Shown: positions 1 to 50,133 of the stretch, one piece after another
How positions within the stretch are numbered: the stretch's first letter is position 1
Layout of the letters: every line of letters begins with the position of its first letter
From: an archaeon
Lineage (GTDB): Archaea; Micrarchaeota; Micrarchaeia; Anstonellales; Anstonellaceae
Assembly: GCA_020056305.1 (NCBI GenBank)
Contig: JAGVIA010000016.1
Span: 1-50,133, forward strand
Direction of reading: 5' to 3'
Length of the DNA: 50,133 nucleotides
Notes under the pieces: model-generated
What the model was told of the DNA's origin: nothing
The model's database searches: none
What the model saw: only the letters and a program-made list of their open reading frames with translations
Position numbers and translations under genes: made by a program

Positions 1-117
1 GCAAGGGGTCGAAGACTCCGACTGAGGCTTTATTCTCACAAAAGTCGTAAGCAGCTTTCCCTAAGAAGAAGCTTCAGAGGCAATTTGCAACAGGCTCTCC
101 TATCTGCCCCTAATACC

Positions 118-127
118 TATAAAAATA
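118..127 (+). promoter_or_regulatory. Candidate archaeal TATA box for rtcA; implies a leaderless or near-leaderless transcript
   Basis: The sequence tataaaaata is centred about 27 nt upstream of the ATG at 149. No Shine-Dalgarno-like purine run lies between them. Confidence 0.4.
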
Positions 128-148
128 CTATCCCGTGCAAAGAGCATA

Positions 149-1189
149 ATGCTCCAAATCGACGGCTCGCAGGGCGAAGGCGGCGGGCAAATCCTTCGCA
201 CCGCACTATCCCTATCCTGCATTACCCACATGCCCCTCCACATTTCAAACATCCGTGCAAACCGCCCAAACACGGGGCTTGCCCGCCAGCACGTTGCAGT
301 CTGCAACGCGCTTGCAAAAATCACAAATGCAAAAACCACGCATTTGGAAGTCGGCAGCACCGAGCTTGAATTAGTGCCTGGCAAAATCTCCGGAGGCAGC
401 TACGAATTCGACATAGGCAGCGCAGGCTCAACAACGCTTCTTGCGCAAGCGCTGCTCCCGGTTCTTTTTTTCGCAGACGGCCCCTCGAAGCTTGTGCTGC
501 ATGGCGGCACGCATGTGATGGCATCGCCAACATTCGATTATTTCAAGCATGTCTTTCTGCCTGCAATATCAAAATTCGGCGCGCATGCAACTGCAAAAAT
601 TCTCTCACCTGGCTTCTACCCAAAAGGAGGGGGAAAAATAGAAATCGAAATTAGCCCGGCAAGATTATCCCCCGCGTCGTTTACTTCCTCCCCGGTGAAA
701 ACACAAAACAGCAAAACAGGTGGCTCTGCCTCATCTGTTGCCGAATCCCTGCCGCCAATCGGCGCATCAATCGTTTCCTGCAGCCTTCCAAATGAGGTCG
801 CAAGCCGCGCTTGCGCATCCCTTCTCTCAAAATTCCCAAACGCGCAAATCAAATCTTTAGTTTCAACTGGCCATTCACCTGGCTTTGCAGTCACATTGCA
901 CTCTGGTTTCATTGGCGCATCCGCATTGGGCAGGCGCGGTGTGCCTGTAGAGCAAATAGTAGGCGAGGCAGCAAACATTTTCAATGGGCAACTCTCTTCC
1001 GGCACAGCAACCGACGCCCATCTTGCCGACCAGCTGCCATTGTACATGGCGCTTTCCGGCGGGCAATGCAGCTTAATAACAAATGAGCCCACAAGCCACC
1101 TGCATACAAACATTGCAATAATCGAAAAATTCCTGCCTGCAAAATTTCAAACTGAAAAAGAAGGGGCATGCACAAAAATATCAACGTGA
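149..1189 (+). CDS. rtcA: RNA 3'-terminal phosphate cyclase
   Basis: 346-aa ORF. The N-terminus MLQIDGSQGEGGGQILRTALSLS...NIRANRPNTGL is the typical RtcA signature. A C-terminal TSHLHTNI region contains the adenylylated-His context. Confidence 0.9.
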   Translation: MLQIDGSQGEGGGQILRTALSLSCITHMPLHISNIRANRPNTGLARQHVAVCNALAKITNAKTTHLEVGSTELELVPGKISGGSYEFDIGSAGSTTLLAQALLPVLFFADGPSKLVLHGGTHVMASPTFDYFKHVFLPAISKFGAHATAKILSPGFYPKGGGKIEIEISPARLSPASFTSSPVKTQNSKTGGSASSVAESLPPIGASIVSCSLPNEVASRACASLLSKFPNAQIKSLVSTGHSPGFAVTLHSGFIGASALGRRGVPVEQIVGEAANIFNGQLSSGTATDAHLADQLPLYMALSGGQCSLITNEPTSHLHTNIAIIEKFLPAKFQTEKEGACTKIST

Positions 1190-1201
1190 CGCGGTGTTTA
1201 T

Positions 1202-1825
1202 ATGGTCAACGTCGCACTCCTGGATTCTCCAGGCGTAATACTTGCGCTTCTGCTTGCCTGCATAGTTCTTGTTTTCGGCCCGCCGGCGCTATTCCTCCTC
1301 ATGCTCATTTTCCTTGCGGCAAGCGTTTCCGTCACAAAATATGGCTACTCTGAAAAGCGCGAGCTTGGCCTCTATGAGCATGAGCGCTCCTGGGAAAACG
1401 TGCTTGCAAACGGCATAGTGCCCGCGCTTTGCGCAATCATAAGCCCGCAAATAGGCGTCGGCGCCTACATGGGCGCGCTTGCGGCAATCACTGCAGACAA
1501 ATTTGCATCCGAGCTAGGCGTGCTTGGCGGCGAGCCGGTCTCACTTATGAATTTCAAGCCGGCAAAGCGCGGCACATCGGGCGCAGTCACTGTCTTTGGC
1601 ACTCTCATGTCATTTGACGGCGCCTTGGTAATCGGCGCAGCGGCATTTTTCCTCCTGCCCGGATTTGATTTCTGGAAAATCGTCCTGGTGGGCGCCATCG
1701 GGCTTGTGGGGAGCATCGGCGACAGCATAATTGGCGTGCTCGAAGAAAGGGGCATTGGAAGCAAGGCAATCACAAATGCGCTCTGCGCGCTCATCGGCGC
1801 TGTTCTTGGGTTCGCATTTCTCTAA
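1202..1825 (+). CDS. DUF92/TMEM19-family integral membrane protein
   Basis: 207-aa multi-pass hydrophobic ORF. It has SGAVTVFGTLMS and GDSIIGVLEERG motifs of the kind seen in DUF92 proteins. It follows rtcA closely. Confidence 0.7.
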   Translation: MVNVALLDSPGVILALLLACIVLVFGPPALFLLMLIFLAASVSVTKYGYSEKRELGLYEHERSWENVLANGIVPALCAIISPQIGVGAYMGALAAITADKFASELGVLGGEPVSLMNFKPAKRGTSGAVTVFGTLMSFDGALVIGAAAFFLLPGFDFWKIVLVGAIGLVGSIGDSIIGVLEERGIGSKAITNALCALIGAVLGFAFL

Positions 1826-1987
1826 TATGGCGACCCATGCGCCGCCCGCCAATCCAGTGGATATAAATTCTCTTCGCGCCCGCTTCTCCTGCATCTGCGG
1901 TTTTTGTTGGGAAAATCGGCGTGCAAGCTCCTGCGCAAAATTTAAAACAGTTGTTCATGAATAGAAAAGCCCAAGGTTGGTTGAGTT

Positions 1988-2635
1988 ATGGGCCTGGCAT
2001 CTGACGAGAAGACAATGCAGCTTCGCGACATTGTTCCTGAATATTGCTCTTCGTGCTTCTTAGTCAAAACGCTGTTTTGGGACAGGATAAAATACTCGAT
2101 TGCACTTGGCGAAATATCAGATGACCACAAAATACTTGATGTTGGTTGCGGCATTGGGCATCTGTTTAGCGAGATAAGAAAAACAAACCAAAAGTGCCGT
2201 TTGATCGGCATTGATTTCAATACCAATCTAAACTCTCTCCATGTTGCCGACTGTGAATTCCGGGTAGAGGATGTTCGGCGCCTCTCCTTCAAAGACAACT
2301 CATTTGATACGGTTTTTGCCCTGGACAGCCTGGAGCACATTAAGGATGTTGAAAATGCAATCGGTGAAATCAGGCGGGTCCTGCGGCCAGGGGGGAAATT
2401 CATAATTACCGGGCCGACCGAGTCTGTTTTTTATAAATTCTGCAGATTTTTGATTAAAGGCACATTCTCTGAGAAGGAAGGGCCTGGGACGGGTGTGCAT
2501 TACCATAATATCCTCACCATTGACGCAAAGATCGAAAAACTGGGGTTCGATAGGGAAAAATGCATCTGCCTGCCAAGGCATTCCCCGCTTGTATTGGAGA
2601 AGGCTATAAGATACCGCAATAACAAATTTTTCTAA
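1988..2635 (+). CDS. Class I SAM-dependent methyltransferase
   Basis: 215-aa ORF with motif I (ILDVGCGIGHL) and the post-I/II pattern (FDTVFALDSLEHI ... LRPGGKFII). Confidence 0.8.
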   Translation: MGLASDEKTMQLRDIVPEYCSSCFLVKTLFWDRIKYSIALGEISDDHKILDVGCGIGHLFSEIRKTNQKCRLIGIDFNTNLNSLHVADCEFRVEDVRRLSFKDNSFDTVFALDSLEHIKDVENAIGEIRRVLRPGGKFIITGPTESVFYKFCRFLIKGTFSEKEGPGTGVHYHNILTIDAKIEKLGFDREKCICLPRHSPLVLEKAIRYRNNKFF

Positions 2636-2663
2636 GATTTTTTAGCATGCAGTTTGGAAGCAT

Positions 2664-3347
2664 TTGAAAAATGGATGTGATTTGCTGGAACGTGTGGTGG
2701 CGGTGATGATGGCGCTTAACGAAGCGCCTGCCCTTCCCCTAGTGCTTGCTGGCCTGCGCGAGGCAAACGTCAGGCAGATCGTTCTCGTTGATGGCAATAG
2801 CACGGATGCGACTCCGGATATTGCAAGGGGCGCAGGCTGCACCGTGATTGCCCAGGAAGGGAAAGGAAAGGGGATGGCGTTCCGCACTTTCTTGGAGACA
2901 TACCCAATTGATCCGAATGCCCGCTACGTCATGCTGGACGCCGATGCGACATATGACCCCAAAGACGTTCCCAGGCTCGCAGAAAAGCTCGAAGAATATG
3001 ATATTGTCACCGGCCACCGCGCAACAGCTCACCTGATTCCAAACAATCTTACCCATTTTTTTGGGAACAAGCTAATCTCACTTGCGGCATTCCTCCTTTT
3101 CTGGCGCTGGAACCCGGACATATGCACGGGCTATTGGGCTTTCCGCGGTTCCGCCCTAAAAAAAATGCGCATCGATGCAACTCGCTTTGACCTAGAGGCG
3201 GATCTTTTCGCGCAGGCATGCAAAAAACACCTTTCGATGGGCATGGTAGACGTAATGTACGGCCCGCGGCTGGGGGAAAGGAAGCTGCGCAGCATAGACG
3301 CGCTGCACATCGTCTGGCGGCTCTTCTTTGAAAGATTTTCGGGCTGA
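2664..3347 (+). CDS. Family 2 glycosyltransferase (dolichyl-phosphate sugar synthase-like)
   Basis: 227-aa ORF with a GT-A pattern: VVAVMMALNEAP, VDGNSTD, and the DxD-like MLDADATYDP. The start is uncertain; the track start at 2664 is TTG. Confidence 0.8.
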   Translation: MKNGCDLLERVVAVMMALNEAPALPLVLAGLREANVRQIVLVDGNSTDATPDIARGAGCTVIAQEGKGKGMAFRTFLETYPIDPNARYVMLDADATYDPKDVPRLAEKLEEYDIVTGHRATAHLIPNNLTHFFGNKLISLAAFLLFWRWNPDICTGYWAFRGSALKKMRIDATRFDLEADLFAQACKKHLSMGMVDVMYGPRLGERKLRSIDALHIVWRLFFERFSG

Positions 3348-3361
3348 TGGGGCGGTTTTGT

Positions 3362-5179
3362 TCAATTGACTTTTAGCAGGACCAGAATGAAATCCTGGCC
3401 CTGTGAGGAATTGTACACGGAGAAGAGCTCCTGCGGAATCGCATTGAGCCGTTCCTGCGCCTCGGACTGGGGGTGGGCCGTGAAACAATAAGTGTCAAGC
3501 ATCACATACCCGTAACCGCGTTTTTTTAGGAATTCGTGGATTTCCGGCCATGTTTTTGACCAAGCAGCCCGCTTAAAGTCGGCATATTCCCTGGCAAATG
3601 GCTCTGCAAACATGTCAAAGGCCAGGACCTTGTTATCCGAGGAGCAGAGGGGGAATATCTTCGTGTTTTTCGGAAGGGCGTTCATCTGGCTGACAAATGC
3701 GTTCGCATCGTTGGCGGAAACAAACTCCACGCCAGGGGGCCAGTAGGAGGTCTGGACCGCATACTTCGCCTGCGCAGAAGTGAGCATGATGCCAACGAAT
3801 ATGGCGATAGCCGCCCCATAACGGAATTCGCGGGTTGAAAAGCGGGCAAGCATCCCTCTAATTGCAAACGCGCAAAAAATTGCAACTGGAATGGAAAGGA
3901 AGACCCAGAAGCGGTGCGGGAACAGTTTAAACGGAAGTGCGTTGCCTTGCGTGCCAAGGATTGCAAAAACCAGCCAGATGGCAGAGACTGCAAGATAAGT
4001 TTCCTCCGGCTGCAGGCGCTTCCGTATTTTCCACAAGCATGCAAAAAACCCGGCAATTGTCAATCCGGCAACAACCCAGCCTATGCCGGTTTCCTGGTCC
4101 ATCTTGCTGTACGGGAGCGGGAAAAGAAAGTCGTCAAGGGTGTAAATCACCCCGCCCGAGGTATCTGACATCCTATCCATGAACGTGCCGCTAAACGAGT
4201 AGAGGCCTATGCCATCAAGCGTTTTTTCACCGTATTTTAGATAGGTGGGAATCCAGTAAAGAGCAGTAGTGAGAATGATGCCCCCTACCCCGAATGCAAT
4301 GACTGGCCTAAGCAGTTTTCTGTCTTCCAGTACCCTGGCGGCTGCGGATATCCCTATCATTATGCACATTATTGCTGCGACTGATGGCTGCGCCACGACT
4401 AGCGCCGCCATTGCCACGGCAAACAAGTACTCGTATCTCTTCCCCTCGCCAATCTTCGCAAGCGCGTAGAGCGCCACGAACGACACTGCCATGGCAAGAG
4501 TCTGCGACCATATGAAGTGGGACATGAAAGACGGGAGGGCCGCAAGCACAAAAACCGAGTACAACCCGAGTTCCTGGCTTTTTGTGAATGCCTGGACAAA
4601 GTAGAACGCGAAGATGAGCACAAGCGATATCATGACTACGTTAAGCGCTTTTAGGGTCTCTATAACCGGGCTTCCAAACTGGTGCGCCATCGCCATCAAT
4701 ATGTCATACGTGGGCGGGTAAGGCTCAATGTAATAGCGCACGAAATTCTCCCTGTCAAAGTACCTGCTTGCCGTCTGCGTTTGCGCCACGTATTTGACCG
4801 CCGCCGCATGGACCCAGGGGTCGTCATCCTCAAGATATGGATACTTGAACGCGCCGTCATAATAGACCCAGAGATGGGCAATGGCGATTGCAACTACGAG
4901 CACCAGGAAAATCTCCTTGCGGAATTCGAATTTCGGAATCGAGAGGACATCCCGCTCGCCCTTGATGATGGCATACGCGGGATAGGCAAGTGCTAAGAGA
5001 AGGAATATCCACCAGGTAAGCGGAATGCCGGCCAGATTGAGCGCCACCGCAAGGACGCAAAATGCCGCCATGCCCGCGCCGATTGTCATGAGATTTTTTT
5101 CTTTGGTTATGGCAAACCCTAGGCCAAACATCGTTGCGAAAAACCACAGGATTGAAAGAGCCAAAGAAAGCGCCAACAC
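3362..5179 (-). CDS. GT-C fold (PMT/ArnT-like) membrane glycosyltransferase
   Basis: 605-aa ORF with more than 10 predicted TM helices. An acidic first-loop motif (YLEDDDPWVH) and a C-terminal soluble domain are present. No WWDYG motif was seen, so I do not call it AglB. The start codon at 5179 is GTG. Confidence 0.6.
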   Translation of the reverse strand: MLALSLALSILWFFATMFGLGFAITKEKNLMTIGAGMAAFCVLAVALNLAGIPLTWWIFLLLALAYPAYAIIKGERDVLSIPKFEFRKEIFLVLVVAIAIAHLWVYYDGAFKYPYLEDDDPWVHAAAVKYVAQTQTASRYFDRENFVRYYIEPYPPTYDILMAMAHQFGSPVIETLKALNVVMISLVLIFAFYFVQAFTKSQELGLYSVFVLAALPSFMSHFIWSQTLAMAVSFVALYALAKIGEGKRYEYLFAVAMAALVVAQPSVAAIMCIMIGISAAARVLEDRKLLRPVIAFGVGGIILTTALYWIPTYLKYGEKTLDGIGLYSFSGTFMDRMSDTSGGVIYTLDDFLFPLPYSKMDQETGIGWVVAGLTIAGFFACLWKIRKRLQPEETYLAVSAIWLVFAILGTQGNALPFKLFPHRFWVFLSIPVAIFCAFAIRGMLARFSTREFRYGAAIAIFVGIMLTSAQAKYAVQTSYWPPGVEFVSANDANAFVSQMNALPKNTKIFPLCSSDNKVLAFDMFAEPFAREYADFKRAAWSKTWPEIHEFLKKRGYGYVMLDTYCFTAHPQSEAQERLNAIPQELFSVYNSSQGQDFILVLLKVN

Positions 5180-5335
5180 AACACCGTTTCCATTTCTTGC
5201 CCAACTTTAATAATGTGCGCGGCTGGCTTTTGCTTGAAAAAACCACGTCCATCTGCTGCAAAAATAAGCGCAGGCAATGCCCGTTGGTTCGTTGTTTTTT
5301 GCCGTCTAGCCCGGTTCGATGGCACGGCACCGCCC

Positions 5336-5497
5336 CTAAATGAATGGATAGATGAGCGGGCCAAGAGGGGTTGCGCTCCCGAGGAAGACAATGAGGCCCA
5401 GCAATAGCAGCATGATGATTAGGGGCAGCAGCCAGTACTTCTTCTTGGCAATAAGGAGGCGGAAGATGTCCCTCACCACGCCCAATCGTTCGAACAT
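5336..5497 (-). CDS. DUF5989-like small membrane protein
   Basis: The internal Met gives the 53-aa protein MFERLGVVRDIFRLLIAKKKYWLLPLIIMLLLLGLIVFLGSATPLGPLIYPFI. This matches the DUF5989 pattern (KKKxWLLP ... P.IY.F). The longer track ORF, up to 5632, overlaps the upstream gene. Confidence 0.6.
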   Translation of the reverse strand: MFERLGVVRDIFRLLIAKKKYWLLPLIIMLLLLGLIVFLGSATPLGPLIYPFI

Positions 5498-5576
5498 GGG
5501 ACTATTTTTGGACAGGATGATAAAAACATTTGCATGCCGCTCACGCGCTTTGGGGTGTTCTTCTGCCCGCAATCGT

Positions 5577-6557
5577 TCACACCCTAACGTACAATGCAAG
5601 CGCAACCGCGGCGAAAATGCACTCTGTCGCAATCAGGGCAAGCACAAGCCCCTTCTCGCTTATGCCCCCGGATAGCTTCATCACGTACTGCACCACACCC
5701 GCCGGCCGCTTGTCGCAATACAACTTGCCATTGCGCAGCGTGCCAAATGTCTTTGGAAACCCATTTGCCGCTTTAATGAAAAAGTCTGCGATATACGGCA
5801 GCATAATTATCACACCGGCGCTCTCATAGCTTCCGGTTATCACCGCAGCCGCCACCCCTGCGCCAATCACAAGAGTGCCAACATCGCCTGGAAACGCCCT
5901 TGCAGGCGCCCAGTTGAATATGAGAAAGCCGCAAAGCGCTCCAAGCATGGAAAGCGAAATCACCGCCATGTCCGGTTGGTTTGCAAAAAACGCAATGAGC
6001 GAAAGCGCGGCAAACATGACTATTCCCATGCCCGCCTCAAGCCCATTGAAGCCGGCAAGCATGTTTGTCAGATTCGAACACACCGTGACTGCAAGGGGCA
6101 CCAGCAAGACGAGGTAGAATCCACCGAAATCAACCACGCCCAAAAACGGGAGCGTCATAGCAGTGCTTCCCGCAGACTGCACTGCAGCAAGCGGAATTGC
6201 CGAAACAATGGGCAAAAGCGCCTTTGTGCGCTGGCTCATGTCAAACAAATCATCGAAAATCCCAATAAGCGCAATTATGAGCATTGTGGTGAGCGTTGCC
6301 ATGAGAACAGGCACATTTATCCCAAGCCCAAGCTCTTTTTCAAAAAAAGTGTGCGCACCAATCACAAGCAGGAGCGCACCGACTGCGCCCATCACGATTG
6401 AGATGCCACCCATCTCCGGGATTTGGGGCGAGCCTGCCTTGTGCATGTCTTTCTCTGTTATGCCTGCAGCCCGCAGTTTCTCAATCAGCTTCGGGAGCGA
6501 AAGTGCGGCTATTGCAAATGCTGGCAGCACGGCGAATAGCACGTATGGCGGGAGCAT
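5577..6557 (-). CDS. UDP-GlcNAc:dolichyl-phosphate GlcNAc-1-phosphate transferase (MraY/WecA/AglH family, GT4)
   Basis: 326-aa polytopic ORF with family motifs IGIFDDLFD, NLTNMLAGFNGLEAG and FPGDVGTL. Confidence 0.85.
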   Translation of the reverse strand: MLPPYVLFAVLPAFAIAALSLPKLIEKLRAAGITEKDMHKAGSPQIPEMGGISIVMGAVGALLLVIGAHTFFEKELGLGINVPVLMATLTTMLIIALIGIFDDLFDMSQRTKALLPIVSAIPLAAVQSAGSTAMTLPFLGVVDFGGFYLVLLVPLAVTVCSNLTNMLAGFNGLEAGMGIVMFAALSLIAFFANQPDMAVISLSMLGALCGFLIFNWAPARAFPGDVGTLVIGAGVAAAVITGSYESAGVIIMLPYIADFFIKAANGFPKTFGTLRNGKLYCDKRPAGVVQYVMKLSGGISEKGLVLALIATECIFAAVALALYVRV

Positions 6558-6643
6558 GCGGAAATTTCCGTTCCAAGATTAATAAGAATGCGCTTTGTTT
6601 TAGTTTTTTAAGCATATTGCACTCAAATCAGTGGTGGGTTAAT

Positions 6644-7546
6644 TTGAGCGATCTTATTTCAATGCGCGACCTGTCGCGAAACGATGTTGAAGCCTATTTG
6701 CGCCATGCGGAGAAAATGGAAAAGTCACTCCGGTCAAGTTCTCCGCCCAAGCCACGCAACAAGATTGTTGCGACGATGTTTTTCGAGCCTTCCACACGCA
6801 CCCACATGTCATTTTGGGCAGCTGCCGAGAGGCTTGGCTGCCGAGCGATTTCGCTCTCCGGCGACAAGAGCTCATCTGCCAAGGGCGAGACCCTCTCGGA
6901 CACCGTGCGCATAATGTCCGGCTATGCAGACGTGCTCGTGCTCCGCCATCCACTTGAAGGCGCAGCCCGCCTTGCAGCAGACGTGTCTTCAGTGCCGGTC
7001 GTAAATGCCGGCGATGGCGGAAACCAGCACCCCACCCAGACGCTAATAGATCTCTACTCCATCCTGCGCCTCAAGAAGAAAATCTCAGGCCTCTCTGTGC
7101 ATCTTGTGGGCGATTTGCGACATGCGCGCGCAATGCGCTCGCTTCTCTACGGGCTCTCGATGTTTGGCGCGAAAATAACGCTCTGCTCGCCAAAAGCGCT
7201 TGCGATGTCCGATGAGGTGGTGCGCGAGGTGCAGGAAAAATTCTCCCCGAGCATCCGCACGACACACGAAATAAATTTGCGCGACTGTGATGTCCTCTAT
7301 GTCTGCCGGATACAAAAGGAGCGCTTCGAGGACCAGTATGAGGCCGCGCGCCTCCAGGACGAATTCCGCATCACAAAAGAGCAGATTTCCGCGGCGCCTG
7401 ACGACCTTGCAATCCTGCACCCGCTCCCCAAAATCGACGAGCTTCCAGCAGATTATGACTCTGACCCGCATGCGAAATATTTTCAGCAGGCATCCTGGGG
7501 AGTTCCAGTCAGAATGGCAGTGCTTGACAGAGTAATGGGGGTTTGA
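6644..7546 (+). CDS. pyrB: Aspartate carbamoyltransferase catalytic subunit
   Basis: Motifs FFEPSTRTHMSF, HPTQ and HPLP(K) are present. The track ORF starts at TTG 6398 and overlaps the opposite-strand gene. An in-frame TTG at 6644 (SDLISMRDLSRND) or the ATG at 6662 fits canonical PyrB N-termini. Confidence 0.9.
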   Translation: MSDLISMRDLSRNDVEAYLRHAEKMEKSLRSSSPPKPRNKIVATMFFEPSTRTHMSFWAAAERLGCRAISLSGDKSSSAKGETLSDTVRIMSGYADVLVLRHPLEGAARLAADVSSVPVVNAGDGGNQHPTQTLIDLYSILRLKKKISGLSVHLVGDLRHARAMRSLLYGLSMFGAKITLCSPKALAMSDEVVREVQEKFSPSIRTTHEINLRDCDVLYVCRIQKERFEDQYEAARLQDEFRITKEQISAAPDDLAILHPLPKIDELPADYDSDPHAKYFQQASWGVPVRMAVLDRVMGV

Positions 7547-7548
7547 TT

Positions 7549-7989
7549 ATGCCGCTTACCGTGCAAAAAATCTCAAATGGAACCGTAATAGACCACATAA
7601 GCGCCGGCCGCGGCTTTCTTGTGATGCGCATCCTTGGCATTGCCGAATCCTACTCGGACCGCGTCGCCCTTCTCACAAACGTCCCAAGCAAGGCGATGGG
7701 CAAGAAGGACATCATAAAAATCGAAGGCAGGCTCATTGACAAGAAAACTGCGGACAGGATTGCGCTTCTTGCCCCGCAGGCTACGATAAACCACATCTCA
7801 AATGCAAACATCGTCTCAAAAAAGCTGGTTGAAATACCGTCGCAAATTGACGGCATCTTCAAATGCCCGAATCCCAAGTGCATAACGAATGCGGAGCGCG
7901 TTACGACCAATTTTGCCGTGGAGAAAAACCAGAAGCTGCGCTGCCACCACTGCGAGCGCCTGTTTGCGGCAGAAGAGCTGGTGGCGTGA
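7549..7989 (+). CDS. pyrI: Aspartate carbamoyltransferase regulatory subunit
   Basis: The protein begins MPLTVQKISNGTVIDHI and carries a C-terminal four-Cys zinc site (CPNPKC...CHHC). A gggggt SD-like run lies 8 nt upstream of the ATG at 7549. The gene abuts the pyrB stop. Confidence 0.9.
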   Translation: MPLTVQKISNGTVIDHISAGRGFLVMRILGIAESYSDRVALLTNVPSKAMGKKDIIKIEGRLIDKKTADRIALLAPQATINHISNANIVSKKLVEIPSQIDGIFKCPNPKCITNAERVTTNFAVEKNQKLRCHHCERLFAAEELVA

Positions 7990-8459
7990 GAAAAAGCATT
8001 GCACTCGTTGCAGTCCTTTCCGTGCTTGTTGCCATCTTTTTATTTTTCTCCTATGCGGGCAGTTCTCACAATCAAACGATGGCAAAATATTCCACTATAA
8101 TATTCGAAAACGGGGCAAACCTCACTGCAGAAATAGCTCAAACGCCCTCGGAGGTTGGGCAAGGCCTGATGTTCCGCGAGTCTCTTTGCGAAGGCTGCGG
8201 CATGCTGTTTGTTTTTCCTCGAGAAGGGGCCTGCGGCTTCTGGATGAAAAATACCCTCATCCCCCTCGACATAATATTCCTCTCCTCAAACAAAACAGTC
8301 ATTGACATGAAGGAAAATTTTGCGCCCTGCAAAACTGCCGAGTGCAATACATACGCCTCATCTGCCCCCTGCGCATATGCAATTGAGGCAAATGCCGGTT
8401 TTGCAAAGCAAAACAAAATAAGCTCAGGGCAGCAAGTAGCGATACGGTGGCTTGAATGA
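7986..8459 (+). CDS. DUF192 domain protein with an N-terminal membrane or signal segment
   Basis: A GTG at 7986 overlaps the pyrI stop. A hydrophobic N-terminus (IALVAVLSVLVAIFLFF) is followed by DUF192-like GLMFRESL...GMLFVF...FWMKNTLIPLDIIF. Confidence 0.7.
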   Translation: MRKSIALVAVLSVLVAIFLFFSYAGSSHNQTMAKYSTIIFENGANLTAEIAQTPSEVGQGLMFRESLCEGCGMLFVFPREGACGFWMKNTLIPLDIIFLSSNKTVIDMKENFAPCKTAECNTYASSAPCAYAIEANAGFAKQNKISSGQQVAIRWLE

Positions 8460-8800
8460 AAAATCTCATTATACGCCAGAAGTCCTCTGCAGTTCTCCTG
8501 CTTCTGCGCGACAATTCGCAGAAATGGTATCCGTCAAAGCTTGCAAAGCTCTCCGGCGTCTCCTATCTTTACGTCACGATGCTGCTTTCAAAATTCCAGG
8601 CGGCTGGCTGGGCTGATGCAAAAAAAGAGGGGCGCACAAAATACTTCTCCCTTACGGATAACGGCCTTGCAGTGGCATCCGCCCTCGACGCGCTCCAAAA
8701 AAAGCTCGAGTTGAAAAAAGAGGAAGCGGCGCCTGCAAAAACAGAGCAGGCTTCAAAATCAGACTCCCAGCCAGCAACTCCGGCGCAAAAGGCAGGTTAG
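8456..8800 (+). CDS. Small winged-helix DNA-binding protein (ArsR/MarR-like)
   Basis: 114-aa ORF overlapping the previous stop by 4 nt. It has an HTH-like PSKLAKLSGVSYLYVTMLLSKFQAAGW followed by a wing (KKEGRTKYFSLT). Confidence 0.55.
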   Translation: MKNLIIRQKSSAVLLLLRDNSQKWYPSKLAKLSGVSYLYVTMLLSKFQAAGWADAKKEGRTKYFSLTDNGLAVASALDALQKKLELKKEEAAPAKTEQASKSDSQPATPAQKAG

Positions 8801-8868
8801 CGGCAGCAAAACAGGCGCTCTTCTTCCGCATCAGCGCAAACAGGATATAACCTGCGCCGATATGCCAT

Positions 8869-11800
8869 CTAGTTTTGGCTGTCTTCGGCTCTCAGAATTT
8901 TCCTCAGCCCTTCCTGCTGCGTTTTTTTCCTCCCAAGAAAAAGAAGTGCAAGGCCTCCTGCTATCGCGGCAAGCGATACGATTACAATCAGGGTTCCCTC
9001 AATGCCCCCTTCCCTTTTTCCATCAAGCGCAGCAGTGGCAGACGCAACCACCTTGCGCGATGCCGCAGTGCAGCCAGGATAATCCCCCTGATTGCATTTT
9101 TTTTCTGCGCTCTTCCACAGTGTGCCAACGGCGCCATCTGAATCCAACCCCCTGCCATCAACCTCATTGAATGCGGCCTGCGCAACGCGCAGGGAGGACA
9201 ATGAGGCTTCCTTGAGCCTTGCAGGATAGCTTCCAAGCACATCCCGCCAAATTGCAACCTGTGCGGACATGCCATCCAATTGCGATACATCCTCTGCGCT
9301 TTTGCTTCCTTTTTTGGCTATTTTGCCAATCATCGCCTCGATTTCTTGCAGCCCCTTTTCAATCTCCGAGGGCAGAGGCGAAAAAATTCCCCCGGCGCCA
9401 GTTGCCTTCAGTTGCGAGTAATCGCTTGCATATTGCTCAAGCCCGCGCCGCGCGTTGTATATGGCATCTTTTAGCCCAAGCATTTTTTTGTCAAAGCTCT
9501 CTGCAATCTCCTCCTCTGCCTTAATCTTTTCCTCCGCCTCCATTCCAATTGCTTCTTGGCTGCTGCGAAGTTCGGTTATCGCAGCGGCAAAATCGCCTTC
9601 AGAGGCGTATCTTACTGCGTCCTGCGGCATGCGTGGCGCACTCCTCGATAATGCACGGAGTGCAGTGCGCATCGCATCTGCAAATTCAGCCTCTATCTTT
9701 TGCACCTGCGTTGCATAATCCAAGAACCTGCCATCCCCAGCCTTTTCTCCGACTGCATCCAACTTCTCCTGTGCGCTGCCAATTGCCAAAAGCGCCTTTT
9801 GCACATCCTTCGAATCAAACGTAAGGCTTTCCAAGCCAGCTGCTTTCGTAGCATTTATTCTTTTTTCAAGCCGTGCCACCGCCTCCTCATATGCGGGCTT
9901 TCCTTCCTGCTGCCTTTTTGCCGAAAGCAAAACAGAAACAGCCTTCTCTCCCTCCCCTGCTGCAAGATATTTTTCAGCGTTTGCAATGTCTTCCTGCGCA
10001 ATGCCCGCCTTATCCGCGCTGCCTTTTGCCTCTGCAAGAAGCGCGTTTGCGTATCCGCTTGAATTATCGAGCCGATACGTCACCCTCACTGTCCTGCCGT
10101 CTCCCGGTCCAACCCCTGCGAAATGAAGTGAATAGTCAAGAACGTTGCCTGCAACTGCGGCAATGCTTGCTTTCATCTCGCCAGGCGCGCATTCAAGGCA
10201 CGCAGCTGAAAACCCATCAACCCGGGCGTTTTTGGGCATGATGTCAGAAATGTGCAGGTCAACGGAATCAAACCGTTCCTTTGCCCCAGAAAGCGCCAAA
10301 TCGTACGAAACATCTGCCTTGTTACCGTTTTGCACAATTTCCAGGCTCGTCTTTCTCACACCGATTGGGGATGCAATGTCATATTGGAGCACAAGCGAGC
10401 TCCTGCCTTTTTTCACATTCTCCAGCGCAATGGCTGCCTCAAGGTTTCCGCCTGCTGCAAAAAGCCCTGCGGGTACCTCTGCCCCATCAAGAAATGCCAA
10501 AGGATTTGATGCGCTATCAGCAACCTCTTCTTTCACAAGCAACCGCTCAATGTCTCCGCCCGCTTCAAATTCGACTGTCCTCTCCACCTTGCCGGCATAT
10601 TGGGTTCCCTGCAATGTTGTTTTGCGCCGCAGCACCGATGCCGTGCGCCTCTCCTCTAGAAATTCTATCTCATACCCTTTGTCTGCAACAACCTGCCGCA
10701 TTGACACTTCCCAATTTGCGCCGCCCTTTTCTTTCACGCTTGCGATGTCGGCATCCTGCCATGAAGGCACGGCAGAGGCAGGTATGCCATTTGCCTGGAA
10801 TTTCAATGCATCATCGCCCCTATTCGTCGCAGCAGCGACGAATGGACCACTCGTTCTGGGGAACGAGTCGGTTCCGCGCATAGATGAAAATCGCAGCACA
10901 TGCGTTATTTTTTGAAGCTCCCCAAGCACCGCGGGTTCCTCAAAGACGGCAATTGCATAATTCTCCAGCTCAGAGACTGCCCTGTTTTGCGAAAGTTTTT
11001 CAGCCTCTGTAGAAATAGACTCAAGGGCAGCCTTGATTTTCCTATAATTGCCGGCAGCCTTTCTAATGGCAAAGCCGGCACTCCCATAATATTCTCCAAT
11101 GCCACGCTCAACTAGTTCTGCTGTCTGCGCATCATTTGTGTGAAGCAATCCACCATATTTTGTCTCAAGCCCAAAAAATTGTTCCACCTCTAAAAGCACA
11201 ATCTCCCCAACCATTGCATCCACCGCATATTCCGCAGCAGCCCCCACATCCGCGCCTTCGCTTTTTTCCAAAAGCGAATTATATTGCGAAAAAACAGCCT
11301 CGTACTCATCAACATCCAGTCCGTCGGCTCTTGCCTTGAGAAGTGCAGTGCGCAGAATCGTTGCTTTTGCAATTGCCGCCTCCTTTGTCTGCCCCGTCTG
11401 CAGGATTTGGAGCGCGCTGACGGCCAGTGTGTGCGCTTTTTCATATTTCAGATACCGGTTTCCAACAATTGCCTCCCCATCCCCTGCGGCAATTCCTGCA
11501 CTTGCCTGTGCAAGCATATTCTCAGCAGTGCCAAGCATGGAAATTTTCCCAAGATCGTCTTCCTTGGCGCCAGAGCGCAGCATCCTAAGCCGCAGCTCTG
11601 CCATGCCAATTGCATCTGCTGCGGCATCCCTTGCGGCATCAGTTGCCTCCCCTGCTTCCTGCAACGCGAGTGTTGCATCCTCTCCAGCAGCATCTGCCCT
11701 CTGCCCTGCAAGCGCATGGTAGTAAATCGAGTCAGACAGGTAATTTCCAACCGTTTTTTTCTTTGAAAGCGCAATCGCTCCCTTCTGCAGCCTCTTTGCC

Positions 11801-12912
11801 TCTGCCACCTCCGCCCCAAGTGCGCGAGCGCGCTGCGAAAACGGTTTTGCGCTCCTGCCTGCCACAAGCTCCCCCGCACCCTCAACAAGCCCGCTGCTAA
11901 CAAGCGCGATTCTTTCATCCGTTAGGCGAGCAACCGCCGCGCTTGCATCGCCAATGCTCTCCTCGGCAGAACTCTCTGCAGCCGCCCTCTCTTCTTCCAT
12001 TCGCGCCAGTGCATCCGCAAGATGTGCGTGCAGTGTTGAGAGCCCGAACAGTGCGCTTTCCTCGCCAGCGTATGCGCCATTTGCAATATCTGGAATTTCC
12101 GCCTCGCCAAAATTTGGCGCCCTTGGCTGCGCCGCAACGTAAAAGTAAAGCCAATCAGTCGAATTTTTCACAGAGGCAAGACTGCCCTGATAGCCAAAGT
12201 TTGCATCCATGCGCCCAAGCTGTGCAGCAAAGTTTCGATATTCCAAATACGCCGTGCGCGCCTCCCCCGCATACCTGCCGTCCCCGGCGCCAGCAAATGC
12301 AAGCGCGTCATACGCTTTCTCTGTCGTTTCCAGGGCAGAATTAATCCCCCTCCCGACCTCTTCGCAGCCAGCTGCGGTTTCCCGCACCGCATCCCTCCAC
12401 GCGGAAGGGTATGCTGCCAGGTACGCATACACTGCAAAAGTGCGCCGTGTTATGATTGAAGTTGCAAACTGGCCATCTGTTAGAAGCGTCCCTGCATCAG
12501 TCGCCCACGATAGCAATGATGTGGCATCTAGCCCGCTTTTGGACTGAAAATCCGGCATCGCATCGTGCAGCAGCTGTTTTGCAAAGGTGTAATTTGCCCT
12601 TGCGGCTGCAAAATGCCGCTGCGATGCCTTCATGTGCGCAATGGCGCTGGCAAACCCCTTCTCCTGCCCGCTGGCAACTGCTATTTTTGCCTCCGGCTCC
12701 ATCTTTTGCAGCCCTATCGAATCAATGCTGCCAGAGAGCGCCGGCGCGTAAAACCAGAACGGGCCCGCTCCAATCACGTAAGGATTCCCTATTTCCCAAT
12801 CCTGTGCCGGAAATGCCGGATATGCGTAGTGCAATGAATAATTTGCAATGCAGAATGCCGGCAGGGGAAGTAGGGCAAGAAAAAGCAGGCACGCCGCCAT
12901 GGAACGGCTCAT
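8869..12912 (-). CDS. Very large Ala-rich, predicted alpha-helical cell-surface protein (signal peptide plus C-terminal TM anchor)
   Basis: The start is taken at MSRSMAACLLFLALLPLPAFC, a signal-peptide-like segment. About 1347 aa follow that are rich in A/E/K/L/G. The C-terminus is IVIVSLAAIAGGLALLFLGRKK plus a charged tail. I recognise no family. Confidence 0.7.
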   Translation of the reverse strand: MSRSMAACLLFLALLPLPAFCIANYSLHYAYPAFPAQDWEIGNPYVIGAGPFWFYAPALSGSIDSIGLQKMEPEAKIAVASGQEKGFASAIAHMKASQRHFAAARANYTFAKQLLHDAMPDFQSKSGLDATSLLSWATDAGTLLTDGQFATSIITRRTFAVYAYLAAYPSAWRDAVRETAAGCEEVGRGINSALETTEKAYDALAFAGAGDGRYAGEARTAYLEYRNFAAQLGRMDANFGYQGSLASVKNSTDWLYFYVAAQPRAPNFGEAEIPDIANGAYAGEESALFGLSTLHAHLADALARMEEERAAAESSAEESIGDASAAVARLTDERIALVSSGLVEGAGELVAGRSAKPFSQRARALGAEVAEAKRLQKGAIALSKKKTVGNYLSDSIYYHALAGQRADAAGEDATLALQEAGEATDAARDAAADAIGMAELRLRMLRSGAKEDDLGKISMLGTAENMLAQASAGIAAGDGEAIVGNRYLKYEKAHTLAVSALQILQTGQTKEAAIAKATILRTALLKARADGLDVDEYEAVFSQYNSLLEKSEGADVGAAAEYAVDAMVGEIVLLEVEQFFGLETKYGGLLHTNDAQTAELVERGIGEYYGSAGFAIRKAAGNYRKIKAALESISTEAEKLSQNRAVSELENYAIAVFEEPAVLGELQKITHVLRFSSMRGTDSFPRTSGPFVAAATNRGDDALKFQANGIPASAVPSWQDADIASVKEKGGANWEVSMRQVVADKGYEIEFLEERRTASVLRRKTTLQGTQYAGKVERTVEFEAGGDIERLLVKEEVADSASNPLAFLDGAEVPAGLFAAGGNLEAAIALENVKKGRSSLVLQYDIASPIGVRKTSLEIVQNGNKADVSYDLALSGAKERFDSVDLHISDIMPKNARVDGFSAACLECAPGEMKASIAAVAGNVLDYSLHFAGVGPGDGRTVRVTYRLDNSSGYANALLAEAKGSADKAGIAQEDIANAEKYLAAGEGEKAVSVLLSAKRQQEGKPAYEEAVARLEKRINATKAAGLESLTFDSKDVQKALLAIGSAQEKLDAVGEKAGDGRFLDYATQVQKIEAEFADAMRTALRALSRSAPRMPQDAVRYASEGDFAAAITELRSSQEAIGMEAEEKIKAEEEIAESFDKKMLGLKDAIYNARRGLEQYASDYSQLKATGAGGIFSPLPSEIEKGLQEIEAMIGKIAKKGSKSAEDVSQLDGMSAQVAIWRDVLGSYPARLKEASLSSLRVAQAAFNEVDGRGLDSDGAVGTLWKSAEKKCNQGDYPGCTAASRKVVASATAALDGKREGGIEGTLIVIVSLAAIAGGLALLFLGRKKTQQEGLRKILRAEDSQN

Positions 12913-13006
12913 AACTTGGCTTGGCATGCTTGCCGATATAAAACTTCTCATGCCCTGCCCAACCCCCCCAATTCGCATTAAATTCCTGCTTGCCAATTCT
13001 TTCCTC

Positions 13007-13405
13007 ATGGATGTCGTTGTCGCGCCGGACGTGCAGGAAATGCTCGAAGACATAGTGCGCACCCTCTCCTATTACGGCTACATAAACGAGCACCGCATCT
13101 TCTGCATGCGCTCAAGGGGCAACAAGGCAAACGCGTATGCGCGCATCTGGAATTTGCCTGACATCTGGCAGAAGGCCCTCGAAGTGGGCGCATTCTACAT
13201 AATCGAGGTGCTCTCCGAGCATTTCGACAAGCTCCCGGAAAAGGAAAAGAAAAAAGTGATAATACACGAGCTTCTGCACATCCCAAAAACGTTTTCCGGC
13301 GCGCTTCGCCCCCACCTGCACGCAGGCGGGCAGATAAACGAGCGAACAGTATCGAAAATCTACGAAATGTACCTTGAGGCAAAAAAGAAGATGGCGCAGG
13401 ATTGA
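13007..13405 (+). CDS. Predicted small zinc metallopeptidase (HExxH; COG4900-like)
   Basis: The internal Met gives about 132 aa with IIHELLHIP (HExxH) and a downstream H...H. The longer track ORF overlaps the divergent large gene. Confidence 0.6.
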   Translation: MDVVVAPDVQEMLEDIVRTLSYYGYINEHRIFCMRSRGNKANAYARIWNLPDIWQKALEVGAFYIIEVLSEHFDKLPEKEKKKVIIHELLHIPKTFSGALRPHLHAGGQINERTVSKIYEMYLEAKKKMAQD

Positions 13406-13459
13406 TGCTCCCTGGCTGGCGTTTATAAACATTTTCTGCATTATTAGGGAGCGACCAGT

Positions 13460-13996
13460 ATGCCACAAGAGTTCCTGCGGAACATGCGCAACGGCGAACC
13501 GTTGCACAATTCTCGAGCTTTGCTCGAGAAGGACCTTGCAGAACAAAAGCTCAGCAAGCAACGCACGCGCCGCCTCAGCCACCTAAAGCTTCTAGAGGCA
13601 GAGCCCCAGCAGATGCCTTCCATTGAGCGTGTCTTGCTTGAGGAGCAGATACAGCTTGGTGTCTATCCCAATTTTGAATACACTAAAATGCAAGCAGCCA
13701 AATTCACGTTTCTTGACCGCATAAGAATAAGCCTCCGGCGCCTGATGCTCCTCCTTTCCGAAATCCTTGGAAGCCGCAGGAAGCTTTCCAAGCGCGCCCA
13801 GCAAGCCCTGCTGCAGCTAAATTATCTTGCGAATCTTTTGCAAACTTCCGTGTCGCTCTCAGAGGATGAGGCAATCGAACTCCAAGCCGCGTTCGGGCGG
13901 GCGTATTACAACATCCTCTATCCCGCTGCAAAGCCAAAGGATGAAAAAGAGTTTTACGAAAGCCAGTTTTCCTCGCTTCTTGCGGCAATGGTTTGA
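13460..13996 (+). CDS. Hypothetical protein (start uncertain)
   Basis: 178-aa ORF with no recognisable motif. The first roughly 25 codons are made of two palindromic hairpin elements (13488-13530). The true start may therefore be the Met at 13613. Confidence 0.4.
   Translation: MPQEFLRNMRNGEPLHNSRALLEKDLAEQKLSKQRTRRLSHLKLLEAEPQQMPSIERVLLEEQIQLGVYPNFEYTKMQAAKFTFLDRIRISLRRLMLLLSEILGSRRKLSKRAQQALLQLNYLANLLQTSVSLSEDEAIELQAAFGRAYYNILYPAAKPKDEKEFYESQFSSLLAAMV
13488..13530. repeat. Two hairpins of the same family inside the 5' end of the 13460 ORF
   Basis: The first is gcaacgg-cgaa-ccgttgc (13488-13505). The second is ttctcgagc-ttt-gctcgagaa (13510-13530), which is the reverse-orientation relative of tcgagc-gaa-gctcga. 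Confidence 0.75.
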
Positions 13997-14104
13997 AGAA
14001 AAGGAAGCGGCATAGCTGCAAACATGCCCAGTATTTTATTTGCGCAGAAAGCCGCGTGCAAAGCCGCAATTGCCCCAATGCCCTTTATCTCCGCGTTGAT
14101 TTTC

Positions 14105-14545
14105 ATGAATCGGCTCTCCCATCTGATCGCAGGCGCAATGGTTTTCCTCCCGCTTTCCGCTTACGTTCCTCCCGGGGAATTTCTTCCATGCGCGGCATTC
14201 TGCCTGCTCGGCTCCATTTTTCCAGACATCGACCACCGCGAGAGCAAAATAAGCGCGATAGTGCGCAAAATCGCAATCGCATTCCTTTTCCTTGCTGCAC
14301 TTGCTATCTATTTTGAAAAGCCAATACTGCAATTGGGCATCCAGGCACTTGCAATAGGAATATTTGCAGTTATCGCAACGTTTGCCAAGCCCCGTCACCG
14401 GGGCATAACGCACTCCCTCATTGCGGCATTTGCATTCTCCGCACTCGCGTATTTCGCATCCGGAATGCTAGAAACAGTGGCTGTTGCAGCGGCAGCAGGC
14501 TATCTTTCACACCTGCTGCTGGACTTTGAGCTGAAAATAGCGTGA
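14105..14545 (+). CDS. DUF457/YdjM-like membrane-bound metal-dependent hydrolase
   Basis: Family features are an N-terminal SHLIAG, then FPDIDH, RHRGITHS and SHLLLD. The protein is hydrophobic throughout. The start is taken at the internal ATG 14105. Confidence 0.7.
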   Translation: MNRLSHLIAGAMVFLPLSAYVPPGEFLPCAAFCLLGSIFPDIDHRESKISAIVRKIAIAFLFLAALAIYFEKPILQLGIQALAIGIFAVIATFAKPRHRGITHSLIAAFAFSALAYFASGMLETVAVAAAAGYLSHLLLDFELKIA

Positions 14546-14596
14546 TGCAACTGGCAAATGTATTGATTTGCCCATCCGATTGCGTGTTCCTTCCCT

Positions 14597-15112
14597 TTAC
14601 TGCTGTTTTTCCTGCTTCTGCGCATCTTGCGGCTCCCAGACAAAAAGGCTTTTCATGTCCGCGGAAAAAACAGCCGCGCCATCCGCATCCTTGTCTTCAA
14701 AATGCGCATCAACCACCTCGCCTGTCACAAGCGTGTGGTCGCCGCCCACATTTGCCATGCCTGCGCATTTGCACTCAAAATTTGCAATCGCGCCCTTCAC
14801 CAAAAGCGCCCCCACCGCCCTTGCCCGCTCCCCCTCAAGCCCGCTCTCAGCGAACTTGTCCAGGAATTTACCCGACGTGGAGCCGCATATCGCAACCGCA
14901 TTTTTCATTTGCGGGCTAGGCACGGAAAGCACGAATTCCTTTGTCCTGCCTATAAAATCAAGCGACATGGAGTTGCGGTTTAGTGCGATGCAAAGAAGCG
15001 GCGGATTTATGGATAGCGGCATTGCCCAGTCAACCGCTGTGAGGTTTGCCTTGCCATTGTGCATAGTGGAGAGGAGGAATGTCGGCCGGGGGTAAAAGAG
15101 CTTGTGGAACAA
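14597..15112 (-). CDS. Flavin reductase-like FMN-binding domain protein
   Basis: The sequence YPRPTFLLSTMHNGKANLTAVDWAMPLS...FVLSVPS...FECK...GDHTLVTGEVV is typical of the family. The start is uncertain. TTG 15112 avoids a 110-nt overlap with the upstream gene; the track start is 15232. Confidence 0.75.
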   Translation of the reverse strand: MFHKLFYPRPTFLLSTMHNGKANLTAVDWAMPLSINPPLLCIALNRNSMSLDFIGRTKEFVLSVPSPQMKNAVAICGSTSGKFLDKFAESGLEGERARAVGALLVKGAIANFECKCAGMANVGGDHTLVTGEVVDAHFEDKDADGAAVFSADMKSLFVWEPQDAQKQEKQQ

Positions 15113-15122
15113 TTTTGCGCAC

Positions 15123-15884
15123 CTATCTTGCCTTTTTCCAAAATATGCAAAGCGCAGAAATTGCAAGCGGCGCTGCAAAGAACGGCAAGAGCACGATGTC
15201 CAATATCGGTATTGCCGCGCACACGATTGCAATGAGCCCTACTGCCACGCCGATGACCAGGTAATCCAAAAAGTTCCGTGCAACCCTCCTAATCGACACT
15301 ACAAGTGCAGGTATTGCGCCTGCCTTGTCAAGCACTGCGATAAACACTGCTGGAGAGAGGAAGAACGATATGAGCGCTGCAATGCCAAGCCCAAGCGCAA
15401 GTACCGCTGCAAAAATTGGCAGGCTGCCAAATCTTGTGGCAATGAAAACAAACGGAGCAAGCACGATTGCGCTTATCGCCGCCTGGATGAATTTTATGAA
15501 AAACGCAGTCCCTCCGTTTCGGAACCCGTACTCAACAATTCCCAATATTGTGGGTATCCTGCCCTGGATTATGCTGTTGCACGCGTTGATGTATGCCATC
15601 GTGGATGCCGATGCCGTGAACATGAAAACCGCGCCGATTGCAACGAGTGCAAGGAAAAAGCCTGCCAAAAACGGCAAGCCCGCGCCCTGCAGGGCATTTG
15701 GCGAGCCGTTTGCAAAGCTTATGCCAAAAGCGCCGACGAAGATTATCGCAAGGACAAAAAGCGAAACTGAAAGCCCGACAGAGACCGCAAGCGAAATTAG
15801 GTAAACCACGCTTGCGATGATGTATGCCGCGACGTTTTTCTTGTAGGTTGAGAAGGCCTCTGATATTGAGTCAATTGCTGCCAT
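15123..15884 (-). CDS. Polytopic membrane protein, unknown family
   Basis: About 253 aa from the internal Met (MAAIDSISEAF...), with 6 or more hydrophobic segments. Confidence 0.55.
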   Translation of the reverse strand: MAAIDSISEAFSTYKKNVAAYIIASVVYLISLAVSVGLSVSLFVLAIIFVGAFGISFANGSPNALQGAGLPFLAGFFLALVAIGAVFMFTASASTMAYINACNSIIQGRIPTILGIVEYGFRNGGTAFFIKFIQAAISAIVLAPFVFIATRFGSLPIFAAVLALGLGIAALISFFLSPAVFIAVLDKAGAIPALVVSIRRVARNFLDYLVIGVAVGLIAIVCAAIPILDIVLLPFFAAPLAISALCIFWKKAR

Positions 15885-15932
15885 GTGTGCAATAAGGGTC
15901 GAATTCTTAAAAAAGGATTGTATAAACCCCAT

Positions 15933-16826
15933 ATGGCAGAAGATTTCATTTACAACTATTTCATCGAACCGATTGTTTCCCGCACCGGCTACAACGCCGT
16001 GAATACCCTTGCCTACGCCGCAATCGCCCTAATCTGCCTTTATTTCATCTATCGCTGGTTTTCACGCTCGAAAATCCCAATCGATTCAAAATTCGCCCTT
16101 GCCACTCTCCCATTCGTGCTTTTAGGCTCCACAATGCGCGTTGTCACAGACAGCATTGACACGGGCGTCATGCAGACATACGTGCTGGCAAACCCAGCCT
16201 CGCCAGCCTCCTCCCTTTACCGCGTAATCCTCTCTTCTCACATCTACGACTATGGCTTCCTTTCAGCCTCGCCTGGCATCTACGTCGTTGTCGCAGCGAT
16301 CTTTCTTTCCTCCCTTTTCCTGCTTCATCGCCTCAACAAACTATCCCTGCTTGCGCCCTTCGGAATGCTACTCTGGCTCTTCCATTTTGCAATTCTGCTC
16401 CCGATGGCAGCGCACTGGCAGTATGCGGCAATTGCATCAGGCATCGCAGCAGTCGCCTCTTTCATCGCAATCAGGGCGTTGCAGCATTTTGTGCAAAAAA
16501 ATGAGTTCCACATGCTCCCCTCGCTTGCAATATTCGCCCACGCATTCGATGGCGCTGCCACTTACACTGCAATCAACCTGTTCTCCTCGCAATCCGGCAA
16601 CGGGTATTTTGAGCAGCACGTCCTCTCCTCTGCAATCGGCACTTCCACTCCGCTGGGATTTTTCGCATTCTTCCTCCTCAAGCTCTCGTTTGCAACGCTT
16701 GCGTCCTATCTCATCATAAAAGACAAGGCGCCCGCCCGCGAGAAAGCATTCGTCTTCCTCGTAATCATAATACTCGGGCTTGCGCCAGGCCTGCGTGACG
16801 TGCTACGGATGCTGCTTGGCGCATAA
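15933..16826 (+). CDS. DUF63-family archaeal membrane protein
   Basis: The N-terminus MAEDFIYNYFIEPIVSRTGYNAVNTLAYAAIA matches the DUF63 N-terminal pattern. It is a multi-pass membrane protein with conserved H/D residues (FAHAFDGAATY). Confidence 0.75.
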   Translation: MAEDFIYNYFIEPIVSRTGYNAVNTLAYAAIALICLYFIYRWFSRSKIPIDSKFALATLPFVLLGSTMRVVTDSIDTGVMQTYVLANPASPASSLYRVILSSHIYDYGFLSASPGIYVVVAAIFLSSLFLLHRLNKLSLLAPFGMLLWLFHFAILLPMAAHWQYAAIASGIAAVASFIAIRALQHFVQKNEFHMLPSLAIFAHAFDGAATYTAINLFSSQSGNGYFEQHVLSSAIGTSTPLGFFAFFLLKLSFATLASYLIIKDKAPAREKAFVFLVIIILGLAPGLRDVLRMLLGA

Positions 16827-16901
16827 AAAACAGGAAGGCGAACGCCAATTAAGTGCCATCAAAAAAAGAAAGAAACTGCCCAAAAATCAGGCAGAGCCGC
16901 G

Positions 16902-18239
16902 CTACTGCCTGCCCGGGCTTTCCGTTTTTTTAGCATCCCAGTCCCCGCGCCAAACCTTCAGAACAAAACTCTTCGGCTGTGGCGCGCATCCCGCGGGCCT
17001 CAAGAACAAATAATTTTTTTCAGCTATGATATCATAATCGGGGCTTTTTCCCATGCCCGCCCGCTTGCCGTAAATCACAATGCTCGCGCCGTTTTTTAGA
17101 AAATGCCCGAAGTCGCCTTCTCTTGGAAGGGGTTCGGCAACTATCCCTTTGGCATAAAAGAGAACCCACTGGTCGCTCATTACCCGACACTCCTTTATTT
17201 TTTCATCGTCTGGGATGGCGTATCCATCCACCCCTCCTTGCGAAATATCATTGCGCGCGCTTATGTGCGCAATTGACATAAGCAATGAAACGGCCAGCAG
17301 GCCGGCCAATAGAAATGCCGAAAAATTCTTTAGTTTGGTTTCACCAATTTTCTTTGCCAGGAACAAAGCCTGAAGCGGCACCAGAATGGCCAAAAACCGC
17401 GTGTCTTTCACTCCCGAAAACAGGAACTGGAGGATTCCTACGAGCCCGATCTGGAAAAACGGATTCTTGAAGTTTTTAGCGCCCGGGCCTGCTGCCACGA
17501 CTGCGGATGCAAAAAAGAAAAGCACCAGCGCCCCGTGCAATGGCGTTAGTGGCGCCGCAATCCCCTTTTGAACGATGTTCAGGTAAAGGAAGTCTTCGAC
17601 ACTGAAAAAAGGATTGCCTGTTTGGGCGGAATTGAAAGCCAGCCAAGGCGCCCAAACCAGCAAAAAAACAGCGAAGAACGGCAGCCACTCTTTCCGTTTT
17701 ATCTGCAGCAATAATACCGGCGCGTACAAAACGAAATTGTATCTTGAAAGTGCCGACAGGGCGAAGAACAGGCCCTTGGCTTTCGTTTGAATCCCAAGCG
17801 CAATCAGCAAAAATGAAAGGGCAAACAGGTCGCTTCCGAAGTTGGCGTTCCAAAGGATAGTCGGAAACAAAAGGGAAAAAGCGGCGAAAACAGCCTGGCT
17901 GATTTTCTGGCCGTTCTCTTTTTCTTTTTTGAAGACAAAAATGAGCGCTGCCAAATAAAGAAAACAGGCGAGAATGACTGCAAGTTGCGGCGCATTTTCC
18001 CCTGCGCCGAAAGCGCAGTGCACTGCCCCGGGCAAGGGCGACCTTAGGAATTCGAAGTAAACATGTTCCCCGCAAAACCACTTGCCTTGCAAGTGAAAAA
18101 CAAACGGGTCCCAACTGAAAGCAAGGGATTGGTAAACCTGGGCTGATAGGAATATTGGAAAGAACAGTAGGAACCACTTGTACTTGGCCGCCGATTCGGT
18201 CAACTGCGCAAAACGCACCATGCTATCCAGCATTAGCAT
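16902..18239 (-). CDS. Polytopic membrane protein, possibly a GT-C-like glycosyltransferase
   Basis: 445 aa with about 10 TM segments followed by a soluble C-terminal domain. The architecture resembles PMT_2/ArnT-type enzymes, but no diagnostic motif was seen. Confidence 0.5.
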   Translation of the reverse strand: MLMLDSMVRFAQLTESAAKYKWFLLFFPIFLSAQVYQSLAFSWDPFVFHLQGKWFCGEHVYFEFLRSPLPGAVHCAFGAGENAPQLAVILACFLYLAALIFVFKKEKENGQKISQAVFAAFSLLFPTILWNANFGSDLFALSFLLIALGIQTKAKGLFFALSALSRYNFVLYAPVLLLQIKRKEWLPFFAVFLLVWAPWLAFNSAQTGNPFFSVEDFLYLNIVQKGIAAPLTPLHGALVLFFFASAVVAAGPGAKNFKNPFFQIGLVGILQFLFSGVKDTRFLAILVPLQALFLAKKIGETKLKNFSAFLLAGLLAVSLLMSIAHISARNDISQGGVDGYAIPDDEKIKECRVMSDQWVLFYAKGIVAEPLPREGDFGHFLKNGASIVIYGKRAGMGKSPDYDIIAEKNYLFLRPAGCAPQPKSFVLKVWRGDWDAKKTESPGRQ

Positions 18240-18341
18240 ATCGAAAAGCGGCTATAAAGCAATACTCTTTGTTTTTTGCAAAATCACGGCCCGCCGCTGC
18301 GATAGGCAACCTATTTTAGAATTGGCTGAAAGACTTTAGCC

Positions 18342-19430
18342 ATGGGCACTGCTGACAAGCTGCACGAGCTGGAAGAAGAGATGGCTCGCACGCAAAAAAA
18401 CAAGGCAACCGAGTACCACATCGGGCTTCTCAAGGCAAAGATTGCGCGCCTAAAGCGCGAAATAGCATCCCCGAAGAAAGGCGGCGCATCCGCAGGCGGC
18501 TTCGATGTGAAAAAGAGCGGCGACTCCACAGTAGTTTTCATAGGCCTTCCTTCCGTTGGCAAATCCACGCTCCTAAACGCGCTCACCAATGCCACATCCA
18601 AAACCGCATCATACGCATTCACCACACTTGACTGCATTCCCGGCATGATGGAGCACCGCGGCGCAAAGATACAGCTCCTAGACCTGCCTGGCATCATCGT
18701 GGGCGCAAAGGAAGGCAAGGGCGGCGGGAAAAAGGTGCTCTCTGTCGCGCGCAACGCAGATCTTGTCCTAATCATTCTCGACGTTTTCGAGCCCGAGTCA
18801 ATTCACGCCATAAAGCGCGAGCTTGATGGAATTGGCGTGCGCCTTGACACGCGCCCGCCGCAGGTTTTCATCACGCCCCGCATCCGTGGCGGTGTTGAGG
18901 TGAACGCGACAGTTCCTCTCACCAAAATCGACTCGCGCATCATAGTTGGCATACTTGGCGAATACGGCATACACAACGCAATAGTGATTTTGCGCGAGGA
19001 CGTGTCGGTTGACCAGTTCATCGATGCGGTTGTCGCCAACAGGCGCTATGCCTCCTCCCTCACAGTGCTTAACAAGATTGACATGGCTGACAGGAACCTT
19101 CTCAACAAGCTCAATTTCGAATACATCCCGGTTTCGGCTGAGCGGCGGTTGAACATCGAAGCACTCAAGGATGCGATATATGACGAGCTCAACCTGATTC
19201 GCGTCTACACAAAGCCGCGCATGGGCGTCGCAGACCTCAAAGAGCCGATGATGATGCGCACGAATTCCACAATCGCTGATGCATGCCGCAAGCTGCATCG
19301 CGATTTGCTGCGCGAATTCAAATATGCCCAGATTTGGGGCAAAAGCGCCAAATTCCCGGGTCAGAAAGTAGGGCCGGACCACGTATTGGCTGACGGCGAC
19401 ATAATAACGATCGGGAAAAAGCAGGGATAA
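18342..19430 (+). CDS. DRG/Rbg1-type OBG-family GTPase with a TGS domain
   Basis: The N-terminus ...ARTQKNKATEYHIGLLKAKIARLKREI is present. G1 is GLPSVGKST, G3 is DLPG and G4 is NKID. A C-terminal TGS-like region (VLADGDIITI) follows. Confidence 0.9.
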   Translation: MGTADKLHELEEEMARTQKNKATEYHIGLLKAKIARLKREIASPKKGGASAGGFDVKKSGDSTVVFIGLPSVGKSTLLNALTNATSKTASYAFTTLDCIPGMMEHRGAKIQLLDLPGIIVGAKEGKGGGKKVLSVARNADLVLIILDVFEPESIHAIKRELDGIGVRLDTRPPQVFITPRIRGGVEVNATVPLTKIDSRIIVGILGEYGIHNAIVILREDVSVDQFIDAVVANRRYASSLTVLNKIDMADRNLLNKLNFEYIPVSAERRLNIEALKDAIYDELNLIRVYTKPRMGVADLKEPMMMRTNSTIADACRKLHRDLLREFKYAQIWGKSAKFPGQKVGPDHVLADGDIITIGKKQG

Positions 19431-19453
19431 CCAGGAAAGCAATGAGAGCAGCC

Positions 19454-19870
19454 CTATGCCATTTTGACTTCTTTTGGCCGATAAATGCTCACTGTGTTCC
19501 CGTACTGCACTATTGATTCGACAACATTGCTCTGCCTGTCATACAGTGTAAGCCTTCCGTATTTCGGGCTAAGCTCAAGTTCGGCAATGCGCGCTTCCCT
19601 TTCCTTGCCTGAAACAATGTCCACTCGCACACCGTAAATGTCAGTGTCGCCAATTTTTGTCAGGATGCTGCTTTTACCCTTTATCTCGCATTCAAGGCCG
19701 TGAAGCGCAATATACTCTGAAACTTTCTTGTCAAGCTTTGAAACCCTCGGCACAATTTTCTGCTGCTGCTCCGGGCTTGTTGTAAAGACGTTCTCGCGAA
19801 GCTCTTTTCCTGCCAAATCAGGTTGTGTTCTGGTCCTTTTTCCAGGCGCTTCTCCCTGTGTTATTTCCAC
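19454..19870 (-). CDS. Hypothetical protein
   Basis: 138-aa ORF starting at a GTG preceded by gaggtg 7 nt upstream. I recognise no family. Confidence 0.45.
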   Translation of the reverse strand: MEITQGEAPGKRTRTQPDLAGKELRENVFTTSPEQQQKIVPRVSKLDKKVSEYIALHGLECEIKGKSSILTKIGDTDIYGVRVDIVSGKEREARIAELELSPKYGRLTLYDRQSNVVESIVQYGNTVSIYRPKEVKMA

Positions 19871-19921
19871 CTAAAACACCTCTTTTTCCTCTGCATTCCC
19901 CTCTTTATATTACCTTCCGCA

Positions 19922-20800
19922 TCACAGCGGAATTCCTGCCTTTTCAAGCTCGCCTTTTATCTTCACGCCCGTCACTGGCGACATTATCGAATCGCTCACA
20001 ATGATGCGCTCCGCCCCTGCCTTTTGCAGCCTTTCCAACCCCTCATTCAAAAACAGCCCATGCGTCGCCCCGCACATTATCCTCTTTGCGCCCTCTTCGC
20101 GGCACTTTTCCATGGCTTTTATCATGGTGCCCCCGCCTGCAATCATGTCATCAATTATGATTATGTTCTGCGCCCAGACATTGAAATCCGCCTCAAGCTT
20201 CTCGATTTTGCGGAACGCGACATCCCCCGTTGTCTCGTATCCCCCGCGCTCCTTTTTCATGCTCATGCCACCAAAGTCCGCAACCAGGTAGCCTGCGCCC
20301 TTGTCAGGCGATATTACAACCGCATCCGGCGAGTGCTTTCTTAGCTCGGAAATAACCGCCTTGCCAAGGGAAATGTTGTTTATCTTAAGCCCCTCGCGCT
20401 CGAATCTCCCCTCCTTTTTCAGGAAGTGGCAGTCAAACGTGACAAGCTCGTCCGCCCCGGCTGTTTTGAGCAGCGCGCAAATCGTGTCAATGCTTTTTGC
20501 CTCGCCCGTGAGCCATTCCTTGTCAGCGCGCGCATAAGGGAGATATGGCACCGCAATGGTTGTCTTCTTTGCAACCTTGGACACTTCGTGCAAAATGATT
20601 GAAAGCTGGATGAGCGACTCGTTCGGGTGCGGGTAGCACCGATGCAGGATGCTCACATCTTTGCCCGCAAGCTCGCCAACAGACGGGATGCGCACATACA
20701 CCTCGCCGTCTGGAAAGCGCCTAAGCTCCACATTCGGCTTTGCGATGTCTGCGCAGTTTGGTGACACCAGTAGGAAACTTTCCATAAAATCATCGGCCAC
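19922..20800 (-). CDS. prs: Ribose-phosphate pyrophosphokinase
   Basis: The PRPP-binding loop IIIIDDMIAGGGTM and typical Prs N-domain motifs are present. The GTG start at 20800 shares 1 nt with the stop of the upstream ATPase gene (TAGTG). An alternative ATG lies at 20785. Confidence 0.9.
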   Translation of the reverse strand: MADDFMESFLLVSPNCADIAKPNVELRRFPDGEVYVRIPSVGELAGKDVSILHRCYPHPNESLIQLSIILHEVSKVAKKTTIAVPYLPYARADKEWLTGEAKSIDTICALLKTAGADELVTFDCHFLKKEGRFEREGLKINNISLGKAVISELRKHSPDAVVISPDKGAGYLVADFGGMSMKKERGGYETTGDVAFRKIEKLEADFNVWAQNIIIIDDMIAGGGTMIKAMEKCREEGAKRIMCGATHGLFLNEGLERLQKAGAERIIVSDSIMSPVTGVKIKGELEKAGIPL

Positions 20801-23283
20801 TATTTCTTTTTCGCCGCAGGTTTTGATGATGGCGAAATGGCTTTTTCAGAAGGCTTGGCGGCAGCTTTGGCGTTTTTCGGCCCCATTTGCTCATTTTCAG
20901 CATCGTCAATTTCCTCATCTTCTTTCTCTTCATTTTCGGATGCCTCCATCCCAGCATTTTTGGCATCATTCTTCCTTACGGGACCCGCATCCGCATTCCC
21001 ATCATGTCCCTTCACGAAAAACTCCCGCATCATCCTGTCATGCTCGGCAATTTCGCGGTAGATTCCTCCCCATTCCTTGTCAATTGCCGCCCAGTCAAAG
21101 CCGCCTTTTGCCTCAAAGCGTGTTAGCAAATTATTCGCCTCGGAAATGCACGCAAGCACAAAATCAATCTCAAGCATCTCAGTGTCCCCATCCCGCACCG
21201 CATCATCGTATATTTTCGAGTATATCTTCGCCTTGAAGAACGCCTCCATTATGTACTGCTTGGGGTCGGTTCCCGCCTCCTCTGCGCGCTTTGCAAGCAC
21301 CGGCGGTATCTCCTTTACTTTGAGCGTCGTCTCCATTTTCGCAAGGTCCAAGCCTGCAAGCGACTCTGCGCTCGCCTCCGGGTTTTCAATAAAGTTGCAA
21401 ACGAGCCGGCTCTCGGCAATGCCCTTTGCTTTTTTGTAGGTGAACGTCTCAAAGAACTGCCGCTTGTCCTTGTCAGTCTCATACTGGTTCTCAAGCACGC
21501 GGTACAGCCTGCCGTTTCGCACAAAGCGCACCTTGCGGAGGAATGTATACCTCTCTGTGTTCAGCATGCTTGCTGCCGGTATGCCGAACACAAGCTCCAG
21601 CCTGTCCTGTATGTCACGAAGCGACCTTCCGTGAAGGTTGTAAAGCAGGAACACGCCAGGCTGCGTGTTAAGCATGTTCATTACTCCCTGTATTGCAAGG
21701 CGCGAGCGCACCTCGTTAATCACAACGCACGCATCTCCCATGCGCAGCGCCGCATTTGTCATGGATACCAAGTCCAGCTCGTTGCTGCCCCCGCCCTCCT
21801 CCTTGTCAGATGCCTGCACGCGCACAGCGCCAATATGGAAACCGCGCTTGCGATATGCCTTTGTCGGGATTTCCTCAATATCCTGAATCGGCAATATCCT
21901 CTTCTTCGTGCCAATTGCGGATATTTTCGCGGAAATAAATGCCGTCTTGCCCACTCCTTTCAATCCAAGCACCGCTTCCGAGCATCCCAGCCCGACCATC
22001 ATGTCATCATATCCTGCAAAGAACGGCGTGAACGATTTGTATTCCAGATACTTCGGATATGTGAAGGGCTTCTCATGCATGATGCGCAATGCCGCCTGCA
22101 AATCCCCAAAAGTCGCAGGCGGCCGCTGCAGGTGGCACCTCATCATGAGCCTTGTGAGCATAATATCAATGACCGGGCTGCTGTCGTCGAATTTGCGCTT
22201 CTGCTCGGTTGATAGCATGATGTTCAGAAACGCCTTCTCAAGCATCTCGCGGTTGTATCTGTACAATGTGTGGCACAAGCCATACTTCACATGTTCGATG
22301 TATATCGGCGAGTTCTCGCTGTCAATGTAAATGTCCGTTATGTTCTCCACATCAAGCGCGATGTTCTCAAGCGGCCCTCCAATCCCAACAACCCAGCTTG
22401 CAGCCTCGCGAGCCATTGCCGCAGCCTCCTGCTGCGTTATCTGCAATTTGGCAAGCGTTGCAGTGTCTATGAATTTCTGCCGGTATTCGCGCGTGCGCGA
22501 CTCGAATATTGTTGTATAATCAACCGCTTCCCTAAGCTCCTTCATACCCTCCTGGATGGTTTCTTTCAGCATGTCTTGCAATTCCTTTGAGAGCCCTTCA
22601 AGCACCTTGTTCTCCTGCACGTAAATATGCGACTCGCTTCCCTCCAACTCGTATATTTTCACAGTGATGCCATGCGAAAGCGAATACTGCGCATCCTCCT
22701 TTTCAATGAGCCTTGCGCCAGGCGGAACCTGCGTCAGGTAATTTTGCATGAAGCGCAGGCTCTTTAGCCCAAGCAGCCCCAGGAATGCAAAGCGCATGTC
22801 GCCCGCCTTTTCAGCAAGCCTGTACAATTTGCATTTCGTATATGTTGCAAGTATGCCGTTCACCCACGCCTGGAACGTGCGGTAGCCTTCCATGTAAAGC
22901 TGCTTTTGCGGGTATGGCTCCTTGAAGTCCCGCAGAATTTTCACGCCCAAAAGCGGGTTCATGAACATGTACTCGTAAAAGTCCGCAAGCAGCTTCTTTC
23001 TTTTCTGGAAATAATCATCATCGGGCCTGCCATATGTTTTCGGGTCGATTATTATTCCCTCAATTTGGCGCACAATGCTCACGTATTCGGTAAAAACAGT
23101 AGATTTCTCCTCGTCAAGCTCGCATCCTGCCTCCTCCTCATACCTCATCGTCTTCCAGAGCTTGTCAAGGGCGGAAATTGTGCGCAAATGCGAATTTATG
23201 CACTCTGAAGAAGCAAGGCCAAGCCCGCAGGTCGGGCAATCCATGGACAGGCGCGAGCCCTGAAAAGAAGGTCGGCATCCCAT
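20800..23283 (-). CDS. Divergent, unusually long secretion/pilus-type ATPase (FlaI/PilB/VirB11 superfamily)
   Basis: 827 aa. Walker A is GLKGVGKT, the Asp box is LPIQDIEE, Walker B is DACVVINEVR and the His box is LYNLHGRS. A long N-terminal extension has a CxxC near the start. The tail is acidic and then Lys-rich. Confidence 0.75.
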   Translation of the reverse strand: MGCRPSFQGSRLSMDCPTCGLGLASSECINSHLRTISALDKLWKTMRYEEEAGCELDEEKSTVFTEYVSIVRQIEGIIIDPKTYGRPDDDYFQKRKKLLADFYEYMFMNPLLGVKILRDFKEPYPQKQLYMEGYRTFQAWVNGILATYTKCKLYRLAEKAGDMRFAFLGLLGLKSLRFMQNYLTQVPPGARLIEKEDAQYSLSHGITVKIYELEGSESHIYVQENKVLEGLSKELQDMLKETIQEGMKELREAVDYTTIFESRTREYRQKFIDTATLAKLQITQQEAAAMAREAASWVVGIGGPLENIALDVENITDIYIDSENSPIYIEHVKYGLCHTLYRYNREMLEKAFLNIMLSTEQKRKFDDSSPVIDIMLTRLMMRCHLQRPPATFGDLQAALRIMHEKPFTYPKYLEYKSFTPFFAGYDDMMVGLGCSEAVLGLKGVGKTAFISAKISAIGTKKRILPIQDIEEIPTKAYRKRGFHIGAVRVQASDKEEGGGSNELDLVSMTNAALRMGDACVVINEVRSRLAIQGVMNMLNTQPGVFLLYNLHGRSLRDIQDRLELVFGIPAASMLNTERYTFLRKVRFVRNGRLYRVLENQYETDKDKRQFFETFTYKKAKGIAESRLVCNFIENPEASAESLAGLDLAKMETTLKVKEIPPVLAKRAEEAGTDPKQYIMEAFFKAKIYSKIYDDAVRDGDTEMLEIDFVLACISEANNLLTRFEAKGGFDWAAIDKEWGGIYREIAEHDRMMREFFVKGHDGNADAGPVRKNDAKNAGMEASENEEKEDEEIDDAENEQMGPKNAKAAAKPSEKAISPSSKPAAKKK

Positions 23284-23300
23284 GCCATGCTAACTGCCCC

Positions 23301-23316
23301 ATTCTTTTTATATGTA
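23301..23316 (-). promoter_or_regulatory. Candidate TATA box for the ATPase gene (leaderless geometry)
   Basis: The minus strand reads acatataaaaagaa, centred about 25 nt upstream of the ATG at 23283. Confidence 0.4.
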
Positions 23317-23707
23317 ATCTGGCGGATGCGCGAAATCAGCATTATATACCCCGCAAACGCCAATTTCAACGGGAGGTGGTCCTGTGCAGCGGCAGATCGA
23401 CCTTTCGGCAATCAGGGCAGGCCACATGCGGCAGTTTGGGGCAGAATTCCCTTTCCTTGCGTCCAGTGTCATCGGGCAGGTCTATTCCCGTTGCGTAAAC
23501 CGTGTCACCAAAGCTGGCAGCATTGTCAATGGCAATAGCGGGGATGCCATTTACCGGGAAGCACACGGGCAACTTGCCGAGATGAACATGCGCCAGGCAT
23601 CGCGGCCAGGCGCACAAAAAGCGCAGCATGACTTCGGCTCATCGGATTTGCCAGAGGGAATCGCATATTCCAGAAAATCAGGATTCCGCCCCACGTGAAT
23701 TTTTACC

Positions 23708-25135
23708 TTACAGCCTTTTTCCAATCTCGCGCAGGAACTCGTCCAGCTTTTCAGGCGCAATGCCCCCGCCAGCCGCAATCTTGTGCCCCCCGCCCAAGCC
23801 CCCAACAGCAGCGCATGCCTCATGCAGTATCGCGCCCAAATTCAGCCCATTTTTCACAAGCTCCTTTGTCCCGCGCATGGAAATTTTTACCATTCCAGCA
23901 TCATCAAGCGCAATTGCAAGAATTGGCTTCTTGCGCTCCCCGGAATAAAGCATTCCCGCAACCACTCCAATTATCCCATCCGCAATGACGCCCCTACCAT
24001 CCAGGAGCAAAAATTTGCCAAAATCCTCAGTCTCCTTCTGCGCAAATGCAATGCCCTCGCGCAAATTCTTGCGGTGCAATAGCAGCAGCGCCCTCGCTTG
24101 TTCATACGCGCCCTCGCGCCCAAGGCACACGTCAATGCCAAGCTGCGGCTGGTCATTCCTTCCGCATGCATTCAAAAGAGTGGAAAATTCCCCAGCATCC
24201 GCCATCTCGCTTTCCTGCGGCCTGCTTGTTATCAGGTATGACTCGCCCACAAGCTCCTCGACTTTCCTGTCATAGCCTGACTCTGCCAAAAATTCCGCAA
24301 GGCTGCTCACAAACTTCCGTTTCTCCTCGTCATTTAGCATGTGATAAGTGCGCCATCGCTTGCCATCAGCCGCATCGAATTTACCCTGCGCGCGCGATAA
24401 TCCATTCCCCGCCGCAGTGCCAGCGCCGCCCCCACCTGCAGCATCTGGCTTCCCATGCGCCCCTTCTCCTGCGTTTTCTTTCAGCCGTATGCCCATTGTT
24501 TCGCAGAATTGCATGCACCGCTCCTCGTTTCCCGTAAGCCCTGGCAGATATGGCTCATCTGCAAATGAGAGCATCTGCGCCAATGGCCTTGACACCCTGC
24601 CAAAGAGCCTGATGCTCTTTTCCACACGCGCAACTCCCTCTTTTTCCGCCTGCTCCAAAATCCACTTATTTATGCTGATAAACGGATATTGCACATCCCC
24701 CCATGCCCCCACGATGGCAATTTCGGGCAGCACCCTAAACACGCAATACGCAACGCCAGCGGCGCTCACTTCCGTGCCCCCATCAAAGCCGAACAGGTGC
24801 GGATTTGCCTGCAAAAATTTCCTCCCCTCTGTCTGGTGGTGGTCAATAATTACGGCATTGCATTCCAGTCTGTCCACTCCCGCGCTGCCCCCTCCCAAAT
24901 CAGTGAAAATGATTTCCTTCTCTCCGTGCAGCTTCTCCACCACTTCATCATCTATCTTCCTCACTGTCCAAATTCTGTATTTCTTGCCCATTTTCTCAAG
25001 CGCCGCCGCAGTTATCGCGCCTGACGTGAGCCCGTCGCAGTCATAGTGGTTCACGACAAGGGGCGAGTGCATCTTCTCCACTGCTTGCGCTACTTCCTTG
25101 CAGCGCGCAAAAAATCCATCCCAGTCTTTTTCCAT
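23708..25135 (-). CDS. DHH/DHHA1 phosphoesterase, archaeal RecJ/GAN-like nuclease
   Basis: Motifs are NHYDCDGLTSG (DHH motif I/II), IIDHHQ (DHH) and a C-terminal GGGHKIAAGG (DHHA1). A Gly/Ala-rich insertion lies mid-protein. The start is taken at the internal Met; the track start is 25222. Confidence 0.8.
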   Translation of the reverse strand: MEKDWDGFFARCKEVAQAVEKMHSPLVVNHYDCDGLTSGAITAAALEKMGKKYRIWTVRKIDDEVVEKLHGEKEIIFTDLGGGSAGVDRLECNAVIIDHHQTEGRKFLQANPHLFGFDGGTEVSAAGVAYCVFRVLPEIAIVGAWGDVQYPFISINKWILEQAEKEGVARVEKSIRLFGRVSRPLAQMLSFADEPYLPGLTGNEERCMQFCETMGIRLKENAGEGAHGKPDAAGGGGAGTAAGNGLSRAQGKFDAADGKRWRTYHMLNDEEKRKFVSSLAEFLAESGYDRKVEELVGESYLITSRPQESEMADAGEFSTLLNACGRNDQPQLGIDVCLGREGAYEQARALLLLHRKNLREGIAFAQKETEDFGKFLLLDGRGVIADGIIGVVAGMLYSGERKKPILAIALDDAGMVKISMRGTKELVKNGLNLGAILHEACAAVGGLGGGHKIAAGGGIAPEKLDEFLREIGKRL

Positions 25136-25222
25136 TAATGCAATTAGGCTGAAAGAGAAATAAAAACAAGCCGCAATGAGGGGATATCCTCCAGCTCCCC
25201 CACTTTCTTTAGCATCACGCAT

Positions 25223-26095
25223 TCATGCCTTCGCAACAATCGCAAACGTCCCAACCAATCCAATGATTGCAAACGGAAGGCATCCGCTTGGGGCGCTAGC
25301 AGGCGCGTTGCCGGCATTTTCCTCTCCATTTTCATTTCCTGTTCCGGAAGAGCCGCCATCACTCTCATTGGTGCCATTTTGCCCGCTTTCCCCTGCACCA
25401 CTGCTGCCATTCTGCGCGCCCGTGCCAGCCCCGCCACCAGTGCTGTTGTTTGCGCTTGCATTCTGCTCGCTTTCCGCATTATCCTGCACATTAGCAACCG
25501 TCAACTTTGCATGAATGTATCTGGTTGTGGGGTCGATTCCGACAATGGCATCGCACGATGCAATGGATATTTTCTTCCCTCCGCTTTCAACTTCAAATAC
25601 TGATCCAGGGTTCACCTCTACATTCTGCTGCCGGATGCCGCTTCCGCTCACATCAAAAAACGCCCTGTTGCCAAACCCAATATCGTAGAATCTGGCTCGC
25701 ACGCCGCCTTCCTCAAGCGTGTCATCTTTCTTGAGAAGCCCCCCGCCCTCGCATACTGTGCCGCTCCCGTATTTTCTCACAGTTATGTCAAAGCGCGCCC
25801 ATGGCACATTGCCGCTGCTCACGCCAGCGCCGCATGCGTGAACCTTTATGCAATCCGCATCCGGCCCGCCCGGGCATGTCACGTAATCCCTGTTTATCCC
25901 GGGTGCAAAAACATCATTTATTCTTGTTATGTTTTTCAGCGCGAAAACAGGCGTGTTTGGCGGGTATGTGGAGTCGATTAGCACAAGCGTGTAATCCCCG
26001 GCTTGAGCGCTCTGCCCAGCTTCAAGGTATGAGTCGCAATCAGCAGACACTGCCCCGAAAAGGAAAACTGCAAAAAGAAATAACGAACGCCGCAT
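25223..26095 (-). CDS. Secreted protein with a G/S/N-rich linker and a C-terminal hydrophobic anchor
   Basis: It has a signal-peptide-like MRRSLFLFAVFLFGAVSA and several Cys residues. A low-complexity NSTGGGAGTGAQNGSSGAGESGQNGTNESDGGSSGTGNENGEENAG tract follows. The C-terminus is PSGCLPFAIIGLVGTFAIVAKA. Confidence 0.6.
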   Translation of the reverse strand: MRRSLFLFAVFLFGAVSADCDSYLEAGQSAQAGDYTLVLIDSTYPPNTPVFALKNITRINDVFAPGINRDYVTCPGGPDADCIKVHACGAGVSSGNVPWARFDITVRKYGSGTVCEGGGLLKKDDTLEEGGVRARFYDIGFGNRAFFDVSGSGIRQQNVEVNPGSVFEVESGGKKISIASCDAIVGIDPTTRYIHAKLTVANVQDNAESEQNASANNSTGGGAGTGAQNGSSGAGESGQNGTNESDGGSSGTGNENGEENAGNAPASAPSGCLPFAIIGLVGTFAIVAKA

Positions 26096-26192
26096 GCACT
26101 CACCTGCAAATATGTCGCGGTGGCATATTATATACCGGGCTGTCTTTGGCTTTCATAAAAAACAAAAAATAGAAAGCAGGCTATGCAGATTG

Positions 26193-26211
26193 AAAAAATA
26201 AAAAAAAAGAG
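26193..26211 (-). terminator. Oligo-T tract downstream of hppA (archaeal-type terminator candidate)
   Basis: The minus strand reads ctcttttttttt attttttc immediately after the stop at 26218. Confidence 0.45.
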
Positions 26212-26217
26212 AAGGGC

Positions 26218-28248
26218 TTACACTCCGATGAATCCTTTGCCCACAAGCAATCCCGCTATCAGCAGGGCAATCACCTGCAGTATCTTTATCATCGGGTTAA
26301 GCGCCGGGCCTGCCGTGTCCTTGAACGGGTCGCCCACAGTGTCACCGACAACTGCCGCCTTGTGAGTGTCGCTTCCCTTGCCGCCCAAGTGCCCGGACTC
26401 AATGTATTTTTTCGCATTGTCCCAAGCGCCGCCTGCGTTTGCCATGAACACTGCCATGAGCTGCCCAGCCACAATCGCGCCCACAAGGAAGCCTCCAAGC
26501 GCCTCTGCGCCAAGCCCAAAGCCAACCACGAGCGGCACGATTATCACAATTGCCGCAAGCACGAGTAGCTCGCTTATCGCAGCTTTTGTCGAAATGTCCA
26601 CGCACCGCGCATAATCCGGCTTCTTCGTGCCCTTCATGATGCCCGGGTCCTTGAACTGCCTGCGCACCTCCTCAACAATAAGGAATGCGGCACGCCCCAC
26701 TGCGCCCATCGTGATTGATGCAAACAGGAAAGGCAGTGCAGCGCCAATGAGCAAGCCTATAAACACCGGCGGCAAGCCGACATTTATCCCCGCAAGCCCA
26801 GTCTCCTTCACATATGTGCTAAAGAGCGCCGTTGCCGCAATTGCAGCAGACGAGATTGCAAACCCCTTTGTCAGCGCCTTTGTGGTGTTCCCAACAGCAT
26901 CAAGGGCATCCAGCCTCTTTCTTGCAGACTCCTCAATGCCTGCCATCTCTCCAATGCCGTTCGCATTGTCAGAAATCGGGCCCATCGAGTCCATTGCCAT
27001 GATGAATGCCGTTGTCGCAAGCATGCCAAGTGCAACTAGCGCAATTCCATAGAAGCCAAGCGCCATGTACCCTAGCCCGATTGCCGCAACCACAATGAGT
27101 GCTGCAACCACTGCGCTTTCCATTCCATATCCCAAGCCTGCTATCAGGTTCGTGCCAGCGCCAGTCCTTGCAGCCTCGGCAATCTTTCGCACAGGCGCGT
27201 GCTTGTATGACGTATAATATTCAGTCATTTTCGCAACCACCTGCGCTGCGGCAAGCCCGACAATTGTTGCCGCAAACGGCCGCAGGTCATTGAAAATCAC
27301 ATAAGAAAGATACAGGAACCCAAGCCCGGCAAGCACGTTTGATGCCAAAAAGCCCATGTTCAGCGCGTTCATCGGGTTGTCCCTCTCCTTTGCATGCACG
27401 AATTTCGCGCCAATCACTGCCGCAACTATTGCAACGGAATTCACAAGCAGCGGGAATGCGACGCCCGCAAGCCCGAATCCGCTTATGCTCCCAAGTATCA
27501 TTGCCGCAATCATGGCAATAGCATATGACTCAAAGACATCCGCGCCCATGCCAGCGCAGTCGCCCACATTGTCCCCGACATTATCTGCAATTGTTGCCGG
27601 ATTCCTCGGGTCGTCCTCCGGAATCCCCTTCTCAACCTTGCCCACCAAGTCCGCTCCAACATCTGCCGCTTTTGTGTAAATGCCTCCTCCTACCCTCATG
27701 AAAAGTGCAATCAGGTTTGCGCCAAATCCAAAGCCGATGAGCACGCCCAAAGCCTGGCTGGCAACCATGTCCCAGCCTTGTGCAGAATACATGAAGTAAG
27801 ATGCAACATACAAGATAGACACTCCAAGCAGCGCCAATCCAGTCACAAGCAATCCGTTCACCATGCCTGAGCCAAACGATGCCTGCAATGCCGAGTCTAG
27901 CGATTTTTTTGCAGCTTCCGCAGTCCTGACATTTGCGCGCACCGCAACCTGCATGCCGATATAGCCTGCCAGCGCGGAGAAAAACGCGCCAAGCAGAAAT
28001 GCAAGCGCAATCCCGCTTCCAAGCGCGAGCCAAAGCGCAGCAAAGAGCACGACTAGAAATAGCGCGATTGTTTTGAACTGTCTCATCAAATATGCGCCAG
28101 CGCCCTGCCGGATTGCCAGGCTCACATCCTTCATCTTCTGGCTGCCTTCTGGAAGCGAAAGCACTTTCCTTGTGATGTATGCGCCGTAAAGAAGCGCAAG
28201 AACCGCCACGATGGGCGCAACAATGATTGCCAGTGTCTGAATTTCCAT
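26218..28248 (-). CDS. hppA: Membrane-bound proton-translocating pyrophosphatase (V-PPase)
   Basis: 676 aa and polytopic. Signatures are GDNVGDCAGMGADVFESY, DNVGDN, and GGAWDNAKK near the C-terminus. A GAGGTGG SD lies 6 nt upstream of the ATG. Confidence 0.95.
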   Translation of the reverse strand: MEIQTLAIIVAPIVAVLALLYGAYITRKVLSLPEGSQKMKDVSLAIRQGAGAYLMRQFKTIALFLVVLFAALWLALGSGIALAFLLGAFFSALAGYIGMQVAVRANVRTAEAAKKSLDSALQASFGSGMVNGLLVTGLALLGVSILYVASYFMYSAQGWDMVASQALGVLIGFGFGANLIALFMRVGGGIYTKAADVGADLVGKVEKGIPEDDPRNPATIADNVGDNVGDCAGMGADVFESYAIAMIAAMILGSISGFGLAGVAFPLLVNSVAIVAAVIGAKFVHAKERDNPMNALNMGFLASNVLAGLGFLYLSYVIFNDLRPFAATIVGLAAAQVVAKMTEYYTSYKHAPVRKIAEAARTGAGTNLIAGLGYGMESAVVAALIVVAAIGLGYMALGFYGIALVALGMLATTAFIMAMDSMGPISDNANGIGEMAGIEESARKRLDALDAVGNTTKALTKGFAISSAAIAATALFSTYVKETGLAGINVGLPPVFIGLLIGAALPFLFASITMGAVGRAAFLIVEEVRRQFKDPGIMKGTKKPDYARCVDISTKAAISELLVLAAIVIIVPLVVGFGLGAEALGGFLVGAIVAGQLMAVFMANAGGAWDNAKKYIESGHLGGKGSDTHKAAVVGDTVGDPFKDTAGPALNPMIKILQVIALLIAGLLVGKGFIGV

Positions 28249-28410
28249 TTGTCCACCTCATAAGGTGCGGCCATGCCGCACCAATTTATTTCATATCTGT
28301 CTGCGTGGCATGCCTTGCCCAACGGCAAGGTCCGCCGCATCTTATGACCTCTCAAAATTTGCAGCAGAACACGCGCCCAATGCGCCCCCGCTCCGCCGCT
28401 TCTGTTTCCA

Positions 28411-28824
28411 TCATGCAAATCCCAAATGCGATTTGTCCATCAATATTATAACCCGCACGCCTTGGTTTCGCAATATTGCCTTCAATTCCGTGTCAGTTGT
28501 GCAGACAACCGCATCCATTGCCTTTGCATTCTGCACAAACCAAACGTCTGCTGTTTTTTTCACTCCGCTTCCTTGCCCTTGTTTCTTTTTATCTTTTTCC
28601 GTCAAGATGGCTATTTTCTTTTTTTCAATGACGCCAAGCGCGCTCTTTGCGGCAATCGACCTTCTCGCATTCCCCCTTGCCATTGCCTCAAGCTCATTTA
28701 GCACCGCCTGCGGCACTGACGGCACAAATCCCTCATTCATCACGCGCGACAGCTCGGTAAAAATATCCACGCCCCGCTCAAAGGGCAGCAGGAGGAAGCT
28801 GGTGTCAAGGAGCACAAGTTTCAT
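28411..28824 (-). CDS. PIN-domain protein, Fcf1/Utp24-like (COG1412-type)
   Basis: The sequence runs MKLVLLDTSFLL ... VPQAVLNELE ... VVCTTDTELK ... The acidic PIN residues are in the expected order. The start is the internal ATG at 28824. Confidence 0.75.
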   Translation of the reverse strand: MKLVLLDTSFLLLPFERGVDIFTELSRVMNEGFVPSVPQAVLNELEAMARGNARRSIAAKSALGVIEKKKIAILTEKDKKKQGQGSGVKKTADVWFVQNAKAMDAVVCTTDTELKAILRNQGVRVIILMDKSHLGFA

Positions 28825-28888
28825 TGCCACATTCACAAATTCAATGCTTAAAAATTCGCACTCGCCACGTTTTTCCGCCACCACACAT

Positions 28889-28902
28889 TATATTTATAAA
28901 GT
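28889..28902 (+). promoter_or_regulatory. Candidate TATA box for the 28920 gene (leaderless geometry)
   Basis: The sequence ttatatttataaag is centred about 25 nt upstream of the ATG at 28920. Confidence 0.45.
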
Positions 28903-28919
28903 CTGAATGTTATAGCAAG

Positions 28920-30698
28920 ATGAGTGATATGGTGCCAAACGAAAACGCTAGCATTCCCTCTTCATTTACGCACGAAGTAAGGCAGCACATCGATTCCGCG
29001 ATAAACACAGAGAAGCGCAGCATCGAGGACCTGAAAGCCCGCATCAAGCAGCTAAGGGGATGCCAAAATCGCAAGGCAACAAAAAAAGAATCAGGCGATG
29101 CATCGAAGCAATTGGCTGCCAGCCATGCGCTAATCAAGCAGTGGAAGCATCTGGAAAAAAATCCCCTCAAATGCAAGCTGACTTTCCGCGACAGAAGCAT
29201 AGTCGGGCAGCTGGACCACGCAAACCTGCACCTTGCCAAGCAAAAAATGGGCAGAAAAGAGGCACGGAACCTCTCGGAACACCTCTGCCTCCGCATAAGC
29301 GAGCTTCCGCCCGCAGCAGCGCGGCTTGTAGAGCGGAACCTCTGGCTCACGCTTTACTCTGCAATCAAAGCAGACTGGGTGAGGGAAGACCCGCAGGGCC
29401 GCGAATTCTGGCTTCTTCGCGCCATAAGCAGGCTGGACCCGGCAAATTCGGCGATAACCGATCCGTTTGAGGCATTCCTGCGTGACGATTTTCTCGCAGT
29501 GCGCAAAGGCGGCGGCTTTGTGCATGAAGACGGCAGGATAAAAATATCGGACGCGCGCCGCGGCTTTAGCGCACGGATGATGGAGCGCTTTGTGAAATCT
29601 GGCATCTACGAGCCAACCGAAGACGACATCCACCACGTTTTCGTATCAAACCTCGACAGCGACAACCCGCAAGTGCGGATGGCATACCGTGGCATACTCG
29701 GGCACTGCGCAGTCAAATTTTCAGGCATTCTTCTTGACGAGCTACAAGGCATCAATTCCTCACGCCAGACAAGCGGCATAATGTCCGCATTTGCGTCATG
29801 CGGATGGGACGCGATACCGGACGGCAAGCGCGCAGATGCCGCGTTTGTTTTTGCAGAACTAGCAGCTAACCGCAACGTGTCTGTCTCTGCGCGTTTTGCA
29901 GAAATAGAAGCTAACCTCAACGTGCCTGTCTCTGCGCGTTTTGCAAAAATAGCAGACCGCAACGTGCCTGTCTCTGCGCGCATAGACGCAGCATTCATGC
30001 TCTCTACGCTTGACCCAAAAATGCTTGCCGCAAATGGAGAAGAAGCAAAGTCCGTAATGAGCCAGCTTGGCGAAACAGGCGCAGGCATAACTCCTGGCGG
30101 GAAGCTTGCAGAGCTTCGCGACATGTGCGCAAAGGCAGCAAGGAACCTCAACACGGACGGCGCGTTTGTGCTAAAGCACGCGCGCATATTCGACCTCAAA
30201 ACGCCCGGGCTGCAATTTATATTGCAGAACACGGACTGGCAGACATTTACTCCAGTGTCAATGGTTGAAATGCGCCTCTGGCTCTGCAATGCCCTTCTTG
30301 GTCCGAATCCGGGTGTTGTTGCAACTGCTGCAAAAATCCTTGAGGCAATAGGCCCAAACCGCACTTTTGGTGGAAAGGAAACGGGGCTTTGCATGGACGA
30401 TACAAGAATTGCCGTAACTGCGCTTGCATATCACGCGCAAGAATGGCGCTCGGACGGAAACGGCAAAGACGCAACGGAGCGCACAAGGGCAATCTCGGCG
30501 CTTGAATCGGCGCATAAAGCGCTTTCCAACCCCGAAGCCTACACTCCAGCGCATGCTGCAGTTACCTCTTCCCGCGCAATGGAGACGGCAATGCGCTTCC
30601 TTGGGCTGCGCGGCGTGAAGGAGATATTCGGGGCTGATGCTGCCGCGAAGATACAAACGAGGCATGCCAAGAAGCCTCTCCCGCAAAAAACGGGCTGA
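28920..30698 (+). CDS. Hypothetical protein with HEAT-like (D..N/P.VR/VS.R) segments and an internal tandem repeat
   Basis: 592 aa from the internal ATG, with a balanced composition. SDNPQVRMAYRGILG and three NVxVSAR(F/I) units suggest HEAT/PBS-type repeats. No family assignment is possible by eye. Confidence 0.6.
   Translation: MSDMVPNENASIPSSFTHEVRQHIDSAINTEKRSIEDLKARIKQLRGCQNRKATKKESGDASKQLAASHALIKQWKHLEKNPLKCKLTFRDRSIVGQLDHANLHLAKQKMGRKEARNLSEHLCLRISELPPAAARLVERNLWLTLYSAIKADWVREDPQGREFWLLRAISRLDPANSAITDPFEAFLRDDFLAVRKGGGFVHEDGRIKISDARRGFSARMMERFVKSGIYEPTEDDIHHVFVSNLDSDNPQVRMAYRGILGHCAVKFSGILLDELQGINSSRQTSGIMSAFASCGWDAIPDGKRADAAFVFAELAANRNVSVSARFAEIEANLNVPVSARFAKIADRNVPVSARIDAAFMLSTLDPKMLAANGEEAKSVMSQLGETGAGITPGGKLAELRDMCAKAARNLNTDGAFVLKHARIFDLKTPGLQFILQNTDWQTFTPVSMVEMRLWLCNALLGPNPGVVATAAKILEAIGPNRTFGGKETGLCMDDTRIAVTALAYHAQEWRSDGNGKDATERTRAISALESAHKALSNPEAYTPAHAAVTSSRAMETAMRFLGLRGVKEIFGADAAAKIQTRHAKKPLPQKTG
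29841..29975 (+). repeat. In-frame tandem repeat of three units (48, 45 and 42 nt)
   Basis: The units are gcgtttgtttttgcagaactagcagctaaccgcaacgtgtctgtctct, gcgcgttttgcagaaatagaagctaacctcaacgtgcctgtctct and gcgcgttttgcaaaaatagcagaccgcaacgtgcctgtctct. They encode (A)RFAEI(E)AN(R/L)NV(S/P)VS units. Confidence 0.85.
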
Positions 30699-30741
30699 AA
30701 TTTCCGTTAATTTTATTAATGCAGCCCCTCTGTTATAGGTC

Positions 30742-30996
30742 ATGAGGTTCATCAAAGCGTATCTGGGCGCAGTTTCCCCGCTTGACCTCGACGAGAAAGA
30801 GTACGCGGCACTCGAGCGCATTGCGGCAAAAGAGCCGGCATTGCGCGAGATTCCAGGGAACCTCTCCTTCCTCTACGACCTTGCGCTAAAGCATGAGGCG
30901 CTGGGCGCGGACAACGAGCACACGAGGGAGCTTCAAGCCCTCATAATCTCGACGGCGGGAAAGGCGATGGCTGCGGCGCGCAGGAAAAAGAAGTAG
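30742..30996 (+). CDS. Hypothetical small protein
   Basis: 84-aa ORF, helical-looking, with a basic tail (AARRKKK). I recognise no family. Confidence 0.4.
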   Translation: MRFIKAYLGAVSPLDLDEKEYAALERIAAKEPALREIPGNLSFLYDLALKHEALGADNEHTRELQALIISTAGKAMAAARRKKK

Positions 30997-31167
30997 GCGA
31001 CCAACAGAACGGGAAAACTGGAAAGTGAATGCATAGCGAAGCTGCCAAATGCAAAAAGAAAACCGCAAGCCAAAATGGAACGCGCGCATGCCCATCCCGG
31101 TGCGCATTTTTTGCCGCGCGCAAGCCCGATAACACCGTTTTTAATCCGTTTGCTTCCAAATACTTCC

Positions 31168-31773
31168 ATGAAACCAATCATAATTATTGCAGCCCTTTCG
31201 CTGCTTTTGCTTTTCGCAGGCTGCACCCAGACAAAAGTCCAGGTTGACGAATGGAAAGGCGATGACGGCCACTGGTACCGCGGGGCAAAGGATGCCACAG
31301 TCACGCTCCTTGAATTCTCTGACTTCCAGTGCCCGTTCTGCGGCAAGGCACAGCCGACAATTGACCGCATCCTTGCAACTTATGGCAACAAGATAAAATT
31401 CTCATTCCGCCACTTCCCACTTGAGCAGATACACCCATATGCGCTGCAGGCATCATATGCCGCAGAATGCGCAGGGGACGAGGACAAGTTCTGGGCAATG
31501 CACGACAAGCTATTCGCAAACCAAAATGCCCTGACACAAGCAAACCTGATCGCATATGGAAAAGAGCTTGGGCTTGATGAAGCGAAGTTTTCAGCATGCA
31601 TAAACTCTGATGAGAAGCAGGCACTAATTGACGCAGATATGACGGATGGCGAGGACGCCGGGATACAGGGCACGCCGACATTCATGGTGAACAACGTGAA
31701 AATTGTAGGCGCGGAAAGCTACGAGAAATTCTCATCGGTAATAGATGCAGAACTGAAAAGAACGGCAACATAA
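31168..31773 (+). CDS. DsbA-family thiol:disulfide oxidoreductase, secreted or lipoprotein-like
   Basis: The internal ATG gives MKPIIIIAALSLLLLFAGC (a lipobox-like signal). The thioredoxin-fold active site is FSDFQCPFCGK, and GTPTFMVNN lies near the C-terminus. Confidence 0.8.
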   Translation: MKPIIIIAALSLLLLFAGCTQTKVQVDEWKGDDGHWYRGAKDATVTLLEFSDFQCPFCGKAQPTIDRILATYGNKIKFSFRHFPLEQIHPYALQASYAAECAGDEDKFWAMHDKLFANQNALTQANLIAYGKELGLDEAKFSACINSDEKQALIDADMTDGEDAGIQGTPTFMVNNVKIVGAESYEKFSSVIDAELKRTAT

Positions 31774-31780
31774 AAATATT

Positions 31781-32314
31781 CTAAAGCGGAAACATGAACG
31801 CCTGTTTTGCCCCCTCGTTTTCCCCGCCTGGCATAAGCCCCTCCTTTAGCTCTGGGGCAAGGCTGATGAAATTCACCTTCCCGTACTTGCGGACTTCAAC
31901 GATGCCGCGCTTTTGCAGCCTCATCACAATCCTGTGCGCCTTCACCCTGCTAATGTTCTCAATCCTTGAAAGCTCTGCCTGCGCGACCTGCCCGTTGTTC
32001 TGCAGCATCTTGCGCACGACAACCTGCTCATCCTCGCCAAGGAATTTGAGCACTATCTGCACTGTCTTCTCAACATTGTGCTGCTTTACCTCAACCCGCT
32101 CTGCCATCAGGTAAAACACCAGCGCGCCTGTCACCACTCCTGCCAGTATTAGCGCTGCCGTGAACTCGAACTGGTGGCTGACAAAGGGCGCAAGCAGGGG
32201 CGAATACTGGCCGCTTGCAGAAGCCATATGGTATAGTGCAAGGTATGCCACCACCACAAAGAAGAATGCTGAGAGTATGCCAATCCCAAGCACGATGCGC
32301 CTGTTTACCGACAT
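31781..32314 (-). CDS. Membrane-anchored winged-helix transcription regulator (2 N-terminal TM segments plus a MarR-like wHTH)
   Basis: Two hydrophobic helices are followed by MLQNNGQVAQAELSRIENISRVKAHRIVMRLQKRGIVEVRKYGKVNF. A GGGGG SD-like run lies about 7 nt upstream of the ATG. Confidence 0.7.
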   Translation of the reverse strand: MSVNRRIVLGIGILSAFFFVVVAYLALYHMASASGQYSPLLAPFVSHQFEFTAALILAGVVTGALVFYLMAERVEVKQHNVEKTVQIVLKFLGEDEQVVVRKMLQNNGQVAQAELSRIENISRVKAHRIVMRLQKRGIVEVRKYGKVNFISLAPELKEGLMPGGENEGAKQAFMFPL

Positions 32315-32356
32315 GAAAAAGCCCCCAAACGATTCGGGTGAGAATGTTTCACTTAC

Positions 32357-32367
32357 TTATATATATT
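32357..32367. promoter_or_regulatory. A/T-rich TATA-like element (ttatatatatt), possibly bidirectional
   Basis: It lies about 45 nt upstream of the minus-strand ATG at 32314. It also lies about 26 nt upstream of the plus-strand stem that starts at 32391. Confidence 0.35.
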
Positions 32368-32390
32368 GTTTCAGTTGAGTGAAATGCAAC

Positions 32391-32442
32391 GGAGAGGGCG
32401 CTTGCTCTAAAATGGTGCCTCCGTATCGGGCTCGCCCTCTCC
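32391..32442 (+). other. Perfect 10-bp stem enclosing a 32-nt loop; candidate 5' end of a small structured RNA
   Basis: ggagagggcg (32391-32400) is the exact reverse complement of cgccctctcc (32433-32442). The structure is intergenic and lies downstream of a TATA-like element. Confidence 0.3.
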
Positions 32443-32451
32443 ACCACCCAC

Positions 32452-32495
32452 TCCCATAAGGGCACTGTGTCTAACATGCCCCCTTGAGGGGTTCA
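32452..32495. repeat. Copy A of a roughly 45-nt motif shared with 49093-49137
   Basis: Copy A reads tcccataagggcac-(13 nt)-cccccttgaggggttca. Copy B reads tcccataagggcac-(14 nt)-cccccctgaggggttca. The orientation is the same in both. Confidence 0.7.
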
Positions 32496-32549
32496 ACCCC
32501 CGCGGGAACACAATTCTGCTTTTCCTTGCCACGCCCCCTTTCTAAAAAA

Positions 32550-32604
32550 TTTGCAGCGGCGAACCGCTGCAAAAATTTGGAAAACGCCGCGTGCGTTTTC
32601 CAAA
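32550..32604. repeat. Two adjacent perfect hairpins (10-bp stem with a cgaa loop; 12-bp stem with a 5-nt loop)
   Basis: The first is tttgcagcgg-cgaa-ccgctgcaaa (32550-32573). The second is tttggaaaacgc-cgcgt-gcgttttccaaa (32576-32604). Confidence 0.8.
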
Positions 32605-32636
32605 CGATTTTAATCCTGCTTTCCCATCTTCCACGC

Positions 32637-32807
32637 ATGCCAATATCACGGCGCGGAAAAAGGGTCGTTTACGTGACCCCCTACTTCGTTTCCGCAAAGG
32701 CAATGGCTGAAAAGTACAAGCACAAGGGGTTCACAACAGAGATAAAGCGCGAATACAGCGACTCTGCGGCTCAAATAATGTACGTCGTTTACGCTTTCAA
32801 TGCATAA
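32637..32807 (+). CDS. Hypothetical small protein (56 aa)
   Basis: The internal ATG has a TATA-like gattttaatcc about 25 nt upstream. The N-terminal part of the track ORF, from 32484, runs through the repeat and hairpin region and is unlikely to be coding. Confidence 0.4.
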   Translation: MPISRRGKRVVYVTPYFVSAKAMAEKYKHKGFTTEIKREYSDSAAQIMYVVYAFNA

Positions 32808-32821
32808 GGCAGGTGCCATTC

Positions 32822-33079
32822 ATGCTGGACCGGAACGCAATTCTCAAATCAGGCTTTGCAAAAATAGTTGTAACGCGCTCTGGAGTGCGGTCGCAGCTTA
32901 CTTTTACCATAATGCACGAGCAGTCGCAGATAGGGTCAATCCCGTACCTCTGCACGCAAAAGGATGTTGATTTGCAGGAGCTTGTGCGAATCGCGGCAGA
33001 GGCGAACCTCCCGGTGCGCTCAAAATCCCACTCTGTTTTCCCCGAAAAGAAGTCCGCGCACGATTTCGCCGGCTTGTGA
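32822..33079 (+). CDS. Hypothetical small protein (85 aa)
   Basis: An ATG is preceded by aggcaggtg, an SD-like run about 7 nt upstream. It starts 15 nt after the previous ORF, so an operon is likely. Confidence 0.4.
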   Translation: MLDRNAILKSGFAKIVVTRSGVRSQLTFTIMHEQSQIGSIPYLCTQKDVDLQELVRIAAEANLPVRSKSHSVFPEKKSAHDFAGL

Positions 33080-33117
33080 TGCGCCATCCCCGCAGAGGCG
33101 CGCACGGCTTTGCTGGC

Positions 33118-33702
33118 CTATGATTTCAAATTCCGAAAATCAACTTCTCTTGCAAAAAGAATGCCGCTCCAGTCAAAATGTTTTTTTGGCATCTTTTTCT
33201 TGCCTGCAAGCAGTTCAATTATTTCCTTTGCAGATTCCGCCACTTTTTTCCCACTTGTGTCAATTTCGAATATTTTCCCTTTTGGATAATTTTTCTCAGA
33301 CGCAAGCACGCAGTAGTCCAACATTTCCGCAAGGACGTTCTTGCGTATTTTTTCCTGCGCATAGCCGCGCTTTTCCAGCCGGGCTTCAAGCTCTTTTGGA
33401 TGCGTGCGCAGCACCACAACTGCGCTTGCAGGCAATTTTATTTCGCAGCACAGGTGCCCCTCGACAACGCAGTTTCCCTTGCTCTTTTTTATTTCGGAGG
33501 TGATTTTTTTTGCAAGCTCATCCATCCGCACCACATGCGCCTCATCTTGCGCATCATAACTGGAAAACAATCCGTATTTTTTTGCAATCCCATTTGCGGC
33601 AATGAGCTTCCATCCCCTCTGCTTTGCGATTATTTTTGCAATTTCCGTTTTCCCGGTGCCGGGAACTCCGGTGAGAATGATAATTTTCTTGGAAGAAGCC
33701 AC
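33118..33702 (-). CDS. AK6/Fap7-type adenylate kinase / nucleoside triphosphatase
   Basis: The P-loop is ILTGVPGTGKT. The size is about 194 aa and the organisation is typical of archaeal Fap7. The GTG start at 33702 lies 5 nt after the upstream stop; the track start is 33783. Confidence 0.7.
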   Translation of the reverse strand: MASSKKIIILTGVPGTGKTEIAKIIAKQRGWKLIAANGIAKKYGLFSSYDAQDEAHVVRMDELAKKITSEIKKSKGNCVVEGHLCCEIKLPASAVVVLRTHPKELEARLEKRGYAQEKIRKNVLAEMLDYCVLASEKNYPKGKIFEIDTSGKKVAESAKEIIELLAGKKKMPKKHFDWSGILFAREVDFRNLKS

Positions 33703-33707
33703 TAAAA

Positions 33708-34025
33708 TCACAATCTTTTTGCAAACTGTAAAAGCATTTTCTTCCCTTCCCGTGCGCATTTCTTTCCCTTTGCCGTAAGGCAATAATACCTGCGCCTGCC
33801 CTCGAATTTCGCCTCAATCAACCCCTCGCCCTCAAGCTTGTAGAGCACAAGATACATCATTATCTTGCCTGGCCTAAAGCCAAACGCCTTCTCTATCTGG
33901 GCAGGCAGGGCATACGCATACGCTTTCTTTTTTTCAAGCAGGGAAAAAATCGATAGCCAGATGTTTCCGTATGTGAGCGAATGCTCGAGCCTCTCGATGG
34001 GCTTCCCTATTTGAGCGATGTGCAT
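33708..34025 (-). CDS. PadR-family winged-helix transcription regulator
   Basis: The sequence runs LSIFSLLEKKKAYAYALPAQIEKAFGFRPGKIMMYLVLYKLEGEGLIEAKFEGRRRYYCLTAKG. The start is the internal ATG at 34025. Confidence 0.7.
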   Translation of the reverse strand: MHIAQIGKPIERLEHSLTYGNIWLSIFSLLEKKKAYAYALPAQIEKAFGFRPGKIMMYLVLYKLEGEGLIEAKFEGRRRYYCLTAKGKKCAREGKKMLLQFAKRL

Positions 34026-34174
34026 TTTCCTGCCGGAAAATGCATCAGACGTTGCCTGCGAGGCAACGCTGACGCTCAAATGGGACGCATTTTTGCGCTG
34101 CAAAAATCGCGTTGGGGATGCCACGGATAAACTTTCCCAAAGCCGTTAATAAAACCGCCTCCATAACCAGATTC

Positions 34175-35248
34175 ATGCTCAAGCCCGATTCGAAATTCGC
34201 AAGCCCCAGAACAATCGTGCTAAATGTCACATTCTCCATCCTCGCCCTTGGCATCATCTTTTTTTTCGTGGACATCGATGCAACGGTTGCGCAGCTCTCA
34301 TCCGCCAACATTCCCCTTTTCATTGCGGCATTTGGCATCTATTTCCTCGTGAACGGCACCATGATTGTGAGGATAAAACTAATTCTCGCGCACATGGAAG
34401 AGCGCATGTCCTGGGCAAAGGTGCTCCTCTGCCACTACTCCGGCATGCTCGCATCCGATTTCACCCCTGCGCGAAGCGGCTATTTCGCAACGGCATTCGC
34501 GCTCTCCTCAAATGGCGTGCCCTTGCCAAAATCAATGACTGCGATACTTGGCCCGCAGCTCTTTGACTTTTTGCTAAAAGTCACTGCCGGCATCATTTCC
34601 ACCATATATATACTGAATTTCCTCGGAATCGGGCTTGAGGGGGCGGGGCTGCTTTCGCTTGCCGCAGGAGTCATCGCAATAATTGGGATGATCGCATTTG
34701 GGGCGCTTCTCCTTTTCTCGCCCGCATTCCTGCGCTTTTTGGAAAAAATCCTCCCGCGCCTTCCATTTGGCAATTTTGCGCTCACTTTCATAGAGGGCAT
34801 GCAGACGCAGTCAAAATCCATACTTGCGCTTCTGCCCCAGATATTCGCCATTATGGCAGTGAGCTGGGCGCTCAAGGGCTTTGAATGGTATCTCATTTCC
34901 GAGTCGCTTGGGATCAAGCTAAATTTCCCCTACCACCCACTTCTCTTTTTCATGTTCCTCCAGCCGTTCATCACCATCCTGCAATTCGTTCCGCTGCCCA
35001 CAGTCGCAGGCGCCGGCTTTTCCGAGGCAGGCGCGCTCGCCGTGCTCGGCCTCTTCGGAGTTGCCGCGCCCCAGGCAGCGGCATTCGCGCTTCTCTCCCG
35101 CTTCATCATGATAATGCAGGACATAATCGGCATGGTTGAGCTGCGGCGGCTGGATTTTTCCGCAATCTGCGGGCAAAGCCCGCAGAGCAGTCGAGCGAAG
35201 CTCGACTCAATAGCAAAAAACGCGAACCAGAACCAGCCAAAGCAATAA
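34175..35248 (+). CDS. UPF0104 / LPG-synthase-TM (flippase-like) membrane protein
   Basis: It is polytopic, and the N-terminal region fits the family pattern. The last roughly 28 codons are built from two palindromic hairpins (35166-35207). Confidence 0.55.
   Translation: MLKPDSKFASPRTIVLNVTFSILALGIIFFFVDIDATVAQLSSANIPLFIAAFGIYFLVNGTMIVRIKLILAHMEERMSWAKVLLCHYSGMLASDFTPARSGYFATAFALSSNGVPLPKSMTAILGPQLFDFLLKVTAGIISTIYILNFLGIGLEGAGLLSLAAGVIAIIGMIAFGALLLFSPAFLRFLEKILPRLPFGNFALTFIEGMQTQSKSILALLPQIFAIMAVSWALKGFEWYLISESLGIKLNFPYHPLLFFMFLQPFITILQFVPLPTVAGAGFSEAGALAVLGLFGVAAPQAAAFALLSRFIMIMQDIIGMVELRRLDFSAICGQSPQSSRAKLDSIAKNANQNQPKQ
35166..35207. repeat. Two adjacent perfect hairpins inside the 3' end of the ORF
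   Basis: The first is tctgcgggc-aaa-gcccgcaga (35166-35186). The second is agtcgagc-gaa-gctcgact (35189-35207), which is identical to 49173-49191. Confidence 0.85.
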
Positions 35249-35273
35249 AACAATCCTGCTGCAAAAAAAGCAC

Positions 35274-36416
35274 ATGCGGCAGATTTCAAAAAGCGCCCTC
35301 CTATTGCTCTTTTTCATCCCGCATCTTGCATTTTCCGCCTATTTTGCCCAGCCCGCATACCTTGCCGCATCAAGAATCGCCGGAAACCAAACATTCACCT
35401 ACCTCAATTTCACGCCCGACAATGTTTCCGCATATTATCTCGTGAGCATGGGCGGCGAGGAGAAATTCCTCGTCTGGGTGCACCCCGTGCTTCCGATGGA
35501 AGGCCTTTTTGTTGCCGCAGAGCCCGTGCTTGAGGAGAGCCATGCGGCGTCAATACTGGCACAAATGTATTCCTCAAACGGCGCAGATATTTCCGCCCTC
35601 TTGCAGCTTGGCCAAACGCACGCCCTCGTGCAAAAATTCTCCGCCTCGCGCAAAAGCGACGAGCGCAAGTGTGACATTTATCTCGGGCTTGATGAGCACA
35701 ACTGCACTGATTTTGATTCGTGCCAGAAGGCATGCTACAGCCGCACGTCATTCTGCCAGCCACTTGCCCTTGGCATCGGGCGGCCGCTTATTGGCGCAAT
35801 CATGAATTACTCCGATGGCAAGCGCAACATAACCTCTCTGCTTGAAACAGAGGAGGTAATTTACGCGCTGCTTATGGCAAACCAGAGCGCAGGGAATTTC
35901 GATGCCTACTGGCAGGCAGTGCTTGCAATCGATGCAAACGCCGGCAAAATCAATTCAAATCCCCTCTTCACCGCCTACCAGCTGTGCTACCCAATCAACG
36001 CAAGCGCGCTTTCCGCCGCAAAGCAGCTGCTTGCATCAATGCGCGCCAAGGCATACCCCCTTCTTGCAGTGAAAACGCGCGCCCGCGATTACACCGAATT
36101 TGCAAGGGCGCGCTGGAACAATTCGCTTCCAATCATAGTGCAGGGGGAAATTCCCGGGCGTGCAGGCGCATCCAATTTCTCCCTTATTCCGCTCGCACGC
36201 CAAGCCGGCGGCGCAGCCTTCATTGCAAACATGATTGGGCCATTTGATGAGAGCTCTCTTCAGCTCGCAGCCGCACTGGCGGCACTGTCCGGCGTCGGCA
36301 TAGGCATCGCAATGGCTGTCGCATACGCGATTGTGCGCCACAGCCCGCGCTCCGGCGGCGCATCCCGCAGCGCACGGCAAAAGCCGTCCTCCGCAAAGCC
36401 CGACGGAGCGCCATAA
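35274..36416 (+). CDS. Secreted, C-terminally anchored Cys-motif protein; paralogue A of the 42497 gene
   Basis: It has a signal-like MRQISKSALLLLFFIPHLAFSA and the conserved block KCDIYLGLDEHNCTDFDSCQKACYSRTSFCQPLALGIGRPLI. A C-terminal TM segment is present. Confidence 0.7.
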   Translation: MRQISKSALLLLFFIPHLAFSAYFAQPAYLAASRIAGNQTFTYLNFTPDNVSAYYLVSMGGEEKFLVWVHPVLPMEGLFVAAEPVLEESHAASILAQMYSSNGADISALLQLGQTHALVQKFSASRKSDERKCDIYLGLDEHNCTDFDSCQKACYSRTSFCQPLALGIGRPLIGAIMNYSDGKRNITSLLETEEVIYALLMANQSAGNFDAYWQAVLAIDANAGKINSNPLFTAYQLCYPINASALSAAKQLLASMRAKAYPLLAVKTRARDYTEFARARWNNSLPIIVQGEIPGRAGASNFSLIPLARQAGGAAFIANMIGPFDESSLQLAAALAALSGVGIGIAMAVAYAIVRHSPRSGGASRSARQKPSSAKPDGAP

Positions 36417-36447
36417 ATTCCATTGTCCGCCGGAAGCCCTACAAAAA

Positions 36448-36459
36448 CATTTATAAACC
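36448..36459 (+). promoter_or_regulatory. Candidate TATA box for the giant surface-protein gene; implies a 5' UTR of about 100 nt
   Basis: catttataaacc lies about 130 nt upstream of the ATG at 36584. A gggggtg SD sits at 36571-36577. A 7-bp hairpin (atcgggg...ccccgat) lies in the leader. Confidence 0.35.
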
Positions 36460-36583
36460 GTATATCCGTATAGATGCCATGCATTCGGTTACTACGTCGT
36501 ATCGGGGAGCTTTTTCCCCCGATGCCGGAAAGTTCGGGAGGATTTTCCGCCGGTAGTTTCATGATAATTTGGGGGTGTCAGTT

Positions 36584-39500
36584 ATGAATTTCATGTCGAA
36601 AATGGCTGTTTTTGTGCTTGCTCTGGCAATGCTTGCGGGCGCGAATTTTGCCATGGCATACATACAAACCAACGCCACCGTCTTATCTGCGGACCGTACG
36701 GGCCTTGGATATACCAACCTCTCCACCTTCTATATAATTGAGGATATTGCAGGTCAGATAAACGTCACCAACGCCACCGCGAGAAACCTTTCAATCATCC
36801 TCCCGGTTGGATTGGAATTCAACACTGCCCTCACCGCTGGCTATATCGCGAACGTGACCACAGGCAACCTTAACTTCAGCGGCGGCTTTAACTATTCGAA
36901 CATCACGTATGTCGGCACCCGGCTGGCAATGCTTAGCAACTTTTCCGGCCCCACTGCAAATAATTCAACAATCGCCAGCCAAATCCGCATATTCGGCCTC
37001 CAGATTCGCGCCCCAGATGGAAATGGGACAGCAACAGTCACGAATCTTACAATAACCCTTAATGAGAGCATGTGGGTCTTAGGAGTCCTCGTGAACAGCA
37101 GCGTGAACATTACTAACATTTCCGTAACCAACGCAACAGTCGGAATTGTCAACATCACCCCTGGCAACTTCTCGAATGTGACATTAACACAAGTTACAAC
37201 ACTTGGATATGCTGGCTCTGCAGTCAACTTCACTGCACAGACGACAGACAGATACGGCAACACAAACGCCAGTGCATACACCCTGCGTGTCGCGTCAAAT
37301 TCAAGCAATGCAAGGTTCAGAGTCGACTCTGGTGCTTGGCTGAGCCTGCCCCAATACCTTGTAACCGCCTTGCCTAGCGGCCGCAAGATGTTCCAAATCA
37401 ATGACACCGTTAACGAAACAATAATGATATATGTAAACGGCACGAGCGGCGAAATCTTTGATTATGCAAGCGGCAACAGCTCCATGACACTATCAATCCT
37501 TACTGACAACGCCAGCATCATAAACAACCTAACTGCGGCAAACAAGACTGCGGGCACCCAATATGTCATCAGGGTCAATGTCACGGACATTTGGAATAAC
37601 GCCATAGCAGGCAAGCTCCTCAACATCTCAATCAACGGCTCAACCGCCACCGCGGCTCTTGCGAATGTGACTGGTGCCCTTGGCTTCAATTCATTCCTGT
37701 CCAACGGCACTGGTGGCGCCCCAAACGTGTCTGCCAGCACCCTCATCATAACGACGGATGCCAACGGCGTTGCAACAGCAACGCTCAACGTTTCGCAATT
37801 CGTGGGCGAAACAAACATCTCGATAAACATGACAAAAGGCGATGGCGGCGATAGCGTCTATAACTGGTCCCTAGTAACCATCAACAGCACTGACACCGAG
37901 GTGCCCTATCTTGTCACTGCCACCAATCTTGTCGCCGGCCAGTGGATTAAGGGCACATACAACCTCACTGGCAATGCGAGCGACAATGTCCGCGTGGGAA
38001 ATGTGACAATAAACATGAGCAACCTTTGGTCGTTTCCTGCAAACATCACATGGAACGGCTCGGACAACCGCGGCCAGAACATAAACTGGTCATACCTCAT
38101 TAACACGTCTCTTTTTGCAGATTCCGCCACGCTGCCAATAATAGTCAACGCATCAGACTCCAGCGGCAACCAGAATGTTTCGCTGATTGGAACACTGAGC
38201 ATTGACAACACCGTGCCCAACGTAAGTTATTATAACCGGGTCGGCGCGGCAGTCTCAAGCAACACCACTATTATGTACACGAATGCCAACCTCACAAACT
38301 ACATGGCAATCCTGATACTGGATCCGTCTTCGGGCGTGAACTCGTCAGGCGCCACTGCCTACTTGAGCTCGATAAACATCTCCTTCAACACCACTGGCGC
38401 ATACAACTACAGCATAACGAGCAACGCGGCAAACACCAGCCTCAACGTCACCATCAACGTGACCTTCCCGGTCACCGGCCTCTATGTAATGAACATGAAC
38501 ATAACCGACAACGCCGGCAACACGAACAGGACCCAGCGTTACTTCTACGTGGACATGGTTCCGCCGTTTGAGATAAACTTCACGAACATGGCGGCAATAA
38601 ACAACACTGCCGGGCTTGGGTTAAACATTACCAACGAAGCGAACATCACCATCGACCTGTCAATACAGGATGCGGTGAACATGTCAAACGAGACCGACAC
38701 CCTCAACGTCATAATACAGGTGAACAACAAGACGTCCGGCACCACTGCCTGCAACTTCTCAGCAATGAATGAGTTTGAGGTTGGCATAGTGAACGCATCC
38801 TGCGCGTTCAACATGTCCGGCGTCAACACGAACGGCGGCATCTACCAGATAAGCGCAATCGCATTTGACAGGGCGAACAACTCGCTTGTCGGCGTGCGCA
38901 TACTGGCAACCGGCAGCGCATACGCAGCCGCAACCGCTGCCAACCCGGTCAACATCTCAGGAAGCAGGGTGCAGATACTGGGCGCCAACACAACAGGCCT
39001 TGGCGGCGGCACGGTTTACATCAACCTGACCGTCAACTCAACATCTACTGCGTCACTGCCAAACATCCTGCGCAAGAAGTACCTGCTGAACTCGAGCCTT
39101 GCGGACAACTCGTTCCTGTTCAACATATCGTTCGCATACACGGCAAGCGAGCTTACCGAGCTTGGGATTTCGGATGAAAGCATGCTCGTGCCCATGTTCT
39201 ACAACACCACGTCAGCCAGATGGGAGCGCGTGCCCGGCTATGTCAACACCACCGACTTCACCGGCACTGACGCGCAGGGCAACAGCGTCGCATACGCAGG
39301 CAAGATAGTGATGACCAACCTCAAGCACTTCACCGAGTTCAGCGGCTTGGCAGGCGTTGAGGCAAACGTCACAAACTGCTCGGCAACGTATGGCAACGTG
39401 AGCAACTTTGTTGTGAACGGCACAGGGACAGTAGCGGGCATCGAGCACTGTGTGCTTGCATTCACCCTCTACAACCCGCTCAACCACGGCGTCAACCTGA

Positions 39501-41059
39501 CATGGGTGAACATCACGCTTGTCAACCTCTCTGTGGCAGACACGAATAACATCACAAACGTCACCCTCTACAATGATACCACATACCTAAACGGCACATT
39601 CGGCTACGGCCTGTTCGGCGCAGCAGTGACTGCCAACTTCTCAATAGACCCGGGCACGGTCGCAGGCGCCATAATACCGGCGGCAAGCTCCCGTACCTTC
39701 TATGTCAAATACAACATCAATCTCACTGCAACCGACAACAAGACTCTTGGCGCAATAATAGGCATCGGAGGGCTCAACATAACCAATGCCTCGGTGCCAG
39801 TAACCTTAAACGGCACCCTTGACGGATTGCGCAACGTTTCAACCGACATGTTCGCGCCGGTGTTCTTCAACAACGTCTCCACGAGCTGGAGAAACGTTTC
39901 CCAGTACGTCGGCGTAAACGTTTCGGACCTGCTGGCGCGCCAGAATGTCACAAGCGCAACCTACTGCACAGCCAGCAACGGAAACGGAAGCGGCGGAAGC
40001 TGCAACGCGTCAGCTGGCGCATCGTTCATAATTAACACTGCCTCGGGCTGCAACGGCCTTTCTGGCACATGCGCCAACGGCACGCTGGTGCTCAACCTGA
40101 CAAGCTCGGGCAACATCACGGTGAACATCACGGCAGTCGATTCGGCAGGCAACCGAAATAACTCGGTATTCTTCGTGCTTGTCGACCTCTCGGCACCGGA
40201 CATCACCAACCTCACGCCCGGTGACAACGCCATCGTGAACTCCTCGCCAACCGTTAACGCGCTGGCAACGGACACGGTGTCCGGCATTGCGAACCTTACC
40301 CTATACATAAACGGCTCGCAGGCAGGCAACAAGACCAACCTGTACAACGTGTCAGCCGCAGCTGGGGTTAACATCTTCAACTTTACCACGCTTGCAGGAG
40401 GCACGCACAACATAAGCCTTATCGCAGAGAATGGCGCAGGCAGCAGAACCAACCGAAGCTGGTCGTTCACAGTGAACGGCTCGTTTAGCCTCTGGGTGGT
40501 GATTGACCTCGCCTCGGGCTTCAACCTGATTGCGATACCGATGAACGTCACCAACAACTCGGTGAAGTCGGTGGTCTCGGGCATAAACGACAGCCTGGTG
40601 AATGTCTGGCACTATGACCCGACAAACGGCTACGTGGTGTACAACACCAACCAGAGCGTGCCCAACACCCTGACAAGCATCATACCGGGGCAGGCATACT
40701 TCCTGAACATGTCTGCGCCTGCCAACCTTACCATATACGGCTTCACGCCGAGCTTGGGCAGCGCGCCTGACTACCCGACAAGGGCGGCGTTCAGCCTCAT
40801 TGTTGGCTGGAACATGGTGGGCGCATTCATAAATGCAACAAACCCTGCCAACGGGTCTGCAATGGTGAACTCCTGCATGATGTTCAGGGACATAGGAGGC
40901 AGCACCCTCGTGACCGGGCTGACGGGCTACAACTCGTCAATGGGCTACTACAGTGTCATACAGTCGTCATCCCCCTGCCCGTCGTCGTCGCCGAACCTCG
41001 TGCAGGGCTGGGGCTACTGGACATACGCCAGCTCAGCAGGCACATACTACCAATACTAA
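36584..41059 (+). CDS. Giant secreted protein saturated with N-glycosylation sequons (candidate S-layer or outer surface-lattice protein)
   Basis: An ATG at 36584 follows an SD. The signal peptide is MNFMSKMAVFVLALAMLAGANFAMA. The protein is about 1491 aa with roughly 130 N-x-S/T sequons by my own eye count. It has no C-terminal TM segment and ends in an aromatic-rich motif (WGYWTYASSAGTYYQY). Confidence 0.8.
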   Translation: MNFMSKMAVFVLALAMLAGANFAMAYIQTNATVLSADRTGLGYTNLSTFYIIEDIAGQINVTNATARNLSIILPVGLEFNTALTAGYIANVTTGNLNFSGGFNYSNITYVGTRLAMLSNFSGPTANNSTIASQIRIFGLQIRAPDGNGTATVTNLTITLNESMWVLGVLVNSSVNITNISVTNATVGIVNITPGNFSNVTLTQVTTLGYAGSAVNFTAQTTDRYGNTNASAYTLRVASNSSNARFRVDSGAWLSLPQYLVTALPSGRKMFQINDTVNETIMIYVNGTSGEIFDYASGNSSMTLSILTDNASIINNLTAANKTAGTQYVIRVNVTDIWNNAIAGKLLNISINGSTATAALANVTGALGFNSFLSNGTGGAPNVSASTLIITTDANGVATATLNVSQFVGETNISINMTKGDGGDSVYNWSLVTINSTDTEVPYLVTATNLVAGQWIKGTYNLTGNASDNVRVGNVTINMSNLWSFPANITWNGSDNRGQNINWSYLINTSLFADSATLPIIVNASDSSGNQNVSLIGTLSIDNTVPNVSYYNRVGAAVSSNTTIMYTNANLTNYMAILILDPSSGVNSSGATAYLSSINISFNTTGAYNYSITSNAANTSLNVTINVTFPVTGLYVMNMNITDNAGNTNRTQRYFYVDMVPPFEINFTNMAAINNTAGLGLNITNEANITIDLSIQDAVNMSNETDTLNVIIQVNNKTSGTTACNFSAMNEFEVGIVNASCAFNMSGVNTNGGIYQISAIAFDRANNSLVGVRILATGSAYAAATAANPVNISGSRVQILGANTTGLGGGTVYINLTVNSTSTASLPNILRKKYLLNSSLADNSFLFNISFAYTASELTELGISDESMLVPMFYNTTSARWERVPGYVNTTDFTGTDAQGNSVAYAGKIVMTNLKHFTEFSGLAGVEANVTNCSATYGNVSNFVVNGTGTVAGIEHCVLAFTLYNPLNHGVNLTWVNITLVNLSVADTNNITNVTLYNDTTYLNGTFGYGLFGAAVTANFSIDPGTVAGAIIPAASSRTFYVKYNINLTATDNKTLGAIIGIGGLNITNASVPVTLNGTLDGLRNVSTDMFAPVFFNNVSTSWRNVSQYVGVNVSDLLARQNVTSATYCTASNGNGSGGSCNASAGASFIINTASGCNGLSGTCANGTLVLNLTSSGNITVNITAVDSAGNRNNSVFFVLVDLSAPDITNLTPGDNAIVNSSPTVNALATDTVSGIANLTLYINGSQAGNKTNLYNVSAAAGVNIFNFTTLAGGTHNISLIAENGAGSRTNRSWSFTVNGSFSLWVVIDLASGFNLIAIPMNVTNNSVKSVVSGINDSLVNVWHYDPTNGYVVYNTNQSVPNTLTSIIPGQAYFLNMSAPANLTIYGFTPSLGSAPDYPTRAAFSLIVGWNMVGAFINATNPANGSAMVNSCMMFRDIGGSTLVTGLTGYNSSMGYYSVIQSSSPCPSSSPNLVQGWGYWTYASSAGTYYQY

Positions 41060-41069
41060 GCCTGCCCCC

Positions 41070-41092
41070 TTTCTTTTTTATTTTTTTAATTC
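41070..41092 (+). terminator. T-rich tract after the giant gene (terminator or attenuator candidate)
   Basis: tttctttttta tttttttaat tc starts 11 nt after the stop. A near-duplicate motif occurs at 42409-42429. Confidence 0.4.
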
Positions 41093-41116
41093 ATGTTCCA
41101 TCTGGAGGTGCGATTA

Positions 41117-42403
41117 ATGCGATTGAATATTTTGGCTCTTTTGCTGCTTTCCCTTGCGGCAGTTTCATTTGCACAGGCAGCACTGCCACAAAGCCACTAT
41201 TTCTTTGGCAACATAACCGCCGACACCGGCGTCAGCATGCTGGGGCAGACTCTCACTGCGACAGTGGGCGCAACATCCACGACCGCAACGACGGCAGTGA
41301 CAACTGCGCCTGACGGCACAACATACAACTACAACGTCATGGTCAACCGCGCACCCGGCGACACTACAAATACTACGGTTCTCTTCTCGATAAACAGCTA
41401 CAATTTCATGAACAGCACGTTTGTGCATTTAGGCAGGACGCACCTTAACGGCCAGTTCCCGGCTGCGCAGCTTCCGGTTACCCCCACACCATCAACTCCA
41501 CCTGGCACCGGCGGCAGCACTGGCGGCTCAAGCGGCACCGGCTCTGGCGGGGGCGCGGCAGGCGGCGCTGGCGCAACGGGCAGCGGCTCATCAGCAAACA
41601 CTGTTTCAGTTGACATTGGCGGCGGCACAAGCTGCAACATCTCCGTTACCCGCGAGATAAACAGCGGCTCAGGCAGGACCGAGCTGACTACGACGCTGCA
41701 GAACAACGGCGGGGGCGCCTGCACCATTTCCGCATTTGACATTGCGGACACGTTCCCGGAGAACTTCACGACCGACCTGTCTGAAGTCAATTTCTCAATA
41801 AATCCGGCATCCAAGTCCGGCCAGATCGCAACCTGGCGTTTCTACCAATTCCGCCCGGGCGAGTCAATCATACTCATCTACACCTTCCCGCGCGAGATAG
41901 CCCCGGCAAAGATACGCGAGTGGGGCCTTCCAACAATAACCCTGCAGGCTGGCGTCGCGCCCGAGGGCGGCATTGTGACGCTTGATGTGGCATCGACCGG
42001 AGTCATCGGCATGCCAATCACAATAACGGTAAAGAAGGGCGGCGTGCCCCTTGCAGGCGCAACAATCGAGATTACCACGCCCCAGCGCCAGAAAATCACC
42101 CTTGTGGCAGGTCCTGACGGCACTGTTTCATTCACGCCAACTCTTGCTGGCACATACACCTATGCAGTGCCTGGCTACACGCTTGCTGCAGCTGTTTCTA
42201 CATCTGTTTTGACAGAGGCTGCGCCGCCGCCAACACCAGCCCCAACCCCAGGTCCAACCCAGCTGCCTCCGGAGCAGCCTCCTGCGCCGGCGCAAGGCTT
42301 CCCCTGGCTCACAATAGTGCTTGTTGTGGCAGGCATTGCAGTAATAGGCGCGGTTGCCTGGGCAGCGCTTGTCTACTTCAAGGGCAGGAAAAAGGGCATC
42401 TAA
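41117..42403 (+). CDS. Secreted protein with a P/T/G/S linker, a beta-sandwich-like domain and a C-terminal TM anchor (candidate membrane stalk partner)
   Basis: A ggaggtg SD lies upstream of the ATG at 41117. The signal peptide is MRLNILALLLLSLAAVSFAQA. The linker is PVTPTPSTPPGTGGSTGGSSGTGSGGGAAGGAGATGSGSS. A CarboxypepD_reg-like segment (GVPLAGATIEITTP...GPDGTVSFTPTLAGTYTY) is present. The C-terminus is WLTIVLVVAGIAVIGAVAWAALVYFKGRKKGI. Confidence 0.75.
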   Translation: MRLNILALLLLSLAAVSFAQAALPQSHYFFGNITADTGVSMLGQTLTATVGATSTTATTAVTTAPDGTTYNYNVMVNRAPGDTTNTTVLFSINSYNFMNSTFVHLGRTHLNGQFPAAQLPVTPTPSTPPGTGGSTGGSSGTGSGGGAAGGAGATGSGSSANTVSVDIGGGTSCNISVTREINSGSGRTELTTTLQNNGGGACTISAFDIADTFPENFTTDLSEVNFSINPASKSGQIATWRFYQFRPGESIILIYTFPREIAPAKIREWGLPTITLQAGVAPEGGIVTLDVASTGVIGMPITITVKKGGVPLAGATIEITTPQRQKITLVAGPDGTVSFTPTLAGTYTYAVPGYTLAAAVSTSVLTEAAPPPTPAPTPGPTQLPPEQPPAPAQGFPWLTIVLVVAGIAVIGAVAWAALVYFKGRKKGI

Positions 42404-42408
42404 GCGCC

Positions 42409-42429
42409 CTTCCTTTTTTATTTTAATTC
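42409..42429 (+). terminator. T-rich tract after the 41117 gene, followed by a 9-bp hairpin
   Basis: The tract reads cttcctttttta ttttaattc. A hairpin follows: attccgcat-(13 nt)-atgcggaat (42425-42455). Confidence 0.4.
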
Positions 42430-42496
42430 CGCATAGCGCAAGCAATAATGCGGAATGCCAAGAAGCAATAAAAAGGCGAATCCCAAATCAATATCC

Positions 42497-43663
42497 ATGC
42501 GGCATTTTCCAATCGCGCTCTCAATCGCATTTCTCTGCCTGCCCATTTTCGCGTCAGCAGAATATGACGGCGTCGCAGGGGCCCTCATTTTCCAGATGCT
42601 CCTGCCAAACGAGACATTCTCATATTCCAATTTCACAGAGGGCGAAGTTGCCTACTACCTGGTCAGCATAGGCGGCACTGAGCGCTTTTTGGTGCGCGTA
42701 GGGCCCGTCCCGCCTGAGGGAAGGGGGCAGCCGCTGCTTGCCGCAGAGCCGGTCCTCGAAGCCTCCTCTGCTGTTGCGGCGCTGAAAAAAATACGCTGGC
42801 AAAACGGCTCCAATCTCTCAGAGCTTGACAAGCTCGAATCAATACACCTGCTAATAGCGGCGTTCGAGTCCTCCCGCACTCCAGGCGAGCACAAGTGCGA
42901 CATCCTGATTGGAATGGACGAGCACCACTGCATCGACTTTGAGTCGTGCCAGAAATCCTGCTACAGCCGCACGTCATTTTGCCAGCCCCTTGCCCTTGGC
43001 ATCGGAAGGCCGCTAATCGAGGCGATGTTTGACTACTCCAACGGCACCAAGAATCTCACACTGCTTCTTGCAGAGGAGGACGCCCGCCATGCCGCCCTCT
43101 CCTCGCAAAGAACAGCCCAGAACCTTGATGACTACCTATCCACTCTCACTGCAATAAATGTGCAGGCGACGAAAATAAACAACAACATGGTCTTTTACGG
43201 CTACCAGATATGCTTCCCTCCAAACTATGACATGGCATCGCTTACGCGCGCCAAGCTTGAGCTGCTTTCAATCTACGCAAAGGCAATACCAATCCTGCGG
43301 GCTGACGAGGAGGGCAGGCAGATGGCTGAATCTGCAAGCTCCCGCTATCGGGCCGGTGGCGAGCGCAATGTTGTGCCAGAAAAGCAAACTGCGCCCCAAA
43401 TTCCAAACGGCGGCGGAACGAATGGCACAAACGTTTCCATCAACGCATCTGAAAACAAAACAATTGCCAATGGCATCCCAAGCACGGCTGGCGTTCCCTC
43501 CAATGCAATGGCGCCAGGCGCCTCTTCGGCTTCCAGCGGCGCGCAAAGCCAGCTTATACTGATTTCGGCTGCGCTAGTGCTTGCACTGCTAGGCGCGGCG
43601 TATTTCCTTGTTGCCAAAAAGAAAAGCAAAAGCGCAAAGCAAGAAATGCCAAAGAAGAAATAA
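42497..43663 (+). CDS. Secreted, C-terminally anchored Cys-motif protein; paralogue B of the 35274 gene
   Basis: It has a signal-like MRHFPIALSIAFLCLPIFASA and the block KCDILIGMDEHHCIDFESCQKSCYSRTSFCQPLALGIGRPLI. A C-terminal TM segment and a Lys-rich tail are present. Confidence 0.7.
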   Translation: MRHFPIALSIAFLCLPIFASAEYDGVAGALIFQMLLPNETFSYSNFTEGEVAYYLVSIGGTERFLVRVGPVPPEGRGQPLLAAEPVLEASSAVAALKKIRWQNGSNLSELDKLESIHLLIAAFESSRTPGEHKCDILIGMDEHHCIDFESCQKSCYSRTSFCQPLALGIGRPLIEAMFDYSNGTKNLTLLLAEEDARHAALSSQRTAQNLDDYLSTLTAINVQATKINNNMVFYGYQICFPPNYDMASLTRAKLELLSIYAKAIPILRADEEGRQMAESASSRYRAGGERNVVPEKQTAPQIPNGGGTNGTNVSINASENKTIANGIPSTAGVPSNAMAPGASSASSGAQSQLILISAALVLALLGAAYFLVAKKKSKSAKQEMPKKK

Positions 43664-43725
43664 ACTGGGCTGCCATCTGATAGCTCCCAAGCGCCATTCC
43701 CTGCATACTATTTTAAATTCTGGAT

Positions 43726-43750
43726 ACTATTTTATAATTTATAAAATAGT
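43726..43750. promoter_or_regulatory. Perfect 25-nt palindrome overlapping the TATA region of the inositol-phosphate synthase gene
   Basis: actattttataatttataaaatagt has 12-bp arms and 1 central nt. Its centre is 28 nt upstream of the ATG at 43766. atactatttta also occurs as a direct repeat at 43705-43715 and 43725-43735. Confidence 0.6.
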
Positions 43751-43765
43751 TATCGAGATGGCAAT

Positions 43766-46270
43766 ATGGCAAAAATACGCACCGGGATAATAGGCGTCGG
43801 CAACTGCTTTGCAGGGCTTGCGCAGGGAATCGAATTCTACAAGAGGCAGCCGGAAAAGAAAGTGGTCGGGCTGATGCACGAGAAAATAGGCGGCTATTCC
43901 TGGGAAGACCTGGAATTCTCCTGCGCGTTCGACGTTGGCAAGTCAAAGGTCGGCCTGCCCCTGCACAAGGCGATATACGCCGAGCCAAACCTGGTTTTCT
44001 GGCTAAAGGATCTTCCAAAGTCAGACACCATTGTGATGGAAGCCCCGGTGCTTGACGGCGTTGGCATCTGGGTGCAGAACAAGGTGGACCCGATTAAAAG
44101 CAAAAAAACAGACGCGCAGCTCCGCAAGGAGATAATTGCCGAAATAAAGCGCACGAAGACCGAAATACTTGTCAATTACCTGCCTGTCGGCTCGCAGAAA
44201 TCCACGGAGTTCTGGGCGCAAATTGCCCTTGAATGCGGCTGCGCGTTTGTGAACTGCATCCCGGTTTTCATCGCAAGCGATGCGGCATGGGAAGCCAAAT
44301 TCAAAAAAGCAGGAGTGCCACTTATCGGCGACGACATAAAGGCTCAGGTGGGCGCAACAATAGTGCACCGCACGCTCGCAAGATTGTGCGACGACAGGGG
44401 AGCAAGAATAATTAAAACATACCAAATTAACATTGGCGGAAACAGCGTTGCCGGCGACCAGGAAATACTGCTGGTGCAAAATGGAAAACTCGCGCGGGCA
44501 AGAATAGGCGATTTTGTGGACAGAATGATGGCGGTATACGGCCAACGCAGGGCGGATGGGAAGGAAGAAGTCGACACGTCTGCAACGGGCCAAAAGATTG
44601 AGTGCTTTACCATAGATGAAAATTTCAACGCGGTCACTGCGGAAGTCTCTCACCTCGTAAGGCATTCGCTGAACAATGAACTCTACGAAATCGAAACTAG
44701 CGAAGGAAGGAAAATCAAGATAACCGCAGACCACAACGTGTTTGTCCTAAATGAAGATGGCGGGCTTCTGGAAGCCCCCATCTCAAAGCTCAAAGAAAAG
44801 GAAAGCATGATAGCCGTGCCCTGCCGCCTGCCAATGCAAATGGGGCGCGAGCCTGTCTCAATCAGCCTGCTTCCATACGCAAAAGACCTGTTTGCTCAGG
44901 GCATAGACTCAAACGGCAACATCAAAGTCCACAACCATCCGGAAATGAAAATACCAATGGAGCTTCAAATAACCGACGAGCTTCTCCAGATAAGCGGGCT
45001 TTGGCTTGCAGACGGCAGCTTTGACCGCGAAGGCTCAAGCAACTTGGAGATTGCCTGCGGAAACGACGAAGAGTGCATGGATTTGATAGATGATTTTGCA
45101 TCTGCGTACAACATCAACTACCAAGTAAGGGGGCAAAAGCAGGTTGCAGTGCGCCTGATGTCAAAAACCATGTCAAAAATATTCCGCCTGGCGCTGGGAT
45201 TAGGCGGCAATTCCTACACCAAGCGCGTGCCAGACTGGTTCTTCAGCCTATCCGAGAGGCATATCGCACTTGTGCTTCGCGGCTACATGAGCGGCGATGG
45301 CACCGTAACCGGCAGGCAGATTCGCTGGACAACCGCATCCGAGGGCCTGGCAGAGGACATGCGCACGCTCCTTCTGCGCCTGGGCATAAACTCCTCAACA
45401 TTCAGAGAGGATTACTCGCACAAGGCAGGCAAAAGCTCATACAAGACAAACCTGCCATACATAACGCACGGCATAATATCCTCGAAAGAGGATGCGGAAA
45501 GATTCATCGAGAAGGTAGGTTTCATCCAGTCCAGCAAAAACCAGAAAGCGCTTGCAGCTGCGGCCACGCTCACAAAGGGCAATACGCATCTCATCCCCGC
45601 AATAGGGCTTCTCTCGGAATCCGGCATAAAATCTTCAAATCCGCATAACCCGCCATCGCTGCGCGCGCATACTGTCCTCTCCCAACTGGACGGGGTGCAG
45701 GACTTGAACACCAAGGGCAAAATAAGGAACATGTGCAACGCAGACACGCGCTTTCTAAAGATAAAATCCATTCGCAGGCTTCCCCCCAAGCAGCAGTATG
45801 TCTACGATCTGTCCGTGCCCGGCTACCAGCGCTTTGTCTGCTCAAACATCCTTGTGCACAATACCGATTTCCTCAACATGAAGGAGCAGGAGCGGCTTGC
45901 CTCAAAGCGCATAAGCAAAACCGAATCAGTGCAAAGCCAGCTGCGCGAGCGCCTTCCGCCTGAAAACATCTACATAGGCCCGTCTGATTTCATCCCTTTT
46001 TTGGGCAACACAAAAATAATGTTCATGAGGATAGAAGGCCACATGTGGGCTGACATCCCGTTCAACATGGAAGTGCGCCTTGAAGTGGATGACAAGGCGA
46101 ATTCAGCTGGCGTTGTCATTGATGCTGTGCGCTGCGCAAAGCTTGCCTTGGAGCGAAAGCAGGGCGGCGCAATCATCCCGACCTCTGCATATTTCATGAA
46201 GCACCCGCCGGTGCAGATGACCGACCCAAAAGCAATGGAAGAGACGGAGAAATTCATAATGGGGAAATAG
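43766..46270 (+). CDS. myo-Inositol-1-phosphate synthase (archaeal short type) interrupted by an intein
   Basis: The N-extein is MAKIRTGIIGVGNCFAGLAQGIEFY...YQINIGGN. The C-extein is TDFLNMKEQERLASKRISKTESVQS... The exteins sum to 361 aa, a normal length for archaeal MIPS. Confidence 0.85.
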   Translation: MAKIRTGIIGVGNCFAGLAQGIEFYKRQPEKKVVGLMHEKIGGYSWEDLEFSCAFDVGKSKVGLPLHKAIYAEPNLVFWLKDLPKSDTIVMEAPVLDGVGIWVQNKVDPIKSKKTDAQLRKEIIAEIKRTKTEILVNYLPVGSQKSTEFWAQIALECGCAFVNCIPVFIASDAAWEAKFKKAGVPLIGDDIKAQVGATIVHRTLARLCDDRGARIIKTYQINIGGNSVAGDQEILLVQNGKLARARIGDFVDRMMAVYGQRRADGKEEVDTSATGQKIECFTIDENFNAVTAEVSHLVRHSLNNELYEIETSEGRKIKITADHNVFVLNEDGGLLEAPISKLKEKESMIAVPCRLPMQMGREPVSISLLPYAKDLFAQGIDSNGNIKVHNHPEMKIPMELQITDELLQISGLWLADGSFDREGSSNLEIACGNDEECMDLIDDFASAYNINYQVRGQKQVAVRLMSKTMSKIFRLALGLGGNSYTKRVPDWFFSLSERHIALVLRGYMSGDGTVTGRQIRWTTASEGLAEDMRTLLLRLGINSSTFREDYSHKAGKSSYKTNLPYITHGIISSKEDAERFIEKVGFIQSSKNQKALAAAATLTKGNTHLIPAIGLLSESGIKSSNPHNPPSLRAHTVLSQLDGVQDLNTKGKIRNMCNADTRFLKIKSIRRLPPKQQYVYDLSVPGYQRFVCSNILVHNTDFLNMKEQERLASKRISKTESVQSQLRERLPPENIYIGPSDFIPFLGNTKIMFMRIEGHMWADIPFNMEVRLEVDDKANSAGVVIDAVRCAKLALERKQGGAIIPTSAYFMKHPPVQMTDPKAMEETEKFIMGK
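44444..45862 (+). mobile_element. Intein (473 aa) with a LAGLIDADG-type homing-endonuclease domain
   Basis: It starts with Ser (SVAGDQEILLV, block A). Block B is a TxxH (KITADHNVFV). Two LAGLIDADG-like motifs are present (GLWLADGSF and RGYMSGDGTV). It ends VYDLSVPGYQRFVCSNILVHN, followed by Thr at +1. Confidence 0.85.
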
Positions 46271-46347
46271 GGAATGCGGCGCCAAATGGAAAATGTGCAG
46301 CCGGACGAGACTGGCAATAATCCGCCCTGCTGCTTTGCGTGATAAAC

Positions 46348-46947
46348 ATGCTCAAGGAAAAATTCTCTGGATTGCAATCAAGCGCAGGAAAAGCACTATC
46401 TTTCCTGCCTTTTACGCCAAACCAGCTCACTGCAATTTCCGTCCTCTTTGCAATCGCCTGTTTTTTCTTCCTTGCAACCCAGCAACTTATCCTTGCCATC
46501 ATCTGTTTCCTTGCAGCAGTTCTCCTTGACATGATAGATGGTGCAATCGCGCGCGAAAAGAAGATGGCAAGCGCAAAAGGCGCCTTTCTTGACGGCGTAG
46601 CGGACCGCCTCGTGGAGTTTTTCGTGCTATTCGGGCTTGTTTTTTACGATTTGCCAAATTTCATTCTGCCCGCATTTCTCTGGCTCTTTGTAATCGTATT
46701 TTTCGGAAGCGCAATGACCGCCTTTTGCAAGGCGTATGCGGATCATCGCGGCGCGCTCTCAAAGGAAAAGCTTGCGCGCTTTGGGGGGATGTTCAACCGG
46801 CCTGAGCGCATGGCAATGATTTTCCTCGTGCTTCTTGCCGCAGGCTTCATGCCCGCAGCTGCAACGGCGCTTCTTGCAATAACGGCGGCGCTCTCAGTGA
46901 TGTCAGTTGCTGAAATTATTCTATATGTTTGGATTTCGTCGGAATGA
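46348..46947 (+). CDS. CDP-alcohol phosphatidyltransferase; probable archaetidylinositol-phosphate synthase
   Basis: The motif DMIDGAIAR-x8-GAFLDGVADR is the D-G-x2-A-R...G-x3-D-x3-D signature. It is a multi-pass membrane protein and lies directly downstream of MIPS. The start is ATG 46348; the track uses GTG 46339. Confidence 0.8.
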   Translation: MLKEKFSGLQSSAGKALSFLPFTPNQLTAISVLFAIACFFFLATQQLILAIICFLAAVLLDMIDGAIAREKKMASAKGAFLDGVADRLVEFFVLFGLVFYDLPNFILPAFLWLFVIVFFGSAMTAFCKAYADHRGALSKEKLARFGGMFNRPERMAMIFLVLLAAGFMPAAATALLAITAALSVMSVAEIILYVWISSE

Positions 46948-46981
46948 GACGCAAGGCCTTCGGCAGAAACCGTCCTCCTCC

Positions 46982-47413
46982 CTATTTGCTTGCCGGGCTT
47001 TCTTTGATCGGTTTCAACCTAAGGGTTTTTTGGGCAGGGGGATTGGGCCGTTGGGATTTCAAACTATCCGCCTGCTCCTGCATTTTCTTCAGCCTCTCCA
47101 ACCAGCCCTCTTGCTTCTGGTACGTATGTTCCAGGAAATCACTGGCATACGAGGGAATTTTATGCGGGATTATGCTCGCCAGATCGTTGACCTTCTTGTA
47201 TTCCCTTTTCAGCATTTCCAATAATTCCGCCTTTGTTCTCCCTTCAGCTAACGGCTCTCCCTGATAGAAAACAGCCACGATTTTGGTTCCGTCGGGAAGT
47301 TTTTGCCTTGCAAATTGGAACAATATCTGCCCGATATCTTCGTCCGACAGCGGCTCTCTCGATTTAGGTCCCATCCTGATTACATCTAATTTACATCCTA
47401 AATATACCTTCAC
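46982..47413 (-). CDS. Hypothetical protein
   Basis: 143-aa ORF starting at GTG 47413, with an alternative ATG at 47374. I recognise no family. Confidence 0.4.
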   Translation of the reverse strand: MKVYLGCKLDVIRMGPKSREPLSDEDIGQILFQFARQKLPDGTKIVAVFYQGEPLAEGRTKAELLEMLKREYKKVNDLASIIPHKIPSYASDFLEHTYQKQEGWLERLKKMQEQADSLKSQRPNPPAQKTLRLKPIKESPASK

Positions 47414-47436
47414 AATGCTCGGCGCAGCCAGATTTC

Positions 47437-48984
47437 TTATCCAGCCTGCTTGTAAAGAAGGCCTCTTCCTTTTTGCGTAAGGCGGTAAAATACGAATTTC
47501 TTGCCCGGCTCCTCCATGCGCTCAACAAGCCCGGCATCAATGAGCTTGTCAAGGTGCTCAACAATAGTCGCCTTGCTCCGCTTCAGCCTCCTGCTCAAGT
47601 CTGTTGGTATCTTTTCGCTTTGCACAAGCTCGTTTAGTATGCCAAGCCTAGTCTCGTTCATGAGCATGCGCGTGGACTCCACCTGCTCGGCAGCAGGCGC
47701 GCGGAACATGAGCACCGCAATCAGTGCAAGCGCAATTGCAAATACTGCGATAACTGGCGCAATAATCGCCAGCGGAAACTCATCCTTTTTCTGCCCAGAA
47801 GCTGCATCGGCAGCGCTTTTGTCAGCCATGCCAAATGCAGGCACGCCTAACTTCTCCGAGCCCACATCCCCTGTTTCCTGCGCAGGCTGCGGAGCCCGTG
47901 CAGGCGTTTCCACCTGCGGCACTGCACCAGTGCCTGACCGGAACCCGCTGTCGGAAAACAACACCGAGCCGTCCGTCGCATCAATGACAACGCGCGCGTC
48001 AATAGGCCTGTAGCGCTCGCCTTGATAATTGCCCTTTTGGCCGAACACCCATGCAAGCCTCATCCTGCCATTTTGGTAATCATACCAGTATGCAAGCACC
48101 GAATCCATGCCGGCTGCATCAAAATAGCCCCCCCATTCTGATGCGCTGCCTATGGCTGTAAGCCTTGCATTGCCCTCTGCAATGGCAGGCGTTGTCCCAA
48201 GCAGCGCAAAATCAAAGTATCTGGCACTGTCGCATTGGCTCTTTGCAATTCCCTGCGGCACTACCAGATAGCATAGCCCCTGCATTTTTCCATTAAGGAA
48301 ATGTGCCTTTGCCTCGTACATCAGAATCGGGATGCCCTTGTATTGTTGGGCAAAGAAAACAGTTGACACTTCCCGCCCGCTGCAGTTCTCGTACCTCACT
48401 CCGCTCACTTCAGTTGAAAGCCCGTTTCCAGAAAGGTTTGAAATTGAAAATCCGTTCGGGTTGAGCAACCCCTCAACAAACGAGATTTTGTTGCCAGCCG
48501 GGAGCGTTGAATCGCATACGGCGGGTTTGGGCGGCGTTGCCGAAGACGCATCAAGGCAGTTGCCAACAATTGAGAAATTGGGCGCGTTATCTATGTGCAT
48601 CCACGAAAGCGGAAACACGAATTCTTGTTCTGGCGAATTAAGCTCAACAGACCTGTAATAGGTATCCGGGGTCCTGTAATTAGTCACATTCCAAACCTCA
48701 ATCTGCTTCTGGCCATAGGCTAGGTCGAATACGGCATTTCCATCAACTGCTGTTTTGGCGTTCCTAGTTCCAAGAAGACGCCCATCAGCAGCTTCTGTGA
48801 CCTTTACATCTGCGTTTGCTATGCACTGGCCTGTGGAATTGTCAATTACCCTTACAACGAGTGTTCCATGCAAAGACGGAGGTGGCGCGTCTTCACTCCC
48901 GTTTCCTTCCACCAGCTGTGCCGTTGCTGCTTGCAGCATGAGCAGCATGCTAAGAAAAATCACGAGGAGGTCTCTTTTTACCAT
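47437..48984 (-). CDS. Single-pass membrane protein with an extracytoplasmic domain and a cytoplasmic C-terminal ArsR-like wHTH
   Basis: The signal peptide is MVKRDLLVIFLSMLLMLQAATAQ. A CarboxypepD_reg-like segment (GTLVVRVIDNSTGQCIANADVKVTE...DGNAVFDL) is present. The TM segment is LAIIAPVIAVFAIALALIAVLMF. It is followed by ETRLGILNELVQSEKIPTDLSRRLKRSKATIVEHLDKLIDAGLVERMEEPGKKFVFYRLT. Confidence 0.75.
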   Translation of the reverse strand: MVKRDLLVIFLSMLLMLQAATAQLVEGNGSEDAPPPSLHGTLVVRVIDNSTGQCIANADVKVTEAADGRLLGTRNAKTAVDGNAVFDLAYGQKQIEVWNVTNYRTPDTYYRSVELNSPEQEFVFPLSWMHIDNAPNFSIVGNCLDASSATPPKPAVCDSTLPAGNKISFVEGLLNPNGFSISNLSGNGLSTEVSGVRYENCSGREVSTVFFAQQYKGIPILMYEAKAHFLNGKMQGLCYLVVPQGIAKSQCDSARYFDFALLGTTPAIAEGNARLTAIGSASEWGGYFDAAGMDSVLAYWYDYQNGRMRLAWVFGQKGNYQGERYRPIDARVVIDATDGSVLFSDSGFRSGTGAVPQVETPARAPQPAQETGDVGSEKLGVPAFGMADKSAADAASGQKKDEFPLAIIAPVIAVFAIALALIAVLMFRAPAAEQVESTRMLMNETRLGILNELVQSEKIPTDLSRRLKRSKATIVEHLDKLIDAGLVERMEEPGKKFVFYRLTQKGRGLLYKQAG

Positions 48985-49038
48985 GGCTAAAAGTAGCGTT
49001 TATTGCCTTATAAAATCGTTCGGTTATTGTTCGGTCAG

Positions 49039-49191
49039 CATCGAGCGAAGCTCGATGTCTGATGCATTTTGCGGAACGCCGCAAAATGCACATCCCATAA
49101 GGGCACAGTATATTCACGGGCCCCCCTGAGGGGTTCATACAGTCGAACGGCGAACCGTTCGACTTATGAACAAGTCGAGCGAAGCTCGACT
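49039..49191. repeat. Cluster of four perfect hairpins flanking motif copy B
   Basis: The hairpins are:
- catcgagc-gaa-gctcgatg (49039-49057)
- gcattttgcgg-aacg-ccgcaaaatgc (49064-49089)
- agtcgaacgg-cgaa-ccgttcgact (49141-49164)
- agtcgagc-gaa-gctcgact (49173-49191)
The last two extend through gttcata/tatgaac and tgaaca/tgttca outer arms. Confidence 0.85.
49093..49137. repeat. Copy B of the roughly 45-nt motif shared with 32452-32495
   Basis: See copy A. The 14-nt and 17-nt flanking blocks are near-identical, with 1 mismatch in the 17-nt block. The central spacer diverges. Confidence 0.7.
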
Positions 49192-49376
49192 CTGTTCACC
49201 CCCAAGGGAAACATAGAATTTGCTCACACTGCCAATTTGATGCCCTCTCCAAAAACCATCTTCCTGCCTGCGGTCAATGAAAACACTGGCAGTTGAACGG
49301 CGGCGATGGGGGCATGGCTTTAGCGATCGATGCAACCAACCCCTTTTTATTTTATTTTAACTTTAATCCTCCTTCG

Positions 49377-50084
49377 ATGGGCGGTCTTATGGCAACTGAG
49401 GAAGGGTATCGGGTTTCCTTTGTTTATGAGAAGGGCGGGCAAGAATGCGTTACGCAAAGGAAGGACTTTTCAATAGGCGAGACCTTTGCAAAGGCCCTTG
49501 GCAGCCTCTCGCTGGATTTGGCTTCACTCAAAATGGCCGCCCTGCTTGCAAGGAAGCTTGTTTCCTACTACTCCAGGAATTTCGAGGAGCACAACAGGAT
49601 AAATGAGAGAATCTGGGCCTGCCTGATAGCAAAATATTACGGTCTTGGCGAGGCAGGCAAAATCAGGATAAAAAAATACAGGCTGCATATCGCGGGCATG
49701 GAGCTTGAATTTGAGCATTCTGCAGCCTCTCTCGTAATGAGCAATGGCATCATAATCCATGACGAGTACGGCGTGCGCAAAAGCACTGGCGCCATAGGGG
49801 GCAAGACGGTCATCGATGCCGGAGCCAACGTTGGCGTCTTTTCAGCCTATGCTGCCCTGTGCGGCGCAAGGAAGGTGTATGCATTCGAGCCAGTCAAAGA
49901 AACTTTCGATGTGCTGGTGCAGAACATAAAACACAACGGCTTGGAGGCAAGCGTAATTCCGCTCAATGCCGGTCTTGGGGAGAGAACGGAAGAGGCAGAG
50001 CTCCATTTCGATTCAGCAGGAGACCTTGGCGCGACTTTTAGTTGCCTAGGCGCGGGAAACCCAATGCCTTCAGGCATTGGATGA
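49377..50084 (+). CDS. FkbM-family (Methyltransf_21) SAM-dependent methyltransferase, apparently C-terminally short
   Basis: The sequence VIDAGANVGVFSAYAALCGARKVYAFEPVKETFDVLVQNI...LNAGLG is typical of the family. The start is uncertain (49377 or 49389). The stop at 50084 comes earlier than expected for the family. Confidence 0.65.
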   Translation: MGGLMATEEGYRVSFVYEKGGQECVTQRKDFSIGETFAKALGSLSLDLASLKMAALLARKLVSYYSRNFEEHNRINERIWACLIAKYYGLGEAGKIRIKKYRLHIAGMELEFEHSAASLVMSNGIIIHDEYGVRKSTGAIGGKTVIDAGANVGVFSAYAALCGARKVYAFEPVKETFDVLVQNIKHNGLEASVIPLNAGLGERTEEAELHFDSAGDLGATFSCLGAGNPMPSGIG

Positions 50085-50133
50085 AAGCGCCCCAGTCTTA
50101 TTCTCAAAAGAAGATTTCTTGCCAGCAGGGGAA

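Follow-up and report, generated by a model that had tools for sequence, protein, structure and literature searches.

Does a row of four genes for secreted proteins in an archaeal genome encode a two-component S-layer of the kind known from SlaA and SlaB in Sulfolobales? The genes, A, B, C and D, lie in tandem on the + strand of a stretch of 50,133 nucleotides, hereafter the window. The host is a Micrarchaeota (DPANN) archaeon, as placed by the relatives of A and D (14/14 genome loci and 3/3 named cluster members belong to Micrarchaeota); Micrarchaeota are obligate episymbionts. The original prediction had read B and C as a surface lattice with SlaA/SlaB-like logic and A and D as dedicated accessory or anchoring proteins, in a window that did not look like Sulfolobales. 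That last judgement is borne out, as are the four same-strand genes for secreted proteins and the anatomy claimed for each of them: a signal peptide, a C-terminal transmembrane (TM) helix and a Cys motif in A; a secreted, anchorless, sequon-saturated protein in B; a signal peptide, P/T/G/S linker, β-sandwich, TM helix and basic tail in C; and in D a paralogue of A. The features are listed by their positions in the window.

34112-35248, + strand: LPG_synthase_TM (flippase-like) membrane protein, 25 nt before A
35274-36416, + strand: gene A, open reading frame of 380 aa
36450-36457, + strand: candidate TATA box of B, TTTATAAA, 134 nt before the ATG
36571-36577, + strand: Shine-Dalgarno-like motif GGGGGTG, 7 nt before the B start
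36584-41059, + strand: gene B, open reading frame of 1,491 aa with an ATG start
40424-41056, + strand: domain X, the C-terminal ~210 aa of B with two 'GWN…GYW' units, proposed docking end
41070-41087, + strand: oligo-T tract TTTCTTTTTTATTTTTTT past the B stop codon, candidate archaeal terminator or attenuator
41104-41110, + strand: GGAGGTG, putative Shine-Dalgarno motif of C's own
41117-42403, + strand: gene C, open reading frame of 428 aa with an ATG start
41171-41491, + strand: domain Y ('FYG' β domain), N-terminal in C (aa 19-125)
41579-41986, + strand: membrane-proximal β-sandwich of C (aa 155-290), conserved in Micrarchaeota
42497-43663, + strand: gene D, 388 aa with an ATG start (402 aa from an alternative start at 42455)
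43766-46270, + strand: myo-inositol-1-phosphate synthase (MIPS) with an intein, syntenic partner of D
46339-46947, + strand: AIPS-like CDP-alcohol phosphatidyltransferase, syntenic partner of D

Gene B has the hallmarks of a strongly expressed monocistronic gene: its TATA box is perfect, its long leader contains a Shine-Dalgarno (SD) motif, a candidate oligo-T terminator follows it, and its GC3 exceeds that of every other gene in the window. The perfect TTTATAAA box occurs five times in the window, always at promoter-like positions, and three of the four other copies sit about 25-40 nt 5' of start codons. The position of the TATA box and the GGGGGTG motif make a leader of ~100 nt with its own SD plausible, as had been predicted. 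No structured RNA was found in this leader by Rfam, and its predicted fold is ordinary (z = -1.25). A further oligo-T tract lies past the stop codon of C. Such hallmarks of strong expression would equally fit an S-layer gene. The LPG_synthase_TM gene is possibly co-transcribed with A, an adjacency that is not kept in the relatives compared.

The B protein (156 kDa, pI 4.7) has a signal peptide (…NFAMA/Y) but lacks a TM helix at its C-terminus. Its 132 N-X-S/T sequons, or 8.8 per 100 aa, compare with 41±5 expected from 1,000 shuffles (z = 17). Since the reverse motif S/T-X-N is not enriched (40 vs 42 expected, z = -0.4), the selection for sequons is directional and goes beyond composition; an origin of the excess as a β-strand or Asn-ladder artefact was discarded, as neither the reverse motif nor the i+1 and i+3 spacings are enriched. 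B is an all-β protein with five xD-x-x-P Ig-type junction motifs, and its only matches to adhesion-type domains are sub-threshold ones to Big_3_4 and OmpL47. An AF2 model of aa 1000-1491, built without an alignment, has a pLDDT of 37, too low for use. A homology search against 5.8 billion proteins returned B itself as the sole match, in a word-based search that can miss relatives of a low-complexity, N/S/T-rich query. The same kind of search with the C-terminal domain of B returned nothing, a PDB sequence search gave no match at E ≤ 1, and comparison with 16 syntenic or neighbouring giants gave no match. Domain X matches the C-terminus of an anchorless 913-aa protein at the related locus L010 (E = 4e-10, z = 17.5), and a metagenome scan with the X-domain alignment yielded one weak and uninformative match, on the apparently bacterial contig L025.

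The C protein comprises a signal peptide (…FAQA/A), domain Y, a linker rich first in P/T and then in G/S (aa ~112-160), the membrane-proximal β-sandwich, a prealbumin/Ig-like domain (aa 290-372), a Pro-rich linker, a TM helix (aa 391-423, nt 42287-42385) and the tail KGRKKGI. Pfam and NCBIfam scans and a PDB sequence search, at a cut-off of E ≤ 1, recognised no family for A, B, C or D, and C gave weak matches to Filamin, SpaA and DUF4198 at aa ~296-356. PDB profile searches with alignments of A/D, C and X returned linker, TM and low-complexity artefacts alone, such as scFv linkers and β-dystroglycan, and no PGF-CTERM, archaeosortase or LPXTG sorting signal was detected. Within Micrarchaeota, Y matches a 278-aa protein of L010 (E = 8e-15, z = 19), and aa 155-290 of C match proteins at L001, L005, L007, L009, L010, L015, L016, L017 and L028 (1e-10 to 1e-21). 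C is homologous to the C-terminal parts of anchored giants at L001, L005, L010, L015, L016, L017 and L028. The Micrarchaeota C-terminal anchor module consists of a β-sandwich with two Cys, an optional Ig domain, a Pro-rich linker, a TM helix and a K/R tail.

Comparison of loci among relatives indicates how B and C may belong together. Upstream of the D-like, MIPS and AIPS genes, L011, L016 and L001 encode a single TM-anchored giant, whereas at the same locus L017 and L028 encode the giant as two proteins, one half without an anchor and the other half with one. The anchorless 1,079-aa protein of L017 is similar to residues 700-1049 of the anchored 1,518-aa protein of L011 (1e-35), the anchored 529-aa protein of L017 to residues 1218-1410 of the same protein (1e-27), and both halves align colinearly to the fused protein of L001. 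The L028 pair (558 aa and 514 aa) is conserved end to end with that of L017, including both junction domains, which resemble X and Y by motif and by one marginal score (z = 3.1). Fission or fusion of a giant has thus taken place at a conserved locus. C of the window is similar to the C-terminal part of the fused and split giants (1e-30). Between B and the N-terminal portions of the fused giants there is no significant similarity (best E = 0.001, L001), so that the fission argument reaches the window through C and synteny and not through B. X and Y lie on adjacent genes in 2/2 loci, the window and L010, where the gene of the 913-aa anchorless protein directly precedes the Y-domain anchor gene; the pairing of X and Y in the form seen in the window occurs nowhere else among ~290 proteins of 25 loci. 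L026 and L027 share the synteny of L005 (SNO, S8, A-like, SOR_SNZ, gyrB) and lack its giant-plus-anchor pair, a presence/absence polymorphism in which giant and anchor were gained or lost jointly. Neighbours of ~1,050 aa in L014, L021 and L023 were rejected as giants, as they are carbamoyl-phosphate synthase.

These comparisons also bear on a reading that we regard as possible, if doubtful, in which there is no complex at all: the four genes would encode independent surface proteins in a variable 'surface-protein island', with B shed or loosely attached, for example to glycans or to the S-layer, and C merely another small anchored protein. The giants near A/D genes are indeed heterogeneous in fold and include many unrelated secreted β-helix, DUF11/HYR and S8 peptidase proteins. 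The anchor module of C is likewise generic, being present also on the S8 peptidase of L005, and B and C have separate terminators and SD motifs. Independence is harder to reconcile with colinear fusion and fission at one locus, with split pairs conserved from end to end, with the adjacency of X and Y and with joint gain or loss of giant and anchor.

We favour, with a probability of roughly 0.55, the reading that B and C together make up a surface glycoprotein of two parts, dispensable and quick to evolve, and that A and D belong to a general envelope family rather than being dedicated subunits. A giant cell-surface protein with heavy N-glycosylation would be split here into two chains, B being one half and C the other. 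B would be exported by the Sec pathway, lose its signal peptide and be glycosylated at many of its 132 sequons, without an anchor of its own; a GT4 (AglH-like) gene in the window points to a capacity for N-glycosylation. C would be exported separately, be held in the membrane by its C-terminal TM helix and basic tail, and stand off from the membrane by means of its Pro/Thr and Gly/Ser linkers and two β-sandwich domains. Its N-terminal Y domain is predicted, from the sequence comparisons, to bind the double 'GWN…GYW' domain at the C-terminus of B. The complex might serve as a surface decoration, such as a glycan-shielded adhesin, a host-contact fibre or a protective fibre, and would sit in or beyond the conserved PF05123-type S-layer rather than form the lattice itself.

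The A protein comprises a Sec-type signal peptide (…HLAFS/AY), a small β domain, six Cys, a disordered linker and a C-terminal TM helix (aa 328-355), with the Cys core at aa 133-161 (nt 35670-35756) within a helical-bundle ectodomain. A and D are 45% identical over 286 aa (E = 9e-80), and both contain the core KC(R/D)(V/I)L.G(T/M)D…C.D..SC…CY..TSFC.P.A.G.G and a sixth Cys, a motif unique to this family. The AF2 model of A is a six-Cys helical bundle with a pLDDT of 83.7 overall and 97-98 in the core. Foldseek searches of this model against PDB and BFVD returned nothing below E = 0.03, and because of this a viral class-I fusogen-like reading of the bundle is unsupported. A profile search for the family found 172 representative clusters, 102 of them at E ≤ 1e-10; genome and metagenome collections were scanned with a 13-sequence alignment, three-sequence patterns being too narrow and an 80-sequence alignment too divergent. 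The family is apparently restricted to Micrarchaeota, as judged from those members that have a taxon name, which most metagenomic members lack.

The order D-like, MIPS, AIPS is found in at least 10 Micrarchaeota loci, and the relative CG1_02_47_40 carries an A-giant-C layout (AUJ17_04440 onwards). The B/C-type pair is absent from L026 and L027. A/D-family genes also occur without a giant neighbour, beside MIPS or beside KaiC-like ATPase genes, and this occurrence in unrelated contexts speaks against a dedicated accessory or anchoring role for A and D. The bracketing of B and C by A and D is the product of a lineage-specific duplication. A and D would be C-terminally anchored proteins with a disulfide-stapled helical-bundle ectodomain, present throughout Micrarchaeota, and their ancestral position would be directly 5' of MIPS and AIPS, the genes for inositol phospholipids. 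Their role is probably a general one in the envelope, as receptors or organisers.

A stronger version of this role, which we consider unlikely, makes A and D the functional core of the locus: extracytoplasmic sensors or receptors that pass signals through the membrane or arrange inositol-lipid domains, with B and C as their ligands or cargo. In its favour, cytoplasmic Roadblock/LC7 domains are joined to some members of the family, genes for a TM protein and a KaiC-like ATPase come after those of one paralogue clade, and the MIPS-AIPS synteny is conserved. Protein P0027 joins the β-sandwich module of C to an A/D domain, and the top weak PDB fold matches of the A model are the McpS, TorS and PilJ sensor bundles and the SabA adhesin. 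However, all these fold matches are non-significant (E ≥ 0.05, TM ≤ 0.2), the cytoplasmic tails of A and D are short, and the synteny with lipid genes may be an inherited order without functional coupling, the MIPS gene of the window having its own TATA box.

An S-layer of two components in the manner of SlaA/SlaB, B providing the lattice and C the stalk, with A and D as dedicated accessory or anchoring proteins, appears improbable. The layout fits, in that the gene of a large anchorless glycoprotein precedes that of a small C-terminally anchored one, and so do the strong promoter, long leader, terminator and top GC3 of B, its acidity and its heavy sequon load. Micrarchaeota S-layer proteins, however, are conserved, PF05123/MSTP-like and orthologous across the phylum. 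For SLP_Mh (Micr_00292; PF05123/TIGR01564, MSTP-like), BLASTp finds 52 homologues in 38 genomes; that a homologue is missing from 11/49 Micrarchaeota genomes (Gfrerer et al.) speaks for the S-layer reading. The PF05123/TIGR01564 domain is absent from B, C, A and D (Pfam and NCBIfam, E ≤ 1), and B is an orphan, whereas BLASTp finds the S-layer proteins of the phylum. CG1_02_47_40, with its A-giant-C layout, has a canonical S-layer homologue (OIO21789/AUJ17_01250, PF05123) at another locus. The giant-plus-anchor pair is missing from the otherwise syntenic L026 and L027, A/D genes are found without giants, and there is no similarity to SlaA or SlaB. Of the SlaA/SlaB-like logic, the anchorless body with an anchored partner survives, backed by fused and split relatives; the lattice does not, given an S-layer family of PF05123 type in the phylum and two syntenic genomes without the pair. 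B and C are probably a variable surface decoration rather than the main S-layer of the cell, and the organism presumably has a canonical S-layer gene, as its relative does, the analysis covering the 50,133-nt window.

It is very improbable, in our view, that B and C build a second, strain-specific glycoprotein canopy or lattice, either above the MSTP-type S-layer or as its replacement, and that the A/D family supplies membrane 'pillars' by which envelope proteins of Micrarchaeota, perhaps the anchorless canonical S-layer protein among them, are tethered to an inositol-lipid-rich membrane, which would explain the fixed position of the family beside MIPS and AIPS; if true, canopy and pillar would be a Micrarchaeota envelope architecture without a described counterpart.

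Read as a two-part surface glycoprotein, B and C combine a huge orphan body, a conserved anchor and evolutionary evidence of a former single chain, and thus offer a natural test case for the reassembly of split surface proteins and for the speed at which host-facing surfaces evolve. A and D represent a phylum-specific, uncharacterised family with a confidently predicted fold and no significant structural match; their fixed position beside inositol-lipid genes makes them candidates for a core envelope component. The C-terminal anchor module could be used to inventory surface proteomes in Micrarchaeota MAGs. For annotation, the locus advises caution, since a SlaA/SlaB-like layout here does not equal an S-layer.

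B and C resemble SlaA/SlaB of Sulfolobales in that a large anchorless N-glycosylated secreted protein is followed by a smaller anchored β-sandwich protein on the same strand, B ending at 41059 and C starting at 41117. The PDB holds SlaA structures. As the original prediction had anticipated, PDB, sequence and profile searches revealed no SlaA/SlaB-like sequence in B or C, including no SlaB match to C by sequence or profile. C also has Pro/Thr and Gly/Ser linkers instead of a coiled-coil stalk, the host belongs to Micrarchaeota and not to Thermoproteota, and the pair is dispensable in relatives within a phylum that has a separate conserved S-layer family. SLP_Mh resembles B in being secreted to the envelope, acidic, glycosylated (in B by prediction) and devoid of any obvious anchor, and the authors who described SLP_Mh speculated on a separate TM 'stalk' partner. 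B differs from it in lacking PF05123, in its length (1,491 aa vs ~870-1,000 aa) and in being an orphan, and the SLP_Mh homologue of CG1_02_47_40 lies apart from the A-giant-C cassette.

A second parallel is found in 'Ca. Mancarchaeum acidiphilum' Mia14, whose tiny genome devotes a notable share to very large surface proteins; at least 8 of its secreted surface proteins are strain-specific and have been proposed to act in host interaction (Golyshina et al. 2017, PMC5498576). B is similarly very large, secreted and strain-specific, with a signal peptide and no homologues. The Mia14 proteins contain recognisable PKD, Kelch, YVTN and CARDB domains, whereas B has none of these above threshold and its adhesion-type matches are sub-threshold; neither a split into body and anchor nor so extreme a sequon load (8.8 per 100 aa) is among the traits given for Mia14 in the passages considered (PMC5498576).

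In their predicted fold, A and D share with the McpS, TorS and PilJ sensors and with Helicobacter pylori SabA a long membrane-tethered helical bundle, a small β element and disulfide-clasped loops, and differ from them by a C-terminal anchor, almost no cytoplasmic part and a family-specific six-Cys core. Finally, some archaeal surface glycoproteins, for example the haloarchaeal S-layer glycoprotein, combine in a single chain a stalk rich in Thr and Pro, a TM helix at the C-terminus and a basic tail. No PGF-CTERM/archaeosortase signal was detected in A, B, C or D. C and the fused proteins of L011, L016, L015 and L010 have the same kind of C-terminus, in which a TM helix and a K/R tail follow a linker rich in Pro and Thr, but in the window body and anchor are separate polypeptides.

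All four plus-strand open reading frames of the original prediction were found as described. Together they form a real and uncharacterised cassette:

35274-36416 (+), gene A, 380 aa
ATG 36584 to 41059 (+), gene B, 1,491 aa, 156 kDa, pI 4.7
ATG 41117 to 42403 (+), gene C, 428 aa
42497-43663 (+), gene D, 388 aa; an alternative upstream ATG at 42455 gives 402 aa

A and D are paralogues (45% identity, E = 9e-80), each comprising an AxA-type signal peptide, six cysteines and a C-terminal TM helix. B carries a signal peptide, lacks a C-terminal TM helix and contains 132 N-X-S/T sequons, which involve 67% of its Asn residues, against 41±5 in shuffled sequences (z = 17). It is thus both anchorless and sequon-saturated, as had been proposed. 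Neither the reverse motif S/T-X-N (z = -0.4) nor the i+1 and i+3 spacings are enriched in B, which rules out composition or β-strand periodicity as the source of the excess and argues that its N-glycosylation sites are directionally selected. In C, the signal peptide precedes an N-terminal β domain, which a P/T and then G/S linker joins to β-sandwich domains; a Pro-rich linker leads from these to a TM helix, and the chain ends in a KGRKKGI tail. Searches with all four proteins against Pfam, NCBIfam and PDB sequences gave no match above threshold, in line with the claim that no S-layer sequence family is recognisable here. The window also harbors a Glycos_transf_4 (AglH-like) gene at 5577-6557 (-), whose product is likely the enzyme initiating N-glycosylation. 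Beside it (3362-5179 (-)) is the gene for a polytopic membrane protein of 605 aa that matched no Pfam family and is possibly a further glycosylation component.

We performed a profile search with A, D and one JGI homologue, which gave 172 representative clusters; for 102 the E value was 1e-10 or lower. All named members and 14 of 14 genome loci belong to Micrarchaeota. The neighbouring genes are archaeal, including myo-inositol-1-phosphate synthase (MIPS) with an intein, a CDP-alcohol phosphatidyltransferase (AIPS), an H+-PPase and a DsbA-like protein. The order D, MIPS, AIPS and a minus-strand HTH gene, with histone and DEAD helicase genes farther along, is that of Micrarchaeota contigs. The relatives of A and D and this gene order assign the window to a Micrarchaeota (DPANN) archaeon, in keeping with the remark that the remainder of the window does not resemble Sulfolobales. 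The window MIPS (43766-46270 (+)) measures 834 aa versus 363-456 aa in relatives, and its intein, with a LAGLIDADG endonuclease, spans residues ~282-699. At two relatives' loci, L001 and L002, MIPS lacks the intein, and just past the gene lies an independent antisense ORF with a faint match to LAGLIDADG (L001 4256-5245 (-)). The HTH part of a 515-aa protein (47437-48984 (-)) is kept at the same syntenic position in Micrarchaeota loci, in proteins of ~230-320 aa. The window protein begins with a signal peptide or TM helix, carries a weak CarboxypepD_reg-like domain and ends in an ArsR-type winged helix; it may be a membrane-tethered regulator. Two further ORFs without a Pfam match or signal peptide, 20800-23283 (-) (827 aa) and 28824-30698 (+) (624 aa), probably encode cytoplasmic proteins.

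The AF2 model of the A/D family, from an 80-sequence alignment, has a pLDDT of 83.7 overall and 97-98 over residues 90-280. It comprises a four-stranded β element (residues 41-84), a long helical bundle (88-282) with six near-invariant cysteines, a disordered linker and a TM helix. Foldseek searches of the model against PDB and BFVD gave no significant match, and the profile matched no PDB sequence. A DsbA-like thioredoxin gene in the window (31075-31773 (+)) and, at another relative's locus, a DSBA domain within a secreted protein of 1,465 aa (L010 16458-20855 (-)) are consistent with extracytoplasmic disulfide formation for Cys-rich ectodomains such as those of A and D.

Family members occur in several contexts. 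In at least 10 loci a member lies directly 5' of MIPS and AIPS, and in one paralogue clade the next genes invariably encode a TM protein of ~330 aa and a KaiC-like ATPase (L018 10857-12633, L019 3124-5074, L024 6916-8712 and proteins P0086, P0104, P0068 and P0087 exemplify this context and the fusions). The ectodomain also occurs in fusions, with Roadblock/LC7 domains on the cytoplasmic side, with a 1,720-aa coiled-coil protein (Ca. Gugararchaeum) and with a polytopic membrane protein; these fusions and the KaiC-like neighbours hint at a signalling role. Elsewhere, a family gene and the gene for an anchored S8 peptidase overlap at the stop codon of the latter, so the two are probably co-transcribed or translationally coupled. 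Several genomes contain two paralogues. In a crude NJ tree, A, D and the JGI orthologue of D form one clade, which indicates that the pair bracketing B and C arose by lineage-specific duplication. These contexts and the duplication suggest that the family is a general Micrarchaeota envelope component, and the proposal that A and D are accessory proteins dedicated to B and C is not supported. A 446-aa protein, P0027 (L009 1799-3139), fuses the membrane-proximal β-sandwich module of C, at its N-terminus, to an A/D-family domain, and is a Rosetta-stone link between the two families.

The membrane-proximal module of C, a β-sandwich with two conserved cysteines that leads through a Pro-rich linker to a TM helix and a K/R tail, can also include a prealbumin-like Ig domain. 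The module is generic in Micrarchaeota, where many large sequon-rich surface proteins and an S8 peptidase end in it. In relatives, the position directly 5' of the D-like and MIPS genes is occupied in one of two forms (ORFs in these loci were called greedily):

single large anchored protein: L011, 1,518 aa; L016, 1,420 aa; L010, 1,075 aa; L001, at least 673 aa
anchorless and anchored pair with separate signal peptides: L017, 1,079 and 529 aa; L028, 558 and 514 aa

The two halves in L017 are colinear with L011 (residues 700-1049, 1e-35, and 1218-1410, 1e-27) and with L001, and the pairs of L017 and L028 match each other over their full length, junction domains included. C of the window aligns with the C-terminal portion of L001 (1e-30).

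The C-terminal ~210 residues of B (domain X, residues 1281-1491) comprise two 'GWN…GYW' units. Their match in L010 is the C-terminus of an anchorless CARDB protein of 913 aa (E = 4e-10, z = 17.5), and the very next gene there specifies a TM-anchored protein of 278 aa that at its N-terminus matches the 'FYG' domain of C (domain Y, residues 19-125; E = 8e-15, z = 19). In the set of ~290 proteins from 25 loci that was compared, X and Y were found only in the window and L010. These homologies suggest that X docks on Y and that B and C arose when a single-chain anchored surface protein was split. The first unit of X has a weak match (E = 5e-7 among candidates) on an apparently bacterial contig, at the C-terminal end of a 1,264-aa secreted protein (L025 2479-6273 (+)), and secreted proteins may widely carry the 'GWN…' unit as a C-terminal module. 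B retrieved only itself among 5.8 billion proteins and did not match the syntenic giants; it appears to have diverged beyond recognition. A second giant secreted protein of the window (8869-13062 (-), 1,397 aa), which ends in a TM helix and basic tail, has no Pfam match and no relative among the fetched loci; unlike B, it is sequon-poor (5 sequons, z = 0.4).

We propose that B and C form a two-part, fast-evolving surface protein, predicted to be heavily N-glycosylated, in which B would be the body and C the anchor. On either side lie A and D, duplicate members of an envelope family specific to the phylum.

The other reading, that B and C build the S-layer lattice of this organism, draws on signs of high expression. 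Five perfect palindromic TTTATAAA boxes occupy promoter-like positions (2430, 13422, 28893, 36450, 43738). Those at 13422, 28893 and 43738 lie ~25-40 nt 5' of start codons, implying leaderless or short-leader mRNAs; that at 36450 lies 134 nt 5' of the B ATG. A GGGGGTG element just precedes the B start codon, oligo-T tracts follow the stop codons of B and of C, and GC3 of B is the highest in the window. These promoter, leader and terminator features, with GC3, suggest high expression of B. However, S-layers in Micrarchaeota are built by a conserved MSTP-like protein (PF05123/TIGR01564; ~870-1,000 aa), which tops the Ca. Micrarchaeum harzensis proteome and has homologues in 38 of 49 genomes (bioRxiv 10.1101/2021.04.28.441871; 10.1101/2024.05.28.596244), and Pfam and NCBIfam scans found no such domain in B. 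Micrarchaeota archaeon CG1_02_47_40 has the same layout, an A-like gene followed by genes for a sequon-rich giant of 1,825 aa and a C-like anchor of 544 aa, and its canonical S-layer homologue (OIO21789/AUJ17_01250) lies at a separate locus. The giant and anchor are present in L005 (5326-18163) and absent from L026 (5511-11053) and L027, which share the gene order of that locus (SNO, S8 peptidase, A-like, SOR_SNZ, gyrB), a clean presence/absence polymorphism, so that the pair is dispensable. Giants near A/D-family genes also differ in fold (β-helix/NosD, DUF11/HYR/Big_13, Big_13), and strain-specific giant secreted proteins with a proposed role in host contact have already been described in Mancarchaeum Mia14 (PMC5498576). 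For all these reasons B and C are probably not the S-layer, and we regard that role as quite improbable.

Within the two-part surface protein and its flanking genes, the A/D family and the X and Y junction domains most deserve follow-up. The SlaA/SlaB-like logic of the original prediction survives in part. B and C resemble SlaA and SlaB in working as an anchorless body with an anchored partner, as the split and fused forms at the same locus indicate, whereas they stand outside the SlaA/SlaB family and are unlikely to share its lattice role.

Follow-up and report, generated by a model that had tools for sequence, protein, structure and literature searches.

A sequon-saturated protein of an uncultured archaeon, most likely a glycosylated component of the cell envelope

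What kind of protein carries an N-glycosylation sequon at every eleventh residue, and does such a pattern reflect glycosylation at all? The question is raised by a 1491-aa open reading frame in a 50,133-nucleotide stretch of DNA (hereafter the window). The archaeal context assumed in the preliminary description holds, the source contig being archaeal and, by a few marker similarities, probably related to DPANN/Micrarchaeota. Because its product contains 132 sequons, one per 11 residues, we consider it most likely to be sugar-coated at the cell surface.

Sequon density and specificity

A scripted count of N-x-S/T (x not P) returned 132 motifs in 1491 aa (68 NxT and 64 NxS), or one per 11.3 residues, in agreement with the approximate 130, about one per 11, first counted by hand. 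The density had been described as far above chance, and it is: 5000 composition shuffles of the protein gave a mean of 41.0 +/- 5.4 sequons with a maximum of 63 (z = 17), and the figures under a first-order Markov control were 45 +/- 6 and 66. The composition, too, fits the earlier description (N 13.2%, T 11.3%, S 10.1%; D+E+K+R 7.5%), and the quoted stretch NITNISVTNATVGIVNITPGNFSNVT and the aromatic-rich C-terminal WGYWTYASSAGTYYQY were both found in the translation. Sequons take up 67% of all Asn residues. The reversed motif S/T-x-N occurs at chance level (39 observed, 41 expected) while N-x-S/T is enriched 3.2-fold, so that the motif itself is enriched, beyond mere composition. D-x-S/T and Q-x-S/T are about as frequent as expected (1x), there are fewer N-x-[AG], N-x-[VIL] and N-x-x-S/T than expected, and N-P-S/T does not occur at all.

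Sequons had been reported along the whole chain. This is true of every module (one per 9.6-11.9 residues) save the signal peptide, which has none, and the C-terminal 192 aa, which have one per 21 residues, half the density of the remaining chain. Sequon spacings show no periodicity. Whereas 34% of all residues are hydrophobic, the share rises to 55% at position x and to 50% at position -1. In 21 pairs the sequons are spaced only 3-4 residues apart, and such close neighbours may not all be usable.

As an archaeal background we took 106 archaeal loci (1.12 Mb) with 852 ORFs that are 200 aa or longer. Their median density is one sequon per 300 residues, and the densest ORF reaches one per 33. Within the window, the cytoplasmic proteins (n=10) have 9% of their Asn in sequons, with an observed/expected ratio of 0.84, whereas the exported proteins (n=5) have 29-59%, about 3x expected. 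Sequon enrichment in this genome fragment is thus specific to exported proteins.

Gene model and expression signals

The gene and the signals around it are as follows, all on the forward strand.

36451-36458 (+): TATA-box-like TTTATAAA with an A-rich stretch 5' of it, about 125 nt before the ATG (direct reading)
36572-36578 (+): Shine-Dalgarno-like GGGGGTG, 5 nt 5' of the ATG
36584-41059 (+): coding sequence for the 1491-aa protein with its 132 N-x-S/T
41064-41084 (+): T-rich terminator-like element GCCCCCTTTCTTTTTTATTTT, immediately 3' of the stop

The coordinates and length reported earlier were reproduced, from ATG 36584 to TAA 41057-41059. ATG 36584 is favoured over TTG 36569 as the start because of the GGGGGTG preceding it. 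The mature polypeptide has a mass of about 154 kDa and a pI of 4.7. TTTATAAA is a candidate archaeal promoter and, given its position, would give a 5' leader about 100 nt long, which folds no better than shuffled sequences (z = -1.4). The 3' element may act as a terminator; a 90%-identical copy lies at 42404-42424, 3' of the next gene. The bias of the gene towards C-ending codons is the strongest in the window (AAC 84% against 56% elsewhere, GC3 0.70) and is consistent with high expression. The long antisense frames singled out in the preliminary description proved ordinary: the longest, of 194 and 216 aa, are within the expectation from codon-order shuffles and resemble the antisense open stretches of other long genes of the window.

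Domain organisation

The chain was divided into the following modules.

36584-36658 (+): Sec-type signal peptide MNFMSKMAVFVLALAMLAGANFAMA, by hydropathy, with A-M-A ahead of the predicted cleavage site; sequon-free
36659-37891 (+): beta-rich N-terminal region of 411 aa with 43 sequons, one per 9.6
37892-38203 (+): Ig-like segment 1, aa 437-540, starting with D-T-E-V-P and ending in ...ASDSSGNQNVSLIGTLSID; weak Big_7 match (E = 0.009), common signature
38204-38551 (+): Ig-like segment 2, aa 541-656; Big_3_2 (E = 1.7e-4), PKD (E = 0.02), common signature
38552-38953 (+): Ig-like segment 3, aa 657-790; signature GGIYQISAIAFDRANN
38954-39844 (+): middle region of the chain (aa 791-1087) with 25 sequons, without a recognisable family match
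39845-40183 (+): Ig-like segment 4, aa 1088-1200; signature NITVNITAVDSAGNRNNSVFFVLVD, then LSAP
40184-40480 (+): Ig-like segment 5, aa 1201-1299; Pfam Big_7 bacterial Ig domain (E = 3.3e-8)
40481-41056 (+): C-terminal 192 aa, one sequon per 21, aromatic-rich tail ...GWGYWTYASSAGTYYQY

By the A-x-A rule, the signal peptide would be cleaved after A-M-A. An array of Ig-like domains had been suggested, and five segments support it: segment 5 matches Big_7 with 34.5 bits, over the gathering score of 24.1, and the four others share with it the bacterial-Ig-like signature G-x-Y-x-I-x-V-x-A-x-D-x-A-G-N ... D-x-x-x-P. The match of segment 2 to Big_3_2 (22.2 bits) is slightly below the gathering score of 23.3, and segment 3 has no Pfam match of its own. 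The core D-x-[AS]-[GN]-N occurs 4 times against 0.28 expected, and 3 of the 4 are followed at a fixed distance by D-x-x-x-P. The segments are too diverged to detect one another by sequence; a profile of all five matches the BIg domains of the SiiE adhesin (2yn3) with E = 2e-4. The N-terminal 411 aa contain D-x-x-G-N / TDANGVATATL-type strands which tentatively recall Big_1/macroglobulin-like domains, with sub-threshold Pfam matches only (HA70_C 9e-4, Big_1 0.05, MG4 0.2) and no PDB sequence match. AlphaFold gave no usable model from the single sequence (pLDDT 34 and 38), so the all-beta architecture rests on these motifs and one Pfam domain.

The protein has no transmembrane anchor, as originally stated: in a 19-residue hydropathy scan (mean threshold 1.6) only the signal peptide passes, apart from aa 1300-1319, which exceed the threshold marginally (mean 1.67) and are interrupted by an Asp. 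The C-terminal 192 aa have no homologue, family, TM helix or sorting-signal-like hydrophobic tail, and may serve for contact or anchoring. In the protein as a whole there was no match to an S-layer family (TIGR01567-type models included) or to Beta_helix/PbH1, nor was any lectin domain, enzymatic domain or known adhesive tip detected.

Genomic neighbourhood and glycosylation genes

The gene lies in a variable region with conserved genes on either side, and is absent at the syntenic position of the nearest relative genome. Searches of 1.84 billion representative proteins, genomes, metagenomes, plasmids and phages returned no homologue of its product. Three type-I membrane proteins, each with a signal peptide and a C-terminal TM helix, flank it.

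35274-36416 (+): upstream neighbour of 380 aa, with a Cys-rich ectodomain between signal peptide and C-terminal TM helix
41093-42403 (+): downstream neighbour, 436 aa; signal peptide, Gly/Ser/Thr linker, beta domain, Pro-rich stalk, C-terminal TM helix, basic tail
42455-43663 (+): second paralogue, 402 aa; signal peptide, C-terminal TM helix

The first and third are paralogues (45% identical) with 10 sequons each, against 1.9 and 2.8 expected, respectively. The only outside homologue of the third is the protein P0004; both are encoded directly 5' of an inositol-1-phosphate synthase gene. The beta domain of the downstream neighbour is prealbumin/filamin-like by weak matches, and its adjacency makes this protein a candidate membrane anchor partner.

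Elsewhere on the contig three genes could relate to glycan synthesis.

2664-3347 (+): GT2 glycosyltransferase (Pfam E = 1.6e-14)
3362-5179 (-): 605-aa multi-TM orphan with a DDD motif behind early TM helices
5577-6557 (-): Glycos_transf_4 family protein, AglH / GlcNAc-1-P-transferase type (Pfam E = 6e-36)

Enzymes of the last type perform the first step of dolichol-linked glycan assembly, and this one may serve N-glycosylation here. The orphan, without Pfam, NCBIfam or PDB match, might at a guess be a GT-C-type transferase. No AglB/STT3 gene was recognised within the 50 kb.

Comparison with known glycoproteins

Sulfolobus acidocaldarius SlaA, about 1400 aa long, contains 31 sequons. The Sulfolobales as a rule have about one site per 30-40 residues, which was termed remarkably high, and Ns. 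viennensis has one per 240 (PMC2948927, PMC5744192, PMC10903991, PMC12153357). Against these figures the density is indeed unusual even beside archaeal S-layer proteins, as had been proposed, being 3-4x that of the most heavily glycosylated ones on record. In SlaA, 27 of the 31 sequons carry glycans (PMC10903991). SlaA resembles our protein in length, Sec signal peptide, lack of its own membrane anchor, the beta-sandwich/Ig-like multidomain build proposed here and an adjoining gene for a membrane-anchored protein; its heavy N-glycosylation, modelled as a glycan shield, corresponds to one predicted here from sequons. It differs in sequon density (about one per 45 residues) and has no detectable sequence similarity, and the coiled-coil of SlaB is missing from the neighbouring anchored proteins.

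Surface proteins that combine Ig-like folds with numerous sequons have been described from DPANN archaea (bioRxiv 10.1101/2023.10.27.564410), and the S-layer of Micrarchaeota is glycosylated (bioRxiv 10.1101/2021.04.28.441871). Nanobdella aerobiophila MJ1_0160 (a putative S-layer protein) and MJ1_0451/0701/0776 share the DPANN context, export, several Ig-like folds and many sequons. With 900-1300 aa and 15-52 predicted sites (one per 25-67 residues), they are 2-6x less dense; our protein gave no match to a pectin-lyase or lectin fold, and whole-database searches with it gave no relatives at all. SLP_Mh of 'Ca. Micrarchaeum harzensis', probably of the same phylum, is an envelope protein that is exported, glycosylated, highly abundant and of unclear anchoring mode, features that our predicted glycoprotein would share. 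It has a mass of 101 kDa, N- and C-terminal S-layer domains, a TIGR01567-like domain and homologues across Micrarchaeota; of these domain models none matches our protein, which also lacks homologues. Salmonella SiiE shares the BIg (Big_7 / Big_3_2) arrays and their signature, but is bacterial, non-glycosylated, Ca2+-binding, exported by type I secretion and built of 53 near-identical repeats, in contrast to mutually undetectable, sequon-saturated domains. HIV-1 Env gp120 has about one sequon per 20 residues over some 500 aa; N-glycans cover most of its exposed surface and carbohydrate makes up about half of its mass. It is a functional analogy only, with no evolutionary relationship, our protein being nearly twice as dense and three times as long.

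Alternative explanations

That the frame is a spurious long ORF and no real gene is effectively refuted. The lack of homologues would fit, but 1491 codons without a stop at 53% GC, the Shine-Dalgarno-like site, signal peptide and terminator-like element, the Big_7 domain, the directional motif enrichment and the strong synonymous codon bias all speak against it. It is very improbable that the sequons are a structural by-product unrelated to glycosylation, such as Asn ladders or the alternating strands of a beta-helix or beta-sandwich. They do sit within alternating hydrophobic/polar strands, and VNITNISVTNATV and similar stretches look repeat-like; yet an i/i+2 pattern would be symmetric, which the chance-level S/T-x-N contradicts, and N-P-S/T, periodic spacing and Beta_helix/PbH1 matches are all absent, while unrelated exported proteins of the window, and not the cytoplasmic ones, show the same enrichment.

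A narrower version of the explanation we prefer would make the protein the lattice-forming outer S-layer subunit (the role of SlaA), with a neighbouring membrane protein as anchor (that of SlaB). We regard this as possible though rather unlikely. Its size, lack of anchor, acidic pI, Ig-like domains and few charged and sulphur-containing residues match SlaA-type subunits (PMC10903991), the codon bias suggests very high expression, the adjacent 3' gene encodes a stalked signal-peptide protein with a C-terminal TM helix, and the sequon-poor C-terminus could be a contact surface. However, S-layer models do not match, the downstream protein has no SlaB-like coiled-coil, the gene is missing from the syntenic locus of the closest relative and has no homologue even in other Micrarchaeota, unlike the known Micrarchaeum S-layer protein (bioRxiv 10.1101/2021.04.28.441871), and a glycan-saturated surface would leave little bare protein for lattice contacts. 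We are similarly doubtful of a non-lattice fibre or adhesin, a projecting Ig-like string on a host-dependent DPANN cell, and hold it only tentatively that it would serve attachment or masking towards host or viruses, with glycans as ligands or camouflage. The BIg signature is common to giant bacterial adhesins such as SiiE, a lineage-specific gene in a variable region is typical of fast-evolving interaction proteins, and N. aerobiophila Ig-like surface proteins with 36-52 sequons have a proposed role in symbiosis (bioRxiv 10.1101/2023.10.27.564410); against this, no lectin, enzymatic or adhesive tip domain was detected, a low-copy adhesin would be less in keeping with the strong codon bias than a bulk structural protein, and the host-dependent lifestyle is itself presumed. 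Release into the medium, for instance as an extracellular matrix or biofilm glycoprotein, is improbable: the signal peptide without anchor or sorting signal would allow it, but the genes clustered around it encode membrane-anchored surface proteins, an enzymatic domain was not detected, and the cost of such a size and composition would favour retention.

Proposed glycan coat

We favour, with good though not full confidence, a secreted, all-beta, multi-Ig-domain, heavily N-glycosylated cell-envelope protein, a best reading that covers both an S-layer-like coat and an adhesin. From its features we infer glycan occupancy, high expression, anchoring partners and a protective or coat function. The protein would be exported by Sec and lose its signal peptide after A-M-A; an archaeal oligosaccharyltransferase would then N-glycosylate many of the 132 sequons on the still unfolded chain, on the outer side of the membrane. 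The sequons would lie in amphipathic beta-strands, where the hydrophobic residues dominating positions -1, +1 and +3 would turn the Asn and Ser/Thr side chains to the solvent, and the Ig-like beta-sandwich domains could thereby tolerate near-saturation of their exposed faces. With the occupancy of Sulfolobus SlaA, the glycan mass would about equal that of the 154-kDa polypeptide and form a continuous coat. Having no anchor, the protein would most likely stay at the surface because at least one of the three adjacent membrane-anchored proteins would hold it by the sequon-poor C-terminal module. A weak hint of internal duplication (E = 0.07) was found in this module.

Gene model and codon usage

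The coding sequence of the sequon-rich protein and a repeated element associated with it were located as follows:

36584-41059, + strand: coding sequence, ATG at 36584, stop codon at 41057-41059, 1491 aa
41064-41084 and 42404-42424: two copies, 90% identical, of the 21-nt T-rich terminator-like element GCCCCCTTTCTTTTTTATTTT

The earliest possible start is a TTG at 36569. A Shine-Dalgarno-like site, GGGGGTG, is found 5 nt upstream of the ATG at 36584, which makes the latter the best gene model and agrees with the coordinates and length of the preliminary description. The product begins with a predicted Sec-type signal peptide, MNFMSKMAVFVLALAMLAGANFAMA cleaved before Y, with a lysine in the n-region, a hydrophobic N-terminus and an A-M-A cleavage motif. 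A TATA-like sequence, TTTATAAA, lies about 125 nt upstream of the gene, and the 5' leader that it implies is no better structured than its shuffles. The two copies of the 21-nt element come immediately after the stop codons of the sequon-rich gene and of the next one. The element probably serves both genes as a terminator and might also provide the TATA region of the gene that follows.

The GC content of the gene is that of the contig. Its codon usage shows the strongest bias to C-ending codons in the window, with a GC3 of 0.70, the highest among 27 genes.

Share of C-ending codons in the sequon-rich gene and in the other genes of the window
AAC: 84% versus 56%
GGC: 76% versus 53%
TTC: 77% versus 54%
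GAC: 74% versus 55%

We read this bias as translational selection, which suggests that the gene may be highly expressed. The long antisense frames noticed in the preliminary description proved unremarkable: the longest is within the expectation from codon-order shuffles and similar to those of the window's other genes. Several features point to a real gene, namely 1491 stop-free codons, the Shine-Dalgarno-like site, the signal peptide, the terminator-like element and a Big_7 domain (see below).

Sequon content and controls

By script, we counted 132 N-x-S/T sequons (x not P; 68 NxT and 64 NxS), one per 11.3 residues, a density nearly twice that of HIV-1 gp120. Over 5000 composition-preserving shuffles the count was 41.0 ± 5.4 with a maximum of 63 (z = 17), and a first-order Markov control gave 45 ± 6. 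The sequons are thus 3.2-fold over expectation, and the earlier hand count of about 130, judged denser than chance, was accurate. The reversed motif S/T-x-N was observed 39 times for 41 expected, D-x-S/T and Q-x-S/T were both at about 1x expectation, N-x-[AG], N-x-[VIL] and N-x-x-S/T were below expectation, and N-P-S/T was absent. The enrichment is therefore specific to the sequon motif and to its direction.

The composition is dominated by N (13.2%), T (11.3%) and S (10.1%), D+E+K+R amounting to only 7.5%, in line with the scarcity of charged residues already reported; the pI is 4.7 and the mature polypeptide has a mass of about 154 kDa. Sequon density is uniform across the modules of the protein, from one per 9.6 to one per 11.9 residues, with two exceptions: the signal peptide, which has none, and the last 192 residues, with one per 21. 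Sequons had been described as spread along the whole chain, which holds for all modules but these two. No periodicity could be detected in their spacings. The residues V/I/L/F occupy positions -1, +1 and +3 in 50%, 55% and 42% of cases, versus 34% overall. Such flanks are those of an amphipathic beta-strand with Asn and Ser/Thr on its outer side, which explains how a beta-sandwich could take such a density.

We compared the fraction of Asn residues sitting within sequons, and the observed/expected sequon ratio, among proteins of the window.

Asn within sequons and observed/expected sequon ratio
10 cytoplasmic proteins: 9%; 0.84
5 unrelated exported proteins: 29-59%; about 3
Sequon-rich protein (197 Asn): 67%; 3.2

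This internal comparison of cytoplasmic with exported proteins speaks for glycosylation as the force that selected for sequons. Given the similar ratios, the protein forms sequons about as the other exported proteins of its organism do, and what distinguishes it is the combination of that rate with 13% Asn.

Domain organisation

Scanning the whole protein against Pfam and NCBIfam gave no match. When segments were scanned separately, residues 1201-1299 matched Big_7 (E = 3.3e-8, 34.5 bits for a gathering cut-off of 24.1), residues 541-657 matched Big_3_2 with 22.2 bits, just below the cut-off of 23.3, and residues 437-541 gave a weak Big_7 match. Five segments, starting at residues 437, 541, 657, 1088 and 1201, open with D-x-x-x-P and, once aligned, close with G-x-Y-x-I-x-x-x-A-x-D-x-[AS]-[GN]-N. 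The terminal D-x-[AS]-[GN]-N occurs 4 times for 0.28 expected, and in three of these four copies the next D-x-x-x-P follows at a fixed distance. A profile built from the five segments matched SiiE, a Salmonella adhesin, in its BIg domains (PDB 2yn3) with E = 2e-4, through the G-x-Y...N strand. The segments could not be matched to one another by self-BLAST or phmmer, and the domains are too diverged for mutual detection. The Big_7 domain at residues 1201-1299 and the signature common to five segments speak for a possible tandem array of Ig-like domains, as suggested initially; mutual similarity of the segments did not appear.

For the N-terminal 411, middle 297 and C-terminal 192 residues, family and PDB searches returned sub-threshold hints or nothing. 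A C-terminal duplication was not significant (E = 0.07), and the gene contains no tandem or long direct repeats at the DNA level. Two single-sequence AlphaFold2 models had very low confidence, with pLDDT of 34 and 38, and were mostly made of strands according to DSSP. Beyond the signal peptide, hydropathy exceeded the threshold only marginally, at residues 1300-1319, and this stretch contains an Asp; we therefore found no transmembrane helix or hydrophobic tail, as the preliminary description had stated. S-layer domain families (TIGR01567 / DUF1608, S_layer_N/C) were not matched in whole-protein or segment scans. A beta-helix or Asn-ladder origin of the sequon pattern was rejected on account of the directionality of the motif; PbH1/Beta_helix had no Pfam match in the protein, and no regular repeat of about 22 residues was seen.

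Searches for relatives

A word-indexed search of 5.8 billion proteins with the whole protein and with its C-terminal 199 residues returned the query alone. Likewise, an exhaustive phmmer search with residues 1-1200 against 1.84 billion representatives gave nothing beyond the query. Genome, viral and metagenome contig scans yielded no relatives, tblastn against plasmids and phages no match, and searches of PDB sequences with the whole protein and three of its parts no match either. Looking up contigs by exact sequence, for the protein and for its neighbour, returned no record. No homology was detected to SlaA, the outer S-layer protein of Sulfolobales, among the 1.84 billion representatives or the PDB sequences, a set that includes SlaA structures. 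NCBIfam (the set searched includes TIGRFAMs) and phmmer revealed neither homology to SLP_Mh, the S-layer protein of 'Ca. Micrarchaeum harzensis', nor a TIGR01567-like central domain. Finally, we assembled 106 archaeal loci around the inositol-1-phosphate synthase gene, which is found downstream in the window. These loci total 1.12 Mb, with 852 ORFs that reach 200 aa or more. They contain no relatives of the protein or its neighbours, and the densest of the 852 ORFs has one sequon per 33 residues for a median of one per 300.

Genomic neighbourhood

The window is archaeal and encodes an archaeal RecJ/GAN-type nuclease, a FlaI/VirB11-type ATPase, a membrane pyrophosphatase, RtcA, a DUF63 protein, a Drg GTPase and the synthase, into which a LAGLIDADG intein is inserted. 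Scanning it for Rfam families and tRNAs gave no hits. The synthase shares 77% identity with its orthologue in 'archaeon DeMMO2_26', the closest relative, and about 60% with its counterparts in Micrarchaeota, Aenigmatarchaeota and Bathyarchaeia MAGs. Downstream of the synthase gene, synteny is shared by the window, DeMMO2_26 and a Micrarchaeota MAG. From the synthase and FlaI-like ATPase identities and this synteny, the window is likely of DPANN/Micrarchaeota-related origin. The genes most relevant to the protein are:

2664-3347, + strand: GT2 glycosyltransferase
3362-5179, - strand: 605-aa multi-transmembrane orphan with a YLEDDDPW motif
5577-6557, - strand: Glycos_transf_4 / AglH-type gene
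35274-36416 and 42455-43663, both + strand: paralogues bracketing the sequon-rich gene and its downstream neighbour

The three glycosylation-type genes are grouped together (2664-6557). The 605-aa orphan has no match in Pfam, NCBIfam or the PDB and could be a very divergent GT-C enzyme, for example an oligosaccharyltransferase; AglB itself was not recognised in the window.

At 45% identity, the flanking paralogues have six invariant Cys in common, as well as one block without any substitution, SCQKxCYSRTSFCQPLAxGIGRPLI; both carry a signal peptide and, at the C-terminus, a transmembrane helix. Their family has no match in Pfam or in contig scans. Its sole outside member among 5.8 billion proteins, P0004, is encoded on a metagenome contig of 3.5 kb, immediately before a synthase gene that has no intein. 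This placement indicates that the downstream paralogue is the ancestral neighbour of the synthase gene. The gene directly downstream of the sequon-rich one encodes 436 residues with a signal peptide, a Pro-rich stalk, a transmembrane helix and a weakly matched prealbumin/filamin-like domain. Three membrane-anchored proteins are thus encoded adjacent to the sequon-rich protein.

At the corresponding position DeMMO2_26 carries other large genes, coding for Cys-rich 1157-aa and coiled-coil 2128-aa proteins. Judged from this gene content, the protein sits in a variable region, which seems to be a hotspot of lineage-specific large envelope proteins. The first of these DeMMO2_26 genes (22-3495 of its locus, + strand), where the window has its sequon-rich cluster, encodes an extremely Cys-rich protein with no obvious family.

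Proposed role and comparison with known systems

We consider it probable that the protein belongs to the cell envelope and is built of several domains, all of them beta. It would be exported via Sec, N-glycosylated by AglB and form a dense glycan coat, while the neighbouring membrane proteins would hold it at the surface through the sequon-poor C-terminal module. If occupancy were as in SlaA and each glycan weighed about 1.1 kDa, the sugars would contribute roughly 125-145 kDa on top of the 154 kDa of the chain.

That the sequon motif arose for structural reasons alone is very unlikely, because the motif is directional and because its enrichment is, within this genome fragment, limited to exported proteins. 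The place that the protein would take in the envelope is more evenly disputed. Its codon bias and architecture would suit a subunit of an S-layer lattice, a role that we regard as possible but somewhat unlikely. A non-lattice fibre, adhesin or glycocalyx component, which we hold just as tentatively, would fit the lack of any S-layer domain found in the protein, its variable locus and the related genomes devoid of homologues. A bolder reading, quite improbable in our view, makes it the most densely N-glycosylated large protein so far seen, mucin-like and with a glycan mass at least equal to that of the 154-kDa polypeptide. It would then form, on a small, possibly host-dependent archaeon, a continuous glycocalyx-type coat replacing or overlaying a conventional S-layer, and the conversion of its surface to sequons would have wiped out any sequence homology with its Ig-domain ancestors.

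The glycosylated envelope protein that we favour belongs to a kind already known: exported, archaeal, rich in Ig-like domains and N-glycosylated. SlaA of S. acidocaldarius carries 31 sequons over some 1400 residues, 27 of them glycosylated, a density termed remarkable (PMC2948927, PMC5744192, PMC10903991). Sulfolobales generally have one site per 30-40 residues and Ns. viennensis one per 240 (PMC12153357). In the DPANN archaeon N. aerobiophila, surface proteins 900-1300 aa long contain several Ig-like folds and are predicted to carry 15-52 sites (bioRxiv 10.1101/2023.10.27.564410). The S-layer protein of 'Ca. Micrarchaeum harzensis', of 101 kDa and glycosylated, has S-layer domains that can be recognised and phylum-wide homologues (bioRxiv 10.1101/2021.04.28.441871). 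Our protein shares with S-layer glycoproteins the signal peptide and the sequons on the exported part, but matches no described S-layer domain family. Its 436-aa neighbour has a signal peptide, a stalk and a transmembrane helix but no coiled-coil, whereas SlaB, the Sulfolobales anchor, has a coiled-coil stalk. The novelty lies in a sequon density 3-4 times the highest reported figure, kept along nearly 1500 residues, in a protein that is a complete orphan. The protein is a striking quantitative outlier in sequon density, and the suggestion that it would be unusual even among archaeal S-layer proteins stands in that sense.

If its sites are occupied, the protein would push upwards the known limit of N-glycan density for folded proteins. 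It would also offer a natural test of an archaeal oligosaccharyltransferase on sequons merely 3-6 residues apart, and of beta-sandwich folding with almost all exposed strand positions glycosylated. With over 100 glycans on every copy, an envelope protein that is presumably abundant would create a large sugar demand. Since cultivated Micrarchaeota are apparently unable to make their own activated sugars (bioRxiv 10.1101/2021.04.28.441871), the protein would tie envelope construction to host supply. Occupied sites would also mean that composition-driven divergence can hide a major envelope protein from homology searches, so that motif-density scans are a useful complement for finding archaeal surface proteins.

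Other features of the window

The product of the gene at 8869-13062 (- strand), about 1360 aa long, is rich in Ala and Glu and a predicted coiled-coil; it has a signal peptide, a C-terminal transmembrane helix and a basic tail. No family is matched, and the protein might act in the envelope as a long stalk or a spacer; the 2128-aa coiled-coil protein of DeMMO2_26 (3543-9929 of its locus) is analogous to it. The myo-inositol-1-phosphate synthase gene (43766-46270, + strand) is split by a 473-aa LAGLIDADG intein at about 44444-45862, which starts with Ser1, ends with His-Asn before Thr+1 and is inserted in the conserved GGN/TDF motif. The orthologues of DeMMO2_26 and of the P0004 contig are intein-free, with 361 aa, and a full-text literature search found no papers describing inteins in this enzyme. 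The 515-aa protein encoded at 47437-48984 (- strand) resembles a one-component regulator tethered to the membrane: it has a signal peptide, an extracellular part enriched in sequons, a transmembrane helix and, on the cytoplasmic side, a winged helix of the ArsR/MarR type. The gene for its counterpart in DeMMO2_26 (45% identity) adjoins the synthase and CDP-alcohol transferase genes. Lastly, the FlaI/VirB11/TadA-type secretion ATPase at 20800-23283 (- strand) is unusually long, with 827 aa. It is 51% identical to a protein of a Micrarchaeota MAG (L006, 5170-7539) whose gene lies 2.5 kb from the synthase gene.

Follow-up and report, generated by a model that had tools for sequence, protein, structure and literature searches.

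The question raised by this locus is whether a gene for the synthase of myo-inositol-1-phosphate (MIPS), broken within its catalytic site by 473 codons, can still yield an enzyme, and what kind of element the inserted segment is. The window (the whole stretch of 50,133 nucleotides that was analyzed) derives from an uncultured Micrarchaeota-like DPANN archaeon, and a single MIPS gene was seen within it, at 43766..46270 of the forward strand. Sequence and predicted structure together point to the insert being a real class 1 homing intein, probably active, which resides in a new host protein and would rely on an ordinary mechanism.

The interrupted MIPS gene and its exteins

The gene comprises 834 codons in an intact frame, followed by a TAG stop. 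The original prediction had read it as a short MIPS of 361 aa split by 473 aa at 44444..45862, and both the coordinates and the junction match exactly. The N-extein (43766..44443, +) corresponds to MIPS residues 1-226, forms the NAD-binding part and ends in YQINIGGN, the first half of catalytic Block D. The C-extein (45863..46270, +) covers residues 227-361 of the spliced protein, beginning with Thr+1 (TDFLNMKEQERLASKRISK...) and closing with the TAG stop. Rejoined without the insert, the exteins form a 361-aa MIPS that matched M. tuberculosis Ino1 (1gr0) with E 4.4e-99 (phmmer), aligning to chain residues 15-233 and 233-367, respectively, with a gapless junction at GGN/MDF (here and below the slash marks the insertion point). 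The junction was also gapless against 120 intein-free MIPS (GGNTDFL in 110, GGNSDFL in 7), which is the clean rejoining that the intein reading had called for. Pfam Inos-1-P_synth (PF01658) is split at the insertion point into two stretches in the precursor, whereas it matches the rejoined extein without interruption (E=9.9e-32), and the spliced MIPS scored 109.8 bits (cutoff 27). The equivalog model TIGR03450, whose matching stretch in the N-extein spans residues 4-226, gave the precursor 360 bits, below its 638-bit cutoff, so the host is a member of the MIPS family and not a strict equivalog of TIGR03450.

The insertion site GGN/TDF lies within Block D, which comes first among the conserved blocks of the catalytic site and in which Mt N229-vg-G232-N233-m-D235 corresponds to Sc N350-hl-G353-N354-n-D356, and Sc D356 contacts NADH (PMC5614600). 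By this correspondence, the intein sits between the equivalents of N354 and N355, two residues ahead of the NADH-contacting Asp. The Block D table of the same paper thereby agrees with the earlier proposal that GGN/TDF is the equivalent of the NHLGNNDG-type motif. Roles of the catalytic residues have been described for Blocks A-D of MIPS (N..GN.D in Block D, SK...K in Block C, a Lys in Block B and an Asp in Block A; PMC5614600). In the alignment to 1gr0, the extein segments QINIGGN/TD, ASKRISK, NTK and EVDD align with Mt N229/G232/N233/D235, S247/K248/K252, K284 and D310. Judging from these alignments, the spliced extein is a normal short prokaryotic-type MIPS, and its enzyme activity is predicted. 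Both 1gr0 and the Micrarchaeota MIPS P0121-P0134 resemble the window extein and lack the 473-aa insert.

A co-oriented gene for a CDP-alcohol phosphatidyltransferase lies downstream, outside the intein (46339..46947, +; Pfam PF01066, 2.3e-18). Its best match was archaetidylinositol phosphate synthase (NCBIfam NF040950, 9e-32, below the curated cutoff), a user of the MIPS product, and the MIPS-transferase pair was also found in intein-free relatives. Neither tRNA genes nor Rfam matches were detected in the window.

Splicing elements, endonuclease domain and proposed mechanism

The insert (44444..45862, +; precursor aa 227-699) has the layout of a class 1 intein, running from Ser1 to a terminal His-Asn with Thr at +1, and all of the hallmarks listed in the original prediction were present as described. 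Its N-terminal splicing region (44444..44833, +; 3' boundary approximate) is an all-beta segment in the structure model, matched by NCBIfam intein_Nterm on intein residues 2-101. Within it, block A (44444..44485, +) reads SVAGDQEILLVQNG, in which Ser1 opens SVAGDQEILL, and block B (44705..44743, +) reads GRKIKITADHNVF, with the TxxH motif ITADH (Thr320 and His323 in precursor numbering). The LAGLIDADG homing endonuclease domain (44963..45535, +; boundaries approximate) is supported by Pfam LAGLIDADG matches and by the model, where helices alternate with strands. It carries two motifs, each ending in an acidic residue: motif 1 (44981..45028, +), LLQISGLWLADGSFDR, contains GLWLADGS (ADG, Asp416), and motif 2 (45263..45307, +), IALVLRGYMSGDGTV, contains GYMSGDGT (GDG, Asp511). 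In the C-terminal splicing region (45743..45862, +; 5' boundary approximate), the Pfam Intein_splicing match reaches insert residue 473. Blocks F and G (45797..45862, +) read YVYDLSVPGYQRFVCSNILVHN and are followed by TDF, with a penultimate His698, a terminal Asn699 and Thr+1 at 45863.

Profile searches bore out both parts of this architecture. The insert matched Pfam Intein_splicing (E=1.8e-26; PF14890, 93 bits, cutoff 35.8) and NCBIfam intein_Nterm (E=1.5e-9, exceeding the cutoff; TIGR01445, 38.7 bits, cutoff 24.5). The endonuclease matched LAGLIDADG_3 over intein residues 274-359 (E=2.9e-20; PF14528, 72.7 bits, cutoff 22.5), with weaker Pfam matches to LAGLIDADG_WhiA and LAGLIDADG_2 over residues 183-248. 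As sequence matches, these are far beyond chance. Thus the insert combines Ser1, the block B TxxH, His-Asn with Thr+1, the Hint sequence and fold, and a host that is gapless after removal. One feature counts against the reading of a canonical active class 1 intein: many inteins carry a His in block F, where the window intein has a Gln (YQRF) and its relatives a Glu.

An AlphaFold model of the precursor reached a mean pLDDT of 85.5, with very low confidence only at the two junctions (223-225 and 702-710) and high confidence in the endonuclease region. The top Foldseek match was the TliVMA intein (7qss, E 3.8e-27, TM by target 0.78). Further matches comprised I-DmoI and intein structures including mini-inteins at an rmsd of about 2 A, and M. 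tuberculosis MIPS 1gr0 was recovered as a separate match (TM 0.89 by target). Among the solved archaeal inteins, TliVMA/PhoVMA (7qss, 7qst), PI-PkoII (2cw7) and PI-PfuI (1dq3) have the same Hint domain split by a two-motif LAGLIDADG endonuclease, and they matched the MIPS intein with Foldseek E values from 3.8e-27 to 8.3e-24 and TM by target of 0.64-0.79. PI-PkoII was also matched by phmmer (4.3e-16). Identity in the structural alignments was just 16-18%, and these inteins reside in V-ATPase subunit A and DNA polymerase B, whereas the host of the MIPS intein is a metabolic enzyme.

Each step of the mechanism that we propose is derived from the conserved residues and established intein chemistry. 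The 834-aa precursor would be translated with Block D (N..GGN/TD) interrupted by 473 residues and, with Block D broken, should be inactive. Aided by Thr and His of block B, Ser1 would then undergo an N-O acyl shift, and Thr+1 would attack the resulting ester (transesterification). Cyclization of Asn699, helped by the penultimate His698, would release the intein, and an O-N shift would leave a normal peptide bond in a 361-aa MIPS (...YQINIGGNTDFLNMK...), identical at this place to intein-free alleles. The mature MIPS would supply the archaetidylinositol-phosphate synthase encoded downstream. The excised intein would act as a site-specific endonuclease cutting intein-free MIPS genes around the sequence encoding QINVGGN/TDFLNM, and repair of the cut allele by recombination would copy the intein in (homing). 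We consider it highly likely that the insert is a canonical class 1 intein with a double-motif LAGLIDADG homing endonuclease, placed in frame in MIPS, which would both splice and home.

Two further candidates in the window were discarded. Nothing supports the ORFs antisense to the intein (44021..44734, -, for example), which are mechanical ORFs. A tblastn search of the window with the intein, aimed at a second related intein, returned a sole weak match (30045..30230, E 0.03), which was rejected because the ORF containing it (28824..30698) has no Pfam intein match.

Relatives at the same site and signs of mobility

Inteins at the same MIPS site were found in 68 protein clusters and 25 genome loci, distributed among Micrarchaeota, Aenigmatarchaeota, Iainarchaeum, Altiarchaeales, Hadarchaeum and Hodarchaeaceae. 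Across the aligned set, in which overall identity falls to 43%, Ser227, Thr320 and His323 were present in 69 of 69 sequences, and His698 and Asn699 in all 68 that cover the region. Asp681 was invariant, and the +1 residue was Thr in 67 of the sequences covering it and Ser in 1. Such invariance wherever covered, despite this divergence, indicates that the splicing residues are under selection. Likewise, the motif aspartates were nearly always kept (Asp416 in 67/69, Asp511 in 68/69), indicating that the endonuclease is under selection as well.

These data bear on the reading in which the insert does not splice and the MIPS gene is dead, whether as a pseudogene or as an assembly chimera. The intact 834-codon frame, the retention of the MIPS catalytic residues in the exteins and the conserved pairing with the downstream transferase all argue against it. 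So do the splicing residues: all of them are present, and their conservation extends over 68 independent clusters, which come from many samples and sources. We give this reading a practically negligible probability and regard it as effectively refuted already.

Cys280 and Cys692 (precursor numbering) were also invariant and Cys657 nearly so, though the nucleophiles are Ser and Thr. This would suit a co-opted intein acting as a conditional switch, through which the environment (redox, temperature, metal ions) gates splicing and inositol-lipid synthesis. The enzyme whose catalytic block is broken by the insertion carries out the first committed step towards inositol lipids, the intein is retained across several phyla, and regulatory roles of inteins are discussed in the literature (PMC4760082, PMC10663303). 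In its specific form, the MIPS intein would be a post-translational gate in DPANN and some other archaea with Cys280/Cys692 as a redox or metal sensor, and such a gate would account for the retention across phyla. However, the distribution is patchy and the closest relatives have intein-free alleles, a pattern more in keeping with a selfish element than with a regulator that is needed. A conditional switch thus seems highly improbable to us, and the cysteine-based gate very doubtful.

The homing intein that we favor is expected to meet empty target alleles, and these were found among the closest relatives of the host. The nearest exteins were intein-free (P0121, P0122 and P0123, with 91%, 80% and 79% identity, respectively), versus 78.7% for the best intein-containing extein, and P0121 and P0122 share the gene order of the window. 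A candidate intein-free target site was taken from L044/L045 (P0122), where the DNA of L044 reads TACCAAATCAACGTGGGGGGCAAC/ACGGATTTCCTTAACATGAAG and the site around the insertion point ...AACGTGGGGGGCAAC/ACGGATTTCCTTAAC.... On an extein tree of 186 tips, the presence or absence of the intein changed at least 18 times; the tree was a quick NJ reconstruction without support values and its intein-free set is biased to relatives of the window, which makes this a rough count. Intein and extein identities were weakly coupled (Spearman 0.32), as illustrated by P0022/P0058 (extein 56%, intein 75%) and P0008/P0038 (extein 82%, intein 44%). The intein-free targets and the sporadic distribution are consistent with homing, and relatives whose endonuclease is deleted (L025, L033) or mutated (L043) represent later stages of the homing cycle at this site. 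Homing would explain the occurrence at a single site, the patchiness among close relatives and the presence in several archaeal phyla.

It could be asked whether splicing is intact and the endonuclease has become inactive in this lineage, leaving a fixed passenger that is inherited vertically and has reached a late phase of the homing cycle. The G+C of the intein (0.49-0.55) is no different from that of the flanks, with no step at its borders, so its composition shows no sign of a recent arrival in the genome. Its nearest relative, P0001, is only 80% identical, so homing could be old and the endonuclease out of use. Degenerate or endonuclease-deleted versions at the same site (L025, L033, L043/P0038, P0028 and P0047) demonstrate that decay does occur in this family: the core of the endonuclease is deleted in different ways in L025 (295 aa) and L033 (255 aa), and L043 (= P0038) has an Asp to Asn change in motif 1. 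However, the window copy has its full length of 473 aa, with both LAGLIDADG motifs and their aspartates, the conserved Lys486 and a confidently modelled endonuclease region. Moreover, the sister allele P0121 is without the intein at 91% extein identity, which points to a fairly recent gain or loss. An inactive passenger is therefore an unlikely alternative. The closest DNA pair available for endonuclease dN/dS has about 67% protein identity, at which synonymous sites would saturate.

The host protein in the context of known inteins

Outside MIPS, the nearest sequence relatives were inteins located in T2SSE/PilB-like ATPases of uncultured archaea (P0241-P0255), with 28-36% identity, in some cases over all 473 aa. 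They share with the MIPS intein a Ser start (mostly SVxGD, one SIxGD), an (I/V)(C/A)xN..xHN end and Thr+1 in all. For this reason the Ser1/Thr+1 pair, which the original prediction had singled out as less common, is present but not special here. The T2SSE/PilB-like inteins differ in host and insertion site (e.g., VED/S...HN/TPE), several of their hosts bear two or three inteins, and their scores stay at or below 271 bits versus 556 bits for the MIPS-intein representative. An archaeal membrane-lipid enzyme is also represented among LAGLIDADG intein hosts by the tetraether lipid synthase Tes (NCBIfam NF045703). The similarity of its intein to that of MIPS (E 6.8e-18) is confined to the endonuclease domain, its host is a radical SAM protein, and both insertion site and allele differ. 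In viral_contigs scanned with the intein profile, we found no MIPS intein and nothing above 28% identity.

According to PMC4760082, COG categories L and F account for about 75% of archaeal intein hosts. Within the one literature library searched in full text, no description of a MIPS intein was retrieved, and the main text of the Novikova 2016 intein survey does not mention inositol. The claim that a lipid or osmolyte-pathway host is unusual thus holds for this literature and is weakened by three facts: 68 clusters carry the allele, the JGI pipeline auto-labels some of them 'myo-inositol-1-phosphate synthase/intein/homing endonuclease', and the Tes intein is also curated. The host gene is the sole new aspect of this intein, which changes nothing in the understanding of intein mechanism.

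The MIPS intein adds a lipid/osmolyte-pathway host to a list in which proteins of replication, repair and nucleotide metabolism prevail, and bears on whether the host bias of inteins reflects function or merely the sampling of cultured organisms. A single site here displays all stages of the homing cycle, with empty alleles, full inteins, point-mutated motifs and two independent endonuclease deletions. There are also practical aspects: L025 and L033 are natural Ser1/Thr+1 mini-inteins (cysteine-free nucleophile) that could interest protein engineers, and the endonuclease could represent a new rare-cutting specificity. Several NCBI-named homologs are entered as 'LAGLIDADG family homing endonuclease' or as 'hypothetical protein' instead of MIPS, and through such names the capacity for inositol-lipid synthesis in DPANN, Hadarchaeota and Hodarchaeales can be missed.

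The intein and its place in the host enzyme

The precursor of MIPS (myo-inositol-1-phosphate synthase) is encoded by a single long ORF of 834 codons plus a TAG stop (43766-46270, forward strand). Its translation, searched for the strings quoted in the original prediction, placed the insert exactly where it had been predicted, at 44444-45862 (forward strand; precursor residues 227-699, 473 aa), leaving 361 aa once the insert is removed. All the predicted hallmarks were located: Ser1 in SVAGDQEILL, block B GRKIKITADHNVF, two LAGLIDADG motifs on the forward strand (LLQISGLWLADGSFDR, 44981-45028, and IALVLRGYMSGDGTV, 45263-45307) and the C-terminal end YVYDLSVPGYQRFVCSNILVHN followed by Thr. Profile scans of the insert alone, proposed as a check, matched Pfam Intein_splicing (E 1.8e-26, 93 bits versus a cutoff of 35.8), Pfam LAGLIDADG_3 (E 2.9e-20) and NCBIfam intein_Nterm (exceeding its cutoff), as well as the intein portions of many NCBIfam models of intein-containing proteins (among them RNA polymerase A'', DnaB, Tes and PolII). 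The finding of an intein in MIPS is correct.

The host protein belongs to the short prokaryotic type of MIPS. The Pfam Inos-1-P_synth profile matched the precursor in two stretches, whereas the rejoined extein gave one continuous match (E 9.9e-32), and a PDB search aligned the precursor with 1gr0, the intein-free Mycobacterium tuberculosis (Mt) Ino1, as two segments (residues 15-233 and 233-367 of the chain; E 4.4e-99). At the junction GGN|MDF no residue was lost or gained, giving the clean, gapless junction expected of an intein. The catalytic residues tabulated in PMC5614600 are aligned in the window protein and 1gr0 (Mt N229/G232/N233/D235, S247/K248/K252, K284 and D310). According to the same source, MIPS Block D (ixsyNhlGNnDg) comes first among the conserved blocks of the catalytic site, Mt N229-vg-G232-N233-m-D235 corresponds to Sc N350-hl-G353-N354-n-D356, and D356 contacts NADH. 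The intein therefore lies between the equivalents of N354 and N355, two residues ahead of the NADH-contacting Asp, and the equivalence claimed with the NHLGNNDG motif holds. From this position within Block D, the unspliced precursor would be inactive.

Modelled with AlphaFold from a 37-sequence homolog alignment, the full precursor had a mean pLDDT of 85.5, and very low confidence was confined to residues 223-225 and 702-710, one stretch at each splice junction. The first matches of this model in a Foldseek search of the PDB were the full-length intein endonucleases TliVMA (7qss; E 3.8e-27, TM by target 0.78), PI-PkoII (2cw7) and PI-PfuI (1dq3). The separate match to 1gr0 (TM by target 0.89) indicates a predicted structure in which both extein halves come together as a MIPS fold around the intein. 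In the 37-sequence alignment, Cys280 (44601-44603) and Cys692 (45837-45839) are invariant and Cys657 (45732-45734) almost so, even though Ser and Thr serve as the splicing nucleophiles; these cysteines could pair structurally, or make up a site for redox chemistry or metal binding. Block F of the window intein reads YQRF (45821-45832), with Gln where most MIPS-intein relatives have Glu (YERF); many inteins have His in this block.

Judging from these residues, splicing would follow the standard class 1 pathway: an N-O acyl shift at Ser1 helped by Thr320 and His323 of block B, transesterification by Thr+1, cyclisation of Asn699 helped by His698, and an O-N shift yielding ...IGGN-TDF.... The freed intein would then cleave empty alleles around TACCAAATCAACGTGGGGGGCAAC|ACGGATTTCCTTAACATGAAG, a sequence read from the intein-free MIPS loci L044 and L045. 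While the predicted mechanism is canonical, the host protein and the insertion site are new. MIPS had been proposed as an unusual host, and full-text literature searches retrieved no paper describing a MIPS intein, nor is one mentioned in the main text of a broad survey (PMC4760082); the allele itself, however, is already present in public databases, partly auto-annotated (JGI).

Relatives at the same site and beyond MIPS

Searching with the full precursor recovered 68 clusters (43-79% identity, practically full coverage), all combining PF01658, PF14890 and PF14528, and several bearing the JGI pipeline label 'myo-inositol-1-phosphate synthase/intein/homing endonuclease'. Their source names included Bilamarchaeaceae (placed within Micrarchaeia by NCBI taxonomy), Micrarchaeia, Aenigmarchaeota, Altiarchaeales, Hadarchaeum and Hodarchaeaceae; the named exteins nearest to that of the window were from Bilamarchaeaceae, Anstonellales and Micrarchaeota. 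The most likely source of the window is a Micrarchaeota-like DPANN archaeon, which suits its many large ORFs lacking Pfam matches. A MAFFT alignment placed the insert at the identical position in every cluster, with Ser1 and the block B Thr and His conserved in 69/69 sequences, His-Asn in 68/68, and a +1 residue that was Thr in 67 and Ser in one. A profile of the intein alone, run against a single genome for each GTDB species, yielded 43 loci, of which one in a Micrarchaeota MAG matched the window intein best (L001, 67%). MIPS exteins flanked the intein in 25 of these loci, from Micrarchaeota, Aenigmatarchaeota, Iainarchaeum, Altiarchaeales, Hadarchaeum (including H. yellowstonense YNP_45) and Hodarchaeaceae. 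Two MIPS-intein contigs were binned as bacterial (L033, 'Patescibacteria group bacterium', and L016, 'bacterium') and carry an archaeal-type MIPS; intein-free MIPS labelled Patescibacteria (P0183 and P0224) share 67% identity with the window extein. Either mis-binning or DPANN-CPR transfer of MIPS would account for these assignments.

When the intein alone was searched exhaustively with HMMER against 1.84 billion cluster representatives, one MIPS-intein representative was returned (P0027, 556 bits), and the matches after it scored at most 271 bits. The next of these (P0241-P0255, 28-36% identity) were inteins within T2SSE/PilB-like ATPases of 1000-2100 aa, several of which contain two or three inteins; the two largest checked (P0241 and P0243) had three Intein_splicing stretches each. 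As in the MIPS intein, Ser is their first residue (within SVxGD in most, SIxGD in one) and HN|T forms the C-terminal junction in all of them; the Ser1/Thr+1 chemistry therefore characterises a wider intein clade and is no peculiarity of the MIPS allele. No close relative of the MIPS intein was found in a viral contig collection (best match 28%).

Gene neighbourhood of the window MIPS

Downstream of MIPS lies a CDP-alcohol phosphatidyltransferase (46339-46947) whose best NCBIfam match, below its cutoff, was archaetidylinositol phosphate synthase (E 9e-32). Most plausibly, MIPS provides inositol phosphate for inositol phospholipids. Many bacterial MIPS homologs (among P0069-P0091, P0116 and P0120) carry fused NTP-transferase domains (PF00483, PF12804), and P0116 and P0120 a fused CDP-alcohol phosphatidyltransferase (PF01066); these fusions join consecutive steps of inositol-phosphate use. 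A 515-aa protein on the reverse strand (47437-48984) combines a C-terminal ArsR/MarR-type winged-helix domain, an N-terminal CarboxypepD_reg-like match and hydrophobic stretches around residues 10-20 and 400-420, and is a possible membrane-tethered regulator of the operon. Intein-free relatives have a smaller HTH protein at this position, beside the MIPS-transferase pair. Three large ORFs (1496 aa, 36569-41059, forward; 1397 aa, 8869-13062, reverse; 827 aa, 20800-23283, reverse) and two directly upstream of MIPS (436 and 402 aa, 41093-43663, forward), the 402-aa one Asn/Ser/Ala-rich with a C-terminal hydrophobic stretch, had no Pfam match and are probably lineage-specific surface proteins. No other inteins, tRNA genes or Rfam matches were found within the window.

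Evidence for mobility of the MIPS intein

Intein-free MIPS were the closest relatives of the spliced extein (P0121, P0122 and P0123; 91%, 80% and 79% identity), ahead of the best intein-containing homologs (P0002, 78.7%; P0001, 77.8%). The P0121 and P0122 loci share the window gene order (unknown gene, MIPS, CDP-alcohol phosphatidyltransferase), followed in P0122 loci, as in the window, by an HTH protein on the opposite strand. A quick NJ tree covering 186 exteins placed P0121 as sister to the window extein and required at least 18 changes of intein presence. Intein and extein pairwise identities correlated weakly (Spearman 0.32), with strong outliers in both directions (P0022/P0058, extein 56% and intein 75%; P0008/P0038, extein 82% and intein 44%).

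The LAGLIDADG aspartates are retained in 67/69 and 68/69 sequences, and one is substituted in each of P0028 and P0047. Two natural mini-inteins occupy the same MIPS site, one of 295 aa in an Aenigmatarchaeota (3001-3885 of L025) and one of 255 aa (1619-2383 of L033); their deletions differ in end points, and both lack the LAGLIDADG core and retain all splicing blocks (Ser1, TxxH, HN|T). The 436-aa intein of L043 (3001-4308; the locus of P0038) retains its LAGLIDADG domain, but in motif 1 an Asp is replaced by Asn, in motif 2 a Gly by Val, and 47 aa are deleted as well. These sequence patterns point to an endonuclease that is under selection and has decayed in places, and to an intein that is, or recently was, mobile. 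By analogy with known homing endonuclease genes, the empty alleles, patchiness, incongruence and decayed copies would be the stages expected in a homing cycle, of which the MIPS inteins provide a good natural series.
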